Shown here: positions 1-64,000 of the stretch, one piece after another
How the letters are laid out: the number at the start of each line of letters is the position of its first letter
Numbering within the stretch: the stretch's first letter is position 1
Source: a virus
Virus record (IMG/VR): IMGVR_UViG_3300042465_004839
Location: 1 to 64,000 of that record
Direction: 5' to 3' (one strand)
Length of the DNA: 64,000 nucleotides
Translations under genes and position numbers: made by a program
The notes under the pieces: model-generated
Database searches by the model: none
Seen by the model: only the letters and a program-made list of their open reading frames with translations
What the model was told of the DNA's origin: nothing

Positions 1-2
1 CT

Positions 3-1817
3 CATTGGATTGGTTATAAATTAGGTTCAGGAACAGGCGCAACAGCAGGACAAGCAGCAGCGAAATTGTATAGTCTTAAAAGTACCGAAAATTTATTACT
101 TCAATCTGAAGTTTTTGATAATGCTTCTTGGACTAAAAATAGTTCTACAATTACTCAAAATGCAACTATTGCACCAAACGGAACTTTAACTGCTGATAAA
201 TTAGTTGATACGGCAACATCTGCTCAACATTGGGTATTTCAATCAAATACAAACACACTTTCTTCTGCAACTATAAGTTGTTATATGAAGAAAGGCGAAA
301 GGAGTTGGGGTATAATTAGAACAAGAACAACAATCAACGATTTATTTGCTTGGTTTAATTTAGATAATGGCACACTTGGAACAGTAGAAAGTGGAATAAC
401 GGCATCAATTACAGATGCAGGAAATGGCTGGTATAGGTGTGTAGTCGTAAACCCAAACCCTACAACATCAGCAAATCCTTCAGTTATCGGTTTATCAAAT
501 GCAAACAATGTTTCAACTTATACAGGAGATGGAACTTCGGGAATATTTATTTGGGGTGCTCAATTTAACACAGGTTCAGTAGCATTACCTTACACACAAA
601 CAACAACTACTGCAGAAACTTTAGCAGACGCAGTACAAGCAACGGCAGCAAGTCAGCCATTGTTATTAGCGCATAATGGAGCAAGTAGTGATAATTATTG
701 GTGGGGAAGTGGTGTAGAACGTAATTTTGTAAGCACACCTGATGCAGCAGCAAATAGAATTACAGGTGATATTGAAATAATAGCTAATTTTAAATTAGAC
801 TCTTTAGCTTCAGACCAAACAATAATTGCAAAAGATAATATTAGTTCAAGATTTTACAATTTACTCTATGCAGGAACTGATAGTGGTAAGATTTATTTTG
901 GTAGAAATATTGGAGGTACTTGGGGGTATTCAGTAAGTAGTGTTACAAGTGGATTTACAACAAGTACTATTTATTGGTTAAAAGTAAATAGAAGTGCAAG
1001 TACAGGCGATGTTAAATTTTTTATTTCAACTGATGGAATTAATTATACACAATTAGGAGCAACAGTTACAAGTACAGCAGGCGCATTAACAACAGGAAAT
1101 TTAAAAGTAAATGTTGGTGTATTATCAAGTGATACTGGTGTTATGTTTCAAGGAAAAATCTATCGTGCAACAATAGCAAACTCAATCGGTGGCACACCTG
1201 TAGTTGATTTCAATCCTGCAACATACAACGCAAGTACAAGTCAAACACAATGGACAAGTGCAACAGGTGAAGTTTGGACAATTAACACAGGAAGTGCAAC
1301 AACAGGTTATAAAGGTGTATTGGTTGATAGAACGATAGTGCAAAGTGATGGAGTGGATGATTATTTGGATAATCCAACATTTTTAAGAAATTCATTGATG
1401 ACGCAATATTTAGGATATAGCGCACAAGCAGTTTCATCAGGAGCACAAGCACAAATTATTGATTCAAGTTTAACTAATTACAATAATTCAATATGTCAAA
1501 CTGCGTCAAATATGTTTTCTTGGTTAAACAGTTCTTTATCAAATGTGTCAGGTTCTGCATCTATAATAAATAGAAGAAATATTTTAGCAGTTAATTACAA
1601 TGCAGGAGTTAATAATAATATAAAAACAAACAATATAATTGGAACAATAAATACATATTCACCAACACCAAGTGGAGTTGGAATTAGGCTATTTTCAAAA
1701 GGTGGAACTGTTAGTAGTCATAATGCTACAATAACAACTTATGTATATTGTGCGAATAACGATACTGCAAATAATACTACTATGTTTAACTTCCTTAAAA
1801 CTTTAAATAATTTATAA
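3..1817 (+). CDS. Tail fibre/spike protein with LamG/concanavalin-like domains (5'-truncated by window edge)
   Basis: The frame is open from position 3 (HWIGYKLGSGTG...) into the tracked ORF. It is Thr/Ser/Gly/Asn-rich beta-type, with the NLLLQSEVFDNASWTK...GNGWYRC...IFIWGAQ segment typical of phage spike domains and a DGVDDYL LamG-type start. Confidence 0.7.
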   Translation, partial: HWIGYKLGSGTGATAGQAAAKLYSLKSTENLLLQSEVFDNASWTKNSSTITQNATIAPNGTLTADKLVDTATSAQHWVFQSNTNTLSSATISCYMKKGERSWGIIRTRTTINDLFAWFNLDNGTLGTVESGITASITDAGNGWYRCVVVNPNPTTSANPSVIGLSNANNVSTYTGDGTSGIFIWGAQFNTGSVALPYTQTTTTAETLADAVQATAASQPLLLAHNGASSDNYWWGSGVERNFVSTPDAAANRITGDIEIIANFKLDSLASDQTIIAKDNISSRFYNLLYAGTDSGKIYFGRNIGGTWGYSVSSVTSGFTTSTIYWLKVNRSASTGDVKFFISTDGINYTQLGATVTSTAGALTTGNLKVNVGVLSSDTGVMFQGKIYRATIANSIGGTPVVDFNPATYNASTSQTQWTSATGEVWTINTGSATTGYKGVLVDRTIVQSDGVDDYLDNPTFLRNSLMTQYLGYSAQAVSSGAQAQIIDSSLTNYNNSICQTASNMFSWLNSSLSNVSGSASIINRRNILAVNYNAGVNNNIKTNNIIGTINTYSPTPSGVGIRLFSKGGTVSSHNATITTYVYCANNDTANNTTMFNFLKTLNNL

Positions 1818-2089
1818 TGGAAGATTCAATTCAATACCCACGATTTTATAAGTGCATTACACTTGCTAAATTCAAAGAATTAGATACAAAATGTTGTGTT
1901 CTTTTAGGCTTACCTAATGATGAAGATACAATTGATTACGCAAATCCAATTGTAGACTCTGATGGTAACAACTGGCTGATAGTAAATCAAGATACGAGTA
2001 GCTTGTTTAGTAAAGAAGAAATAGCTGAAATGATTCAGTATGATGAAATAATACAAAATAAAAATAAAACTAATTTAATATACGCATAA
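1817..2089 (+). CDS. Small tail-associated protein (possible fibre chaperone)
   Basis: 90 aa, acidic, coupled to the fibre gene by a TAATG overlap. Confidence 0.4.
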   Translation: MEDSIQYPRFYKCITLAKFKELDTKCCVLLGLPNDEDTIDYANPIVDSDGNNWLIVNQDTSSLFSKEEIAEMIQYDEIIQNKNKTNLIYA

Positions 2090-2091
2090 AT

Positions 2092-3420
2092 ATGAACATT
2101 TATAATCAAAACGTGGCATTTAATTATCGTGGGATACTTAACCTTGACGCTACTACAATAAATACTCCTTTAGATGCTACACTTCGTGCAGTAACTGACG
2201 GAACAGGAACTTCTTCTGTACTAAATTTGAGTACTACTCAAGTAAATGTGGGAGGGGGTTCTGCATTAGGTAGATTAGTAGTTAGAGGAGATGGAACAAA
2301 TCCTATTGCTAGGTTTGAAAATAGTGGAGGTACAGCTTTAGTTACTATTAATCAAAGTATATTAGGAGCAAATGTAGCATTTACAAATGCTTTTACACTA
2401 TTAGGAAATACAGGAACTACTGTATTTAATAGTACCATAAATGCAAATGTTACTGGAAGTGTTGGGGCATTAGCAGTATTTGATTATACAATGTCTAATG
2501 ATATATCGACATCATCAACATCGAATTATTTTAGAGTTTTTAAAACAATATCTCCTGCTGCTGGTAGTGCAAATTTTAGAAATTTAATAGTTGATTATAC
2601 TATTAATGCAAGTGGCGTTCAAACAGGCAATGCAACAGGTATATTCTTAAATGCTACAGAAACTTTGTTAAATGGGATGACTCATAATTTGATGGATTTG
2701 CAAGTTGGTGGGGTTAGTAAATTTTTAGTTAGTAGGGCGGGAACGTTAACATTGTTAGGTAATATAAATGCTTCGGGGGGGGGGATAAGTGGCAATTTAT
2801 TGTCTTTTAGTGGATTGGGTGAATTTTTAGCGCAATCTGACGGGGTTTTTACTGTTAGGAATAATGCTGGCACAAGTTTTAACCGTTTACAATTAGGCGG
2901 CACAACGTCAAGTTTTCCATCTATAAAACGCAACGGAGCGGCTATTGATTTTAGGTTGGCTGATGATTCGGCTAATTGCAATATAAATACGGGTCATATT
3001 TTTGGTGGTACGGGTGCGACTTTTGACATAGGTTCTGCTTCACAATCATATGCAAATTTATTTGTTAATTTAAGTCAAAAAGTTGGCTCTCCTTTTAAAT
3101 TAATATGGTATTCAAACAATTTAGCAGTTGGCTCACCCGATACAAGTATTAGCCGCTATTCTGCAAATGTTGTAAGAATTGGAAATGAAACAACGGGAGC
3201 GGGGAATTTATTTGTAGGTGGTTCAACGGGTTACGATTCAACCGCAATTTTACAAGCAGATAGCACAACAAAAGGCTTTTTAATGCCACGTCAAACTCAA
3301 GCGCAAATTTTAGCAATAGTAACACCCGCAAACGGTTTGCAAGTATATAACACCGATTTAAACCAGCCTTGTTTTTATGACGGTACGGGCTGGAAAAAAA
3401 TTAATCATTCACCAATGTAA
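2092..3420 (+). CDS. Tail fibre-like protein
   Basis: Gly/Asn/Thr-rich. The C-terminal DSTTKGFLMPR...PANGLQVYNTDLN...YDGTGW motif is common in Bacteroidota fibre and surface proteins. Confidence 0.65.
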   Translation: MNIYNQNVAFNYRGILNLDATTINTPLDATLRAVTDGTGTSSVLNLSTTQVNVGGGSALGRLVVRGDGTNPIARFENSGGTALVTINQSILGANVAFTNAFTLLGNTGTTVFNSTINANVTGSVGALAVFDYTMSNDISTSSTSNYFRVFKTISPAAGSANFRNLIVDYTINASGVQTGNATGIFLNATETLLNGMTHNLMDLQVGGVSKFLVSRAGTLTLLGNINASGGGISGNLLSFSGLGEFLAQSDGVFTVRNNAGTSFNRLQLGGTTSSFPSIKRNGAAIDFRLADDSANCNINTGHIFGGTGATFDIGSASQSYANLFVNLSQKVGSPFKLIWYSNNLAVGSPDTSISRYSANVVRIGNETTGAGNLFVGGSTGYDSTAILQADSTTKGFLMPRQTQAQILAIVTPANGLQVYNTDLNQPCFYDGTGWKKINHSPM

Positions 3421-3452
3421 TTTAATAAATAATAACAAATAAATAATTGTAA

Positions 3453-4013
3453 ATGATAGGCATATATAAATTTACATTTTCTAACGGGCATTATTATATT
3501 GGTCAGGGGATTAATTTAAAAAGACGTGAGTTGCAGCATATTCGTGAAATGAATAAGCAAAGACATACAAATAAAAGAGTGCAAAACTGTTTTAATAAAT
3601 ATGGATTACCTTCATTTGAGGTTCTTGAAGAATGCGATAGAGAAGATTTAAATAGTATAGAAACAAAATATATTTCAGATAATATTTTAAATGATAATTT
3701 TTGTAATATATGTACAGAAGGAAAAAGTAGAAAAGGAGTAAAATCAAGCGAAGAAACAAAATGTTTAATTAAAAACTATCAATATGCTTCAGGTAAAAAT
3801 AAACCTGTTTATATATATAGTAGAGATGAGATGTTTTTGCTTGGTAAATTTAGGTCTATAAGGGAAGCAGAGCAATATATTGGATGTAGTCCAAAAAGTG
3901 TACAAACATCTTGTAAATCTAATGGTCATTATAATGTTGGTAAGTATAAATTTAAGTATGCATCACACGCAGATATATTATTAAATAGCGTAAAACAAAT
4001 AGTAAAACTTTAA
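3453..4013 (+). CDS. GIY-YIG homing endonuclease with NUMOD-like C-terminus
   Basis: GIY...YYIG motif, conserved R (KRRELQH) and E; C-terminal FRSIREAEQYIG DNA-binding module. Confidence 0.85.
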   Translation: MIGIYKFTFSNGHYYIGQGINLKRRELQHIREMNKQRHTNKRVQNCFNKYGLPSFEVLEECDREDLNSIETKYISDNILNDNFCNICTEGKSRKGVKSSEETKCLIKNYQYASGKNKPVYIYSRDEMFLLGKFRSIREAEQYIGCSPKSVQTSCKSNGHYNVGKYKFKYASHADILLNSVKQIVKL

Positions 4014-4032
4014 ATAAATAAATAAAAATAAA

Positions 4033-4332
4033 ATGATAAAATTAAATCAAGCAAGTTTCATAGCTACGAGCGCAGAAACACAAACAAGTACAAAAGTAGG
4101 TTTACTAACAGTAAACTATAACTCTTTTTTAGGAAGTAAATTAGTAGACGGAGAAAATGTTCCTCAAGGTTACATCCAATCTTTTGTTTACAATGAAACA
4201 ATGAATTCTATTATGAATGATGTTCAGGAAGATACATTATTTACTGGAAATATTTTAGCAGAATTAACAGATATGTATATCAGTAAGTTGGAATTGTTAA
4301 ATCCAAGTATTATTTTTACAAGCACATTATAA
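4033..4332 (+). CDS. Hypothetical protein (tail module)
   Basis: 99-aa ORF with an A-rich start context. Confidence 0.55.
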   Translation: MIKLNQASFIATSAETQTSTKVGLLTVNYNSFLGSKLVDGENVPQGYIQSFVYNETMNSIMNDVQEDTLFTGNILAELTDMYISKLELLNPSIIFTSTL

Positions 4333-4348
4333 TAAAAGAAAAAATAAC

Positions 4349-4495
4349 ATGATAACATTAAGCGAAGAAAAACTGAAAGAATTGGATATGTTTATCCAAG
4401 AGATGCCAACTAAATTTGGTTTACCGTTAATTCAATTTATTAACAAGATAATTGAAGAGCAAAAAGAAGTAGAAGAGGCGGAAGTAGTAAACTAA
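4349..4495 (+). CDS. Small acidic protein, 48 aa (not in ORF track)
   Basis: Manual translation MITLSEEKLKELDMFIQEMPTKFGLPLIQFINKIIEEQKEVEEAEVVN; it fills the gap exactly. Confidence 0.6.
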   Translation: MITLSEEKLKELDMFIQEMPTKFGLPLIQFINKIIEEQKEVEEAEVVN

Positions 4496-4518
4496 TTAAT
4501 AATAGATAAATAAAAATA

Positions 4519-4776
4519 ATGGCTGTAGGCTTACCAATCTCTTTTTCTGACTTTTTAAAAGACCCTTTCAAGGCAACAATGTTTCTAATTATTATCTCAG
4601 TAGGTTACCTATATGTAGATAATAAACTAATGTACCAAAAACAGATTGAGAAATCTGATGCAAAGATTGAGATAATGGACTATAAGATAGACCAATTATC
4701 TATTGCATTAAAAAGGTCAGACTCTGCATTAGCAGTAGCAGTTACGAAGTTGGACATTTTAACCCAAATGAAATGA
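4519..4776 (+). CDS. Membrane protein with coiled coil (holin/antiholin-like)
   Basis: One TM helix (ATMFLIIISVGYLYV) then a coiled coil; first gene of the lysis cluster. Confidence 0.5.
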   Translation: MAVGLPISFSDFLKDPFKATMFLIIISVGYLYVDNKLMYQKQIEKSDAKIEIMDYKIDQLSIALKRSDSALAVAVTKLDILTQMK

Positions 4777-5093
4777 TGAAAAGCGTACTATTCATAGCCA
4801 CAACTTTAGTCATTGCGGTATCTACATTAACTCACGAGCCAGAGCCAAAGAATACAACTCCAGACTCTATAGACTCTTTATTAGCTAAAAGTAAGAGTAA
4901 CTTTGTCAAGGCTAACAGCAGTATCAAAGTGGCAGAGAAAGTACAAAAGGAAAGCTTTGAAACCATCAAGACTAAGATTGCAGCACTTGAAGCAGAAAAT
5001 AAATCTTTAACCTTTAAATTAGAACATTATGAGGACACTATCCTTACTGTTGTTGACTCTGTTGAGCCTTTCAACTTATTCCCAAATAATTAA
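4773..5093 (+). CDS. Spanin-like protein A1 (N-terminal anchor + coiled coil)
   Basis: N-terminal hydrophobic helix, coiled coil, 65-nt overlap with the next ORF. Confidence 0.45.
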   Translation: MMKSVLFIATTLVIAVSTLTHEPEPKNTTPDSIDSLLAKSKSNFVKANSSIKVAEKVQKESFETIKTKIAALEAENKSLTFKLEHYEDTILTVVDSVEPFNLFPNN

Positions 5094-5337
5094 AAAAGTA
5101 GACGGAGAAAAAGTAGTAGTGTTTACCCTCGTTCAAGCTAAGCAGGTAAATGATACCTTCGTGTATCAAAGAGCTGAAATTGAGCGACTAAAAAATATAA
5201 AGCCAATAGTAAGGGTAGACACAGTTCAAGTAGTTCAAGTAGTAGAGAAACAAAAAGACCAATTATTTACAATAGAAGGTCTTGTGTTTATAGTAGTACA
5301 AGGAATAATAATGTTCCCACTAATATTTATGAAATAG
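5029..5337 (+). CDS. Spanin-like protein B1 (signal peptide, C-terminal TM)
   Basis: MRTLSLLLLTLLSLSTYS-Q signal peptide; C-terminal GLVFIVVQGIIMFPLIF. Confidence 0.45.
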   Translation: MRTLSLLLLTLLSLSTYSQIIKKVDGEKVVVFTLVQAKQVNDTFVYQRAEIERLKNIKPIVRVDTVQVVQVVEKQKDQLFTIEGLVFIVVQGIIMFPLIFMK

Positions 5338-5338
5338 T

Positions 5339-5563
5339 ATGAAATTCTTAGAAATAATTAAAGACGAAAAAGGGCAATTTTCAAGCAAGAGATTTGCTGG
5401 GATTTTATGCACATTAACATTGTGCATCACTATGTACCACAACTCATTCTCATTAGTAGAGGTTGCGCCATCAACAATTTTAGTTGAGTCAGTAGCCTTA
5501 TTAGCATTTGGTGCTTTAGGACTAAGCTCAGTAGAGAAGTTTAAGAAAACAGTAGCAGAATAA
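5339..5563 (+). CDS. Putative holin (2 TM)
   Basis: DEKGQFSSKRF...two TM helices...GLSSVEKF, upstream of the endolysin. Confidence 0.6.
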   Translation: MKFLEIIKDEKGQFSSKRFAGILCTLTLCITMYHNSFSLVEVAPSTILVESVALLAFGALGLSSVEKFKKTVAE

Positions 5564-5566
5564 CAA

Positions 5567-5671
5567 TTGGAATCGCCTACAACAAATAGGGAAGTAGTCA
5601 AGGTAGTACTAATCCTTACAGCGTTGTGGTCTATCTTTTTTTACATAATATACATATATGAAAGTAAATAA
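5567..5671 (+). CDS. 34-aa single-TM peptide overlapping the endolysin start
   Basis: TTG start; MESPTTNREVVKVVLILTALWSIFFYIIYIYESK. Confidence 0.35.
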   Translation: MESPTTNREVVKVVLILTALWSIFFYIIYIYESK

Positions 5672-6125
5672 AATAAATAAGGCAGGATTAGACTTAATTA
5701 AATCTTTTGAAGGATTTAGTGCAAAGGCTTATGTAGACCCAGCAACAGGTGGACTACCAATAACTATAGGCTACGGTTCAACAAGATACAGCGATGGTAG
5801 TAAGGTAAAGATGACTGACCCTGTTTTGTCAATGGAGGCAGCAGAGAAGTTATTAGCCGATACTATGGGGCAGTACGAGTTAGCAGTTGATGCTATGGCA
5901 GTTGATACACTTAATGCTAATCAATTTTCAGCATTGGTATCTTTCTGTTATAATTGTGGAGCAGGTAACTTAAAGAGTTCTACACTATTAAAGAAGGTGA
6001 ATATTAACCCTAACGACCCTACCATTGCAGCAGAATTTGCTAAATGGAATAAAGGTGCAGGAAAGGTTTTGGCAGGTTTGACAAGACGCAGATTGGCGGA
6101 GAGCGAACTTTATAATAAAAAATAA
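5658..6125 (+). CDS. Endolysin, GH24 (phage lysozyme)
   Basis: FEGF...YVD...TIGYG catalytic E/D/T pattern; NQFSALVSFCYNCG; GLTRRRLAE. Confidence 0.93.
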   Translation: MKVNKINKAGLDLIKSFEGFSAKAYVDPATGGLPITIGYGSTRYSDGSKVKMTDPVLSMEAAEKLLADTMGQYELAVDAMAVDTLNANQFSALVSFCYNCGAGNLKSSTLLKKVNINPNDPTIAAEFAKWNKGAGKVLAGLTRRRLAESELYNKK

Positions 6126-6143
6126 ACAAAAAACAATAAAACT

Positions 6144-6443
6144 ATGATAGTATTCGCAATCTTATTACTACTACAGACCTGCTTAAATGCAATGTCGGAC
6201 TCAATAGTGCATCATGATGCTTACAAGAACTACGGATACTTCTTCTCAAAGGAGGCAGCAGAAGCACCTAAGTTTGATTGGTTTCATAGATACTTTCCAA
6301 TGTTCCATGATTTTTGGCATTTATCAAAAGTAGGTCAAACCTTATGTACCGTAGGAGTGATTTATATTGCTACAGGTTCATTTATATTCGTTATTGCTAT
6401 ACTTGTGGCAAGAGGCTTACTATTTAATATCGTATACAAATGA
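6144..6443 (+). CDS. Membrane protein
   Basis: Three hydrophobic segments; DFWHLSK motif. Confidence 0.55.
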   Translation: MIVFAILLLLQTCLNAMSDSIVHHDAYKNYGYFFSKEAAEAPKFDWFHRYFPMFHDFWHLSKVGQTLCTVGVIYIATGSFIFVIAILVARGLLFNIVYK

Positions 6444-6745
6444 AAATTAAAGAATTTATATTATCAACATTAGTAGTAATTACGTTAGCATTTATTGGAG
6501 GATTTTTTACTTGTAAAAGTTTTCATGAAGAGCCTAAAGAGGTAGTATATGATATTACTCATATAGCAGACAGTATAATATCTGCTAATAAACATTCAGA
6601 CACAGTAATTATAAAATTAGAAGGAAAAATTAAACATGAAAAAGGTAAACTTATTGAAACATTTATTGCTATTGACTCTCTTAGTTTTGACAGCGCATAC
6701 AAGTTATGGACAATTGAGTCAAGACTCTACGAGCCTATCTATTAA
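6440..6745 (+). CDS. Spanin-like protein A2 (possible lipoprotein)
   Basis: Hydrophobic leader ending GFFT-C; overlaps the next ORF by 110 nt. Confidence 0.5.
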   Translation: MKIKEFILSTLVVITLAFIGGFFTCKSFHEEPKEVVYDITHIADSIISANKHSDTVIIKLEGKIKHEKGKLIETFIAIDSLSFDSAYKLWTIESRLYEPIY

Positions 6746-6995
6746 AAACTCTATTAAGTGCTTTGCTGAACAAAAGGCATTAAAGGTAATTATAGGATCA
6801 AAAGATAGTATCAATTCAGAGTTAATATCAAAATTTAATAGAACTATGTTCTTGGCTGATACTTGTATTAAGGCTAATGCTGTACTTAACAAAGAGAATA
6901 AATCCCTTAAAAGCAAGAATACTACACTAAAATCATACATAAAGATTCTGGGTGGAATCATATTAGTTGAGGTAGTGCGTTTACTTATTAGTTAA
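6636..6995 (+). CDS. Spanin-like protein B2 (signal peptide, coiled coil, C-terminal TM)
   Basis: Signal ...TAHTSYG-Q; coiled coil; ILGGIILVEVVRLLIS tail. Confidence 0.5.
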   Translation: MKKVNLLKHLLLLTLLVLTAHTSYGQLSQDSTSLSIKNSIKCFAEQKALKVIIGSKDSINSELISKFNRTMFLADTCIKANAVLNKENKSLKSKNTTLKSYIKILGGIILVEVVRLLIS

Positions 6996-7150
6996 GGTTT
7001 AACTTTAGGCACAAAGCTTTCACACTTATCTTTTAAAGCAAATACTGTATGTGGATAGTGCTTACAGTATTTCGCACATTCAAACCTTTGACCACACAAT
7101 ACTTTTGTGCCAAAATGTTCCCCACTACACTTTTGTTTTATCTGTTCCAT
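6992..7150 (-). CDS. 52-aa Cys-rich protein (not in ORF track)
   Basis: MEQIKQKCSGEHFGTKVLCGQRFECAKYCKHYPHTVFALKDKCESFVPKVKP; own TACTTTTG box at 7167-7160. Confidence 0.55.
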   Translation of the reverse strand: MEQIKQKCSGEHFGTKVLCGQRFECAKYCKHYPHTVFALKDKCESFVPKVKP

Positions 7151-7197
7151 AATTGTCCACAAAAGTAATCGAAAATGCCTTATTTGACAATTAAAAT

Positions 7198-7235
7198 AAT
7201 TTAATTAGGAACTAAATGTGGAAAACATATCTTTG
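7198..7235 (+). promoter_or_regulatory. Bacteroidota-type promoter (AATTTAATTAG-N19-TATCTTTG)
   Basis: TAnnTTTG at 7228-7235, ATG 4 nt downstream. Confidence 0.7.
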
Positions 7236-7239
7236 TGGT

Positions 7240-7344
7240 ATGGAAACAAATGAAATAATATCAACAATTATAGTGGTAACAATATTAGCAGTAGGATGGA
7301 TTATTGTCATAAAAGAAATAATGGAAATAAAATCTGATGACTAA
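7240..7344 (+). CDS. 34-aa TM peptide (probably leaderless)
   Basis: METNEIISTIIVVTILAVGWIIVIKEIMEIKSDD; overlaps the next start. Confidence 0.45.
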   Translation: METNEIISTIIVVTILAVGWIIVIKEIMEIKSDD

Positions 7345-7768
7345 AAAGTGGACAATGGATGACTTAAAAGCTAAAGGTGTTCATGTAGGAGAGGATGGAA
7401 TAGCCAAGAAATTAGTAAAGCCTAAAGCTAACAAGTATGGTGTAAACCCTAAAGAGAAGAGAACCTACAATGGAACTGTTTACGCATCTACTGCCGAAAT
7501 GAAGTATAGGATTAAGTTAGACACAATAGTTAAGTACAACAACGAAGAGAATCCTATAAGTAAGATTGAGGAGCAGATAAAGTATCCGATTGAAATAAAA
7601 GGGTTCAAGTGCTTTACTTACATATTGGACTTTAGAGTTACATACTCAAGTGGTGCTACACAGCATATAGATGTAAAAGGAAGTAAGTTAGGAGCAGCAT
7701 ACGCAATGTTTAGGCTCAAAAAGAAGTGTGTGGAAGCATACTACGGAATAGAAATCTTAGAAAGATAA
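7337..7768 (+). CDS. DUF1064-like PD-(D/E)XK nuclease
   Basis: NKYG...YNGTVYASTAE...YILDF...IDVKG...FRLKKK pattern. Confidence 0.75.
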   Translation: MTKKWTMDDLKAKGVHVGEDGIAKKLVKPKANKYGVNPKEKRTYNGTVYASTAEMKYRIKLDTIVKYNNEENPISKIEEQIKYPIEIKGFKCFTYILDFRVTYSSGATQHIDVKGSKLGAAYAMFRLKKKCVEAYYGIEILER

Positions 7769-7807
7769 ATTAAACAATAAAAACCAAGTAAATTAAATTA
7801 AGTAAAA

Positions 7808-8701
7808 ATGAGTAGAAGTAATCAAGAAGAAACATCGGTAAATCCAGCTAAGCGTTGGTTCAGATGGTCAGGTAAGAATGGTAGTATCACATACTACGAC
7901 AAAGAGAAGAAAGAAAACGTGCCTGTAAAGATGCCGTTCACATTCCTATTGTTAGATGAGTTAACCACAATCTCAGGATACAGCGAGTCCGAAGACAAGG
8001 GTATCTATTCTAATGAAGTAAAGTTTACCAACAGCGAAAAGTTAAATGTTCGTTGCGGTAAGAACACAATTGAAGTTGGCTTGTACAACGACATTAAAGA
8101 TGCTGTAAAAGCTAAAGGTGGTAAGTACTCAAGAAGTTGTTACATAGCCTTTAAAGATGACAATGGAAGTTTAGAAATAGGTAACATCCTTATGACTGGC
8201 TCATCATTAAGTGGCGGTGACCATAAACCTGAAGGTTCAAAAGACAAAATTAAGTTAGATGGTTGGATGGACTTTATGAATGCTAACAAAAAAGCAATTT
8301 ATAATAGTGCTATTAAAATGGAACTTGAACCAAGACTATGTAAGAAAGGTTCTAACCCTTATCGTATTCCTAAATTCTCATTAGTAGAAATTGGTGAAGA
8401 GTCTAACACTTTAGCAACTGCCTTAGACAATGACTTACAAGCATTTTTAACGGTGTACTTGATAGAAAGTTCTAGAAAGATTAATAAGGTAGATACAGTA
8501 TATGATTTTGATTCGGATGAAAGTCAAGAAATTAAAGAAATTAAAGAGCAAATGAAAAAAGAAAGAGAATCTAATAAATTAGCTACAACTGAAGCTGTTT
8601 ATGGTTCACCAAGAACAAGAGAGCAATTTACTGCTGATAAAGATGAAGATTTCATAACAAGCTTTACTGCTGTTAGTGAAGACAATGATCTTCCTTTCTG
8701 A
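7808..8701 (+). CDS. Putative single-stranded DNA-binding protein
   Basis: Aromatic/basic N-terminal domain and acidic C-terminal tail ending EDNDLPF (SSB-Ct-like). Confidence 0.55.
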   Translation: MSRSNQEETSVNPAKRWFRWSGKNGSITYYDKEKKENVPVKMPFTFLLLDELTTISGYSESEDKGIYSNEVKFTNSEKLNVRCGKNTIEVGLYNDIKDAVKAKGGKYSRSCYIAFKDDNGSLEIGNILMTGSSLSGGDHKPEGSKDKIKLDGWMDFMNANKKAIYNSAIKMELEPRLCKKGSNPYRIPKFSLVEIGEESNTLATALDNDLQAFLTVYLIESSRKINKVDTVYDFDSDESQEIKEIKEQMKKERESNKLATTEAVYGSPRTREQFTADKDEDFITSFTAVSEDNDLPF

Positions 8702-8816
8702 TAATTAACTGATTATCAAATGAGTAAACAATTATTTTTTGAGTTAAGAGAGTTAGAAATGGCTCTCTTAACAAGAGAACAAGTCGCACAACAAAAACAA
8801 ATAGAGGAGAAACAAT

Positions 8817-10055
8817 ATGAAAGTTCAGAGAGTAATAATAAACGAGTTCAAGAAGTTAAAGGACATAGACGTAAATTTAGATGGTAAAAACGTATTTGTC
8901 AAAGCAGAAAATGGTGTAGGTAAGTCTACCTTTATGCAGTTCATAGAGATTGCATTAGGAAGTAAAGCTGCTGTGCCACCTGATGCTAAAGGAGAAGGTG
9001 TGGTTTTGGTTGACAAAAACGGTGTTGACTACGAACTTAAAGTTAAGTTTAAGGATGGCAAGAGTGTTGTAACTGTTAGTGGAGAGGGGTTAAAAGACAA
9101 TTCTAAGTCAGCCATTGCCCAGTTAGTAGGTAAGATAGACTTTGATGTGGATGAGTTTGTAAAGATGTCTGACACAAAGAAAGGTCAGAAGGAGCAAGTA
9201 GAGGCATACAGAGATATGTTAGACGAGGAAACTAAAATATTTTTACGCAAGATTGAGAATACTATTAAGGCATCATTTGATGATAGAACTGAACTAACAA
9301 GTAAGGTTAAACAACACAAAGCGTGGATACAAGAAAGCCCATTGTTTGGCAAGGACTTGGATATAGAGCCTTTAGATGCTGCTGAAATTCAGATGGAGTT
9401 AGAGGCGGCTAACAAGAAAAATATTCAAGTAGACAAGGTTTTAGAGAACCTTGAAATAAGGTCTAAAGACATTGCTGTTTGGGACGAGGAAATTAAACAC
9501 TTACAAGCTAAAATATTTGCTGCTAAACAGTCGGATGAGTTGGCTGCTAAGTGGATTCCTGCTAACCCTAAGGTAGATGTAACAACTATTACTGCTAAGT
9601 TTAACACAATAAGTGAACACAACAAGAGGGCTGAACAAGCTGCTGAACAGAAACGTAAAATAGTAAAGTTAGAGAAGTTAGAGGAAGAGGTTGGAGATTT
9701 AACTGTTATAATTGAAACAGGAAGACAGTCACTTCAAGATGCTATTAGAGACATGAACCCAATTGTAGAGGGTCTATACTTTGATGATGACCAACTACTT
9801 TACAATGGTATTCCTGTAAGTACAACAACATTGGCTACATCTGAAATTATTGAGTTAGGGTTTAAACTCAAGATGGCACAGAATCCAGAGTTAGGGTTAG
9901 TATGTTTAGAGCATGGAGAATCGCTTGGAAACGAAAGACTTAAACATATACTTGCCATTGCCAAGAAAAACAATTGGCAGTTGATAATTGAGGAGGTTAA
10001 ACGTGGTCAAGAAAACTTAACCTTTGAGTTTATAGCCGATGCTGAAGATAAGTAA
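8817..10055 (+). CDS. SMC/Rad50-like ABC ATPase
   Basis: Walker A AENGVGKST, long coiled coil, degenerate signature LATSE, Walker B-like VCLEHGESL. Confidence 0.8.
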   Translation: MKVQRVIINEFKKLKDIDVNLDGKNVFVKAENGVGKSTFMQFIEIALGSKAAVPPDAKGEGVVLVDKNGVDYELKVKFKDGKSVVTVSGEGLKDNSKSAIAQLVGKIDFDVDEFVKMSDTKKGQKEQVEAYRDMLDEETKIFLRKIENTIKASFDDRTELTSKVKQHKAWIQESPLFGKDLDIEPLDAAEIQMELEAANKKNIQVDKVLENLEIRSKDIAVWDEEIKHLQAKIFAAKQSDELAAKWIPANPKVDVTTITAKFNTISEHNKRAEQAAEQKRKIVKLEKLEEEVGDLTVIIETGRQSLQDAIRDMNPIVEGLYFDDDQLLYNGIPVSTTTLATSEIIELGFKLKMAQNPELGLVCLEHGESLGNERLKHILAIAKKNNWQLIIEEVKRGQENLTFEFIADAEDK

Positions 10056-10263
10056 TGAAGACTTATTTAATAGTCTAATTGCTTTAACATCAAAAGGGAA
10101 TAGTTTAGAACATAGCTGCGAGATAATTAGTGTTTCTCGTGGCTATGTTTATCAAAAGCTGTCCGTAGAACAGTTGAAAGCAATTAAAGAATCTAAAATT
10201 AAGAAACCTAAAAAACAATACAAACACGTTAATCACAAAAAAGAATTTAATGGATATTACTAA
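10039..10263 (+). CDS. Small HTH-like protein
   Basis: GNSLEHSCEIISVSRGYVYQKL resembles an HTH. Confidence 0.4.
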   Translation: MLKISNEDLFNSLIALTSKGNSLEHSCEIISVSRGYVYQKLSVEQLKAIKESKIKKPKKQYKHVNHKKEFNGYY

Positions 10264-10510
10264 GAAGAAGATGACAACAGAGGAGATATTAGCAGTACTT
10301 CATTACCGTAAAGACAAAGTACACGTTGGGAAGTCAATATACAAGCACGTTAGTATGTTTGAGTATGAAAAGATAGTATACTACAAGGCACAGATTGCCA
10401 AGTTTAAGTGGCATAAATTTTTTACCACAGAGAAACAAGCTGCAAAGGCAGTAGACATTAAACTAATAGAAAAAGGGTTAAGCCCACTAAACATTTTAAA
10501 AGCAAATTAA
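10250..10510 (+). CDS. AP2-like DNA-binding protein
   Basis: SIYKHVS...YKAQI...FTTEKQAAKAVD. Confidence 0.55.
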   Translation: MDITKKKMTTEEILAVLHYRKDKVHVGKSIYKHVSMFEYEKIVYYKAQIAKFKWHKFFTTEKQAAKAVDIKLIEKGLSPLNILKAN

Positions 10511-10512
10511 TA

Positions 10513-11052
10513 ATGAACGCAAAAGAATATTACTGTAAACAATTTACTATAAACAAAGAGAAACAAGAAAAAGATGTTCTTTACACTAAGAACGATATGA
10601 TAAAATTTGCTGCTAATTATCATCTTTACAAAAAGATATCAACAGAAGATTTTGAGGATGAGGAAGATAAAATAGAAACAATAGATCAGGTTATAACGAG
10701 GGCAAAGAATGCTGTTGAATTAATAACAGGAGTAACATTTAATATGATGAATGATAAAACAAGACAAAGAAACATAGTGTACCCAAAGTATATGTTTTAT
10801 GCTCTCTTAAAAAGGTATTCTAATTTAAAACTTACTGGTATAGCTAAATTGTTTTTCAGAAAATCATGGAATCCAGTACTTAAAAAGACAGTACTATGCC
10901 ACCCACACCATTCAAGTATTATAAGTGGTCTTAAAAATATAGAGGACATAGAATATATGGGCAAGATAGATGAGTGGTATCTAACTTGGGATTCAGTACA
11001 TAGAACATTTTTAACAACTAATTTAAAAGAAAAAACTACTCCACAAGGGTAG
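10513..11052 (+). CDS. Protein with DnaA C-terminal (domain IV)-like HTH
   Basis: KTRQRNIVYPKYMFYALL...LTGIAKLF...HHSSIISGLKNI. Confidence 0.65.
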   Translation: MNAKEYYCKQFTINKEKQEKDVLYTKNDMIKFAANYHLYKKISTEDFEDEEDKIETIDQVITRAKNAVELITGVTFNMMNDKTRQRNIVYPKYMFYALLKRYSNLKLTGIAKLFFRKSWNPVLKKTVLCHPHHSSIISGLKNIEDIEYMGKIDEWYLTWDSVHRTFLTTNLKEKTTPQG

Positions 11053-11059
11053 TTTTTTT
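11031..11059 (+). terminator. Intrinsic terminator
   Basis: AAAAACTACTC-CACAA-GGGTAGTTTTTTT. Confidence 0.65.
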
Positions 11060-11067
11060 ATATCTAT

Positions 11068-11541
11068 ATGAAAATAAAAAATTGTAGCAAATGTCAAAAC
11101 GATTTTACACCACATTTAAGCAGTAAAACTTGTGATGTGTGTAAACGTACCGAATATTACCTTAAAACTCAAGAGAGGGCTAAAAACAAGCCAAAAAAGG
11201 CTATTAAAAAAGTAAGTGATAAACAAAAGAGTAGAATAGTGGCTAACAAAGATTATTATGTCCAGCAAATTGCTCGGCATATGGATGAGAATAAAGGTTT
11301 ATGCCCATGTGAAAACTGTGGTGTTGAAATTGTTAATCCATCAGGAAGGAATGTGAGTCATATTATAGCAGGATCAGCTAATAGTGCTTTGTACCATCAT
11401 CCATTGAATAGATTTATTCTTTGCCACGACTGTGAGAGAGTATGGACTAACGAGGACAAGACTAAACTAAAAATCTACCAAACCTCCGAAGAGAGAATGA
11501 TAGACTTAAAGAATTTTTATTATACTACTACTGTGGTATAA
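11068..11541 (+). CDS. Zn-binding HNH-like nuclease (NinG-like)
   Basis: CxxC pairs, SHII...N...LCHDC. Confidence 0.6.
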   Translation: MKIKNCSKCQNDFTPHLSSKTCDVCKRTEYYLKTQERAKNKPKKAIKKVSDKQKSRIVANKDYYVQQIARHMDENKGLCPCENCGVEIVNPSGRNVSHIIAGSANSALYHHPLNRFILCHDCERVWTNEDKTKLKIYQTSEERMIDLKNFYYTTTVV

Positions 11542-12230
11542 TATTTTGTTGTGTTTTTAAATAGTTAATCATTTCTTTAACTGTTTGCTAAAGAATGATT
11601 CTATCTGGTCCTTGTTTACGACAGTAAAGTCTTGTTCGTTGCAATAGTTTACAGCATTTTGTAAGTCTTTGCATAAAGTACTTTCACTTCCATCAGTTCT
11701 CTTTACTTTTACTTTACTTGATCCGATAATTACTTCTATTTTTGCATTCATTTTAGTATTTGTTGTGTCTTTAATCAGCCAATTGATTTATAAACAAGTG
11801 TTCTATTTCTTTTATGTTATCTCTACGTTCCTGCAAATGTATAGGTTTTAGTCTTGGATTCTTACTTTGCTCTAACTTCTTTAGTTGTGCCTTGCAATTG
11901 TTAATGTATTTCAAGCTCATCCCACACAGTAACTGCCTTTGTTTTTCGGTTATGATTAGTTGTTTCATTATTTATCTTTATTAAATCTTTTGTGGAAATA
12001 TCTTTCAGAATTATCTATTAAGTCTATTAAATCGTATAGATTATTATAGTCTAACGTAATATAAGTTAAATTTTCAGTATCTATCTTTACTGACTTGCTG
12101 TAATCAAATGTTAAATCTAATTCATCTAATTCAGCATCTAAAATTTTTGCTGTTACTGACTCCTTTTTCTTAATTAACTTGCCAACTTTTGGGCATAAAA
12201 ATTTCTCTAAATCTTTTTCTTTGTTTTTCA

Positions 12231-12749
12231 TTATGATTTATTTTTTTTAATTATTTGTTTTAGTTTACTGATATATTTCTCATCCTGTGCATAGATACTT
12301 GATAGTAGTTTAAAGTACTCAGCATCGGTTGTAATGAATAGGGCATTTTGTATCTGGAATGCTTTATAGTCAAGGATACAATCTTCTACTGACTCATACT
12401 TTGCATAAGCTCCATAGTCGTGGCTGTTGATAGCAAAGGTAAATCTTTGCGCTGCGACTCGCATACCAAAGCAATTCAAATTGTTTTTAAACACTTGTGA
12501 CTTAAAGTTACTGCTTTCTAATATTGCCTGTGCCATTACAATGTGGCTAAACTTTATTTTGTGCTTTTCAATACTTGACTTAAAACAATCAATGTCTATT
12601 TTGTTTTCAAGGCAGTTGGCAATAGATAATTCCTTTTCAAGTGTAGTCACTTTCTTATTAGGTAGCAGTTGAATTACTGCTACACCTGTTACTGCACCAA
12701 TAATAAATATTATTAGTACTATGGCTATATCTCTTTTAAATTCTTTCAT
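12231..12749 (-). CDS. Membrane-anchored GH73 glucosaminidase
   Basis: N-terminal TM; AQAILESS, NCFGMR, YESVEDCILDY, YAQDEKY. Confidence 0.8.
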   Translation of the reverse strand: MKEFKRDIAIVLIIFIIGAVTGVAVIQLLPNKKVTTLEKELSIANCLENKIDIDCFKSSIEKHKIKFSHIVMAQAILESSNFKSQVFKNNLNCFGMRVAAQRFTFAINSHDYGAYAKYESVEDCILDYKAFQIQNALFITTDAEYFKLLSSIYAQDEKYISKLKQIIKKNKS

Positions 12750-13330
12750 GTGTTTTTATTTATAGTAGCAAAATTATTAAAGTCACTATTGCTGATTACA
12801 TCTCCATAAAAATCAATTTCATTTACTTCCTCATTTACCAAAGCAAAGTCTAATAAAGCTCCGAGTACATGGCTATCTTTATCTAATACAGTAAAGTCAG
12901 ATGTGTCTTCAGCCCATTCTACTGCACTATTAAATCTAAATGATGTAAAGCCATCGTATGAAGTGTATCTTTCTTTTAAATAGGTATCAAAAGCATCGTA
13001 ATTACTTTGTATGTACTTTGCAATGTTACTTACTACAGGAATAACATCTACGTCTACTGCATCATTAGTGTAGTTATAGTACTTAGGGGATACAATTTTT
13101 TGATATTTCATTGACTCAATTAGTCCTAATTCAATTAGTTTAATTTCAATTTCATCAGTTAACAAATCAGCTATTTGTTCATTGTAACCTTTCCAGTCTA
13201 CTTCCACGTCATCTAAATCATCTACTTCATTGTACTCACGATATTCATCTAATTCACTATCTCCATCCCATATTGTATTGTAAAAGCCATTGAATAATGG
13301 TAACCACGTTTCTATTGTTTTATTTTCCAT
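12746..13330 (-). CDS. Highly acidic hypothetical protein
   Basis: 194 aa, D/E-rich; FNGFYNTIW, SPKYYNY, SYDGF motifs. Confidence 0.6.
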   Translation of the reverse strand: MENKTIETWLPLFNGFYNTIWDGDSELDEYREYNEVDDLDDVEVDWKGYNEQIADLLTDEIEIKLIELGLIESMKYQKIVSPKYYNYTNDAVDVDVIPVVSNIAKYIQSNYDAFDTYLKERYTSYDGFTSFRFNSAVEWAEDTSDFTVLDKDSHVLGALLDFALVNEEVNEIDFYGDVISNSDFNNFATINKNT

Positions 13331-16300
13331 AATTTTTATTGTGTTTTTAAATTGTTTGGTATTGTATGTTTAAAGGATTAATTAACTTGCCATCCATCAC
13401 GATTTCAACTACTGTATACGTTTCTTTTGGGGAAATTCGTAGCATCTTGCTGATACTTTCAGCAGCTTTGATCCTTTCATTCTGATGGAATTCTAATATT
13501 TTAATAATTGTTCTTCTTAACTGTGGCGTTAGTTTTGTTACCCTGTTGTTTAGCTCTGTGGCTATTTGTCCATTAGTTAAATTCATAATTTTTGTACTAT
13601 TTTTATGTGATTAATAATTACATCTTGTTTAATTGCTGTCAGTTTACTTAATAGTTTTATTGTTTTAATGGTTGGATCTTCTAAATCTTGTTTTAACTGC
13701 TTATTGTATTTAAAACAATCTACTATGTTTGCCTTTTGATGACTGTTCATATCTTTCTTAAATTAAAAGGTATAGCATCTAATCCCCAGTTAAACTTGTA
13801 ACCTACTGCTAACAGCTCTAATTCCATATTTACAAGTGTAGTAAATTCAGCATCTTCATTGCTGTAAAAGTTTACAATATCTTTTGCTTCTTGTGGTAAT
13901 TGGTCAATGTTTTCAAACAAGTCTACATATTCTACTTTCATATTTATTGTGTATTTAAATTGTTATCAATAAATTCTATGTCTACACATTTGCACATCAA
14001 TTCCTCAGGAAATGCTCCACAATTAAAGTATGCACCAATGAAGTATGCCTTTGCTTCGGATTCAGTTACACTACTACTTATATTCGTAGTGTAATTGTTT
14101 TCAGCATCATCAAATTTTACGTTTACTGTATTTAGTTTGCCCATTTTTATGTGTTTTTTAATTTTTAAATTTGTTTGTGTTTGTATGTTTAAAATCTTTC
14201 GTTAAATTGTTGTAATCGTTTGACAAGCATTCTATCTGATTCAAAAAGTATTTGTCTTTCAATAGGCTGTAAATCTTTGTATACATCAGTTGTTTTACTG
14301 ATTAATGGATGGGGATATTGTGCTTTTAAAATATCACTTGCTAATTTTAATTGTTCGCTGTTCATAATTCTAAATATAATTTTCGTAGTAAAATGATTGT
14401 TCAACAACAGGTAATTGTGTTTTTAAAACAATATGGTTATTGTTAATTGGCGCAATTCCATAACCAAAATGTATTGATAGTCTTTCTATCACTTGCTTTT
14501 TGGATGTTGCTTGTATTTGTATTTTGTGCTTTTTGTTTAAAGCTTTCGTTATTGTTACAATATAATTTTTCATAATTTTATGTGGTTTTACAAAGTTTTT
14601 TTAATTCATTTAAATCTTTAATTCTAACACTATCCCAATTGCCTTTAGTCAAATCTATTAAAGGCATATTGTTAGTTATAGTTGTATACTTATTGTATGT
14701 AACTGGGCTTGTATAGGTTACTTCGTAGTGACCATAGCCATTGAATCTAAATGTAAAATCGTTTAGTCTAATCTTATTTTTCATTGTGTTTTTTATGTGT
14801 TTTTTATGTGTTTTTAAATTGTCATTCGTGTAATTTCTGATATTATTAATTGAAAACTGTTAGATTGTAATTGTAAGTTACCCCTTTTCCACAATTCAAT
14901 ATCTTCAATACTTGCTACATAACCATCAATTTTTTGCAAAAAAGAAGATTCAAAACAATTGTTTTCTAAATTTAATTCTAAATCATAGAAGTTTAATTTT
15001 GTATACAAATGTTTTTCTAAATAAATGTCAATTGCTTCTTCCCAATCAATTGCATAAATGCTTTGAATTGAATCGTAACTGCTAACCTGATCACTTTCTC
15101 CTTTTTCAAAATCATCATCACATACATGATGGAATGATTCTATTTCGTATTTTCTCATAATAGTTTTTATGTGTTTTTAAATTGATATGTAATCTAAACT
15201 TTCGTATGTATAGAATTCTATGTAGTTATTTGGATAGGCATTTTCTAATGCAGTCATTAAATCATCATTGGAATATTCTATACCATTGTTTCTTTCTGAT
15301 AAAACGATAGGCTGTATCACATCCATAATTTCATCTTGTTTTAAATCAGTCAATAGTAAGAAATCTTCCTCCTGAAATGCTGTAGTATTGATGTTTATAA
15401 TGTTTAACTTTTTCATAATTTTTTGTTGTGTTTTTTAATTGTTGATTGTTTTTTAAAATTTTGATAGATAAATATTTAAAGGTATAAGGTCAAATTCTTC
15501 TTCGGTTTCTTCTACAAAATCATCATCATTAATATAATCTATTTTTCTGTTATCGTTATGTTGTTGTAACCATTCTGAAAAATGATTTTTATTTTCAATT
15601 ATCACTTCTAATTTTTGGTTATCCCCATTTCCATAGATATCATTATATCTTACTATGTACATTTCTTTTGCTGATTTTTCTTTACTTGTTTTCATAATTT
15701 TTTGTTGTGTTTTTTAATTTTTAGGTTTATAATATTTGATTTAAATAAATTGGTTTTAAGGTATAATTATTTTTCAATTTGTATGTTTGACCAGTGCAAA
15801 TGAGATCCATGTAATCAGATAACTGTAATGATTCAATACAATGCTGTTTTATAAGTTTTTTAGTGTTTTTATCAGCAGTAGAAACTGCTATAATATTACC
15901 TTTAAAATATATTGCTTTCATGTGTTTTTAAATTGTTAGTCTTTTAAAAGCTCTACTGTTAGGTTATAAAATTTGATGTAAAAATCAATTGGAATTAATG
16001 TGTTATATTTATCAGCTTGTCGCATAATTTCAGCCTTAATAATACTAAATTCGTTTTCGCAATTGTTTTTTTTGCAGTAATTTGTAATGTTTTCAATTCC
16101 AGCGTTTCTTAAATTGAAAGATGTTTGTTGTAATGTTTGCATAATTTTTTATGTGTTTTTAAATTATTAATTTATAAAGTCAGATAGTTTTGTATCTATT
16201 GGAAATTGCATATTACCTATCCAAATATTACCATCCTCAGATATAGACAAATCTTTTGTTTTTACATTATCGTAATCAGTATAGAATTGTCTAAATTCCT

Positions 16301-17483
16301 TTATTGCCTGTTTTTCAAATTTTTTATAATTTGTTTTGAATTGTTTTGAAGTATTCATAATTTTTTTATGTGTTTTTTATATGTTTTGTTTAAGTTGAAA
16401 GCAGTTTTATAACTTGCTTAGGTTAATGTATTATTGAATTACTATAGTTGAATCTAACGGATATATATTTAATTTGAGATCCATAATCATTTTGTTAAAA
16501 TCAAATGACCAAAATTGCCTATCCAATTGAATCAAATTACTTTTTTCATTATAGTAATATGGAATTGAATTGCTTTTTAAATACTTAATAATTTTTTTCA
16601 TAATTGTTTTATGTGTTTTTAAGTTGTTAGTTATTAATTAATTCTTTTAGCATTTTAGAATTGAAACAAATTGTTTCAAATTGACTTAAATATTCATCGT
16701 TATTTTGTATTTCGTGCAATTCGCATCCAATATAATCGCAAACTGATTCATTGAATTCATTTACTGATACAATTTTGGCATAACTACAGGCATTCATAAC
16801 ATCCGTAACCATCAATATTGGATCACAGCCTAAAGTATATTTATAGTATACGTTTAACGATTTTAAGTAAGGCTGTAAGCTCTCATAATTAATACTTGTG
16901 GTTTTATCATTATTTAGTTTAATGATATCGTTTAAATTTAAATTTTTCATAATTGTTTTTTGTGTTTTTAAATTTTTAAAATTTGTTTTATTTGGTCATT
17001 AAATTGATTGTATCTAAAATTTGATTTGCAGTAAAATAATCATTTATGCTATCAGTTAATTTTGTAATTTCTATTTTTTGGTTTAATTCATAATGATAGC
17101 ATTTATCGTAAAAGGCAGTTTTTACCTTTCCTGAAATATGATATCGTTTATTTGAATGCTTTAAATTATAAGGCTGTATTGTAATGATATCAACAAAACA
17201 AGTTTTATTATTAATATCTATAACTTTTTTTTGTAATGATGCGCCAACATTTACCAACTTTCCATTGGAATAATAATTGATAGGAATAAAGCCTAAATTT
17301 TTTAAGGTATCCCAACTTTTTAATTTTGTTATGTTCATAATTTTAAATGTGTTTTTTAATTGTTTTTAGATAAATTCCAGTGTTTAAAGTAATTCTACTA
17401 AAATGATTAGTAGAATTACTGCAATTGCCAAACCGATAATTTCTGATAAAAATAAAATTGTTTTTATAATTGTTTTCATAGTA

Positions 17484-17843
17484 CTAATAATTTAATTCAT
17501 TAAAAAAACTACTAATCTCATTTTCGTAAGAGTAAAATTTATCCCTTTCAACTTGTGATGAAAGTAAACTTGCTAATAATTCGCTATTGATATTTTTTAA
17601 TTCATAGCCATATTCTAACGCTAATTGAATGCTAATATTTAAACTACTATCATAATCTTTTAAATATTGAATAGCAGTAGAATAATAAATTATTTCAACA
17701 TCAAAACCATTGTCGTTTTCTATGGCATCCCTTAATTCATCATAACTTGTGATTTCGTCAGTCATGTAGTATGCCAAATCAATTTGGCTGTCTAAATCTG
17801 ATAAAAATGATTTTGCTTTTTTTGTGTTTTCAGAGTAATTCAT
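17484..17843 (-). CDS. Acidic protein, Ocr-like DNA mimic candidate
   Basis: 119 aa, acidic and helical; EIIYYSTAIQYL recalls the T7 Ocr PHYYADI segment (weak, by eye). Confidence 0.35.
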   Translation of the reverse strand: MNYSENTKKAKSFLSDLDSQIDLAYYMTDEITSYDELRDAIENDNGFDVEIIYYSTAIQYLKDYDSSLNISIQLALEYGYELKNINSELLASLLSSQVERDKFYSYENEISSFFNELNY

Positions 17844-17882
17844 AATTTGTTTTTTGTGTTTTTAAATTGTTAGGAATTTATG

Positions 17883-18416
17883 TTAGTTAATTTTTTGTAT
17901 TTTTGGATTTTCTAAAAACATTTTTTGAATTTCATCTAAAAAATTTGAACATTCTAAAACATTTGAATAATTAATTTTTTTATTATTAAAACTGATATCA
18001 AATTTTACAGTTTTATTAACTTGTTTACTTTTAGAATCAAATTGAGAATTAACATAATATGTACTCATATGTAAATAACCATTATGCCCATAACTTTCTT
18101 CTAATTTAATGCGACAATGTTTACTTCCATCTAATTCAAAATGAAAATTATAATTTTTAAAAATTTCTTTTAAACTATCAATAAACTGCAAAAATGTAGC
18201 ATTACACAAATTATCAAATATTTTATTTTCATTTTCAACATTTGTGTAAAAATCATTTTTTTCAATATTGTATTCATTTGCCTTGCTAAATAATGAATCA
18301 ATAACATTGTTTTGAGATTCATTTTTTTGTTTAATAGAATTCATTTGTTGGAATTCTAACACTAAATTGCTGACCAAATTGTTTTGGCTTTCGGTTAAAT
18401 TTTTAATTGTTTTCAT
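17883..18416 (-). CDS. Hypothetical early protein
   Basis: 177 aa, preceded by the leader repeat. Confidence 0.6.
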   Translation of the reverse strand: MKTIKNLTESQNNLVSNLVLEFQQMNSIKQKNESQNNVIDSLFSKANEYNIEKNDFYTNVENENKIFDNLCNATFLQFIDSLKEIFKNYNFHFELDGSKHCRIKLEESYGHNGYLHMSTYYVNSQFDSKSKQVNKTVKFDISFNNKKINYSNVLECSNFLDEIQKMFLENPKIQKIN

Positions 18417-19035
18417 AATTGTTTTTTGTGTTTTTAAATTATTGATTGTTATAATTGAATTCTAATATTTCGGATAAACTAAAATCAATTTGAATGATTC
18501 TATTTTCAATTTCGCATATACAAGTTACTCTTTTACCTTTCATTTGTGTAACTTGTAACCATCTATCATTTAAATTTTGATAGTTACTTTTGGTGAAAAT
18601 TTTTGCTGATAATAAATTTTTCATAATTGTTTAGTTTTGTTTTTTGAAATTTAAAATAAATAATTTAATTGCTGATGGAATTACTAATAATTCCGATAAA
18701 CCTAACATATATATGTTAGTTGTGATAATTGAAATTAAGGCTAAAATAAAGCCTAAATAAAGAAATGTAAATAATAAGTTTTTCATAATGTGTTTTTTTG
18801 TTTCGTTTTGATATGCAAAGAATCATTTAATCGTTTAAAACTGAAATAAAAATAGAATTAAAACATTTTAATTTGTAAAATGCATCTATAAATCAGACAA
18901 TTAAAATTTAAAATACTTAAAAATAAATATTATTTAGAATGATTCTAAAAGAAATAAGGCTAAAAATAGCAGTTTTTAACAATCAAAAAACTTTAAAGCT
19001 CTTATTTTTTATGCATAAAAAAATTGATACAAAAA

Positions 19036-19073
19036 ACCTTGTGAAGATCAGGAAATACAAGGCTTTACAAGGT
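19036..19073. other. Inverted repeat (hairpin/operator)
   Basis: ACCTTGTGAAG-N16-CTTTACAAGGT. Confidence 0.45.
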
Positions 19074-19221
19074 ATTTTGTCAAAATATGCTTAAACACTG
19101 GTCAAACATATAATTTGAGTAAAATATGTGTTTATTTGAATTATTTTTGATAAAAAATAAGGCAATATAAACCATCAAATAAAAAGAAGTTATAATAATA
19201 TAGTAAGGTAAAAACAAAAAA

Positions 19222-19473
19222 CTATTTTGATTCAAGTTGATTAATATATTTAAGTAAGTCAAAAGTAAAGTTATATTGTTTGCAAATAATGTACAAGGTA
19301 TTTAAAGATACATATTGAATAGAATTATTTTTAAGTTTATTGTAAAAAAAGTATTTACTGATATTTGTATCTTTCGCAAGTCTATAGATAGTTATTCCCT
19401 TATTACTTATTAAGTCAGTTATGAATAACTTAAATATTTCGTTTGTTGTATTCGTTAATTGTATTTTGTCCAA
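19222..19473 (-). CDS. XRE/Cro-type HTH regulator
   Basis: KGITIYRLAKDTNISK...VSLNTLYIICK. Confidence 0.7.
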   Translation of the reverse strand: MDKIQLTNTTNEIFKLFITDLISNKGITIYRLAKDTNISKYFFYNKLKNNSIQYVSLNTLYIICKQYNFTFDLLKYINQLESK

Positions 19474-20152
19474 TGTAATAATGTAAGTTAGTTATTGTCT
19501 TAAATAGGTTTAAAAGCAGTAAATTTGATTTGATATATAATAGCACCACAAAAAATTGAATGTAAAAAGTTTAAGTTATAGATGTGATTCTTTATTTATA
19601 TGTAAATAATGGATCAAAAAACTTATATTTTATACTCAAATTTATTTTTAAATAATTATTTACAATGGTTTATTATTTATAGTGCGAATGGAATCAATTA
19701 AACTTTCTTTATTGAACATATCACATCCTTTAAAATGAATCAGCAAAGTTTTAAATTTTATTTTTAATAATTTTATTTGCTGTTTAATTGTAATCAAATA
19801 ATATAAAAAACTGATAGCCAATGGTTTAACTGGGATGGGGCTGTTTTTTTCTGAACTTTTTTTTACTTTGAATTGAGTAGTTACCTCACTCATTTCCATA
19901 CATACATTAGTAATGGAGGGGGGTGATACTTTGGGGGTGGGCTTTTTTCTTTTCGCCTTAGGTTTATCTTGTAAAGGTTTGTTTTCTTCCATTATGTTTA
20001 TATTTTCTTTAGGCAAAGGTAGTATAAAACCGTATTAAAACAAAACTCTAATAAAATCACTCCTTACTTTGTCTAAACTCGGTAAATACGAAGACAGGCT
20101 AAATAGTATCAAAACACTTGTAAAACTCGAACCGACCGCATATATTTGCAGT

Positions 20153-20563
20153 ATGGAAAAGCAAAAAGAATACCCTAATTTAATCAGATTACCACAGAAA
20201 CCTGAAGTTGCTCATATCGAAAAGAAGCAAGGAATCTATCGAATTATATACAATGATGGCACTTACTATGTAGGTTCATCTAGTAATTTAAACAGCCGAG
20301 CATCAAATTATATGTGCGTTAGGCAATCTAAACACGCTTCTGGAGGATTAAAGAAGTTATTACAAGTTGGTGGTGTATTCGGTGTTATTGAGTACACGCC
20401 TTACCTTAACAAGGTGGATTTACTATTGTTGGAAAGAGAGGAAGTAATTAAAGATGGCAATAAGACTATAAATAGGAGCTGCCCTGCTTGTAGAAGAAAG
20501 ATTGCAACTTGTAATTGTTGTGATAATCATGAAGGGATTACTAAGATGACTGTCTTTTTATAG
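20153..20563 (+). CDS. GIY-YIG domain protein (start revised to 20153)
   Basis: GIYRI...YYVGSSSNLNSR; TATATTTG at 20141-20148 lies 4 nt before ATG 20153. Confidence 0.75.
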   Translation: MEKQKEYPNLIRLPQKPEVAHIEKKQGIYRIIYNDGTYYVGSSSNLNSRASNYMCVRQSKHASGGLKKLLQVGGVFGVIEYTPYLNKVDLLLLEREEVIKDGNKTINRSCPACRRKIATCNCCDNHEGITKMTVFL

Positions 20564-20576
20564 GGTTTGGTTAAGC

Positions 20577-20610
20577 AAAAAAAAGGGGAGTAAGTTGTTA
20601 GCTTCTCCCC
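20577..20610 (-). terminator. Intrinsic terminator of the minus-strand accessory operon
   Basis: Minus strand GGGGAGAAGCT-AAC-AACTTACTCCCC followed by T8. Confidence 0.75.
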
Positions 20611-20669
20611 AGAGTTTGGAATTAGTGTTAGTATTATTTCTTTTAACTTCTAAAAATTCTTTTCATAAT

Positions 20670-22169
20670 TTATTGTATAAAGTTTTCGTTAAAAAAATTC
20701 TCACAGTCCTCTTCTGTGTTTAATCCTCCCTCATCGTAAGTTCCCTGTGCGTATGAGTTTATTAAGCATTGCTTCTCTAATATCAAGAATCTCTGGAACT
20801 CTGTGTTTAAGTCATTACCTATAAAGTATTGATTAGTTTTCATGTAGTCTATTAGCTGTGATACTGCTGTCTTTACCATTACATTTATTATTTATTTAAT
20901 TTCTTAAAATACCTTCTTGCTGATAGTAGGCATAATAATTTTTCAACATTTGGTTTTATTCCTATTTCTGGAAAAACTTCCATTATTACCTTAATTGCTT
21001 TTGTTGTTTCTTTTCTTGTGTATGTTGTCATTTTGTTTCTATGCTCTCTGCTAATTCTAATATATAATTGTTTATTGTTTCTTGCTCAAATGTCAAGCCA
21101 ATAAGCATTGACTTAAATGCTGTAAAAAGTTCTTCAAGTCCTGCAAATTCATTGAGTTCAACTGTGTGCTTAACATATTTGTTGTTTACTGTAAACACTA
21201 TTTTATCTGTCATATCTTTTGATTGTTTTTGTTCTAACATATTTTTATTTGTTATAACTTTAATTTTATTACTTCCTTTATAAACTCTGGTGAGATCCAC
21301 TTGTTAGTTGCTACATAGTACCTGTCTCCATCTTTGTAGGCTTGTACGGTTTCTTCTTTACCCTCAAATTCAGTTCTTACCTCGTACTGATTATCAGGGT
21401 CATATCTTAAGTTGAACTCAATAGCATCCTCGTTATCATGTTCTAAAGCGTGTTGCATAGATGGATTCCTGTTTACCCATTCGTATAGCTTTGCTCTTTC
21501 TTCTGGCGTAAGCTCGTGGTAGTACTCGTTTATCGCCTTATCCCAAAACATTGCTCTTGCTATAGGTCTTGGTGGTATGCAGGCTTCCACGAGGAAGCTA
21601 AACTCAAAGAAGTCAATCTTAAACCTTTGTTTTTCTGCCTTTGCCACTTTAAAATAATTCTTTTAAAACGCATTCATACACAAACTCTGAATTACAATTA
21701 AGTTCATCTAATTCGCCATCAGTTAATTCAACTCCATCTATTTCTGCATAAAAAATATAAGCATCAACGAAGTCGGGGTAATCGCTTGTATCAATATTTG
21801 CCAATTCAATATTTGTTATTTTATCTAATTCCATTACGACATATCTCCCTCAGCTTCTGGGTTAACAGTTATTTTATTTGCTACGTTCTTTTCGTACCAT
21901 ATTTTGTTTGCCTCTACTACGCTATCAAATTCTTTTTGAGGAATAATTCTTTTTAAGGCTTCCTCTCTTGTTGTTATTGGATGCGGAATGTCTTTTTCTA
22001 AAGGTGCTACTGCATTTACTAATTCCTTAGCTAAATTAGTAGCAGCAATGTACTTGTTAATTCCACCTAAACCACTTTGGCTATTTGCTAATAAGCATAC
22101 TGGGCAGTAGTACTGGAACAAATATTCTCTGTACTCTTCTTGTGTGTTAAAGTCTTGTCTTGATTTCAT
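20670..22169 (-). other. Cluster of small hypothetical genes (20670-20879, 21028-21240, 21252-21647, 21649-21834, 21834-22169)
   Basis: Abutting or overlapping ORFs with phage-type composition; 20670-20879 belongs to the KTAV...EKQ family also seen at 32695. Confidence 0.6.
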
Positions 22170-22195
22170 ATGTTTTATAATTTATTTATTTTAAT

Positions 22196-22270
22196 TTGTC
22201 GGGAGCAAGGAATTGAACCTCATTTTCTACCTCTCGTAGGTAGTGTAATTGCCATTATACGACATCCCAA
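22196..22270 (-). tRNA. Degenerate tRNA-like gene (non-canonical anticodon loop TACGAGA)
   Basis: D-arm GTAT-AATGGCAA-TTAC, anticodon stem CTACC/GGTAG, T-arm TGAGG-TTCAATT-CCTTG; imperfect acceptor stem, no U33. Confidence 0.55.
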
Positions 22271-22350
22271 TGTTGATGTCTTTCCATCAGTCAGGTAAGT
22301 TCTCCAGATTAATGGACTGGATGCCATGTAGGAAGATTACCGTTTCTTCG

Positions 22351-22483
22351 TAGTCGAGGGTCAGACTCGAACTGACATGATTTAGTTTCTCTATCTGTAA
22401 TGTGTTAAGAGTACACAAAACATCTTAGCGTCTACCATCAGGAATCAACTTTATCAGTGTTGCCCTTGTTCCGCCACCTGACT
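22351..22483 (-). ncRNA. tRNA-like RNA (Leu/Ser-type D-arm) with large insertions
   Basis: AGTCAGG/CCT(C)GACT acceptor, TGGCGGAA..TGGTAGACGC D-arm, perfect GTCAG-TTCGAGT-CTGAC T-arm. Confidence 0.6.
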
Positions 22484-22491
22484 ATTTTTTA

Positions 22492-22857
22492 TTATCTACT
22501 TACTACTACTCCATTATGCATTAGCGTTACCTGACAAGGTACTTCCACGTTCTCTACTTGCTTGTGCCTCTTTCTTAACCTTTTGCAATACTGTTCGTAA
22601 CTCCACTGGCAATCTTCTTTTTTATTGTAGGACTGCCACTTATAAATTAAACCTTTAGAACAATTATTAGTTAAGTCGTACACTATATCTCTGATATTAA
22701 AGTAGTAATGCTCAAAATATTTAACTATATCGCCTGATTCTTGTGCCATATTATAATCAAAACTAATCTTTTGCTTTTTTATAAATTCGTCAATATATCC
22801 TGTGCAGATACGCTCGTATTCAATGTTTAAAGTAGATACAATTTCTTTTCGTGTCAT
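22492..22857 (-). CDS. Hypothetical protein
   Basis: 121-aa ORF downstream of the promoter at 22886-22879. Confidence 0.6.
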   Translation of the reverse strand: MTRKEIVSTLNIEYERICTGYIDEFIKKQKISFDYNMAQESGDIVKYFEHYYFNIRDIVYDLTNNCSKGLIYKWQSYNKKEDCQWSYEQYCKRLRKRHKQVENVEVPCQVTLMHNGVVVSR

Positions 22858-23115
22858 GATTTTTGATATTTCATTTCACAAAAGTATCAATATAATTTAC
22901 AATTACTAATTAAATTATATTAATCTTTATAATAATATATTTTTATAATCTATACCTCGCCAAATGTACCTAAAAAAACATAGTTTTGGCGAGTTATGTT
23001 CTATATATTAGATGTCAGTTTAAAACTGATACCCTTACTAAAATACCTAAATATACATTTTAAGTACTCATTTTGTGTAATATCATACAAATACGGTACT
23101 TAAAATGTGATTTTT

Positions 23116-23313
23116 TCACATTTGCCTGTCTAAAGATATATTCTTACAGAATCTAATTTCACGATTGCTAAGAGTCCAAATCTGACCGTCATCCATAGCA
23201 CATGTAAATAGTAAATCGTGTTCTTGTGAGTAGTCAATTAAAATAAAAGCATAACCCTCCATATTATCTGATACTCTAAATATCGGTATCATTGGATTTA
23301 ATTGTAGTATCAT
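23116..23313 (-). CDS. Small hypothetical phage protein
   Basis: MILQLNP...LIDYSQEHDL...DGQIW...N...R. Confidence 0.6.
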   Translation of the reverse strand: MILQLNPMIPIFRVSDNMEGYAFILIDYSQEHDLLFTCAMDDGQIWTLSNREIRFCKNISLDRQM

Positions 23314-23441
23314 CTGTTTGTTATTTTGTACAATTTACTTGGTTTTGTCTGACATATCATACACGTTACTACTGTAACTACTAGTTATTGAATGATTTAT
23401 CATACATTTTGGTCACATCTCTATCCCAGATTTGTGACGAA

Positions 23442-23621
23442 CTATCTCAAGAATATTTTAATAGTTCTACCACCATCCTGATACTGAACCTCGACTTCCT
23501 GAAAATCTCCCATTTCTTTATACATGGTTAGTAGTCTACCTATAGGTCTATCATTGCCTGCGTGGTTAATAACCTCAAAACGAGTAACCTCTACTTTATC
23601 TTTTTCTTTATTGTTTTCCAT
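23442..23621 (-). CDS. 59-aa hypothetical protein (not in ORF track)
   Basis: MENNKEKDKVEVTRFEVINH...QDGGRTIKIFLR. Confidence 0.55.
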   Translation of the reverse strand: MENNKEKDKVEVTRFEVINHAGNDRPIGRLLTMYKEMGDFQEVEVQYQDGGRTIKIFLR

Positions 23622-23630
23622 TATTTTTTA

Positions 23631-23936
23631 TTATTTATTTGTTGTTAGGTATTGATGTAATAATCCTGCTATAGACTCCACTAATTGTTCATTCATCCAA
23701 TCTGGGTTTCCACTATGGTAAAGTATGCAATGTGCAAGCTCATGGCAAAAAGTGGATTCAACTATGCTCTGCTTGTACTTTCTCCAGCCTTTCTCTGCCT
23801 TGTACTTGCTTGCTATTATGATTATGTTGTCATAAGATATAAATCTTCCGAAGCATTCGTTTTCAGCACAGTACTTATTATCGTACTTTACTAGTATTGT
23901 TTGCCCAAGCATATTGAAGGAGGATGGTATAATCAT
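23631..23936 (-). CDS. Small zincin-type metallopeptidase domain protein
   Basis: STFCHELAHCIL (HExxH) with downstream NEQLVE. Confidence 0.7.
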   Translation of the reverse strand: MIIPSSFNMLGQTILVKYDNKYCAENECFGRFISYDNIIIIASKYKAEKGWRKYKQSIVESTFCHELAHCILYHSGNPDWMNEQLVESIAGLLHQYLTTNK

Positions 23937-23938
23937 GG

Positions 23939-25096
23939 TTAAAAAATGTGTGAAATTCGTGCAATTTGACCATTTTCCTTACAATGCAAAAATGCTTCAC
24001 AACATTTTGGTGCGTGTTGATATCCGTTTCTGTGATGCCAACTGTCTGTACCTGAAGGACTTCTTAGACTTTCAATAGTTATACCTGCATAATCCTTGCT
24101 TGTCTTATGGTGGACGTGGTGTGTATAGATGTAACGATGTTTTGTTGCAGCCCACTCTCTACTAAACTCTACTGCCATTAATAGAGGCAAATCTTGTTGT
24201 TTCGCACCATCTCCATGAGTTGTGCCTATTAAATTTTTGTAATATTGAAAACCTTTTCTATGCGCTATTGAACAATCGAATGTTATGTTTTTACAGTCTT
24301 TAAAATATGTTTCAATTACCTGAGCAAGAAAAAATCCGTTAGTATAATCGTGATTACTTGGGTTAAATGTAAAGTGTACGTCTGCTATACTAATTAATAT
24401 TTCTAATACTTCAATGTATAATTGTTTTGCAATTAAAAAGTTGCTGTGCCACATTCCATCAGTATCTTGTGGAGTTCCGCTTGTAGTAGTTCTATTCGGA
24501 TTATCTATGTGGAGGATATCGTTACCGCCAATAAATAAAATTTTGTCTATATTAAAACTTGAAACCTTTTGTAATATACCTTTTACTCCATCTAAAACTC
24601 TTTGAACTGCTATTTGATTATTGTATGACTCTCCACTTTCAAAAGATGTACATAGTTTCCCAATATGTATATCTGCAGGATCTAAAACTAATAAGTAAGA
24701 ATCTTTGTTTTCTATTCTTTTTAATTTAGGGAATTTAGGAATATAAGCTTGAATATCTTTTATTAGTTCTGCTCTAAAATCTAATTCTAATAGTTCCTCT
24801 GGGGCTACAAAATTAGGATTCTTAATAAACAAACTTGCGGTTTTGTTTTTAAGCCACAAGTGTTTAACATTTCCAAAGTCTACATCTAACCCTTCAGTTG
24901 CTTCGTAAATTCCTTCGTGTTTATCTAAAATTCTATTACGATTTCTTCTTACATAAGTTCTTAGTAAGTCTACTTGGTATTTATCATCTCCTAAAATCGA
25001 TTTTGCTACCTGTTGGTCTGTAAATGATTCATTTTTTAATAAACACTCCTTAATTTTATTATCGTAAATAGTCCATTGTGATGTTTTGTTTCCCAT
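23939..25096 (-). CDS. Calcineurin-like metallophosphoesterase
   Basis: DIHIG, GNDILH, SNHD, THGD, HHVHH motifs. Confidence 0.85.
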   Translation of the reverse strand: MGNKTSQWTIYDNKIKECLLKNESFTDQQVAKSILGDDKYQVDLLRTYVRRNRNRILDKHEGIYEATEGLDVDFGNVKHLWLKNKTASLFIKNPNFVAPEELLELDFRAELIKDIQAYIPKFPKLKRIENKDSYLLVLDPADIHIGKLCTSFESGESYNNQIAVQRVLDGVKGILQKVSSFNIDKILFIGGNDILHIDNPNRTTTSGTPQDTDGMWHSNFLIAKQLYIEVLEILISIADVHFTFNPSNHDYTNGFFLAQVIETYFKDCKNITFDCSIAHRKGFQYYKNLIGTTHGDGAKQQDLPLLMAVEFSREWAATKHRYIYTHHVHHKTSKDYAGITIESLRSPSGTDSWHHRNGYQHAPKCCEAFLHCKENGQIARISHIF

Positions 25097-25102
25097 ATAT
25101 GT

Positions 25103-25297
25103 TTATTTAAACCCAAATAAATTTTTAATATTGTCTAATACATCATCTTCAAAAATATTAGATTTAGTAATGTCTTCTACACTAATATAGTTTAGTCTGT
25201 CATTTACTTGTTTCTTGGCATCTTCTATATTATAAGCTCTAACCTTAGTACTCATCTTTCTACCGTAGAATTCAAAACGTAGTATGTAATCTTTCAT
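25103..25297 (-). CDS. Small hypothetical protein (probably leaderless)
   Basis: TACTTTTG at 25309-25302, 4 nt before the ATG. Confidence 0.6.
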   Translation of the reverse strand: MKDYILRFEFYGRKMSTKVRAYNIEDAKKQVNDRLNYISVEDITKSNIFEDDVLDNIKNLFGFK

Positions 25298-25471
25298 ATT
25301 GCAAAAGTAGTGATGTTTAGCTAAATAACTAATTAAATTAATTTAATCGAATTATATTCTTGGGTACTATACCTTTGTTAGATAATATTTTAGCTAAAAT
25401 TAATATTAAAAGAGTAAATAGCTAAAATGTTAGATTAAAAAAATATAATTTGTTTTATTGAATGTAGTTAT

Positions 25472-25593
25472 TATATTTGCAGCGTACTAATTGGTATTAT
25501 TGAAGTAGAGAGCAGTAATACCTATTAACTAGGATTAATTAAACAATTAATCAAGCCCTGAACAATTCTCTACTTGTTTGGGGCTTTTATTTT
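25472..25593 (+). promoter_or_regulatory. Promoter + three-hairpin leader with complementary loops and terminator
   Basis: TATATTTG 25472-79; hairpins 25493-25522, 25533-25552, 25553-25586; U-rich tail. Confidence 0.7.
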
Positions 25594-25595
25594 AT

Positions 25596-26057
25596 ATGAA
25601 AAACTTTGATAGTTTTAAAAACGCAATTTCGGTATACCTAAAGTTTAACGATAGATATTGCCTTCAATATTTAGAGCCAATAGGTCATAAAAAAATTTCT
25701 ATTATTTTATCTTTAATTAGAAAAGACAATGAAATTACACAGGAACAATATTATACAGTATGTTCAATGTATAGTCATTTCTATAGTAATTATTTTAAAA
25801 TAAAAAATTTAAATAGTTTAGAACCAAGAAAAATTGCACAGCAGTTTATTAGTAGAAAAAAAATAAGACATTTTATTTTTAAAAGAGATGGTTTTAAGTG
25901 CTTAAAGTGTGGTTCTGAAAATAAATTACAGATTGACCATATATTACCAATAGCAAAAAAAGGAGAAAATAAAATATCAAATTTACAAACACTTTGTATT
26001 TTTTGTAACAGTAAAAAAAGAGATAATTATAAAGACTATAGAAATGGCGGAAAATAA
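25596..26057 (+). CDS. HNH endonuclease (start revised to ATG 25596)
   Basis: RDGFKCLKCG...IDHILP...G.N...NLQTLCIFCNSKK. Confidence 0.85.
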   Translation: MKNFDSFKNAISVYLKFNDRYCLQYLEPIGHKKISIILSLIRKDNEITQEQYYTVCSMYSHFYSNYFKIKNLNSLEPRKIAQQFISRKKIRHFIFKRDGFKCLKCGSENKLQIDHILPIAKKGENKISNLQTLCIFCNSKKRDNYKDYRNGGK

Positions 26058-26679
26058 AAAATCATTTATTGCATATTCTGATTGGCATGGAATGTTCCAC
26101 GCACTTCCAGATGAAGTTGCAGGCAAATTAATTAAACATATATTCTCTTATGTAAATGACGAGAATCCTTCAAGCGAAGATTTTATTATAAATGCTTTAT
26201 TTGAGCAGATAAAAGCAACTCTTAAAAGGGATTTAATTAAATGGGATAAAGAGCGTATTCAAAGAAGTGACGCAGGTAAAAAAAGTGCTGAATTAAGGTC
26301 AATCAAATTCAACGAGCGTTCAACGGAAGTTAACGAGCTTCAACGAAAAGCAACTGTAAGTGTAAGTGATAGTGTAAATGAAAATGAAATAAATAAGGAT
26401 ATAGATTTTAAAAAACCAAGTTTAGAAAATTGCATTGAAATTTTTAAAACTAAAACTGCTTTTAATTGGACAGAAAATTATGCATTAAAATCAGCAAACA
26501 CATTTTATTATTTTTATGAATCTAAAAATTGGATGGTTGGTAAAAATAAAATGAAAAGTTTAAATGGTGCTATTGGTGGTTGGATTTCAAGGGATCAAAA
26601 CCCTGAATTATCTACAACTAAATCTAAAGAACAAATAATTAACGAAAAAAAAGCATATTATAAAAATTTAGGATTCTAA
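26044..26679 (+). CDS. Replication initiator-like protein (DUF6291-like N-terminus)
   Basis: KKSFIAYSDW...LPDEVAGKLIKHIFSY; C-terminal FYYFYESKNWMVGKNKMK; adjacent to the helicase. Confidence 0.7.
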   Translation: MAENKKSFIAYSDWHGMFHALPDEVAGKLIKHIFSYVNDENPSSEDFIINALFEQIKATLKRDLIKWDKERIQRSDAGKKSAELRSIKFNERSTEVNELQRKATVSVSDSVNENEINKDIDFKKPSLENCIEIFKTKTAFNWTENYALKSANTFYYFYESKNWMVGKNKMKSLNGAIGGWISRDQNPELSTTKSKEQIINEKKAYYKNLGF

Positions 26680-26681
26680 TT

Positions 26682-27689
26682 ATGAACGTAAAAATAATTG
26701 ATTATTACAAAAAAAGTGATGAATTTGAAAACTATCATACAACTGGCGGTGCAGGAATGAACTACGCAGGTTTTGAATGTTTAAACGGAGTGTTTCAGTT
26801 TGCTCAAGATGGTATTACAGATATAACAGGAACACCGGGAAGTGGTAAAACTGAATTTGGATTAGAACTTTTGTTTTATCAGTCAGAGGTTTTTGGGTTA
26901 CGACACTTGATTTATGCTCCTGACATCGGTAGTTACAACGAAATAAGAAGAAAACTACTTGTAAAGTACTACAGAAGAAGCTTTAGAGGATATGCGAACT
27001 CAATAACAAAAACAGAGTTAGTCACTTGTATAGCTTTTATTGATACACACTTTCTTATAGCTGCAAAGTCTGACATAAAAAAACCTTTAACACCAATGGA
27101 CTTATGGAACTTTACCGTTGATTACAAGGATAATAGTGGTGGTATTGACACTTGCTTTATTGATAGTTGGAAAAACTTATACCACGACTATACAGGCAGA
27201 GAGGATCAGTACTTAGACTATATTTTATGTTATAGAAACGAGTTAGCAGAAGCAACAAAAAAGCATTTTATGACTATATCCCATCCTAAATCTACTGAGT
27301 TTGACAAAGATACCAAGAAGCCAAGAATACCAACAGCGCACGATATAAGTGGTGGAGCTTCTTGGTTTAGAAATGGTAAAACCATTGTAACTATTGACTG
27401 GGCAGATAGAGAAAATGGAAACATTGATGCATACTTTTGGAAGGTAAAGCCTGACACAATTGGTAGAGCAAAGTTAATATTTCAAGAGCTTGAGTTTGAT
27501 TGGAAGAAGTCAAGGTATAGGGAAACGATTGAGGGGCGAATATGTTACGCAGGACAAGGCAAGGAGTTAAGAGAAAAAGGTGAATTTATCGGATTTGGTA
27601 GCGTAGATAAAAGCATTAGGGCAGGAGAACAGATAGCAACTCAAGCAAGTTTTGATTTACCATCACAAGATAATGATATCCCATTTTAA
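26682..27689 (+). CDS. SF4 (DnaB/T7 gp4-like) helicase domain
   Basis: Walker A GTPGSGKT, Walker B CFIDSW, SHPK, DISGGASW; acidic NDIPF tail. Confidence 0.8.
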   Translation: MNVKIIDYYKKSDEFENYHTTGGAGMNYAGFECLNGVFQFAQDGITDITGTPGSGKTEFGLELLFYQSEVFGLRHLIYAPDIGSYNEIRRKLLVKYYRRSFRGYANSITKTELVTCIAFIDTHFLIAAKSDIKKPLTPMDLWNFTVDYKDNSGGIDTCFIDSWKNLYHDYTGREDQYLDYILCYRNELAEATKKHFMTISHPKSTEFDKDTKKPRIPTAHDISGGASWFRNGKTIVTIDWADRENGNIDAYFWKVKPDTIGRAKLIFQELEFDWKKSRYRETIEGRICYAGQGKELREKGEFIGFGSVDKSIRAGEQIATQASFDLPSQDNDIPF

Positions 27690-27692
27690 ATT

Positions 27693-28094
27693 ATGACAGA
27701 AGAATTAAAACAATTTTTAGATGAGGAGAGGAAGATAAACGAAATTAGAACTGCTGACTATAAAAAATTAAAGGTAATAATGGAGGAATATTGTGGATTT
27801 ACAAATCTTACTACACAGAATGAGCCTTGCTACATTAATCTTTGGGCAATAAATTCGTTTGTAGAGAGTTTTGAGAGTAAAGCCATACTATCGGAGGGTA
27901 AGTCTAAAGATAATGCCTTAAAACATCTTAAAACACTTTATGAAATTCAGCAGCAGTATGGTAAGTTTTACTTTGAGTCAATAATATATCGTGAAAAGGT
28001 AGCCAAACTTGAAAGAAATCAATTTAAATTTATAGATAAAATAAAAGAACTTCAAAAAGAAGTTGCACTTTTGCAAAAACAAATAGAATTTTAA
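27693..28094 (+). CDS. Coiled-coil hypothetical protein
   Basis: 133 aa, in operon with the helicase. Confidence 0.55.
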   Translation: MTEELKQFLDEERKINEIRTADYKKLKVIMEEYCGFTNLTTQNEPCYINLWAINSFVESFESKAILSEGKSKDNALKHLKTLYEIQQQYGKFYFESIIYREKVAKLERNQFKFIDKIKELQKEVALLQKQIEF

Positions 28095-28290
28095 AAACAA
28101 ACAAAAACATGGAAAAAAAAGAATTATTATTAGAAATTGAGTGTAAGTATGGGTTCTATACCTGCGCAAACAAAGTTGAATCATTTTGTGAAACTTGTAA
28201 TGAAGGAGATAATTATGAAGACAATGGGGAATAAAATGAATTTTTTTGATGGTTTATTTTATTATGTGGACAAATTTATTATATTTGCAT

Positions 28291-28746
28291 ATGGAAAAAA
28301 TATTAGAACAATATGATAACAAATATTCAGTTACAACTGAAGGAAAAGTTTTTAGTTTAAAAGGAAACAAAAAAGAATTATTAGGGAAAATATGTAAATC
28401 AGGTTATAGACAAATTCTTATTAACCACAAAGGAATTAGAAAGTATTTTTTAGTTCATAGATTAATATTATCATCTTTTGTTCTTAATCCTTTTAATAAA
28501 AGAACAGTTAATCATAAAGATGGAAATAAATTAAATAATAATGTATCTAATTTAGAATGGAATACAGATTCTGAAAATCAAATTCACGCTATTGAAAAAA
28601 AACTTATTATACATAAAATTGATTACGAAATTGCTGAAAAAATAAGAAATGATGTAGGAAGTCATAGAGAATTAGCAATAAAATACAAATTAGGTAAAAC
28701 ACAAATTGGATATATTAAACAAAATAAAAGATGGAAAATAAAATAA
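28291..28746 (+). CDS. HNH homing endonuclease (start revised to 28291)
   Basis: VHRLI...VNHKDGNKLNNNVSNLEW...EN; TATATTTG at 28280-87. Confidence 0.85.
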   Translation: MEKILEQYDNKYSVTTEGKVFSLKGNKKELLGKICKSGYRQILINHKGIRKYFLVHRLILSSFVLNPFNKRTVNHKDGNKLNNNVSNLEWNTDSENQIHAIEKKLIIHKIDYEIAEKIRNDVGSHRELAIKYKLGKTQIGYIKQNKRWKIK

Positions 28747-30479
28747 ATGTATTGTCTTTGTTCGATGGTTGTTCGTGCGGAAGACAAGCTCTTGAGAGAG
28801 CAGGAATAGAAGTAAATCAGTACTTTGCATCTGAAATTGATAAGTACGCTATTCAAGTTACAATGGCTAACTATCCAGACACAATTCAGTTAGGTAGTGT
28901 AGTAAATGTTGATGGAAAGTCATTACCAAAGATAGAATTGCTACTTGGAGGATCCCCATGCACCAATTTTTCATTTGCAGGTAAACGTAAGGGTATGTCT
29001 ACTAAAGATGAGCAAGAAATATTAACTTTAGAGCATTACTTACAGTTAAAAACTGAAGGATTTGAGTTTGAGGGTCAGTCTTACCTATTTTGGGAGTATA
29101 TGAGGCTACTAAATGAGGTAAAACCTACATACTTTCTTCTTGAAAACGTAGAAATGGGTGAAAAATGGGAAAAAGTACTAAGTAAAGCCATTGGGTACAA
29201 CGGAATTCATATAAATTCTGCATTAGTGTCAGCTCAGAACCGTAAAAGAATCTACTGGACAAATATTGGTATGCAACCTGCTGGATTATTTGGTGATTTA
29301 GAGTCTATTATTCAGCAACCTAAAGATAGGGGTATACTTTTAAAGGATATTTTACAAGATAATCCAAATGCTAAGTACTATATTTCCTCAAAAATGGAGG
29401 AGCATTTAAACTCAAGAGATTCTGTTAAAATAAAAAATGGTGAAGATAAAAGTGGTACAATTACTACAAATGGTGAGGGCAAACAAGGCAATAACTCTAC
29501 ATTTATTTGTCAAGAAGTTGATGAAAAGTATTTTTTAAGTGAAAGTCTAATAAGTAAGCTTCATGTATACAACCAAAGACAGATTGATAACGGCAATGGG
29601 TTTATGGCTAAATTTAGAGATACAAATGTAGTTGAAAAGATGGACTGTATAAAAATTGGTGGTGGGATGAAGGATGACTTAATAGTTCACAACACAATGC
29701 CACGCTCATCAACTACAGGAAAGGGTGGTACTGGTCCGTTAAGTAGAAATGATGGTAAAACATACTGCTTAGACACAAAGAATACCAATGCATTAGAGAT
29801 TGTATGTGGTCAGTTAGGCTACGATAAGCCATTTGAAGAAAACGATAAGGCTCAAGCACTACTACAAAGAGATTACAAGGGTATGAGTAACTACGGAATT
29901 AATGTAGTGGTAAATGCAAATGGGGCTAAAGAACAGGTAGTAGGTAGGAAAGCTCAAGAAGATGGAACTTACAAAAGAGAGTACGAGGTTTCAAATGATG
30001 AAAAGGCTAAAACATTGGAAACAAACAAACAAAAAAACAATGTTGTGATTAGAGAAATAAAACAAATAAGCCAAAACAACAAGTCAAATGGTGGCACTCA
30101 GCCTTACCAACAGGATAGAGTATACGATGTTGATGGCATAAGTCCTGCACTAACAAGTCAACTGCCTAAAGGAAGTTCTATGATTTATTTAAATGAAAAT
30201 CAACAAAAAAAATTTAACCCAAACATAGATTCAGATAAAGCCAATACACTTACACTTGCTATAGGAAGAGCAGGTAGCAGTAGTGAGTATATGGACTCTG
30301 TTTCTAAAATAGCTAATATCACATCAAGAATTAGAAGACTTACCCCAGTAGAGTGTGAAAGATTACAGACAGTTGCAGACAATTATACTGCACACGTTTC
30401 AGATTCTCAGAGGTACAAGATGCTTGGAAATGGTTGGACGATTTCAGTTATAGCCCACATATTTAGTTACATAAAATAA
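28731..30479 (+). CDS. C5 cytosine DNA methyltransferase with expanded variable region
   Basis: LSLFDG (I), GGSPC (IV), ENV (VI), QNRKR (VIII), RRLTPVECERLQ (IX), LGNGW (X). Confidence 0.93.
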   Translation: MENKINVLSLFDGCSCGRQALERAGIEVNQYFASEIDKYAIQVTMANYPDTIQLGSVVNVDGKSLPKIELLLGGSPCTNFSFAGKRKGMSTKDEQEILTLEHYLQLKTEGFEFEGQSYLFWEYMRLLNEVKPTYFLLENVEMGEKWEKVLSKAIGYNGIHINSALVSAQNRKRIYWTNIGMQPAGLFGDLESIIQQPKDRGILLKDILQDNPNAKYYISSKMEEHLNSRDSVKIKNGEDKSGTITTNGEGKQGNNSTFICQEVDEKYFLSESLISKLHVYNQRQIDNGNGFMAKFRDTNVVEKMDCIKIGGGMKDDLIVHNTMPRSSTTGKGGTGPLSRNDGKTYCLDTKNTNALEIVCGQLGYDKPFEENDKAQALLQRDYKGMSNYGINVVVNANGAKEQVVGRKAQEDGTYKREYEVSNDEKAKTLETNKQKNNVVIREIKQISQNNKSNGGTQPYQQDRVYDVDGISPALTSQLPKGSSMIYLNENQQKKFNPNIDSDKANTLTLAIGRAGSSSEYMDSVSKIANITSRIRRLTPVECERLQTVADNYTAHVSDSQRYKMLGNGWTISVIAHIFSYIK

Positions 30480-30487
30480 AAAATACT

Positions 30488-31306
30488 ATGAAAAATAAAG
30501 TAAAGAGAGAAGCTCCAATGACAAAATTGGAAATTAGAAGTTTAAGTGAAGAAGAAAAAGAAAAAATGTTAATGAATGTACGAATAGCCTTAGTAGGCTT
30601 TCACGCAACCTTAAAAGCATCAAAACATTTAGCAGACTTCATTCAGTACCATAAACTTATGCTTAATCATAAAACAGTAAAGCTGATTAAAGATGCATTT
30701 GTAGAGCAAGACTACCTATGCACAATATTAGACAAGGCATTTGACGAAAGTAAGGACTTAGACGCTCAACACATAGCAAATCAGAAAGAAGCAAGCTATG
30801 AAATACTAGAAGCTATTGAAGAAAAGTGTAAGGAGTACCTTGAAACGGAAATGGGATTTAAAATAGTACAAGAAACAATTGGATAAAAATATGAACATTA
30901 GACACGCAGTAATAAAAACCTACGACAATAGGTACGAGTACTTCCTTGAAAAACATGAGGATAACTACGAGTTCAGAGAAGAAACTAACGGAAAAGTAAC
31001 CCATCAAGAGTACAGAAGTAGTAACTCCGATGCAGTAGAACTCTTTGATGAGTACATTCTTGCTGTAAAAGGTGCTTTAGTAAGTATGGAAATAAACTTT
31101 AGACAGACAGATTAATTATGATAGTAACCATACACCAGCAAGGAAACTACGAAACAAGTGATGGCTACGAACTAATTATAAAAGATATTTGGTACGGATC
31201 ATCACCAAGAGTAGAGTTTGTAGTAAAAGGAAAACTATTCTCAAGGACTCGTGAACAGTTTGAACAGGCTATCAGAGAAGGAAAAGTAATAAAACTGATA
31301 AATTAA
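30488..31306 (+). other. Three small hypothetical genes (30488-30886, 30879-31115, 31118-31306)
   Basis: Abutting ORFs continuing the operon. Confidence 0.55.
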
Positions 31307-31369
31307 AAAAATTTAATTAGTTACTGTCCAACCAATTTTTAACTTTGTGAAATCAAAACAAACATAATT

Positions 31370-32041
31370 ATGAATAAATACATCACATACTTCAGAGTAA
31401 GTACAAAAGAGCAAGGACAGAGTGGCTTAGGATTAGCTGCCCAAGAACAAATGGTTCTACCCATCACCAACAACGGAATAGTAGTGGCATCATTTACAGA
31501 AGTAGAGTCAGGAAACAAGTCTAACCGTAAAGAGTTAGAAAAGGCTATCAATACCTGTAAACAACATAACGCCATACTCCTCGTAGCAAAACTTGATAGA
31601 CTATCTCGTAACGTACACTTCATTAGTACACTTATGGAAAGTAAAGTACAGTTCAAGTGTGCCGATGCCCCAGAGATGGACTCATTCACCGTACACATAT
31701 TCTCAGCTCTCGCAGAAAGAGAACGTAAAATGATTTCCGACAGAACCAAAGGCGCACTACAAAGCATCAAAAGAATCATTGACAGAGATGGTGAGTACAC
31801 CACTAAAGCAGGTAGAGTAATATCTACTCTCGGTAACGGTCTACTACAAAACAAAGAAACTGCCAAAAAACAAATGGCGTACGTTGCATCCCACAGAGTA
31901 TACCAAAAAAAGTCTAACATAGGTCTTGCCCTCGTACAGTCACTATCACAAAATGGTGTTCCCAAGAAAGATATTAAACAAAAACTTGCCGATAACGGTA
32001 TTAACGTGTCACTACAAACAATATATAAATATGCAAAATAA
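31370..32041 (+). CDS. Serine recombinase (resolvase/invertase family)
   Basis: YFRVSTKEQ (catalytic Ser), ESG, KLDRLSR, AERERKMISDRTK; C-terminal HTH-like; own promoter at 31310-31347. Confidence 0.93.
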   Translation: MNKYITYFRVSTKEQGQSGLGLAAQEQMVLPITNNGIVVASFTEVESGNKSNRKELEKAINTCKQHNAILLVAKLDRLSRNVHFISTLMESKVQFKCADAPEMDSFTVHIFSALAERERKMISDRTKGALQSIKRIIDRDGEYTTKAGRVISTLGNGLLQNKETAKKQMAYVASHRVYQKKSNIGLALVQSLSQNGVPKKDIKQKLADNGINVSLQTIYKYAK

Positions 32042-32042
32042 A

Positions 32043-32219
32043 ATGAGCAAACAAACAGCAGTTAAATTCTCAATGTACCAATGGTTAATTGGAAACAAAA
32101 GAAAGTATTGCAATTCGTGTAATCAAATACAATATCATTCTTGCGACCAATTAAGAGGCTACACTTGCAAATGTGGCGCTAATAAAATAATGGATTACTT
32201 TTTAGAAAAATATAAATAA
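32043..32219 (+). CDS. Small Zn-ribbon protein (start revised to 32043)
   Basis: MSKQTAV...CNSC...C...CKC. Confidence 0.5.
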   Translation: MSKQTAVKFSMYQWLIGNKRKYCNSCNQIQYHSCDQLRGYTCKCGANKIMDYFLEKYK

Positions 32220-32222
32220 ATT

Positions 32223-32705
32223 ATGAGCAAACAAACAGCAAAATATATAATACCGCACATGACATTATCCATTGATGGTAGTTTATATAACCACAAAACA
32301 AAAAAATTTAAAAAGTGGACAAAAGATACTAATGGTTATATGAAAACACAAATTTGGGTTGGCGGAAAACCAAAAAACGTACATCAACATAGATTACTTG
32401 CTCAAGAATTTATTAATAACTCAAAAAATAAAAAGCAAGTAAATCATATTAATGGTATTAAGCATGATAATAGAATAGAAAATCTTGAATGGGTTACTCA
32501 ATCTGAAAATGGGTTACATTCATTTGCTAATGGATTGCAAAAAGTTACAAAACCTTGTAAAAAAGTAATTGATACTAGTAATAATAAAATTTATGATAGT
32601 GTAACAGAAGCAGCTAAACATAATGGAATATCAAGAAGTCATTTATCTAATATGCTTACAGGTAAATTTAATAATAAAACAACACTTAAATTATATGGAA
32701 AATAA
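32223..32705 (+). CDS. HNH homing endonuclease with NUMOD1-like tail
   Basis: HRLLA...VNHINGIKHDNRIENLEWVT...YDSVTEAAK. Confidence 0.88.
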   Translation: MSKQTAKYIIPHMTLSIDGSLYNHKTKKFKKWTKDTNGYMKTQIWVGGKPKNVHQHRLLAQEFINNSKNKKQVNHINGIKHDNRIENLEWVTQSENGLHSFANGLQKVTKPCKKVIDTSNNKIYDSVTEAAKHNGISRSHLSNMLTGKFNNKTTLKLYGK

Positions 32706-33512
32706 ATCTATGACAGCAGTTGAATGGTTAGAGCAAGAATTTATTGCCCTACAAAATTATGGAGTAAATGAACTTGGATTATTTGCAAAAGCCAAAGAAA
32801 TGGAAAAGCAACAAATTATTGATGCTTGTAATCAAATAGAAGTAATTGGATTAGACTATGAATTGCCTGGAAAAAAATACTATAACCAAAATTTTAACAA
32901 ATAAATTATGACACCAAAAGAAAAAGCAGAAGAGTTAGTCAGAACGTATTATACTTGGGGAATTAATAAGGAAGGACAAACATTAAGTTGGTTAGAGGCT
33001 AAACAATGTGCATTAATTGCAGTAGAGGAGATATCAAAAGTGGTAAATGATATTTGGATGGATTCTTTTACAACAGGAGAATCTGATAATAAGTTTTATA
33101 ATTATTGGCAAGAAGTTAAAAAAGAAATAGAAAAAATATGAAAGTAGAAGTATTCAAAGACATCCTTAGCAGGATAAGAAAGGCAGACGCAGTTGTTAAC
33201 GTGCTGTACCCAATGGTAGATTTAACTAATGTAACGGACGATTATGTTAGCGTCATAGAGATGATGATGAAGTGTTATTACGGAGAAGACGCAGCAGAAT
33301 GGATTTCTTCTTACCTATACGATTTGAGAAACCATGATAATGCGTGGGCTTGGGATAAGGATGGTAAGGCTATATTAAACAATGAGGATGAGTTGTGGGC
33401 TTATTGCGAAGAACTGAAAATGAGCAAAAAGGATTATGAGCCAGCAGCTCCAATGACAGACGAACAGAGGGCAGAACTAATGGAGGAGATGAAGAAAGCA
33501 TTTTTAAATTAA
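32695..33512 (+). other. Three small hypothetical genes (32695-32904, 32908-33141, 33138-33512)
   Basis: TAVEWL...AKEMEKQQIIDA and MTPKEKAEEL...AKQCALIAVEE...YWQEVKKEIEK types, which recur in Bacteroidota phages (recognised from memory). Confidence 0.6.
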
Positions 33513-33545
33513 AAATATTTAATTAGGAAATTAATTTAGAATACC

Positions 33546-33644
33546 TAATTTTGCTCTTGTGTTTAGGAAATAGTTCTCATAATGCTATTCCTGATTAATT
33601 TGTTTTGTAATAAAATCCTTCAATTAATTTTGAGGGATTTTTTT
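33546..33644 (+). ncRNA. Candidate small RNA, about 90 nt
   Basis: TAATTTTG promoter 33546-53, hairpin AGGAAATAG/CTATTCCT, terminator 33612-33644, no ORF. Confidence 0.5.
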
Positions 33645-33660
33645 ATTTGAAATAAAGTAT

Positions 33661-33771
33661 TATATTTGCCCTGTTATAATGCGTGCGGCATAATAAAGAT
33701 ATTGAAAAATTCTCGTACACTTAGAGAAAATTTCAACTAAGCCTGATAGCCGCACGCTGTTGGGTTTTTTT
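33661..33771 (+). promoter_or_regulatory. Promoter + second three-hairpin leader with complementary loops and terminator
   Basis: TATATTTG 33661-68; hairpins 33674-96, 33702-36, 33739-67; T7. Confidence 0.7.
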
Positions 33772-34140
33772 ATGCCCAAAAATTAAGGTAATAATGGTCG
33801 GCACGAAAAAATGACAGCATTATTATTTAAAGCGATACTGTGAGGTATGTATAAATCGCAATCCCAGCTATAAAAGTAAAGGGAATACATTGGAGAATGG
33901 ACACTTCAAAAGTTGTACTTAAATTTGCAAACCCCATTTGTTTGTGATGCACCAAAGAGGGTTGCGGCTCGGGAAAATAGTCGTAATTTGAATAGTGAGT
34001 AGCCAAAGAGTTTAACACCTCTAAGGCTACCGCTATGCACATGGTAAGGATTGCTCTCAAAAAAATAGTTAGTTATAGTATAGTTTAAGTTAAAAAAAAT
34101 TAATTAGAATCCTTTTAAACAATACTTTACCTTTGAACTT

Positions 34141-34323
34141 ATGGAAAACATAGAAGAATTAAAAAGAACAGCATTAGAAGTAGCTTTAAGAAGCAGAGAG
34201 TTTACTCAATTAGCACTGGAAACAAAAGATGCAATAGAAGAAGCAGACTCATTAGAAACTCTAAAAACTTGGTTTAAAGGTACGGTAAACGAATTAGGAT
34301 TAGACAAATATTTTGGATTTTAG
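34141..34323 (+). CDS. Small hypothetical protein (probably leaderless)
   Basis: TACCTTTG at 34128-35, ATG 5 nt later. Confidence 0.55.
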   Translation: MENIEELKRTALEVALRSREFTQLALETKDAIEEADSLETLKTWFKGTVNELGLDKYFGF

Positions 34324-34397
34324 GTTAACTAATTAACTAATATTAATGAATATTGAATCTAATATGTTATATTTGCAAATAAATTATATTTAATATT

Positions 34398-35012
34398 ATG
34401 GCTATACCATTAATTATACCGATAGTAGGAGCAGCAATGCAAGGTTTGGGTATGTTGGACTCTTATCAAAAAGCACAGGCACTTAGAGGCAAGGCTTCAC
34501 AATTAGCAAATCAACCACTTCCAGAGATAACTCCAACAGAGCAAACTAATGAGCAATTTAGAATGGCAACTGCTGGGGTAGCTAATCCACAAGGATATAG
34601 TGGAGCAGAAACTTCTAAATTTCAAAACAGAATGGCACAAATACTTGCTACACAACAATATAATGCTCAAAATATGGGCGGTGGAGGTAGAGCAATTGGG
34701 GCAATTGGTAATGCTAATGCTTTTAATGCAAATGCTGACTTTGCTGCTTCTGATGCAAATTTAAATAGAAGTCAAAAAAATATGGCTCAAAGCAGATTAG
34801 GTAGAGTAGTAGAGGATATTCAAAGAATGAAAAATCAACAAACTGCTTACTTACAAAATAGAAGACAGCAAACTGAACAAGCATTAGGAGCAGGTATAAG
34901 AAGTCAAGAAGATTACTTAAAAGGCACATTAATGAATATGGGTTCAGATATGCTATCGGCAGGATTGTATCCTAAATTAGGAACTACAACTACAACTACA
35001 ACAAAATTATAA
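34398..35012 (+). CDS. Internal virion/ejection protein (small)
   Basis: Hydrophobic Gly/Ala N-terminus, Q/A/N-rich helical body, first of the ejection-protein series. Confidence 0.6.
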   Translation: MAIPLIIPIVGAAMQGLGMLDSYQKAQALRGKASQLANQPLPEITPTEQTNEQFRMATAGVANPQGYSGAETSKFQNRMAQILATQQYNAQNMGGGGRAIGAIGNANAFNANADFAASDANLNRSQKNMAQSRLGRVVEDIQRMKNQQTAYLQNRRQQTEQALGAGIRSQEDYLKGTLMNMGSDMLSAGLYPKLGTTTTTTTKL

Positions 35013-35015
35013 ATT

Positions 35016-36506
35016 ATGGCAGAAGATGTAACTTTAGGGTTAGGAGGTATATTAGGCGAAAGCACTAATTTAAAACCACTAAATGATAGACCTTTTACAA
35101 AGGCAGCACAGGCAGAATTAACTTTAGGGTTAAAAGCAAAAGCTGATGAGGCTAAATTAGCTGCTGAAAAGGCTAAAATGGAAAAAGAATATGCAAATAT
35201 TATTAAACCTCCTGCAAATGTAGATAAAATTGGAGCAGATAGAATTAAGCAATTAACTATTAATGGATTAATGTCAGGAGCATTTAAAACTCAAATGGGT
35301 GCAATGTTAGGGCAACAAGAAATGAATAGAGAGCAAGAATATAGTGACCAATACCGAGAAATAAAAAAAAGTGCTGATGATATACTTTTAACGCCAGATG
35401 AAAGAACTGCTTTAAAAAATGATGATTATACTGCTATGAAGAAATTTTCAGAAAATCCTAATAGTAATATAGGATGGGATAAAGAATCTGGCAGACCATT
35501 TGTTAAAAAAATATTACCAGATGTTGATTTAAATGCCGAATACAAGAAATACTTGACATTTGGAAATGATGTTAAATTAGATGATACAAAAACAAAAATT
35601 GTTTATGATGTAAATGGACACGCAAGTACTGTAAAAAAAATAGCACCAGAAGTTGTTGACATGAAAATTGACGCACTTTTCAGTAATCCAAATTTTGCTC
35701 CGAACTATTTACATAAAAATAGAGAAAAAGTAGCTGTTGAATTACCTGCTGAACTTGCAAAAGTAGATGCAAGTAACCCTGAAGCAGTTGCCAAAGCAAC
35801 AAGCCTTGCAATTAAATCCGCAGTTAGAAAAGAATTAGACCCTATGTTTTATAAACAGGTAGATATTAAGGATAAACCTAAAAAAAGTGGTGGGTTAAAT
35901 TTTAATTTTGGTAGTGGAGGTACAATTGGAAGTAATGGTATTGAAATGAAACCTGACCCTAATGATAGTGGACTTATAAATATTAAAAAAACAGTTCAGC
36001 CGGGAAAAGACCCTGAAGTATTAAGTGCAATATTACTTGATAAAAATGGACAACCACATAATTTTGGTAAGATAGAAGCATACAGAAAAATAGGAAAAGA
36101 TAATTATAGGGTAATAGGATCAACTACAGAAAGTGGTACTGCTATTGCTAAGTCTATTGCAAATATTAGTGGAGAACAATTATCTAAATCAGTTGGAATG
36201 AGTAAAGATGCATTAGAACAATTTCCAGTTTCTTTTGAATATGATAAAGAAGTAGAGGCAAGAAATAAAAAGTTTGAAATATACTTTAAAAAACATCCAA
36301 CAACAAAAGGTAAACCTACTACTCAAGAATCATTATATGGAGATATAGATGTAACAAGATATATAGCATATAGCCCAACTACAGCAGCAAAAGCAACTAC
36401 AACAGCAAAGCCAACAGGTAAAACAATGACAAGTGCTGAATACAGAAAATTAACACCAACAGAAAGATCCGCATTTAAAACAAGCGGAGGTAAAGTAGAA
36501 GGATAA
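35016..36506 (+). CDS. Internal virion/ejection protein (medium)
   Basis: 496 aa, Lys/Ala-rich, between the small and giant ejection genes. Confidence 0.55.
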   Translation: MAEDVTLGLGGILGESTNLKPLNDRPFTKAAQAELTLGLKAKADEAKLAAEKAKMEKEYANIIKPPANVDKIGADRIKQLTINGLMSGAFKTQMGAMLGQQEMNREQEYSDQYREIKKSADDILLTPDERTALKNDDYTAMKKFSENPNSNIGWDKESGRPFVKKILPDVDLNAEYKKYLTFGNDVKLDDTKTKIVYDVNGHASTVKKIAPEVVDMKIDALFSNPNFAPNYLHKNREKVAVELPAELAKVDASNPEAVAKATSLAIKSAVRKELDPMFYKQVDIKDKPKKSGGLNFNFGSGGTIGSNGIEMKPDPNDSGLINIKKTVQPGKDPEVLSAILLDKNGQPHNFGKIEAYRKIGKDNYRVIGSTTESGTAIAKSIANISGEQLSKSVGMSKDALEQFPVSFEYDKEVEARNKKFEIYFKKHPTTKGKPTTQESLYGDIDVTRYIAYSPTTAAKATTTAKPTGKTMTSAEYRKLTPTERSAFKTSGGKVEG

Positions 36507-36510
36507 AAAT

Positions 36511-39500
36511 ATGCCAGATAAAATAAAAGAAGCATTTACTGCTATAAACGACAAAGAATTATTTTTAGACGAACAAGACTTTAGGGATAATGTAATGAAA
36601 GACCCAAAAGGAACATTTGAAGCATTAAATAATTATGGTAAAACTAAAGGATTTTTTTTAGATTATGGAGATTTTGAAAGTGCTTTAGATTTAAAAAAAA
36701 AAGAGCCTACAGCACCATCTATACCAAATTTTTCAACAAGTTTGGGAGGGGATATGCAACCTTTGCCAAGTGGTGCAAAAAATATTTCCCAATCACCATT
36801 ACAATCGAATATAAAAACAGAGTTTCCGACATACATTGACCCTACAAAACCTTTAAAAACAAAAGAGGTTATAGATGTAAATGCGGAGAAGAAACCTTTT
36901 GATAGTGAAGTAATAAGAAAAGAAAGAGAGGTAAGATTAGGTACACATAGAGAAAAGATAATGTCTTCTATTGTTAAAGAACCTGACTTATATACTAAAA
37001 AAGCATCTAAGTCACATTATGGAACTATAGCAGTACCAGAAATGCCTAACATTGATAACATATCAAAGGCAATAGATTACTATGCAACAAAATTAGTTAA
37101 ACAAGGTGAATACCTTAGCCCACTTGATAAACAATATTTAGTAAATAGTGTTGCTCAACAAGTAAAACAAAGGAAAAATATTGCAGATGCAGCAGCAAAT
37201 GCAAGTCTTAGAGCAATAAACAGAAAAGAATTACCTGAATACGCTTACACAGGCGTAACTAATGCTAAAGGAGAAGTGTTAGTAAAAGGACTTTTTCAAG
37301 AAGCAAACGAAAAAATAATCAACGAACAAAATAAGGAAGTTGACAATTACAAAATAAATTCTGAAAATTTAACAAAAACAGTAGCAACAGAAGTTGCCCC
37401 AGAAGTAAATGCTTTAAAACTTGATGTTAAAGCCAAAGCAGAAATATTAAATCAAGAGGTAGAAACTGCTTTTAATAAATCATTTAACGAAAAAGACAAA
37501 GCTATGTATGACCAATACAATCAATTGGTTCAAAGTGGGCAAATGACTCCTGATGTAGCAAATAATGCTTTAAAAATAAAAAGAGAAGAATTACAAAAGC
37601 AGACACAAGCAGAGATAAGTGCTGCCTATGCTCCTAAGTTTGATGCATTAAATAAAGAATCTAACTTAAAATCAAAAGACATACAAAGTACATATAACAG
37701 AAACTACTTAGCAAAAGCAAACTTACTAAAAGAAACTACTAACAAAAAACTTCAAGAAATAGCCCAAAAAAATATGGTAAATATGCCTAAAGGGTATATG
37801 GAAAGATGGGCAAAGGATTTTCAAGAAAGTTTAGCTGAAATAGAAAAGAAAAACGTAAATCAAGCTTATTTAGATGCTAAAAGAATGCCAGCAGAGGCAA
37901 GATTAGCAAAAGCAGTTTCTTTTGGGTTTGGTAATGTATTAGGCTCAATAGGAGGGGCTATGTCATTTGCAGGATTAGATGCAAGTGCAGTAAACGATGT
38001 AGTTATTAAAACTACAATGCAAAATGAACTTACAAGTAGTGCGTATTACCGAATTAAAGATGAAGAAGCAAAAGCAAATGGAACTCCACACGCTAATTTT
38101 GTAGAGAAACTTTCTGATCCTTCTTGGTGGTATGATAATATGGGAAGTACCGCACCATTTATGTTAGTAACTATGCCAGTAGGTATAGCATCAGGTTATG
38201 GGGCAGGCTCTATAGCAAAATTATTAGGAGCGAGTAAAAGAGCAACAGCTATTGCAAGTGCAGTAGGTGGTGGTGCAGTAAGTTGGTATGGAGAAAACAC
38301 ATTAGAGGCAGGAAGTGCATTTAACGATGCTATTAATCAAGGGTACTCAGAAAACGATGCATCAGAAATAGCAGCAAGAACATTTAGAAATAACATAATA
38401 ACATTACCTCTAAGTGTATTCCAGCTAATGCCAGTATTTAGTAAATCATTTAAATTTACTAAAGCATTACCGTTAGAAATAATTTCTGGAGGTGTTGAAG
38501 AAGTGTTTCAAGGTTGGTCACAAGCTGAAGCAAATGCAGCAGCAAATGGGTATGATGTAAGTTTATTTGAGTATGCTAAAACCCCACAAGCATTAGAGGA
38601 GGGAACTATTGGAGGTGCGATGCAAGCAGGTATGGCAATGTTTGCATTAAATGAAACTCCAAATATTGACAAACAAATATCTGCATTAATGAGTTCTATA
38701 AGTGTAGGTGGCGAACAGTATGCAAGAGCAGTATTGGATGTAATGAACAAGAATCAAGCCATTACAGATGCTGAATTTAAAGAAGCTAACCTACAAATAG
38801 ACTACATCTTAAATGGTATTGAAAGTGTTCAAAACTTTAATGTAGACGACAATTTAAAGGCAGGATTAGTAGGTAAATTTGCTAAAATAGGCAGAGCAAA
38901 GGCATTAATTACAGATGATGAGAATGACTTGGCAAGTCAAGCTGCAAAAGAAATGATTGCAGAGCAAGAGAAGGATATAAAAGAAATTTTAAAAGGTAAT
39001 ACACCTTTATATTTAGTATTCCAAAAAGGGAATCCAATACCAACTTTAGCAAGTGAAGAGCAGTTTAACACAATACTAAAAGACCCAAAACTAAGAGAGG
39101 AATTTACATTACAAGCAATAAATGATGATGCATTGCAAAGTAAAATAGATGAAACATATAAAACAGGAGTAGTAACAGAAGAAGAAACAATAAATGCAGA
39201 ACAAGAAATTATACCAGCAACTGAAACCCCTGCTGCACCACCTAGCGGTGTTAGTGGTGAGGTACAGGCATCTGGTGATGTAGAAGCAAATATAGCCAAC
39301 AGAAAAAGAAAAGATTTATTCCCTGACAAATCAAGATTTGCTAATGACGTAGGTCAAAGTGGAGAAAACTCTCAAATATCATCATACAAAGAAGTAAATG
39401 GAATTGGATTATCAGAATATTCTAATCCTAAAAATGGTTTAGTAGATGTTATAATGACAGGAACTTCTGATAATGATTATGTTGGATACATAAGAATATA

Positions 39501-42500
39501 CGAAAACGGCAAGCCAACAAATAGATGGACATCTAAAATGTCAAACAAATCTGGCAATAAAGGCAACTTTAAAACCATGATAACAGAAGCTCAAAAATTA
39601 CTTCCAGAGGGTCACGAATATACTGAAACTACAAATATATCTTTAGATGGTTTAAGGGTTTATGCTAACAGTTTAAGCAGAGATTATGAAATAGCTACTG
39701 ATGAAGATGGAAAACCTATAACAAATAATGTTGAATTAAATAATGCAACATTAGCAGCACTACAAGGCGCAAAAAATCAACAAGAAACTGAAGATTTGTT
39801 TGACACTAAACGAGGAATTACAAGAGATGAATTTAATCAAATAAAAGAGCAAGTAAATAAATTATTGCCAAATACAAGATTATTATTTGACACGGCAAAT
39901 GGAATTGTAACAATACAATTACCTGTACTAAAATCAACTAAAAAACAATTAACAACTAACGAACAACAAAAAGCATCTAAAAAAGTTGCTGAAGTAACTC
40001 CTAAAGAAGGCGACAGCGTTATTATAAAATCACGTTTTGGTCGTGATGAAAAGTTGGTATTTAATAAAGGAGAGTGGAGAGTACAATTTGGTAAAGATGA
40101 ATTTAGTGATATTGGTAAGGCTGCTCAACAAGAAGCTCAAGATGCATTTAATAAAAAGAATGAACCTGTTGCTGAGGTTAAGGAACAAGCACCTGTAGTT
40201 AAGGAACAAGCTCCTAATAGGGCAGAAGGAAATGTTAAAGTAAAATCTTTTAAACAAGGAGATGGCGGAACAAAAGGAGTTTTTGAAGGAGAAGATGGTA
40301 AACTTTATAAATCTATTGAGCCACAAGAATCAGTTCAAGACAAAGAAGGAAACTTTAAGCGTCAAACCATTAAAGATACACTAACAGACGAGCATAAAAT
40401 ATTGTCTGAACTTCAAGATAACCCTCATGTACCTAAAGTAGGTAAAATTGTAGATACTACGGAAGGCAAAGCTTTTGAAATAGAAAAATTAGATGAAGTT
40501 GATACTTTTACTAAAGATGAGTATAGGGAAATTCAAAAAATACTAAATGACTTAAACGACAAAGGTTATCATGTAGGAGATAGAGTTACTGTTATGAAAC
40601 GCCCAAAAACAGGCGAACTTGTTATTATTGATTTTTCTGCTGGGTACAAAGGAAGTAGAATGTCAAGAGATGCCGATGAATATATGGGTGACGTAGCAAA
40701 GAAACTAAGTAAATCTGATGCTATAAATATTAAATTAGAAGACTTGTCAGAAATAAATAGAGAACAAGCAGATGCTTTTTTTGACAAAGAATCAACTACT
40801 GAATACTACTTAACACAAAGACCTCCAAGCATAGGAACACACCCAACAGAAGGATTATTATCGGTTAACGAAGCAGAATATAGAAACAGAAAAAATGTTT
40901 ATATACTTAAATATGATAGAAAACTTACACCAAACGAAATAGCTAACTTTGAACTAACTCCTAAAGTAACAAATAAAGAATTTTTAGGTCAAAAAATATT
41001 AGGTGTATATGGTAAAGTTCCATTTTATGTAACTAAAATAGATTACAAAAATGGAACTGTAAAAATGGCTGCGGAGGTAGTTGGAAAAGAAGTAGAAAAA
41101 GAAATTTCTTTTAGGGAGTTTAGTAAAAATATAGACGAAGGTAAATATAAAGTAGAAACACCCAAAGAAGAAAAACCTGTTAAGGAACAAAAAGAGCCTG
41201 TTAAGGAACAAACTGAAAAAGAAAAGGCTAAAGAAAAGGCTAAGGAAGAATTAAGAGCAAGAGCAGCAAAAGCTAAAGCTGAGGCTATTAGTGCTGCACA
41301 AAAAGTTCAACAAGCATTAGAGGCAACAGGAATAACTGTTGAAGTAGTTGATAGTGAGCAAGAGTTCCAAGATAAATTAGATGCTGAGGGTGTTAATAGA
41401 GCAAGTTCAGCAGGTAAAAGCGGTGTATTTATATCTAAGTCAGGTAAAATATTTATTAACGGTAGCAAGGTTGATGCTAACTGGGGTAGTGTAGATGTAT
41501 GGCACGAAGGAACTCACCCTATTATTAACATAATAAGGAACACAAACCCTAAACTATACAATTCAATAATAGATGGACTAAATAAATTAGTTACAAGTAA
41601 TCCAGAGATTGCTGATGTTTTAAAGTGGGCGCAAAAAAATTATAAAGGCAAAAACACTTTAGAGGATGAAACTATAACTGAAACCATAGCAAGAATAGCA
41701 AATGGCAATATAGATATATCAAAGATACCTACATCATTAAGAGATAAGATAATAGATTTCATTAATGAGATTGCTAAGTCATTAGGAATAAAACCTATGT
41801 TCAAAAGTTCTAATGTTGCAACATTTAAAAAGATAGCAGGCGAAATATCTGCTGCACTTAAAGAAGGTAAAGATATTAGTAGTATAGTAGGTGCAGAAAA
41901 TGTTAAGAATTATGAGTCAAAAATAACAATAGAAGACTCAGAGTCTTATGTTAAAAAAGCAAATGAATCAGAAACATCAGAAGGTATTAATAATGAAAAT
42001 ATATCTATTAGCGATATAAGCGGTAACTCTAGAAAAGGCATTCAGTTTTCAAAAGGCAAGGAAAGAACCGAAGAGAAAGCTAAAGAAACAGTTGAAGATA
42101 AAATCAAGGCAGAAACAATAAAAGCAGTAAAAAAATCTATATTAGACTACAAAAGTTTAAAAGGTAAAATATCAAGAACACTATTTTATGATAACACAAG
42201 GGTTGGTTCTTTAGAAATAAAAAACAGAATTACAGGATACACTCCACCTGTTATGGGTAAGGGTGGCTTCTTTTATTCTTATATGCCTAGTTCTTTAAAA
42301 AATAAAGCAGTATTAGCATTTACAAGTATTAACCAAGCCATACAAACCTTAAAGAGGCAAATGCTATACCCTGATGGGTTACAGGCTATTGCTGCTCAAA
42401 ATTTTCAAACTGCACATCTTGGGAATAAGTCTACCTTAGAAGCATTGTTTGGGAAAAGTGGTTCTGAAAATTTAGGCATATTTCAAGACTCTGTAAAAGA

Positions 42501-45500
42501 TGTAAAAAACAATCCGAATGGGGAAGCTGAGTTGCTAGAAACATTGAAAAAAGCAACAATAGATATTGCCAATCAAAAAGTGCAGTCAGGAGTTAATGAA
42601 GGCAAGCCAACGGCATCAGCAGAAGAGATAAAAAAAATAATAGAAAGAAATGGAGGAAATTTAGATGGTATAAAATCACTTGATGATTATAGGGATAAAG
42701 TTTTGACATTTACAGGAGGTGACTCATTTGGAGCAAGAAATATATTATTTACTGAAGTACTTCAAGAAAAACCAACAAAAATAACTAAATCCACAAGGGA
42801 ATCTCACCAAATAATACATTATAAGTATGGCATTCCTACCTTATCTGAAATAGCCGAAGGTAATAATCAAAGTGAACTAAATAATGCCGAAACAGGAGAT
42901 GTTGTTAAATTTGTAAAGCCATACACAGACCCTGTTGTATACACTACTGACAAAAAAATATATAAACAATACTCTGAAAATCCAACGCCTGAAATGGTTG
43001 AGAATGGCATTAAAATAAAGTTATTGCCTAAAGATGCTGCACACGAATCTTATGCTTTTGTTTTAAAAGGTGAAAACGTAGGTTTGTTAGACAACTACAT
43101 TTCAGCCACTCAGTTATATGAAAAAAATGAAAAAATAGCCAACACCCCTAAAAAGCAAAGTTTTTATAAAGTGGGAAGGATGCCTGCAAATGCAGAGGCT
43201 GGAGTGTATCCAGAAAACCCCATTGCTCAGGGAAAGGCTCAATACTCACAAGGGAACAGAGATGCTGTTGCAAATAAGAATACAGAAAAAAATAATATTA
43301 TAATAAAAGATAATAACATAGAGGGCAAACTTCTTAACAATCAAGAGTCACAAAAATTACAAAAAGAAATTGAATCTAAATATAATGACTCAGGAATACA
43401 AAAATTTGGACAAGAAAATGAAGATATACGTCAGAATTTATATAACTATGATAACCCATTAGCAGAAAAAGATGTAAATGGGATTAATATAAGAATTGCA
43501 GAGGGATTATTAGAGGGAGATAAATATTCTGGAAACAGGAAAAAAACTTATTTGTTATATGCAGATGGTAAGATAGCAGGTAAATTCTATTCTGTAGCAG
43601 ATGCAAAAAAAGTTGTAAGTTTTATTGAGCAAAACTTAATAAAACCAAAATCATTAGCACCAAGTAATCCTCAATACTCTCAAGGTAACAGAGATGCTGT
43701 TGCTAATGAAAACTTAATAAATGGATTCTATTCACCATTAGAGAAAACAATTAACGATTCTAAGCAAGATAAGATGCCTGCTAAACAATGGATAGAAAAG
43801 TTTGCTAAAGGTGAAGAAGCTAAATGGACAGGACTAACTGATTGGTTAAGCTCTCAAACAGGCTCGGTATCTAAAGCAGATATTCAGCAATACTTAAAGG
43901 ACAATAGAATAGAAATTGAGGAAAAAGTTAAAGGAAGTTCTGATTGGATTAAAGAAGGTAAATCATATTTTTCACAAAATAAAAAATATGAAATAAGAGA
44001 TTTAGGTGATAATGAATATACAGTAATTAAAGATGGCAGATATAATTTAGGTAGTCGTGATGGTCTTGAAAGGGCTAAAGAACTTGCATTTGAAGATGGA
44101 TATTCAAATGAAGAAGATATAAATAATGACACTAACTTTGGCAACCGACCTGATTTACAATTAGAAGGAGAGAAAGAAAATTACAAAGAGATATTGGTGA
44201 CGTTGCCAAATAAAGAAGCAATAAAAGAATCTGAAATTGAAGAAAAAAGACGAAAAGCTGGAATTATGGATAATTTTAACTTTGAAACAATGGGTTATAA
44301 TGATACTCGAAATGTTCCAAAGTTTGTATCATCTCACTTTGATGAACCCAACATACTCGTTCATTTAAGGATGAATACTCGTATAGATTCAAATGGTAAT
44401 AAAGTATTGTTAATTGAAGAAGCACAAAGCGATTGGGGTCAAACAGGGAAAAAGAAAGGGTTTAAACCAACTTTTGAAATTAGAAACGAAAAAGGTATGT
44501 TCAATGTTTATTCTTCTGTAAACAATATGAAAGAACCTGCATTTTCTTTTGATACAAAGGAAGATGCAAATAAAATGCTTGAAACTTTAAATAAAACAAA
44601 TGAAAGTAAAGTTCCAACTGCACCATTTGTAATGGACACAAATGCATGGGCTAAACTTGGTTTAAAGGTAGCATTAAAAGAAGCAGTTGCACAAGGAGTT
44701 GATAAGATTGCTTGGACTACTGGAGAGCAACAAAATGATAGGTATGATTTAAGCAAACAAGTTGATGAAATCAATTACAGTAAAAATTCAGATGGAACTT
44801 ATGATGTATCCGCCAACAAAAATGACAACCAAGTATTTGACAAGTCTTACATAAAAGAAAATGAATTAGAGGGAATAGTAGGCAAAGAAGTTGCTCAAAG
44901 AATAATAAACAATGAGGGTAAAGAACCGGTAAGGGGTAGTGGTAATTATAAAAAATCATTAAGTGGTGATGGATTAAAAGTTGGCGGTAAAGGAATGAAA
45001 GGCTTTTACGGATCACCAACAGAAGGTAAATTAGGTATAGTAGGTGAGGTTGCTAAGAGTTTGTTTAAGCAAGAACCGAAAACGGTAAGTATAGAAGGAA
45101 TATTAAGTTTTAATGTTTACGATAATAAAGATGGGAATTTGCAAGGTAATTTTGCCGACTTTAATTCTGCAAAAGAATTTGCAAAAAAAATAGATGGTAG
45201 TGTTCAAAAAACAAATATTTCAACTCAAAATTCAATAGACATAACACCAGAGTTAAAAGCACAAGTTGAAGAAGGTCTGCCTCAATTCTCGCAAGGGAGT
45301 AGAGATATACAATCTCTTGTAGATATAATTACAGAAACTCAAGAAAAAGGACAATTAGATGATAATGAAATAGCAGAAACTTTAGAAGCTTCTTACTCTA
45401 AAGAAGAAATTCAAGAAGCATTTGATTATATCAATAACCCACCTATAAATGAGCCTACTGCAACAGAAACTGTAGAACCATCTAAAGTTGAATCTGAAAA

Positions 45501-45750
45501 AGTAGTTAATTCATTAAACACAGCAGAAGTAGAGGCGGTAGCAAAAGCTTTAGCAAAGGAAGAAAAGAAAGGATTTGATAAAACCAATAATACCGAAAGG
45601 AATAATGCAAGGAATAAAGAAGCAGAAAAGGAATTAAAGGATTTGGAAAATGCTGCTACCGTACTTGCTATAACTCAAAATATAAATGAGATTAGAGCAA
45701 AATTACTCGAAAATGGTAACATAAAAACTATTGACTGTAAATGGGGATAA
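36511..45750 (+). CDS. Giant polyvalent ejection protein
   Basis: Coiled coil + Gly/Ala hydrophobic region, followed by GNAT-like, kinase-like, DarA_C-like, zincin HEGTH and EEAQSDW domains. Confidence 0.75.
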   Translation: MPDKIKEAFTAINDKELFLDEQDFRDNVMKDPKGTFEALNNYGKTKGFFLDYGDFESALDLKKKEPTAPSIPNFSTSLGGDMQPLPSGAKNISQSPLQSNIKTEFPTYIDPTKPLKTKEVIDVNAEKKPFDSEVIRKEREVRLGTHREKIMSSIVKEPDLYTKKASKSHYGTIAVPEMPNIDNISKAIDYYATKLVKQGEYLSPLDKQYLVNSVAQQVKQRKNIADAAANASLRAINRKELPEYAYTGVTNAKGEVLVKGLFQEANEKIINEQNKEVDNYKINSENLTKTVATEVAPEVNALKLDVKAKAEILNQEVETAFNKSFNEKDKAMYDQYNQLVQSGQMTPDVANNALKIKREELQKQTQAEISAAYAPKFDALNKESNLKSKDIQSTYNRNYLAKANLLKETTNKKLQEIAQKNMVNMPKGYMERWAKDFQESLAEIEKKNVNQAYLDAKRMPAEARLAKAVSFGFGNVLGSIGGAMSFAGLDASAVNDVVIKTTMQNELTSSAYYRIKDEEAKANGTPHANFVEKLSDPSWWYDNMGSTAPFMLVTMPVGIASGYGAGSIAKLLGASKRATAIASAVGGGAVSWYGENTLEAGSAFNDAINQGYSENDASEIAARTFRNNIITLPLSVFQLMPVFSKSFKFTKALPLEIISGGVEEVFQGWSQAEANAAANGYDVSLFEYAKTPQALEEGTIGGAMQAGMAMFALNETPNIDKQISALMSSISVGGEQYARAVLDVMNKNQAITDAEFKEANLQIDYILNGIESVQNFNVDDNLKAGLVGKFAKIGRAKALITDDENDLASQAAKEMIAEQEKDIKEILKGNTPLYLVFQKGNPIPTLASEEQFNTILKDPKLREEFTLQAINDDALQSKIDETYKTGVVTEEETINAEQEIIPATETPAAPPSGVSGEVQASGDVEANIANRKRKDLFPDKSRFANDVGQSGENSQISSYKEVNGIGLSEYSNPKNGLVDVIMTGTSDNDYVGYIRIYENGKPTNRWTSKMSNKSGNKGNFKTMITEAQKLLPEGHEYTETTNISLDGLRVYANSLSRDYEIATDEDGKPITNNVELNNATLAALQGAKNQQETEDLFDTKRGITRDEFNQIKEQVNKLLPNTRLLFDTANGIVTIQLPVLKSTKKQLTTNEQQKASKKVAEVTPKEGDSVIIKSRFGRDEKLVFNKGEWRVQFGKDEFSDIGKAAQQEAQDAFNKKNEPVAEVKEQAPVVKEQAPNRAEGNVKVKSFKQGDGGTKGVFEGEDGKLYKSIEPQESVQDKEGNFKRQTIKDTLTDEHKILSELQDNPHVPKVGKIVDTTEGKAFEIEKLDEVDTFTKDEYREIQKILNDLNDKGYHVGDRVTVMKRPKTGELVIIDFSAGYKGSRMSRDADEYMGDVAKKLSKSDAINIKLEDLSEINREQADAFFDKESTTEYYLTQRPPSIGTHPTEGLLSVNEAEYRNRKNVYILKYDRKLTPNEIANFELTPKVTNKEFLGQKILGVYGKVPFYVTKIDYKNGTVKMAAEVVGKEVEKEISFREFSKNIDEGKYKVETPKEEKPVKEQKEPVKEQTEKEKAKEKAKEELRARAAKAKAEAISAAQKVQQALEATGITVEVVDSEQEFQDKLDAEGVNRASSAGKSGVFISKSGKIFINGSKVDANWGSVDVWHEGTHPIINIIRNTNPKLYNSIIDGLNKLVTSNPEIADVLKWAQKNYKGKNTLEDETITETIARIANGNIDISKIPTSLRDKIIDFINEIAKSLGIKPMFKSSNVATFKKIAGEISAALKEGKDISSIVGAENVKNYESKITIEDSESYVKKANESETSEGINNENISISDISGNSRKGIQFSKGKERTEEKAKETVEDKIKAETIKAVKKSILDYKSLKGKISRTLFYDNTRVGSLEIKNRITGYTPPVMGKGGFFYSYMPSSLKNKAVLAFTSINQAIQTLKRQMLYPDGLQAIAAQNFQTAHLGNKSTLEALFGKSGSENLGIFQDSVKDVKNNPNGEAELLETLKKATIDIANQKVQSGVNEGKPTASAEEIKKIIERNGGNLDGIKSLDDYRDKVLTFTGGDSFGARNILFTEVLQEKPTKITKSTRESHQIIHYKYGIPTLSEIAEGNNQSELNNAETGDVVKFVKPYTDPVVYTTDKKIYKQYSENPTPEMVENGIKIKLLPKDAAHESYAFVLKGENVGLLDNYISATQLYEKNEKIANTPKKQSFYKVGRMPANAEAGVYPENPIAQGKAQYSQGNRDAVANKNTEKNNIIIKDNNIEGKLLNNQESQKLQKEIESKYNDSGIQKFGQENEDIRQNLYNYDNPLAEKDVNGINIRIAEGLLEGDKYSGNRKKTYLLYADGKIAGKFYSVADAKKVVSFIEQNLIKPKSLAPSNPQYSQGNRDAVANENLINGFYSPLEKTINDSKQDKMPAKQWIEKFAKGEEAKWTGLTDWLSSQTGSVSKADIQQYLKDNRIEIEEKVKGSSDWIKEGKSYFSQNKKYEIRDLGDNEYTVIKDGRYNLGSRDGLERAKELAFEDGYSNEEDINNDTNFGNRPDLQLEGEKENYKEILVTLPNKEAIKESEIEEKRRKAGIMDNFNFETMGYNDTRNVPKFVSSHFDEPNILVHLRMNTRIDSNGNKVLLIEEAQSDWGQTGKKKGFKPTFEIRNEKGMFNVYSSVNNMKEPAFSFDTKEDANKMLETLNKTNESKVPTAPFVMDTNAWAKLGLKVALKEAVAQGVDKIAWTTGEQQNDRYDLSKQVDEINYSKNSDGTYDVSANKNDNQVFDKSYIKENELEGIVGKEVAQRIINNEGKEPVRGSGNYKKSLSGDGLKVGGKGMKGFYGSPTEGKLGIVGEVAKSLFKQEPKTVSIEGILSFNVYDNKDGNLQGNFADFNSAKEFAKKIDGSVQKTNISTQNSIDITPELKAQVEEGLPQFSQGSRDIQSLVDIITETQEKGQLDDNEIAETLEASYSKEEIQEAFDYINNPPINEPTATETVEPSKVESEKVVNSLNTAEVEAVAKALAKEEKKGFDKTNNTERNNARNKEAEKELKDLENAATVLAITQNINEIRAKLLENGNIKTIDCKWG
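43238..43707 (+). repeat. 38-bp in-frame direct repeat pair (QYSQGNRDAVAN)
   Basis: 43238-43275 vs 43670-43707, 35/38 identical; third partial copy at 45281-45306. Confidence 0.9.
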
Positions 45751-45796
45751 AAATGAAAATTAGGAATTTATTGTTAAAAATAGGTATATTTGCAAT

Positions 45797-46285
45797 ATGA
45801 AATACGAAATACCAAAGAAGGCAATGGCAATTGTAGATAGTTTAGCAAAATTAGAGTTAGGGCAAACCTCTTTCTATAAAAGACTTGCTCAACAAGCTAA
45901 CAAAACAGGCTTTCTGTTAGCAGAAAAATACTTTGTAGCAGAAAGTATAGAAGAGAATGAACACTTTTTAGGATGGCAAAACTATGTTAATGGTAGAGGA
46001 AATGACTTTTCCATACCAAGTATTGAAGAGTATGATATAGAGGCTAAAGACTTAACTGAACTAATAAACCTAAGTTTAGAGAAAGAGATAGATGTTAGTA
46101 TGGCTTACAACGAAGCGTACAGCGAACTGTTATCATTAGATGTACCAACTGCTATAAAAGTAACAAAATACATTAAAATTCAAACATTAGCAGTAGCAAT
46201 ATACAAAGACTACGCAGCAACATTTAGTGGATTAGACAAAAGTGGACAGTTAGTAGCTGAACACACTATTTTTGAGGAAAACTAA
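45797..46285 (+). CDS. Non-haem ferritin-like protein
   Basis: E..Y..EENEH..E..Q ferroxidase pattern; YVNGRG. Confidence 0.8.
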   Translation: MKYEIPKKAMAIVDSLAKLELGQTSFYKRLAQQANKTGFLLAEKYFVAESIEENEHFLGWQNYVNGRGNDFSIPSIEEYDIEAKDLTELINLSLEKEIDVSMAYNEAYSELLSLDVPTAIKVTKYIKIQTLAVAIYKDYAATFSGLDKSGQLVAEHTIFEEN

Positions 46286-46309
46286 TAACACATTACAATT
46301 TTTAATAAT

Positions 46310-46356
46310 GCTCACCATGCCTCTCAACGATGCACACTTTGGTGGGCTTTTTTTTT
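46310..46356 (+). terminator. Intrinsic terminator after ferritin
   Basis: GCTCACCA/TGGTGGGC stem with a large structured loop, T9. Confidence 0.75.
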
Positions 46357-46403
46357 GTTATAAAAAAGACTAAATTTGTTACTTTAAATAAACATAATAA
46401 TCA

Positions 46404-49400
46404 ATGGCTTGTAATATAAATTATACCCCTATTGGGAAGACAGAACCTATAAAACTTACTGAAGCAGAGTTTATTGTATACCTTGCAACGCCAGATGAGA
46501 ATGGAGAAACAGAGTATCAACGACTACTTGATGCAGGAATAGATTTACCTAAAATAACCCAACCAAAAGCAACTAAAAAAGAAGCTGAACCTGTTCAAGA
46601 AGGCGAGAAGAGAGAAAAGTCTGTACTAAATAAATTTATGAATAGTACAGCAGGATCTAAGTTTAAGAAAGACATAGAAACTTTAGGTTTAGAGTATGTA
46701 ATAAAAGACCAAGCAGCAGCAAACGAGTACGCCCAGTACCTTTATAATAACTTAGGTTTTGCAGAAGCATTAAGAGAGGCTACTTACAATGATGTTAAAA
46801 CATTAGTATTTGGGGCAGCAATAGATGACTTATCAAAGAAAATAGAAACAGCAACAGGAAAAGAGTTAGCAGACTTAGAGGCAGAACGCAAGAAGGTAGT
46901 AAATGAGTTTGATGAGTTTGCAAGAGATTTAGGTAGAGGAGTAGCAGCAATAGGCTACTGGTATCTAAACAATGCATCGGCAATTGAGTTTATGCTAAAA
47001 AGACAGATAGAGAATCAAGCTAAAGAAATACTATCACCAAAAGGACAAAAAGCAAACGAAACATTACAACACAAGTTAGACCAAGTAAGTAAAGAGTTAG
47101 CAGATTTAAAAGCAAGTGCAAGTAGTGAGGCAGCAGCAAGGGCAGCAGCAAAAGCAGAGAAAGAGGCAGGTATAAGTATAGAGAAAGAGTTAGCTAAAAA
47201 GGATGGTATTGGTAAAAATGCTACTGAGGCTAAGAAAAAGCAAGTAAGAGATTTTATGAGTAAGTTTTTGGTTGATGAATCAAAACCTTTAAGTAATAAA
47301 ACCTTTTCAACAATACTTCCTGTCAATGTTATAATTGACCCTAAAAAGTATAATAAGTTTATAGAGTTTCTTACAAAGCGACTTGAGGATGGAGTTGATA
47401 TTCAAATGGCAATATCACAAGCATCAACAGATATGTTACTCTTTGCAAAAAGTAAGGAAATAAAAGATATTGTAAATCTTTTTAATAAAAAAAGAAAAGA
47501 GTCAACTAACGAAAAACCTAAATCAGAACTACAGGAACAAAGAGAAGCTGCTAAAAAAGCATTTTACGATATAGCTAATATGGGCAAGAAAGCTATGCGT
47601 GGAGAGATGACTCCTAAAGAATACAAACAATTTATAGAGGAGTTACTACTATCATCTGATGAGATACAGGCAAAAAGCAAGCAAGACTTTATAGATAAAC
47701 TAACAGCAAAATTAAAGGAGTACGGAATAGAAAATGCAAGTGAGTATGTAAAAATATTTGTTGCTGAAAGAGAGGCTATTATTAATCAGAAAGCACAACA
47801 AATATTAGACAGAACTTTTAAGGGAATAAAAGATAAGTTAAGTGGAACATTTTTCCCAAGCAGAAAGAAAATAGAAACTCAAAGAATAATGGAGGCTATT
47901 ATGTATGGCGCATTACAAAATGAGGACTATGCTAAATTATTCTACGAAAAGTACGGTATAGTAGATGCAAACGACCCACAAGTAGCAGAAAAATTAAAGG
48001 AACTTACAGAAATGTATAAAAATGCTACTACACCATTCTACAAAGAAATGGTATTAGCAAGGGCTGCTGGATACATTGGGTACATAAAAGCTAAAAATAA
48101 AACTTTAGGAGCTTGGTTAAACTATTTCTACAATAATATTTTACTTCATTACGATACTATTTTCAAAATGATAAAGTTTAACGTAACTGCAAAGTTAGGA
48201 GGTACAGCGATGTTAATGGCAAAGAATCCTTACAATGCTATGTATTTTGCAAAAAAGATGTTTACAAGGAGTGGACTAAACTTTAGTAGGTCTTTGGCAA
48301 TGGCAGAAGCAGCTTTTAGAGATAAGGTAAACATGAAGTTTGACTTAAAGGATAACGATGCAATATTAAACTTAAAAGACTATATAGGTAATAAGTTTAA
48401 AAGATTTGTTCAATCTTTTAATAGAATGGCATCAAGAAGTTTAGGAGGCGGTGATGCTTTGTTTAGTTCAGTTGCAGCAGAAGCAAAATTAACTGAACTG
48501 TTATTTAACGAGTTTAGTAAAGAATTAAAGGCTAAAGGTATAAAGTTAAGCAAAAAAGAAACACAGGCTCTTATAAACGATATAATGGGTCACGATGCAG
48601 TAATTATAGATGCTATAAACGAGCAGTCAATAAAAGATGCATTAGCATATTATAATAAGAATAGTTATGAGGAATTAACTGCTGATGAAAAGCATGATGT
48701 AAAATTAAATACATTGTACACCTTGAATAAAAGAATGATTACAAGGGGTGCTGAGTTAGCAACAGAATTTGATTTAGCAAATATTAATGCACAAAGCATA
48801 ATGATGGATAAGGAAAGAGCTGACAAGTGGGCTAAGACATCAGTAATGTACGGTAGACCAGAAGGAACAGTTGGACTTATTGCCGATGTAATAGGAACAG
48901 TAGGGGAAGGATTACAATGGTCAAAACCATTCTTTGCAACTATTATAAATGCACCATTGAATATGCTAAACTTATATATTAACGGATCACCTTTAGGTAT
49001 TGCAAGGTTAGCACTTAACTTATCAAGAAGTAAGAGAGGATTATTCTTGAGTGATGCATACATTAAAAAGCATGGGTTAGAGGCAGGAGTAAACATTACA
49101 CCTGACCAAAAGAAGGAAATGATTATAAGAGTTGCTGCTGCACAGTTGTTAACAATTGGTATTTGTGCTTTACAGGGAGCTTTTGATGATGATGATGATT
49201 TAGAAGAAGAATGGAAAAAAGGTACATGGAGAGATAGAAAATTATATATAACAGCCGACTTGACAGGTGACTACAAAAAGAATGAAACATTAAAGAAGAC
49301 AGCAGGCGGTGCAGGATTAGAGGAGTACTCTGTGTATGCATATGGTCGAAAGGTTTGGGATTATAAAGATGATTTTAGTGGAATATTCTTTTTACAGTCA

Positions 49401-50525
49401 GGTATTTATATGGATGCAAGAAGAAGTGGCAGAATAAATAAAGATAGAACTTGGGCTGATAAGTTACTTGCAGCACAAATGTTAGAAATAGAAGCACTAA
49501 AGGATATATCTTCATTAAAATCTGTAGCAGAAACTATAGATGTAGTTTTAGGTGGTGGAAAGTATAAAGGGGAAGAGTTAAATATTACACAAAGAATGAA
49601 AGACCATTGGGAAACATCAATGGCTAAAACTATAACAGCAGGAGGATTCCCAGCAGGTAGGATGTGGCAATCAGCAATTGAAGACTACAGAGGTTTAACA
49701 TCTCAAGATAAAAAAGAACCTTACGGAGTTTTAGATAAATTAAAAGGAATGGTAGCCTTACAAGAAGATTTAAGAACTAAAACAGACTTCTTTGGTAGAC
49801 CAATAAAAGAAAGATTTAAAGTAGCATCACCTTTAGCAACTAACTTTGTAAGGCAAACTCCTACAAACGAATGGTTGATATTATGGCAAAAGGCAAAACT
49901 GTCAGACCCTTTATTTACGTTATTGGCTGAACATGATTTTAATGAAATAAAACATAAGCTTAGAACAAATCAAGCTATGACAGACTTAGGTAAGTACGGA
50001 ATAGGTAAGATAGACCTTACACAAAGACAGATAGATGAGATAAATGAGGCAAGGGGTAAAGCACTTTTAACATTCCTATCAGACCCAACTAATTTTGAGG
50101 CAATGGATATGCTTGACGACAAAGAATTTGCAACAGTAGCAACACTTGTACTAAATACTGCAAATAGAAATGCATTCCAAAAAGTAGTAGAAGGCAAAAC
50201 AACAAACACGCTATCAACAGGATACATAGAGGCACAAGAGCAGGCGGACTTGAAAGAAATTGATGCTAAAATGAAGAAGGCTAAGGAAGAAGTTATTGCT
50301 GAAGAAAAACGTATACAAAGAAATCGTATCACTCAAGAAGAGTTAGACTTTAGTAAAAAAGTAGGAAAGGGTGACTGGGATAGAAGAAAAGATTATTTCA
50401 TACTTGACTTACAAAACAGCAATTCTCCAGAAAGCCAAATAAGAAGGTGGACAAAAGGATTTGGCGGTACAGATGATATTACAGTAACCGAAGCAGAAGA
50501 TTTAAGAAAACAATTAAAAAAATAA
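46404..50525 (+). CDS. Large helical ejection protein (internal virion protein D-like)
   Basis: 1373 aa, helical, hydrophobic mid-C region, DFFGRP motif; promoter TAAATTTG at 46371-78. Confidence 0.6.
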   Translation: MACNINYTPIGKTEPIKLTEAEFIVYLATPDENGETEYQRLLDAGIDLPKITQPKATKKEAEPVQEGEKREKSVLNKFMNSTAGSKFKKDIETLGLEYVIKDQAAANEYAQYLYNNLGFAEALREATYNDVKTLVFGAAIDDLSKKIETATGKELADLEAERKKVVNEFDEFARDLGRGVAAIGYWYLNNASAIEFMLKRQIENQAKEILSPKGQKANETLQHKLDQVSKELADLKASASSEAAARAAAKAEKEAGISIEKELAKKDGIGKNATEAKKKQVRDFMSKFLVDESKPLSNKTFSTILPVNVIIDPKKYNKFIEFLTKRLEDGVDIQMAISQASTDMLLFAKSKEIKDIVNLFNKKRKESTNEKPKSELQEQREAAKKAFYDIANMGKKAMRGEMTPKEYKQFIEELLLSSDEIQAKSKQDFIDKLTAKLKEYGIENASEYVKIFVAEREAIINQKAQQILDRTFKGIKDKLSGTFFPSRKKIETQRIMEAIMYGALQNEDYAKLFYEKYGIVDANDPQVAEKLKELTEMYKNATTPFYKEMVLARAAGYIGYIKAKNKTLGAWLNYFYNNILLHYDTIFKMIKFNVTAKLGGTAMLMAKNPYNAMYFAKKMFTRSGLNFSRSLAMAEAAFRDKVNMKFDLKDNDAILNLKDYIGNKFKRFVQSFNRMASRSLGGGDALFSSVAAEAKLTELLFNEFSKELKAKGIKLSKKETQALINDIMGHDAVIIDAINEQSIKDALAYYNKNSYEELTADEKHDVKLNTLYTLNKRMITRGAELATEFDLANINAQSIMMDKERADKWAKTSVMYGRPEGTVGLIADVIGTVGEGLQWSKPFFATIINAPLNMLNLYINGSPLGIARLALNLSRSKRGLFLSDAYIKKHGLEAGVNITPDQKKEMIIRVAAAQLLTIGICALQGAFDDDDDLEEEWKKGTWRDRKLYITADLTGDYKKNETLKKTAGGAGLEEYSVYAYGRKVWDYKDDFSGIFFLQSGIYMDARRSGRINKDRTWADKLLAAQMLEIEALKDISSLKSVAETIDVVLGGGKYKGEELNITQRMKDHWETSMAKTITAGGFPAGRMWQSAIEDYRGLTSQDKKEPYGVLDKLKGMVALQEDLRTKTDFFGRPIKERFKVASPLATNFVRQTPTNEWLILWQKAKLSDPLFTLLAEHDFNEIKHKLRTNQAMTDLGKYGIGKIDLTQRQIDEINEARGKALLTFLSDPTNFEAMDMLDDKEFATVATLVLNTANRNAFQKVVEGKTTNTLSTGYIEAQEQADLKEIDAKMKKAKEEVIAEEKRIQRNRITQEELDFSKKVGKGDWDRRKDYFILDLQNSNSPESQIRRWTKGFGGTDDITVTEAEDLRKQLKK

Positions 50526-50538
50526 CTATCTTTGTAAC

Positions 50539-51162
50539 ATGACAGGAGCAGAAATATACGGAATATTAGGAGCATTATATGACTTTCCTATGAACGGGAT
50601 TATACCAAAGGCAAAGGTAAATCAACAGTTAGTAATGATTCAAGCAGAGTACTTTAAACCTATGTTTAAATTATTTGGTGAGAATGGTGAAATAAATGGT
50701 GAGTTAGAGCCACTAATGAAAACATTTTCTGTTGCAACACCTACTAATAATAAGGTATCTAAAACAGCAAGTATGGTAGACTACTTTGCTTTAATAGGTA
50801 TTGATGCAACATTTGCTGTAAACGGTAACAACTACACAAATACTGCTGCTCCTTTACCACCAAACTCAATGACCAATAGTTTCAGCAATGGAACATTTTT
50901 GTACCCTAAGTACTATATAGTAAATGATGACATAATAATATACCCTAAAAACATTCAATGCACATTAGCAGAGGGCAACTATTTTAGAACACCATTTACC
51001 ATAGATGTAACAAATAGTGGTACACAGATACTTTATAACATTAACACAGTAACAGGAATAGTAAGACAGTTACTTTCAAGTTACGGATTAAGTTTATCAG
51101 ACCCACGTTATCAACAATGGGAACGTGAAATTATGCAAACAAATAACACCGTAATTAAATAA
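50539..51162 (+). CDS. Head-tail connector/ring protein
   Basis: About 210 aa, YPKY..VNDDIIIYP...YFRTP pattern, in the morphogenesis block. Confidence 0.5.
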   Translation: MTGAEIYGILGALYDFPMNGIIPKAKVNQQLVMIQAEYFKPMFKLFGENGEINGELEPLMKTFSVATPTNNKVSKTASMVDYFALIGIDATFAVNGNNYTNTAAPLPPNSMTNSFSNGTFLYPKYYIVNDDIIIYPKNIQCTLAEGNYFRTPFTIDVTNSGTQILYNINTVTGIVRQLLSSYGLSLSDPRYQQWEREIMQTNNTVIK

Positions 51163-52037
51163 TGGCACTACTACCAAAAATAAACCTATACCAAAACAGC
51201 GAAGATAATTCAGTTGTAGAAATACTTGATACAACAGGTCTATACGCAACAAATAATATTGGAGGATACAATTCACCTAATTTATCTATATCAAGTGCTT
51301 ACGGAGTATTAAGAGTAGGAAACTACCTAAGCTTACAGAACCTTAATATTTTAAGTAGTGGTAACTTAACTCAATACAAAGAGTACATTAAAACAGCAGG
51401 CACTAATAAAACATACGATAACAAAGTATTAGTAGTAGGAAGTGTGTTCACACCATTTATAAGTGTAGCAGTACAAAGTGGCGATACATTTGAAGAAACT
51501 GGGTATTACTACTCACCACTTGGAACATGGCTACCAAGTGTAACTACTCCAATATACTTGACAAGTCAGAATTTAGGTTTAGGTGCAAGTGATGTAATAA
51601 CCGATACGATATTCCCAATAGAATATAAGGTGTACGGTGCAATACTAACTAACCCTACAACAACAGTAGGAACAGAGTACTTAGTACAAAGTAACTCAAC
51701 AACGTGGGGTGGAAACACATACCGCAAAGGAGAACTATTTATAGCAAGTGCAGCAAGTGCAGTTGTAGGAACAGTAAGTCCTTACGCAGGAGGTTACTAC
51801 AATACTTTCCAGACATCGTTCAATATTAGTCAGCAATTGAAGGATTTAATTGTGAGTAATATTAACAATCCTAAACCCAAAAACGAACAGTTCCAAATGG
51901 AGATAGCAAGACTATACTCAAGAATAGAGGCAATGAACTGGAACAACGGATTAGGTAATGTAAGTCAAACAAATGCTTACGATAACATACAAGACATAGC
52001 AAACACTTGTACAGCATTAGCAACTAATAATTACTAA
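51162..52037 (+). CDS. Structural protein, tail hub/collar-like (paralog of 60752-61618)
   Basis: DTTGLY..NIGGY, EY...G, TGYY, helical C-terminus. Confidence 0.5.
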   Translation: MALLPKINLYQNSEDNSVVEILDTTGLYATNNIGGYNSPNLSISSAYGVLRVGNYLSLQNLNILSSGNLTQYKEYIKTAGTNKTYDNKVLVVGSVFTPFISVAVQSGDTFEETGYYYSPLGTWLPSVTTPIYLTSQNLGLGASDVITDTIFPIEYKVYGAILTNPTTTVGTEYLVQSNSTTWGGNTYRKGELFIASAASAVVGTVSPYAGGYYNTFQTSFNISQQLKDLIVSNINNPKPKNEQFQMEIARLYSRIEAMNWNNGLGNVSQTNAYDNIQDIANTCTALATNNY

Positions 52038-52038
52038 A

Positions 52039-52293
52039 GTGAACGAACATAAACTATACGAAATAATGCTATCACAGATAACCTTAGAACAACAAGGGTT
52101 ACCAAACAATAGTTATTTGAATAAAATAATAATGGAAACTACAAACTTACTACAAGCATTAAAATTTGTAGGATGTACTGCAACTGATACGTTACAGATA
52201 GAGAATAGATTAGATGCAATGTTAGGATTTTGGAGGGCAACAACACGCTACACACAAAATATATTTAACGGATATTTCCAAACAATAGCTTAA
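52039..52293 (+). CDS. Small structural-module protein (paralog of 60529-60759)
   Basis: PNN...TDT...N.LD..L..W shared. Confidence 0.5.
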   Translation: MNEHKLYEIMLSQITLEQQGLPNNSYLNKIIMETTNLLQALKFVGCTATDTLQIENRLDAMLGFWRATTRYTQNIFNGYFQTIA

Positions 52294-52302
52294 ATTTGTA
52301 GT

Positions 52303-52989
52303 ATGAATACCTTAAAAATAGTAGATGAATTAGTAAGAGCCGTAAATAGCGGTTATAATAGTAGTGACAAGAAAGTTGATGACAATTATATATTTGAAAT
52401 GCTACCACAATGGAGAGCGCAGATGATGATACTTGCCTACAACGGAGGTAAAGTACCAAACAGCAATACTATTATAAAAGGGAATAGATTAATTCCAAGT
52501 GATTGGAAGCAAGAAATAACCTATACTATAAACCCATCACAACAAGACCCAACAGCAGAATATTTAACAGTAACAGGAACACAGTTAGTGAGCTTAAATG
52601 AATTCAATGATGGTATGCAATATTTCGGAACTAAAAGCATTGCTAACAGTTTCTTTTATGCAAGGAGTCTAAATGAAATACAACAGTTAAGAGATTTAAA
52701 ATTATTAACTAAAAAACCTGCTGTACTAATAGTAGGAAACGAAAGAAGAATTTACGGTAATAAACTATTAAAAGAAATATTAGAGGTAGGTATATATCAA
52801 GATCCATACGCTGCTAATACAGTATTTAATTACAATACAGATAAGTTCCCAATAGCAGAGGATAATATTTACCTAATGAAAGAAATAGCAATTGCTGCAT
52901 TAAGGACAGAGTTCAAGGCAATAAAAGATGTAACTGCCGATGGCGGTCAGATTGAACAAGCAACTTTGAAAAACAATATTTTAGGATAG
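52303..52989 (+). CDS. Ring/connector protein (crAss-like)
   Basis: SSDKKVDDNYI...QWRA..., EVGIYQDP...FPI...D motif layout. Confidence 0.55.
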   Translation: MNTLKIVDELVRAVNSGYNSSDKKVDDNYIFEMLPQWRAQMMILAYNGGKVPNSNTIIKGNRLIPSDWKQEITYTINPSQQDPTAEYLTVTGTQLVSLNEFNDGMQYFGTKSIANSFFYARSLNEIQQLRDLKLLTKKPAVLIVGNERRIYGNKLLKEILEVGIYQDPYAANTVFNYNTDKFPIAEDNIYLMKEIAIAALRTEFKAIKDVTADGGQIEQATLKNNILG

Positions 52990-52993
52990 AAAT

Positions 52994-53029
52994 AAAAAAG
53001 CCCTAACTAAAAATTAGGGCTTTTCTTTT
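52994..53029. terminator. Bidirectional terminator between convergent late operons
   Basis: AAAAAAGCCCTAA-CTAAAAA-TTAGGGCTTTT. Confidence 0.85.
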
Positions 53030-53693
53030 AGTAAGTCTTGAATGCAAATTTGTTGTTAATATCAGCCACTCGTTTGGTATCCTGTGAGTCATTCTCCGCA
53101 GCAAGACCTCTGATGTATCTTTTCTCTACCTTGTACTCGTGAACATAAGTAGCGTACTTAGCCATTTGAGATGGGTCACCACGTTCTAAACAGAAGTCAG
53201 CGCATACTCCGAAGGTCAAACATAAATCAGCTACACGAGGTAAAACTAAATCTCCGTTCTCATCGGTATTAATTCCTATGTAAGAAATTTCACACCACAA
53301 GTCCTCTATGGCACTTCCGAACCAAATGTAATTATCCTTAACTCTTGCTGAAGTATTGTTATTAAAGTCACCCTTATAGAATCCAGTTGTAGGTGCATAA
53401 GGTGCAGTAGAGTTAATGTCATTTAAGGCTTTAAAAGTTCTAATAGGATTATGACCCTCAAGAATAATAAAACCTTTCGGCAACGGTGCTGTAAACGTAG
53501 TCAAATCAATTGGTATTTGAGCAATTTGAGTAGGAAACACAAAGAAATTCCTTAACTTCCTTACGTTATCGTTTATACTGTTATAAAGATAAGCATCGTG
53601 CAGGGGAGTATCACTAATCCCAAGTTTTAACTTAACCCTTTGTAGAATCTCATTTTCAGAAACTACATCAAAAATACCATTGTCGTTAGTCAT
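53028..53693 (-). CDS. Ring/connector protein
   Basis: APLPKGF...ISYIGINTDENGDLVLP pattern. Confidence 0.55.
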   Translation of the reverse strand: MTNDNGIFDVVSENEILQRVKLKLGISDTPLHDAYLYNSINDNVRKLRNFFVFPTQIAQIPIDLTTFTAPLPKGFIILEGHNPIRTFKALNDINSTAPYAPTTGFYKGDFNNNTSARVKDNYIWFGSAIEDLWCEISYIGINTDENGDLVLPRVADLCLTFGVCADFCLERGDPSQMAKYATYVHEYKVEKRYIRGLAAENDSQDTKRVADINNKFAFKTY

Positions 53694-53695
53694 TA

Positions 53696-54922
53696 TTATT
53701 TAGTTTTAATTATATAAGGAGTTTTTTCAACTCTTACTCTTTCTATTTCAGATGAATACCATTCTTGCAACTCAACACTTGAAATTCTAGGGTCTTGTGC
53801 TAATTCAGATATACACTTAGCTTCACTTTTACCTGTATCGGCTAAGAACTGGTATCTATTTTTAACCATATCGGCAGTCACATCTTGACCTTTAAATATG
53901 ATTTGCATCAACTTATTACTTATTTTAAGTTTACTGCTTTCAGTTTCCTTGAAATCTCTATCCTTTTCCATACGTTCAAATACAGCAGGTTTAGTTTTTA
54001 ATCCATCACCAACAGGCTCAACAGTAGTTTCTGCTAATTGGATGTCAGCACTTGGCTCAGAAATTCCTAACTCAAACTTCAATAAGTTATATTGTTGCTT
54101 GTTCTTTTTAAAGTATGCTACAGCCTCGTTTACATCAGTACCTACATTCTCTTCGTTAAACATAAAGTATGCACCAACCTTTTCAATAATGAATTTATCA
54201 TTCTTAATTAGAACAGTACCTTTAGTAATAGCAACTTGCATTGAGTCCTCTAATTTCTTAGATACAATAGTATACTTTTCAATATCAGAATTAACTAATG
54301 AAACACAATGATTGAATAGACTTCTTTCTTCGTACCCACTAATATTTTTAACACCCCAGATGTAAGCAAAATCAATCAACTTTTGTTTATCATTCTCAAA
54401 CCAAGACTTTAATTGAGATGTAGCATCAATAACTAAGAAATTAGTTTCAGTTGCTTTTTCAATTTTAGCCACGTTGTCAATGTAGTCAAATTTAACCAAG
54501 TTAAAGTTTACGTTAGGGTTTAACTCTGCACCTGCTTCGTTTTTAACAGACACTTCGTTATGAAGTTTAAGGAACGCTAACAATACTTTAATATTGTCGT
54601 TATCTTCTGGTGACAAACCATTTTCTACTGCTTCTGAATTTGTATCAAAATAAGTAAAGGAAGTAAAGAATATTTTCTTTTCTCCTTCTGTCATAAACCC
54701 ATTCAATTCAATTGAGTGAATCTTATTTCTTTCGGCAGCTTGTGTCGAATGCTCATCTAACCCACTTGGTAGATAATCTAACTTACGCAATACATTACCT
54801 TCAGAAATAAGGCAAGCCCAATCTCCTTTGTTTACGTTGGTGGTTCTCGCTTTCGTTTCAAACCTAATCTTTGGAGCAGCACTTAGGGCTTGCTTCGTTT
54901 TAATTGTTACTTCTCTTTTCAT
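53696..54922 (-). CDS. Morphogenesis protein of unknown function
   Basis: 408 aa directly after the portal; FLKLH and GTDVNEAVAYFK motifs. Confidence 0.5.
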   Translation of the reverse strand: MKREVTIKTKQALSAAPKIRFETKARTTNVNKGDWACLISEGNVLRKLDYLPSGLDEHSTQAAERNKIHSIELNGFMTEGEKKIFFTSFTYFDTNSEAVENGLSPEDNDNIKVLLAFLKLHNEVSVKNEAGAELNPNVNFNLVKFDYIDNVAKIEKATETNFLVIDATSQLKSWFENDKQKLIDFAYIWGVKNISGYEERSLFNHCVSLVNSDIEKYTIVSKKLEDSMQVAITKGTVLIKNDKFIIEKVGAYFMFNEENVGTDVNEAVAYFKKNKQQYNLLKFELGISEPSADIQLAETTVEPVGDGLKTKPAVFERMEKDRDFKETESSKLKISNKLMQIIFKGQDVTADMVKNRYQFLADTGKSEAKCISELAQDPRISSVELQEWYSSEIERVRVEKTPYIIKTK

Positions 54923-54939
54923 TGTTTGTTTGTTTTCTT

Positions 54940-57084
54940 TTATTGTATATTATTTTGATTTTCTTGTTCAAGCATTTGTTGCATTAATTTACTGTCAAGT
55001 TCTGCATCTTTATTTTCCATACTTGCAGCAGCACCTGTAGCAGCTATATTTTGTTGTGCTTGTGCCTGCATTGCTGAATTAGCAGCAGCAGCATCTTGTT
55101 GTTGTTTAACAGCAGCCTGTTCAGCTTGCATACGAAGTAGTGCCATATTATCAAGTATTTCCTCTACTGCATCAAGAGTTTCTGCTCTCATTATCTTAAT
55201 AAACTCACGTTTAGCGTCAGGATTAACACCTGCCTCTTGAACAGTAATTTGAGATAATGTAGCCTTAACTTGTTCTGTTAACTGACTATCAAAATCAAAT
55301 CTAATTTCAAAGTCATCATTAAGCATTTCTTGTACTGAATCCATTTTAAGTAATGTAGCAGCAGTATCACCTATTTGTAAACTGAATGCTCCCTCATCTT
55401 GGTCAGCAAGTACTAACCTTGTCTTGTCAACCCCTAAAGATATTACATCTTGAAAGAAGGTAGTTAATCCACCGTATAGCCATTGTGTACCTGTTTCGGC
55501 ACTAAGTATATTATTCTGTAATTGAGCCTCACCAACGTAAGTAGAAGAACCTAATCTTGACTGTACAGGCATATTAAGTACATCAGCAAGTACATTATCC
55601 CAATACTGTAGTTGTCCTAAGTATAATTGAACATTAGGGTCAACAGTCATATCAAGAATTTCAATCATCTTGTTAGTCTTTTCTTGTCCTGCCTCTACCT
55701 CTGTTCTGTTACCTACTAGTATACCTTGCTGTTTCATCATAGCAAGCATATCGGGAGTTTTCATAAAGTCAGGCAACTGAGATGTATCTACGAAAGGAAT
55801 CTTACCCATTGCCCTTGCAAGCATACCTTGCATAGTAGTAGTTAAGGCATCTTTCATATCTTGAATCTTGTGTACAAGCATTACAACGCCCATATTACTA
55901 CCAAGTAACGTGAAAGGAGTAAAGGCACAAAAATCTAATCTACGTCTTGACTTATCTCTCTTATCAGAAACACTATTAGCTTTAATACCACAGTTTCTTA
56001 AATATTTATTTCCAATTAATTGTCCTTGTCTAATACACTCTACAGGTACACCATCAATATAAGTAAGAGAACGCCACTCAACATCTGCTACCCATACTTT
56101 AGGCACAGTAGTCATGTTAGAGTACCAATTAATAAAATTCCATCCTTGAACGTAAGGAGCTTGTGCATTACCAGTATTCATAGCAATTGCCTCTAAGTCC
56201 TTTACTTCTTCTGATGTAAAATCAAATCTTGCAACAATATCAGCAACTGAGTAAGGTTTAAACTCACCTGCTAAAGCATCATTAATGTGATGGTCTTCGT
56301 TACGAGTCATATCAATAATAGCGTATTCAGGTTCTACAACCCTCATATAAACTCTACCTTTACTTTCGTAAATTCTAATTAAAGAACGACCTCCGATAAA
56401 ACAATACTGAGCAGCTTTCAAGAATAAATCAAAGTAACGATTACGATACAAGAAGTCTTTACCTAAGTTTCTATAAGCAAACTCCATTTCATCCATAAAA
56501 GTTTTAAAGTACTTTTGGATACTCATCTCATCGTTAATGTTTAAACCTTGAGGTATTTCTAACTCAATATTACCTAACTCTTTTTCGTATAATAAAAACT
56601 CTTTAGCATCTACAACTGACTTTAATACATTTAATTTTAAAGCTTTCCTACTTAATATTCCTTCGCTAATACCATTAGCTTGAAGTATTTTAGGTAGTGG
56701 CTTAAATTGTTGGCGGCACTTACCATCAAAGTAACGGAACATAGCAGATATTTCAAGTCCACGCCACATTGGTATTTGAGTGGCAGCATTTGTCGCATCC
56801 TTAGAAGCCCATTCGTATTCAGTATTGTACTGCAATCCGTAAATGTAACGAGCAGCAAATACATATTGGTCTATAAATCTTGTGTTTATTCTATCGTAAG
56901 GGTCACCAATAGCACCTCTCATTTGAGTAGAAACAATTGGCTGATTGTAAGAAGTACCTACAATCCATCTAATATTTTTAGCATAATCAGAGCCTTCCCA
57001 CTCTCTTCCATCGTTAGATTGATTGGGCTGTATTGAAGGAGAAGCCCCTCCTGATATAACTGAATTTATTAGTTTCATTTTCAT
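54940..57084 (-). CDS. Portal protein
   Basis: 714 aa after TerL; IQDMKD, AMGKIPFVDTSQLP, SRLG, Q/A-rich C-terminal barrel. Confidence 0.8.
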   Translation of the reverse strand: MKMKLINSVISGGASPSIQPNQSNDGREWEGSDYAKNIRWIVGTSYNQPIVSTQMRGAIGDPYDRINTRFIDQYVFAARYIYGLQYNTEYEWASKDATNAATQIPMWRGLEISAMFRYFDGKCRQQFKPLPKILQANGISEGILSRKALKLNVLKSVVDAKEFLLYEKELGNIELEIPQGLNINDEMSIQKYFKTFMDEMEFAYRNLGKDFLYRNRYFDLFLKAAQYCFIGGRSLIRIYESKGRVYMRVVEPEYAIIDMTRNEDHHINDALAGEFKPYSVADIVARFDFTSEEVKDLEAIAMNTGNAQAPYVQGWNFINWYSNMTTVPKVWVADVEWRSLTYIDGVPVECIRQGQLIGNKYLRNCGIKANSVSDKRDKSRRRLDFCAFTPFTLLGSNMGVVMLVHKIQDMKDALTTTMQGMLARAMGKIPFVDTSQLPDFMKTPDMLAMMKQQGILVGNRTEVEAGQEKTNKMIEILDMTVDPNVQLYLGQLQYWDNVLADVLNMPVQSRLGSSTYVGEAQLQNNILSAETGTQWLYGGLTTFFQDVISLGVDKTRLVLADQDEGAFSLQIGDTAATLLKMDSVQEMLNDDFEIRFDFDSQLTEQVKATLSQITVQEAGVNPDAKREFIKIMRAETLDAVEEILDNMALLRMQAEQAAVKQQQDAAAANSAMQAQAQQNIAATGAAASMENKDAELDSKLMQQMLEQENQNNIQ

Positions 57085-57123
57085 TTGAATGCAAATTTAC
57101 GTTAAAACATTATAATTACAAAA

Positions 57124-59124
57124 TTATCCTTCCTTTAGTTCCCATTTAAACTCACCATTCACATATTTGCTTGTCCACATCTGTGATTTTACTTTTTCTT
57201 TAGCAGAACTTTGAGTTTCTGGATCAAAGTTTCCACAAGCCATACAGCCTACACCATAAGCATCGGACAAATCGGAGTTCTCACTACCATATATTAATAA
57301 ATCTTGTACAATTCGTAAAGAATTTATTTGATGTCCATACAATCGTAAATATTTATTCATAACAGAGGTCCGGTAATCTTTGTTGTTTGCATCTAAATAT
57401 ATTCCGTACGCATTACCACTCTTCTCAAGTAACTTATCTGTATTATGTTTAGTTAACTGTCTTATTAGTAACTTCTGTTGACCTTCTGCCTCAAATAAAT
57501 CGGTAATAGTACTTCCTGCACTTGCATTCCTCTCAGGGTAAGTTCTTAGCCCACCAAACTTATTGTAGTACATACATAGCCATAAAGCAGCCTTTTCTAC
57601 CATAGTTCTTTTATCTGGTCTAATACATATATTAGCCACATCAACATATTGGTTATCTCCTGTTATTCTATGAACTACTAATGCATACTTAGATTTAGTT
57701 TTACCTTTTTCAGAACCATCAGCATTTTTATTTGTACTGCTAATATCCGTACTTGTAGCATCTAAACCTACACGATACAAATGATGTTCTTGTGGTTGTT
57801 CAAATACTTCACACGAAAATTCATTAGCCTCCTCACCTTTAGCCATAGGGTTTAAAGATATTTCTTTAGTAGTTGGGTTCTTATGAATTTTATACATAGG
57901 TGAGGGTGTACCCCTTAATTGTTTTTCTCTTAACCTTAAAGTTTCAATCACGTCAACTTCTAATCCTCCACTTCTATTTATATCAAAAATATCTTCTACT
58001 CTTTCAGGGAACTGTCTTTTAAGTAAAGCTCTTTTAGAGTCAGTAAGACCTTCGCACATATTAGCAAAGTAAGCTTTTGCTTCTTCAACTTTTGGGTTGC
58101 CATACTCATCAATAAACGAAGGGTCTGATAGGTAGTAAGGTATAAGCATACGATACAAACCACTTTGAGTTCTACCATTAGCATTTCTTTTATTAATATC
58201 ACTAGCATACCAAAGTTCTTTACTAAAAGGAACTGCTTTAGCCTTACCATTCTCAACAGTAGATACCATCCATAGTTTACCTATAATATCTTTTGTCCCT
58301 TCTGTACACTGGGCAATTAAAGTTTGAAACAATTGCTCCATATCCATAAGTTCTTGACTCGCAAACTCATCTAAAAAATATTCGGTTACTCTTTCCCCTT
58401 GAATAGAGGTTATTTTACTTGGCAATGCTTCAATACGAGTATAGTTGCCATCTTTAAAAGTTACCTTATCCGAACTTCTCTTAATAGTTTGATTCTGACG
58501 AAAGAATATACTATCATTTTTGTATGTATGTTGATAAATATAAGGTAATGAATTGTTCAAAGAAAGGAATGCATTTAATGTTCTTTGGAATAAAGCTTGA
58601 GCCTTATCATCTTTTGTAGCTTGCAAGAAATAACTTGCTTTAGGTTTCAATAAACTATCAAAAAGCATACGAGATGGTATCATTTCTGACTTACCCCAAC
58701 GCTTTTGTGTATAGGCTACTAAACCATAACAGTTTGAATCCTTTTTACAAATGTCTTGTAAGTAAGCTAACTGAGCATGACTCCATCTATATTTAGGATA
58801 AACACCACCTCCTAAGTCCCAGTGTTTTAAAAATCCATAGTGTGCGCCTGTAAGATAAACTAACTCACCATTGTTATAAAAATGAAATCCATTCTCTAAT
58901 CTAAATAGTTCCTTTAGCTGATAGTTTTGTTTTTCCTCAACAGTCATGTGACTAAAGTTAGGGTCTTTAGGTCTTTCCCACTTTTGTTGCTTCTTTGGTA
59001 AGTCTTTATTATATACGGGTTCAAAAGGCTCTGGGCATTCGTAGAACATATTTTTAGGTTCTACATCACTTTCACCTTTTTCTCCTTGCGTTCCAAATAA
59101 TTCTACACTATGCTTTTTCGCCAT
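57124..59124 (-). CDS. terL: Terminase large subunit
   Basis: YNNGELVYLTGAHY, KRWGKS (Walker A), YFLDEF (Walker B), MVST, C-terminal GLDA/ERN/DLSDA nuclease. Confidence 0.88.
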   Translation of the reverse strand: MAKKHSVELFGTQGEKGESDVEPKNMFYECPEPFEPVYNKDLPKKQQKWERPKDPNFSHMTVEEKQNYQLKELFRLENGFHFYNNGELVYLTGAHYGFLKHWDLGGGVYPKYRWSHAQLAYLQDICKKDSNCYGLVAYTQKRWGKSEMIPSRMLFDSLLKPKASYFLQATKDDKAQALFQRTLNAFLSLNNSLPYIYQHTYKNDSIFFRQNQTIKRSSDKVTFKDGNYTRIEALPSKITSIQGERVTEYFLDEFASQELMDMEQLFQTLIAQCTEGTKDIIGKLWMVSTVENGKAKAVPFSKELWYASDINKRNANGRTQSGLYRMLIPYYLSDPSFIDEYGNPKVEEAKAYFANMCEGLTDSKRALLKRQFPERVEDIFDINRSGGLEVDVIETLRLREKQLRGTPSPMYKIHKNPTTKEISLNPMAKGEEANEFSCEVFEQPQEHHLYRVGLDATSTDISSTNKNADGSEKGKTKSKYALVVHRITGDNQYVDVANICIRPDKRTMVEKAALWLCMYYNKFGGLRTYPERNASAGSTITDLFEAEGQQKLLIRQLTKHNTDKLLEKSGNAYGIYLDANNKDYRTSVMNKYLRLYGHQINSLRIVQDLLIYGSENSDLSDAYGVGCMACGNFDPETQSSAKEKVKSQMWTSKYVNGEFKWELKEG

Positions 59125-59497
59125 TTGCTTTTAAATGTAATGCTAAAATGTTTTCTGCTTCTCCTGCCTTTACTCTTTCTACTTCTGACTTCTCATCAGT
59201 AGTCATCTTAATATAAAGCTTTTCTAAATCAGTATCAAGATCAGGCAGTAGTTTGATTATTTTTAAACTTGTTTCAGATTGCGCTCTTGCATCTTCGTCT
59301 TCGTGCTGACTACGAATAGTAAAAGGAGATTTATCTATCTCATCTTGCCAAGATTTTTTCTGTTTATAAATAGTCATATAAGTAGAAAGAGAATGACTTT
59401 TTTTGACAATTGAAAATAATCTGCTCCACTCTTTAATTTTAATTTGAAAGTCTAAATTTAATTTAACTAATTCTTTCTTTTCTATTTCTGTAAGCAT
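59108..59497 (-). CDS. Possible terminase small subunit
   Basis: 129-aa helical protein overlapping the terL start. Confidence 0.4.
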   Translation of the reverse strand: MLTEIEKKELVKLNLDFQIKIKEWSRLFSIVKKSHSLSTYMTIYKQKKSWQDEIDKSPFTIRSQHEDEDARAQSETSLKIIKLLPDLDTDLEKLYIKMTTDEKSEVERVKAGEAENILALHLKANGEKA

Positions 59498-59498
59498 A

Positions 59499-59993
59499 TT
59501 ATAATACGTTTAAATTAACAAATTCTTGACGATTTATTATAGCAGCAACATCGTAAGCAACTGCTGCATCTAATTCTTTTGCAAAAAATCCCAAATGCTT
59601 TACATTTCCATTTATTCTTATTTGAGAATGCCATTTATTACCTGCTCTATACCAAGAAACTCCCAAATATTTGCTACTACTATTTTTAGCACTTGTTGCG
59701 TTCCAATTATTTTGAAGTGATGTGCATACTCTTAAATTTGATTTTTGATTATCTAATCCATTGTGGTTTATGTGGTCAACAACTAATTTATTGCCTTCTT
59801 TCAGCTTCATTATAAATCGGTGCATTTTAACTGATGTTCTTTTGTTGCCAATCCACACCATTCGTTTTACATAAAAAGTATTTTTTTCTTTTTGTACGCC
59901 CCACTTGAATTGATTCAATTCCTCAAAATCTTCATCATCTACTAGTACTTTAAAAGTCCCGTATTTCGGTGACTCAATTATTATTTTTTCCAT
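59499..59993 (-). CDS. HNH-AP2 homing endonuclease
   Basis: LVDDEDF, MHRFIM, VDHINHNGLDNQKSNLR, SSKYLGVSW...AAVAYD. Confidence 0.9.
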   Translation of the reverse strand: MEKIIIESPKYGTFKVLVDDEDFEELNQFKWGVQKEKNTFYVKRMVWIGNKRTSVKMHRFIMKLKEGNKLVVDHINHNGLDNQKSNLRVCTSLQNNWNATSAKNSSSKYLGVSWYRAGNKWHSQIRINGNVKHLGFFAKELDAAVAYDVAAIINRQEFVNLNVL

Positions 59994-60008
59994 AATGTTT
60001 GTTTTTTA

Positions 60009-60040
60009 AGCAAGTACTAACTTCCAAATTAGTACTTGCT
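60009..60040. repeat. Perfect 12-bp inverted repeat
   Basis: AGCAAGTACTAA-CTTCCAAA-TTAGTACTTGCT. Confidence 0.8.
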
Positions 60041-60059
60041 GTTATTGTAATGTTTATTA

Positions 60060-60527
60060 TTATACGCAAATATAAGTTCCTGAAACATACCAATCATCAG
60101 CTACTGAAAGTGGATTTACAGGAGTGTTATATTTAAATGCTAAATCATTAGTAGTTCCACCGTACCATAATAGCATATTAGTACTTGAAGGAATGCCTTC
60201 CCCAAGTATTCTATAATGCTGAACAGCAGAATCGTCATAAACTTGTCCATCTCTAAACACATACTGAACAGATGGGGCAAAAGGTAATGTTACCGAGTAT
60301 TGACCAGTTCCAAAGTTAGTAACAGTAGCACAATTGATATTTATAGTAAAATGTACAAGCCTTCCTATTTTAATATAAGAACCCGTAGCAGGGTTAGAAG
60401 AATAAGTAAGCCCTGTTCCAGACCAAATTGGTGTATATGATACAACATCAGAGTTTGCTCTGTTATCTATATAATCATTTAAAGAATCCATTACGGATTG
60501 AGGTATTGGTGTTTTTAGTATTGTCAT
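60060..60527 (-). CDS. Short fibre-tip/receptor-binding-like protein
   Basis: SYTPIW...TGSYIKIGRLVHF...VTLPF...SGTY beta-sandwich pattern. Confidence 0.55.
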   Translation of the reverse strand: MTILKTPIPQSVMDSLNDYIDNRANSDVVSYTPIWSGTGLTYSSNPATGSYIKIGRLVHFTININCATVTNFGTGQYSVTLPFAPSVQYVFRDGQVYDDSAVQHYRILGEGIPSSTNMLLWYGGTTNDLAFKYNTPVNPLSVADDWYVSGTYICV

Positions 60528-60528
60528 A

Positions 60529-60759
60529 TTAGTATTGCCATTGAGTTAGTAAAAAGTCTAAATTATTATTCATTGAAACTGTGTCGGTATCGTTTGACTG
60601 TAAAGAATCTACAATAGACAAGCTTATAAAAGGATAAAAAGAAATAAGATTGTTAGGATAGTTACTTCCTTTTGTGTACTCATTTGTTACCAATCCTTCA
60701 CTTAAAAGTATTTTATTAATAGCAGTCTTAAAAGTAGTTGCGTATCTTGGTCTAAGCAT
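60529..60759 (-). CDS. Small structural-module protein
   Basis: Paralog of 52039-52293. Confidence 0.5.
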   Translation of the reverse strand: MLRPRYATTFKTAINKILLSEGLVTNEYTKGSNYPNNLISFYPFISLSIVDSLQSNDTDTVSMNNNLDFLLTQWQY

Positions 60760-61618
60760 TTCTTACATTTTTATTAGTGTCAAACAGTACTGAATTTATG
60801 TAGTCAAGATTATTTTGAATGTCACTTGCGCTATAAGTAGCATCTGTAAAAGATTGTATGTAAGGCATAGACAAACAAGTAACTGCTTTAATATAATTTG
60901 CTCTAAAATCTTCGCTCACATTATAAGTTCCATTAGCTAATGAATCGTTATATCCTTTAATGACATCGGTAGCATTAGCGTCTGTCCAAAATGCAGAAGT
61001 AGAAGTATCTAAAAATGCTACTACATAAGCAGTACCACTTACTGTAAAATCATCGTTTGCAACTCCTGTAAAAGTTTGCCCAACATAATAGGTAGAAACA
61101 GAATTAACTACTATAGAACTTCCTAAAGTACCTTGAACTAAATAAACACCATCTGAAAGTAAATCACCGCTATTATATCTTGTATTAAAAATATCGTAAC
61201 GGACATACCTAAAGTTATCTTGAAAGTAAGTATCAGCCTCACCAATTGTACTTGGGGTATAAACACTTGTAATTTTAGAGCTTGGAATAGTTAAGTTAGG
61301 CAAACAGTAGTATCCTGTAGTTTTAACTACAACACCACTTGTAGGTAATATAAAGTCATCGTGTGCTACAAATACATTATTAGCAACATAAGTATGCCCA
61401 TTAAGAGCAAAAGAACCACTAACAACAGTATACTCAGTATTGGCTAATAAAGAAGAAACCGTTGTAGCATTGAGAATGCTATTGTAAGTAGCAAATAAGT
61501 ACCTAATACCATTAATAGAGGAAATACTAACACCAAGTGTAGTATAGTCTGTACTATCAGCCACACTAATTGTTTCATTTGTATTCTTGTCATAAGAAAT
61601 TATTATATCTGTTGCCAT
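60752..61618 (-). CDS. Structural protein, tail hub/collar-like
   Basis: Paralog of 51162-52037. Confidence 0.5.
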   Translation of the reverse strand: MATDIIISYDKNTNETISVADSTDYTTLGVSISSINGIRYLFATYNSILNATTVSSLLANTEYTVVSGSFALNGHTYVANNVFVAHDDFILPTSGVVVKTTGYYCLPNLTIPSSKITSVYTPSTIGEADTYFQDNFRYVRYDIFNTRYNSGDLLSDGVYLVQGTLGSSIVVNSVSTYYVGQTFTGVANDDFTVSGTAYVVAFLDTSTSAFWTDANATDVIKGYNDSLANGTYNVSEDFRANYIKAVTCLSMPYIQSFTDATYSASDIQNNLDYINSVLFDTNKNVRNA

Positions 61619-62922
61619 TATGGAGTACCTGCTATTTGTGAAACTATGTAGAAATTGTCTAATTTATTATAAACTATTTCTATTGAACTGTTGTTATATA
61701 AAAGTGATATATCCGAACTTGAACCATCAATAAGTTTAGGAGAAACTTGAATTTTTACTGTATTAGCACCTCCTGCTATTCTTTTGTAGAAAAATCTTTC
61801 CCCACCAACAAATGATGTTACATCTGGAGGAGTAAGTACTACTATATTGGTAGATGTAGGGTCTAAAAATAAATTCCTATCTGTAACAGCAGTAGTATAA
61901 GAAGCAGTTGTAATAGTTTTTATGGCAGTATTGTTAATAGTAGAAACTAAAACCTTTTTTAAGTTTCCGCTATCACTATTATCAGAAACAAGTATTGAAT
62001 CATTTTGAGCAGCACTTACAATTGTTTTTCCTGTAATTGCTGTTTTATCTATAGTTAAAGCACCGCTGCCTAGAACATCACCTGTATGAGTAGCGTTAGT
62101 AACCTTTGCTGTGTTAGCAGCCATCTCTGCTATTTCAGTTGCAGTGTACCACTTATTAGTAGCTCCTGCTACAATATTATCAGCACCAAGTGTTACTGTA
62201 GCTCCTGTTAGTCCGTTTAATGTTACAATTCCAACTGAAGGTGATGCCCAAACCGCATTATCAGAACCGTCTACTGTTAAAACTTTAGTCCTGTTTGTCA
62301 CAGTTCCTACTGCTGCTAAAGCATTTATTGCTGTTTGTGCTGTTGATGCACCTGTTCCTCCTTTAGCAATACTTAATTTAGTAGTTGCTGCAAGAGTATC
62401 TATCTCTATTTTAGTCGGATCAACATCTATTGTAAGTTTATTTGGTGTGCCACTACTTGGAGTTAAAGTAATTTTATCTCCACTTGCAGCAACCATTGTG
62501 AACCATTCATTTGCATTACCTGCACTATTTACTCTAAGCATTTGATATGCTCCTCCTATTGTAGTAAGTCCATTACCACCTTTACCGTAAGGTACTGTTG
62601 GTAAGTCTGCTGCTACCATTGCTCTCATTGTAGGTTTAGCAGAACCCACAGATACTGCACTTGCATAAATAAGATTAGCAGCAGTAGCTACTTTAGTAAA
62701 AGTAATTACAGGAGCTGTAGTAGGATTAGTTATATTAACATTAAGAAAATCAGCGTTAGTATCGGAGTCGACTTCAGCAACAGAAGTTACACTTCCGCTA
62801 CTTGGAGAAGCATCTTGTAAGGCTCTGATTGCTGCTTGTATTTGTGCTTGGCTTGTGGCAAAGTCTATAATTGTTAGTTCCTTCCCTGCTTCTGGTGTAG
62901 GGAGTGTAAATGTGCTTGGCAT
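61618..62922 (-). CDS. Tail fibre protein
   Basis: T/A/S/G-rich; GSVTSV, AKGGTGASTA, NATHTGDV fibre repeats. Confidence 0.7.
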   Translation of the reverse strand: MPSTFTLPTPEAGKELTIIDFATSQAQIQAAIRALQDASPSSGSVTSVAEVDSDTNADFLNVNITNPTTAPVITFTKVATAANLIYASAVSVGSAKPTMRAMVAADLPTVPYGKGGNGLTTIGGAYQMLRVNSAGNANEWFTMVAASGDKITLTPSSGTPNKLTIDVDPTKIEIDTLAATTKLSIAKGGTGASTAQTAINALAAVGTVTNRTKVLTVDGSDNAVWASPSVGIVTLNGLTGATVTLGADNIVAGATNKWYTATEIAEMAANTAKVTNATHTGDVLGSGALTIDKTAITGKTIVSAAQNDSILVSDNSDSGNLKKVLVSTINNTAIKTITTASYTTAVTDRNLFLDPTSTNIVVLTPPDVTSFVGGERFFYKRIAGGANTVKIQVSPKLIDGSSSDISLLYNNSSIEIVYNKLDNFYIVSQIAGTP

Positions 62923-62937
62923 GGTACAAATATAATA

Positions 62938-63180
62938 TTATTTTGATAAACTCTTATGTTTTTTAATATATTCTGTTAGCGCAGCACAAATAATTGCACT
63001 TTCACCTTTTAGACCATTTTGGTCTATAATCTCATACATATCAATAAGCTGATTAACACTAACCCTTGTTTGAATAATAGAACTAACGTACATTCCTATG
63101 CCTATTTTCTTAACACATTTAAGCCTAATATCCTCTGGCAATGCATCAATTCTCATCTTTTGATTATTACTTAATTCCAT
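62938..63180 (-). CDS. Small protein, possible ribbon-helix-helix regulator
   Basis: IIQTRVS...GLKGESAIICAALTEYI. Confidence 0.35.
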   Translation of the reverse strand: MELSNNQKMRIDALPEDIRLKCVKKIGIGMYVSSIIQTRVSVNQLIDMYEIIDQNGLKGESAIICAALTEYIKKHKSLSK

Positions 63181-63268
63181 ATATGTATGACAATAACATA
63201 CGCAAAGGTATGAAAATAGTATTAATAAACAATATTAATATGACATTTGTAGCGAAAACAACCATATA

Positions 63269-64000
63269 ATGAGTACAGAAGCAGAAAGACTTGCAGCAGA
63301 GTACATGGAGGAAAACTCCAAAAATGCTGACCCAATTGTAGTAGAAACGCCAGTTGAGGTAGAAAAACCAGTAGCAGTAGAACCTACAACAGTAGTAGCA
63401 GATGAGGTGGTAACACTAAAAACTGAAACAGAAGAAGTAGAAAAAATATCGCTCTTTGACAACATTGATAACATAGACAAAACTGAAACTGCAACGAAAG
63501 AAGTAACATCAGAATTGCCTGAAAGTATTAAAGCACAGTTAGCCGAATACGAAGCCTTAAAGGCTGAACGTGAAGCAGAAGCTAATTCAGATATGTACAA
63601 ACTACTTAAAAGTGGTTTAACATTAGAACAAATAGCTAATGGAATTACCAAAGTAGACTACTCAAGCTTTACTACATCTGACTTAATTAAGTTAGAGTTA
63701 GAGAAGGCAGGCTTAACAGGTGAAGAGTTAGAAGAAGCGTTAGAGGAAGAGGTAAGTGGATTTAATTCCCTAACACCTTTAGCTAAAGCAAAGTACGAAA
63801 ACGAATTAAAGTCTAACTATAAGACAGAGATTAAGTACGATGAGGCTACTAAACTTTTAGAAGATGCTTTAAAGGCAAATGCTAAGAACCCTGTAAGTCA
63901 AGAAGAGTATATTAAACAGCAAGAGGAACAGACTGCTGCTAATATTAAGGCTGACACAGAAAGCATAGATAAGTACTTAGGTATTTTGAAAGGCAAAGGA
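63269..64000 (+). CDS. Capsid scaffolding-like acidic protein (3'-truncated)
   Basis: Open to the window end; MSTEAERLAAEYMEE... E/V/T-rich N-terminus, VDYSSF..SDLIK, coiled coils. Confidence 0.6.
   Translation, partial: MSTEAERLAAEYMEENSKNADPIVVETPVEVEKPVAVEPTTVVADEVVTLKTETEEVEKISLFDNIDNIDKTETATKEVTSELPESIKAQLAEYEALKAEREAEANSDMYKLLKSGLTLEQIANGITKVDYSSFTTSDLIKLELEKAGLTGEELEEALEEEVSGFNSLTPLAKAKYENELKSNYKTEIKYDEATKLLEDALKANAKNPVSQEEYIKQQEEQTAANIKADTESIDKYLGILKGKG

Follow-up and report, generated by a model that had tools for sequence, protein, structure and literature searches.

In Thermus thermophilus dnaX, the tau and gamma proteins arise by RNA polymerase slippage on an A9 run, and the same study describes slippage of bacterial RNA polymerase at runs of nine A or T (PMC5009743). 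For the Escherichia coli enzyme, slippage is given as undetectable under eight A's (PMC6260861). In tssM1 of Citrobacter rodentium and Yersinia, a poly-A tract is associated with two length variants and with mRNAs carrying variable numbers of A, an A11 tract yielding mRNAs with 10–15 A; both variants are described as needed (PMC4256274). Lambda gpG/gpGT and E. coli dnaX also comprise two products with a common N-terminus. Here, we describe a phage gene that, as its comparison with relatives suggests, probably encodes a short protein of ~109 residues in addition to a giant protein of 3079 aa. The gene lies in IMG/VR record IMGVR_UViG_3300042465_004839, of which positions 1 to 64,000, the whole stretch analyzed, are referred to as the window.

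The giant gene and its A10 run

The giant open reading frame (ORF; 0 frame) occupies 36511..45750 on the + strand and encodes 3079 aa (ORF list and translation). It opens with an N-terminal domain (N-domain) of ~60 aa (36511..36702, + strand), which consists of two ~25-aa repeats with four predicted helices and ends in LKKK. The first-pass annotation had assigned 64 aa to this domain, a length that fits an AlphaFold model with four helices and a pLDDT of 80 that falls at residues 64–68. A Foldseek search of the model against PDB gave nothing at E 0.001 or better. The N-domain is present in one copy in this phage genome; its family comprises 99 cluster representatives, in which it almost always starts at residue 1 of the protein. 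Neither the N-domain nor the -1 tail and short family forms described below have a Pfam or PHROG match above threshold. DarA_C is the sole domain recognized in the 3079-aa protein (aa 1431–1484, E = 7e-9; Pfam, which gave nothing further); PHROG, PDB-sequence and ESM Atlas searches returned zero matches, and nothing matched the first 1000 aa in a tblastn search of 50,697 phage records. The DarA_C match is the single observation that suggests the label 'ejection gene' for this protein, which is used here as a putative one. Terminase and portal genes are located in the same genome at 54940–59124, on the strand opposite to the giant gene. A search of the phage genome for a T7-like RNA polymerase (PF00940) gave no match, and the positive control was likewise without a match. 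The upstream 496-aa gene has a counterpart among the relatives only in L001 (50% identity), and was useless for finding relatives.

The slippery tract T TTA AAA AAA AAA (36690..36702, + strand) lies at the junction between the N-domain and a linker, with A10 at 36693–36702. Codons 60–65 of the 3079-aa ORF read GAT TTA AAA AAA AAA GAG, the run falling within codons 61–64, and both T_TTA_AAA and A_AAA_AAA are in 0-frame register at the A10; the initial description of this site was correct in all these respects. The A10 is the only A run of at least nine in the window, which has 12 A runs of at least eight, and each of the remaining three KKK sites of the window is interrupted by AAG. By itself, within a window of 32% GC, the A10 is not beyond chance (mean of 1.26 A runs of at least ten in synonymous shuffles of 53 ORFs); it is the comparison with relatives that makes it remarkable.

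Starting at the run, translation in the -1 frame gives KKK RAYSTIYTKFFNKFGRGYATFAKWCKKYFPITITIEYKNRVSDIH up to a TGA at 36837–39. This tail (36693..36839, + strand) thus consists of KKK, 45 codons and a stop, and the predicted trans-frame product has ~109 aa. Because a TGA at 36675..36677 (+ strand) closes the -1 frame six codons ahead of the run, the -1 ORF can be entered only at the run; it has no ATG, GTG or TTG inside, and no + strand ORF of at least 30 aa is listed over the tail. Basic (KR 21%) and aromatic (FYW 22%) residues are frequent in the tail, as had been proposed. The +1 frame, which would be accessed by the loss of one A or the gain of two, is open for 37 codons (36695..36814, + strand; TAA at 36812–14), so that the open lengths first reported for both off frames are reproduced. 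Measured from stop to stop (53 codons), the -1 stretch is the longest of the giant gene in that frame, the runner-up having 35 codons; among 10,778 codon positions surveyed across 36 long ORFs, just 0.12% have at least 45 open -1 codons, and the probability of at least 45 is 0.005–0.006 when the amino acids are fixed and codons are redrawn.

The 0-frame linker contains the atypical G-ending codons that the first-pass annotation had pointed out, and these are indeed rare: TTG (12.4% of Leu), GGG (8.7% of Gly), CCG (4.3% of Pro), and TCG (2.8% of Ser), to which TCC (2.7% of Ser) can be added. GGG-GAT and TCG-AAT sidestep -1 stops, and TTG-GGA sidesteps a +1 stop. The rare Ser codon TCC falls within a conserved -1 block, TGG TGC AAA AAA TAT TTC CCA ATC ACC ATT ACA ATC (WCKKYFPITITI; 36771..36806, + strand).

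Conservation of the run and of the off frames

A run of A9–A11 occupies the junction in 14/14 run-bearing lineages with DNA (A10 in 10, A9 in 3, A11 in 1); these lineages have N-domain identities of 26–91% (median 48%) and locus GC contents of 32–47%, and are not fully independent. The run is in frame in all 14, is interrupted by AAG in none (0/14), and is the sole homopolymer of at least nine within each 2.9–7.5 kb locus. L016 and L017 have an in-frame A11, which indicates that run length has been altered in evolution. AAG accounts for 1 of the 39 Lys codons inside the runs vs. 14.5 expected, and, taking the amino acids as given and the lineages as independent, the run codons have a joint probability of 10^-15.7; synonymous variation is present in the remaining Leu and Lys columns of the N-domain. 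AAA is the preferred Lys codon at all loci (59–89%). The A10 of L010 is in a different codon phase (GAA AAA AAA AAG), and in L013 the run is preceded by TTA although TTA makes up 9% of its Leu codons. Of the 95 family representatives spanning the junction, ~84 have KKK, KKN, KKR or KKS there at the protein level. As judged from these alignments, conservation of the A-run at the nucleotide level exceeds the demands of protein sequence and codon usage.

In register at this junction, the run-less L025 has G_GGA_AAG, known as the slip sequence of lambda G/GT; its probability is 0.018 under the codon usage of L025 itself, and 33 open -1 codons follow. Support for a λ-type heptamer comes from this single lineage. 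Contigs from four DNA runs were also compared with the window: X2 and X3, from two further samples, span the run and are identical to the window, and X4 and X5 are uncovered at 36679–36754 and 36560–36811, respectively. Scans with DENEF-type and LGLGK-type N-termini yielded no further DNA lineage. A T8 run at 36652–59 was dropped as a candidate conserved feature because the relatives do not keep T8.

Past the run, stops are depleted in both off frames. Within the first 20 codons, there are 3 stops in -1 vs. 20.1 expected (0/500 resamplings as low) and 2 in +1 vs. 8.4 expected (1/500 as low); as a control, 77 further SPTGQA-rich windows from these genes gave 90 vs. 96.0 and 92 vs. 103.1, respectively. 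Genome-wide avoidance of -1 stops is absent (T-ending codons 0.37 vs. 0.36). The -1 frame is rich in TAY, TGG and TGY but specifically lacks stop codons. In 16/16 loci it is closed 2–8 codons ahead of the run, and it is open past the run in all lineages, for 14–65 codons. The open -1 frame looked for in homologues is thus present throughout, whereas tail length is not conserved, and the original interpretation is partly supported. The depletion of +1 stops lay outside the first set of predictions, and a -1 product alone does not account for it.

The -1 tails have in common a W..FPITITI motif, although an FPITITI-like motif is absent from L007 (which has a 14-codon tail) and L011. Between tails, 13 ungapped segments are conserved at the nucleotide level; redrawing the codons with the 0-frame protein unchanged gives a mean of 0.26 and a maximum of 2 (0/150 draws). 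Of the 49 mismatches in these segments, 33 are at 0-frame position 2, which is the -1 wobble position (N-domain for comparison: 220/1197), and 26 are synonymous in the -1 frame, as against 7 for the 0 frame and 2 for +1. The suppressed synonymous variation that had been anticipated is therefore seen among distant lineages; it is not seen between the window and L001, the closest pair, where mismatches of 7/7/12 by codon position follow an ordinary 0-frame pattern and the L001 motif is degraded to CSISINI. On these alignments, off-frame stops are specifically depleted past the run, and the -1 frame has a coding-type substitution pattern.

The conserved block has low complexity, being an (ATYACN)n stretch, and its distance from the run varies among loci; some of the segments represent one region at offset diagonals. 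Earlier block statistics, for which the anchor was picked on the -1 motif, were biased for that reason. Frame toggling with compensating indels was rejected as a source of the open off frames (0 cross-phase vs. 13–15 same-phase segments).

Probable slippage and its alternatives

We consider it reasonably probable that the site supports programmed slippage, with RNA polymerase and not the ribosome as the slipping machine. This would generate the giant protein as well as a form in which the N-domain is followed by a basic, aromatic tail. The A10 would be a selected slip site between the small four-helix N-domain and a disordered linker. Most expression events would read straight through to give the 3079-aa protein, and a fraction would shift into the -1 frame and terminate at the TGA at 36837–39; the likelier cause would be insertion of one A in the homopolymer by RNA polymerase, and the less likely one a ribosomal -1 slip at A_AAA_AAA. 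The -1 product of ~109 aa would consist of the N-domain and the lysines followed by 45 tail residues, basic and aromatic in character and including W..FPITITI, and a second short form of ~100 aa, the +1 product, could be formed via two A's inserted or one lost. It is from sequence comparison that we infer the occurrence of slippage, the slipping machine and the product ratio. Because the N-domain is common to both proteins, the short form may bind a partner of the giant protein, and might thus dose or escort the giant protein during assembly. The role in stoichiometry or packaging assigned to the short isoform in the first-pass annotation is purely conjectural.

The polymerase is favored over a dnaX-type ribosomal shift because the run is always 9–11 and never 7–8, a heptamer being enough for the ribosome, because its conservation does not depend on codon phase, and because no common downstream RNA structure is apparent (z of -2.26 to +0.40 for 100 nt from the run at 9 loci, a measure that weak or unusual stimulators could escape). 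The aligned sequences show no GGAGG-like element ahead of the run. A tentative extension, possible but on the unlikely side, is that the tract has a twofold action: slippage of RNA polymerase would set a fixed mix of the giant protein and functional -1/+1 isoforms, and replication slippage would shift this ratio heritably through A9/A10/A11 alleles, which would appear as short forms in public assemblies. If so, the phage population would be hedging on how much it makes of a giant anti-defence protein, which may be injected.

The short forms of the family also bear on whether the tract acts at the DNA level instead, as a contingency locus where replication slippage toggles the giant protein ON/OFF (phase variation) and the short forms are OFF alleles. 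Around 11 of the 99 family representatives are proteins of 66–107 aa with, at the protein level, an off-frame-like tail straight after the K-run, the best frame match being +1 in 8 and -1 in 3; P0046, an 80-aa protein present on two contigs (one 37 kb long), matches the L018 -1 tail at 100% identity, and P0036 has 80% identity over 25 aa with the +1 tail of L017. These forms, however, could result from deletion-biased homopolymer miscalls, and their share is inflated by length-based clustering, which splits them off. The run is in frame in each of the 14 lineages with DNA that carry it, X2 and X3 match the window there, and ON/OFF switching alone predicts neither wobble-type conservation of the -1 motif nor stop-free off frames, so that we regard phase variation as unlikely; it could also coexist with slippage, OFF alleles then being rescued in the manner of tssM1. 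A role for the A-run purely as an attenuator, whereby poly-Lys AAA codons slow or derail ribosomes or polymerases, trim the output of the costly 9.2-kb gene and yield shifted peptides as waste, would agree with nucleotide-level conservation of the run, and with reduced protein output, ribosome sliding and off-frame termination as described at iterated AAA codons (PMC4363877). That study nevertheless gives a robust truncated product with A11 and little with A9 or A10, the latter being the usual length here (PMC4363877). Waste peptides would keep neither both off frames stop-free nor a -1-synonymous motif, and stops early in the off frames would cost less; an attenuator alone is thus distinctly improbable.

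Ordinary conservation of the protein would involve a KKK motif (e.g., a junction or protease site) written in preferred AAA codons, with off frames opened by linker composition. KKK is near-universal at the protein level, AAA is preferred everywhere (59–89%), about one A10 is expected in the window by chance, and L025 still has 33 open -1 codons without a run. Such conservation does not explain why AAG makes up so few of the run's Lys codons (1/39 vs. 14.5 expected), why TTA is kept even in L013, why the A10 of L010 is phase-shifted, or why the KKN and EKKN variants retain the run and not the lysines; linkers of similar composition show no stop depletion, and redrawing the codons abolishes the nucleotide conservation of the tail. 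This explanation is strongly disfavored, and we give it very little probability. Nucleotide conservation beyond the needs of the 0-frame protein could alternatively reflect a non-coding RNA or DNA element (structure, binding site or internal promoter) in the post-run sequence rather than a translated -1 frame, and the L001 sequence does fold somewhat better than its shuffles (z = -2.26). Variation has, however, a three-base periodicity centered on -1 wobble positions, -1 stops are missing while TAY, TGG and TGY abound, a common fold is absent in 9 loci, and the block-to-run distance is variable, all of which make a non-coding element highly improbable.

Significance and relation to known systems

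If the proposed slippage is real, one 9.2-kb gene gives rise to at least two proteins where annotation pipelines register one, in a widespread group of uncultured freshwater phages. Its well-conserved site would join the few recoding sites known in phages beyond tail-chaperone and capsid genes and would offer a handle on the dosing or loading of giant virion-associated proteins, and 'hypothetical proteins' of 66–107 aa that start with the N-domain would be shifted forms of the giant gene rather than separate genes. The natural series of A9, A10, A11 and GGGAAAG at one junction would allow polymerase and ribosome slippage to be compared. In a literature search limited to papers outside subscription journals, no such site was described in phage ejection, cargo or polyvalent proteins; 'frameshift' and 'slippage' have 0 occurrences in Iyer et al. 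(2017; PMC5512222). The polyvalent, DarA-type capsid-borne proteins treated there are, as here, giant, with DarA_C and a terminase-portal genome; in the present protein, by contrast, one known domain is recognized, and packaging into the capsid and ejection would be putative.

Thermus thermophilus dnaX resembles the present gene in that one continuous ORF encodes the long product, with a run of at least nine A's inside the gene, and in that shifted transcripts give a shorter protein with a common N-terminus, as is predicted here (PMC5009743). In Thermus dnaX, by that account, stops are near in both other frames, whereas here both are open for 14–72 codons and a -1 motif is conserved; the present candidate site, moreover, is in a giant phage protein, at codon 61 of 3079. 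For tssM1, the study cited above describes a genomic frame that is interrupted, slippage restoring the long form, in contrast to the in-frame run of the window and the 14 lineages; the short out-of-frame family forms (e.g., P0046) would match the tssM1 arrangement. Lambda G/GT and E. coli dnaX have X_XXY_YYZ heptamers in register, as does the present site, but a stimulatory structure or SD-like element was not found here, and the run is always 9–11, where seven bases would be enough, and conserved regardless of codon phase. The predicted frameshift product is the short one here, as in dnaX and unlike GT.

The giant gene and its A10 run

The open reading frame (ORF) at 36511-45750 (+) encodes a giant protein of 3079 aa; the virus record is 73,169 bases long and the window has a GC content of 31.8%. 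DarA_C (aa 1431-1484, E = 7e-9) is the sole family match of the protein, and no match was found in PHROG, PDB sequences or Atlas, or by tblastn among 50,697 phage records; the name "ejection gene" used in the first-pass annotation is thus no more than a guess. One plausible candidate identity is that of a capsid-borne polyvalent-type protein (cf. the available part of PMC5512222). The terminase (57124-59124) and portal (54940-57084) genes lie on the strand opposite to the giant gene, and a tail protein is encoded at 3-1817.

The first ~60 residues (the N-domain) are modeled as four helices (pLDDT 80), with a collapse of confidence at residues 64-68, by which the model places an A10 run (36693-36702, +) exactly at the junction between the domain and a disordered linker. 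The N-domain comprises two ~25-aa repeats (F..I...G.F.DE.DFR), occurs in one copy in this genome, and has no match to a Pfam family, PHROG family or PDB fold. A profile search of 1.84 billion proteins recovered 99 cluster representatives; the domain almost always begins at residue 1, in many cases of a protein 2000-3700 aa long. In three hits (P0054, P0091 and P0108) it is preceded by an N-terminal hydrophobic segment instead. The N-domain (36511-36702, with the 99 database proteins) is an unannotated family. The giant gene occupies mosaic contexts: the adjoining upstream 496-aa protein (35016-36506) shares only 50% identity with its counterpart in the related locus L001 (L001:1521-2993) vs. 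93% for the N-domain, and its gene was not found by tblastn in lineages other than L001. The window also encodes a serine-recombinase or DNA-invertase-like protein, two HNH endonucleases and a GIY-YIG-type homing endonuclease (31370-32041, 32223-32705, 59499-59993 and 3453-4013), as well as a 582-aa DNA methyltransferase (28731-30479).

Codons 60-65 of the giant ORF read GAT TTA AAA AAA AAA GAG, and the run is the only one of at least nine A in the window; the remaining three KKK sites are each interrupted by AAG. Synonymous shuffles of 53 ORFs average 1.26 runs of at least A10, so the A10 alone is within chance expectation. The sequence following the run reads RAYSTIYTKFFNKFGRGYATFAKWCKKYFPITITIEYKNRVSDIH in the -1 frame, which ends at TGA (36837-39), and the +1 frame has 37 open codons and ends at TAA (36812-14); the coordinates and sequences first reported for the run and both off frames all proved correct on re-reading. 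Measured from stop to stop, beginning after TGA 36675-77, the open -1 stretch spans 53 codons and is the longest in the giant gene (runner-up 35); across 36 long ORFs with 10,778 codon positions, only 0.12% of positions have at least 45 open -1 codons. The stretch has no start codon, and no + strand ORF of at least 30 aa is listed there.

Other tracts were noted in the window. A T8 run inside the N-domain (36652-36659; GGA TTT TTT TTA) is not conserved in relatives. A G10 run (2775-2784; GCT TCG GGG GGG GGG ATA), in an ORF just downstream of the tail-protein gene (2092-3420, 442 aa; no homologue in three related phage records), uses locally rare codons (GGG 8.7% of Gly, TCG 2.8% of Ser; genome 32% GC) and may be another hypermutable or slippery tract, perhaps within a gene for a tail or receptor-binding protein. 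A T9 run (46348-46356) between a ferritin-like gene (stop 46285) and a 1373-aa ORF (start 46404) resembles an intrinsic terminator's T tract.

Conservation of the run and of the off frames

DNA was compared for 14 run-bearing lineages (window + L001, L003, L005/L006, L007, L008, L010, L011, L013, L016/L017, L018, L019, L020, L021, and L026-L029) and one run-less lineage (L025), with N-domain identities between lineages of 26-91% (median 48%) and locus GC of 32-47%. The run is A10 in 10 lineages, A9 in three and A11 in one; it is in frame in all 14 and always the sole homopolymer of at least nine in its locus. The all-AAA run predicted for homologues was found in 38 of 39 Lys codons; AAG occurs once vs. 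14.5 expected from each gene's own usage, as the last codon of the L010 run, where its G terminates the run. For the amino acids present, the run codons have a joint probability of 10^-15.7 when lineages are treated as independent, which they are only in part. TTA directly precedes the run even in L013, where it makes up 9% of Leu codons, and adjacent conserved Leu and Lys columns do vary synonymously. In L010 the A10 lies in a different codon phase (GAA AAA AAA AAG), and KKN and EKKN variants retain the A's but not the lysines. The nucleotides, rather than the lysines, are conserved. At the protein level, the junction is KKK, KKN, KKR or KKS in ~84 of the 95 representatives covering it, and the residue after KKK has a G-starting codon in 46 of 64 KKK cases. 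The first linker residues after the run differ in each lineage, and the window and L001 differ by a 9-nt (3-codon) indel directly after it (36703-36711).

The expected open -1 frame was likewise present in homologues. With the 0-frame protein fixed and codons redrawn at the frequencies of each gene, the first 20 codons past the run in 14 lineages contain three -1 stops vs. 20.1 expected (0/500 resamplings as low) and two +1 stops vs. 8.4 (1/500); analyses of 8 and of 13 lineages, at different window sizes, were concordant. A further 77 S/P/T/G/Q/A-rich windows from these genes had 90 -1 stops vs. 96.0 expected and 92 +1 stops vs. 103.1. There is no phage-wide avoidance of -1 stops (T-ending codons 0.37 before AA/AG/GA-starting codons vs. 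0.36 elsewhere). In the window, three of the rare 0-frame codons earlier attributed to -1 frame constraint do avoid off-frame stops: GGG before GAT, TCG before AAT, and TTG before GGA. In 16/16 loci a stop closes the -1 frame 2-8 codons before the run, which leaves the run as its only point of entry. Products are predicted to be 78-129 aa (-1) and 74-135 aa (+1).

The -1 tails are basic and aromatic (KR 21%, FYW 22%, DE 4%), and the 0-frame linker on the same nucleotides is 59% SPTGQA. Over the 45 codons following the run (14 lineages), an unbiased nucleotide comparison without gaps found 13 conserved same-phase segments vs. a mean of 0.26 and a maximum of two when codons were redrawn with the 0-frame protein kept (0/150 simulations reach 13), within a low-complexity block where some segments recur at offset diagonals. 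Their 49 mismatches fall at 0-frame codon positions 1/2/3 as 8/33/8, and 26 are synonymous in the -1 frame, seven in the 0 frame and two in the +1 frame; for comparison, the counts are 330/220/647 in the N-domain and 35/25/55 in a downstream control region. The suppression of synonymous variation foreseen by the first-pass annotation was observed between distant lineages. The -1 tails share the motif W-x(3-8)-[FC]-P-[IY]-[TSK]-I-T-I (FPITITI in the window, L019 and L021; FPISITI in L008; FPIKVTI in L010), and seven lineages retain TCC, a rare Ser codon (2.7% of Ser), within TTC CC; statistics on this motif block are biased by an anchor chosen on the -1 motif itself. The -1 tail has the look of translated sequence, its substitutions following the pattern of a translated overlapping frame. 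In the closest pair, window and L001, mismatches follow an ordinary 0-frame pattern (7/7/12), and the L001 motif is degraded to CSISINI; L007 (14-codon tail) and L011 lack the motif, and tail length is not conserved between lineages.

Mechanism and known systems

Recoding at the run is well supported by this comparative evidence and is probable; any function of the short form is putative. In the available sections of the papers cited here, bacterial RNA polymerases slip on runs of ~9 A or T (PMC5009743), slippage by the E. coli polymerase is undetectable below eight A's (PMC6260861), Thermus dnaX yields gamma beside tau by polymerase slippage on one continuous ORF (PMC5009743), and the A11 of tssM1 gives mRNAs with 10-15 A, both length variants being required (PMC4256274). 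Polymerase slippage is favored over a ribosomal mechanism because the run is never shorter than nine although a heptamer would suffice for the ribosome, is conserved regardless of codon phase, and has no shared downstream RNA structure in nine loci (z from -2.26 to +0.40). One added A would give the -1 frame, and two extra A's or one fewer the +1 frame, a scheme that matches the strong -1 and weaker +1 stop depletion. A pure translational attenuator at the run fits poorly with ribosome sliding in E. coli, which A11 induces robustly and A9 and A10 only weakly (PMC4363877).

A ribosomal -1 slip on A_AAA_AAA is possible instead, and the run-less lineage suggests that such a slip can substitute. 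The L025 junction (L025:2672-2692, on an IMG/VR contig of the same record as L030) reads CTG GGC TTG GGA AAG CAA and holds G_GGA_AAG in X_XXY_YYZ register, the slip sequence of lambda G/GT. This heptamer (P = 0.018 from the codon usage of L025; the 897 codons contain five of the type in frame, this one included) precedes 33 open -1 codons; it fits a -1 shift at the junction as the selected function and, as one lineage, is only suggestive. Four representatives known as proteins (P0045, P0050, P0053 and P0090) have LGLGK at the junction and may share it.

Phase variation, in which run length varies in the DNA, is unlikely as the main function and may be a rival or additional layer to slippage. 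Some of the 99 representatives, about 11, are short (66-107 aa) and continue past the K-run in what reads like an off frame, with a best match to +1 in eight and to -1 in three; their source contigs are from ENA, JGI, Logan and NCBI. P0046, present on two contigs (one 37 kb long), matches the -1 tail of L018 without a difference, and P0036 is 80% identical over 25 aa to the +1 tail of L017. These short proteins may represent real A9 or A11 alleles or homopolymer miscalls. The run is unchanged in contigs of two other lake samples that span it in this phage.

No description of such a site was found in the literature searched, including the available main text of PMC5512222 and PMC10885494. Classical -1 frameshifting has a stimulatory element, unlike the run, with its lack of shared structure across loci. 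Polymerase slippage at the run would work as in Thermus dnaX and tssM1, making the run a candidate site of that kind. It differs from dnaX in gene family, the product being a giant phage protein, in that both off frames are kept open, and in that the -1 tail is conserved.
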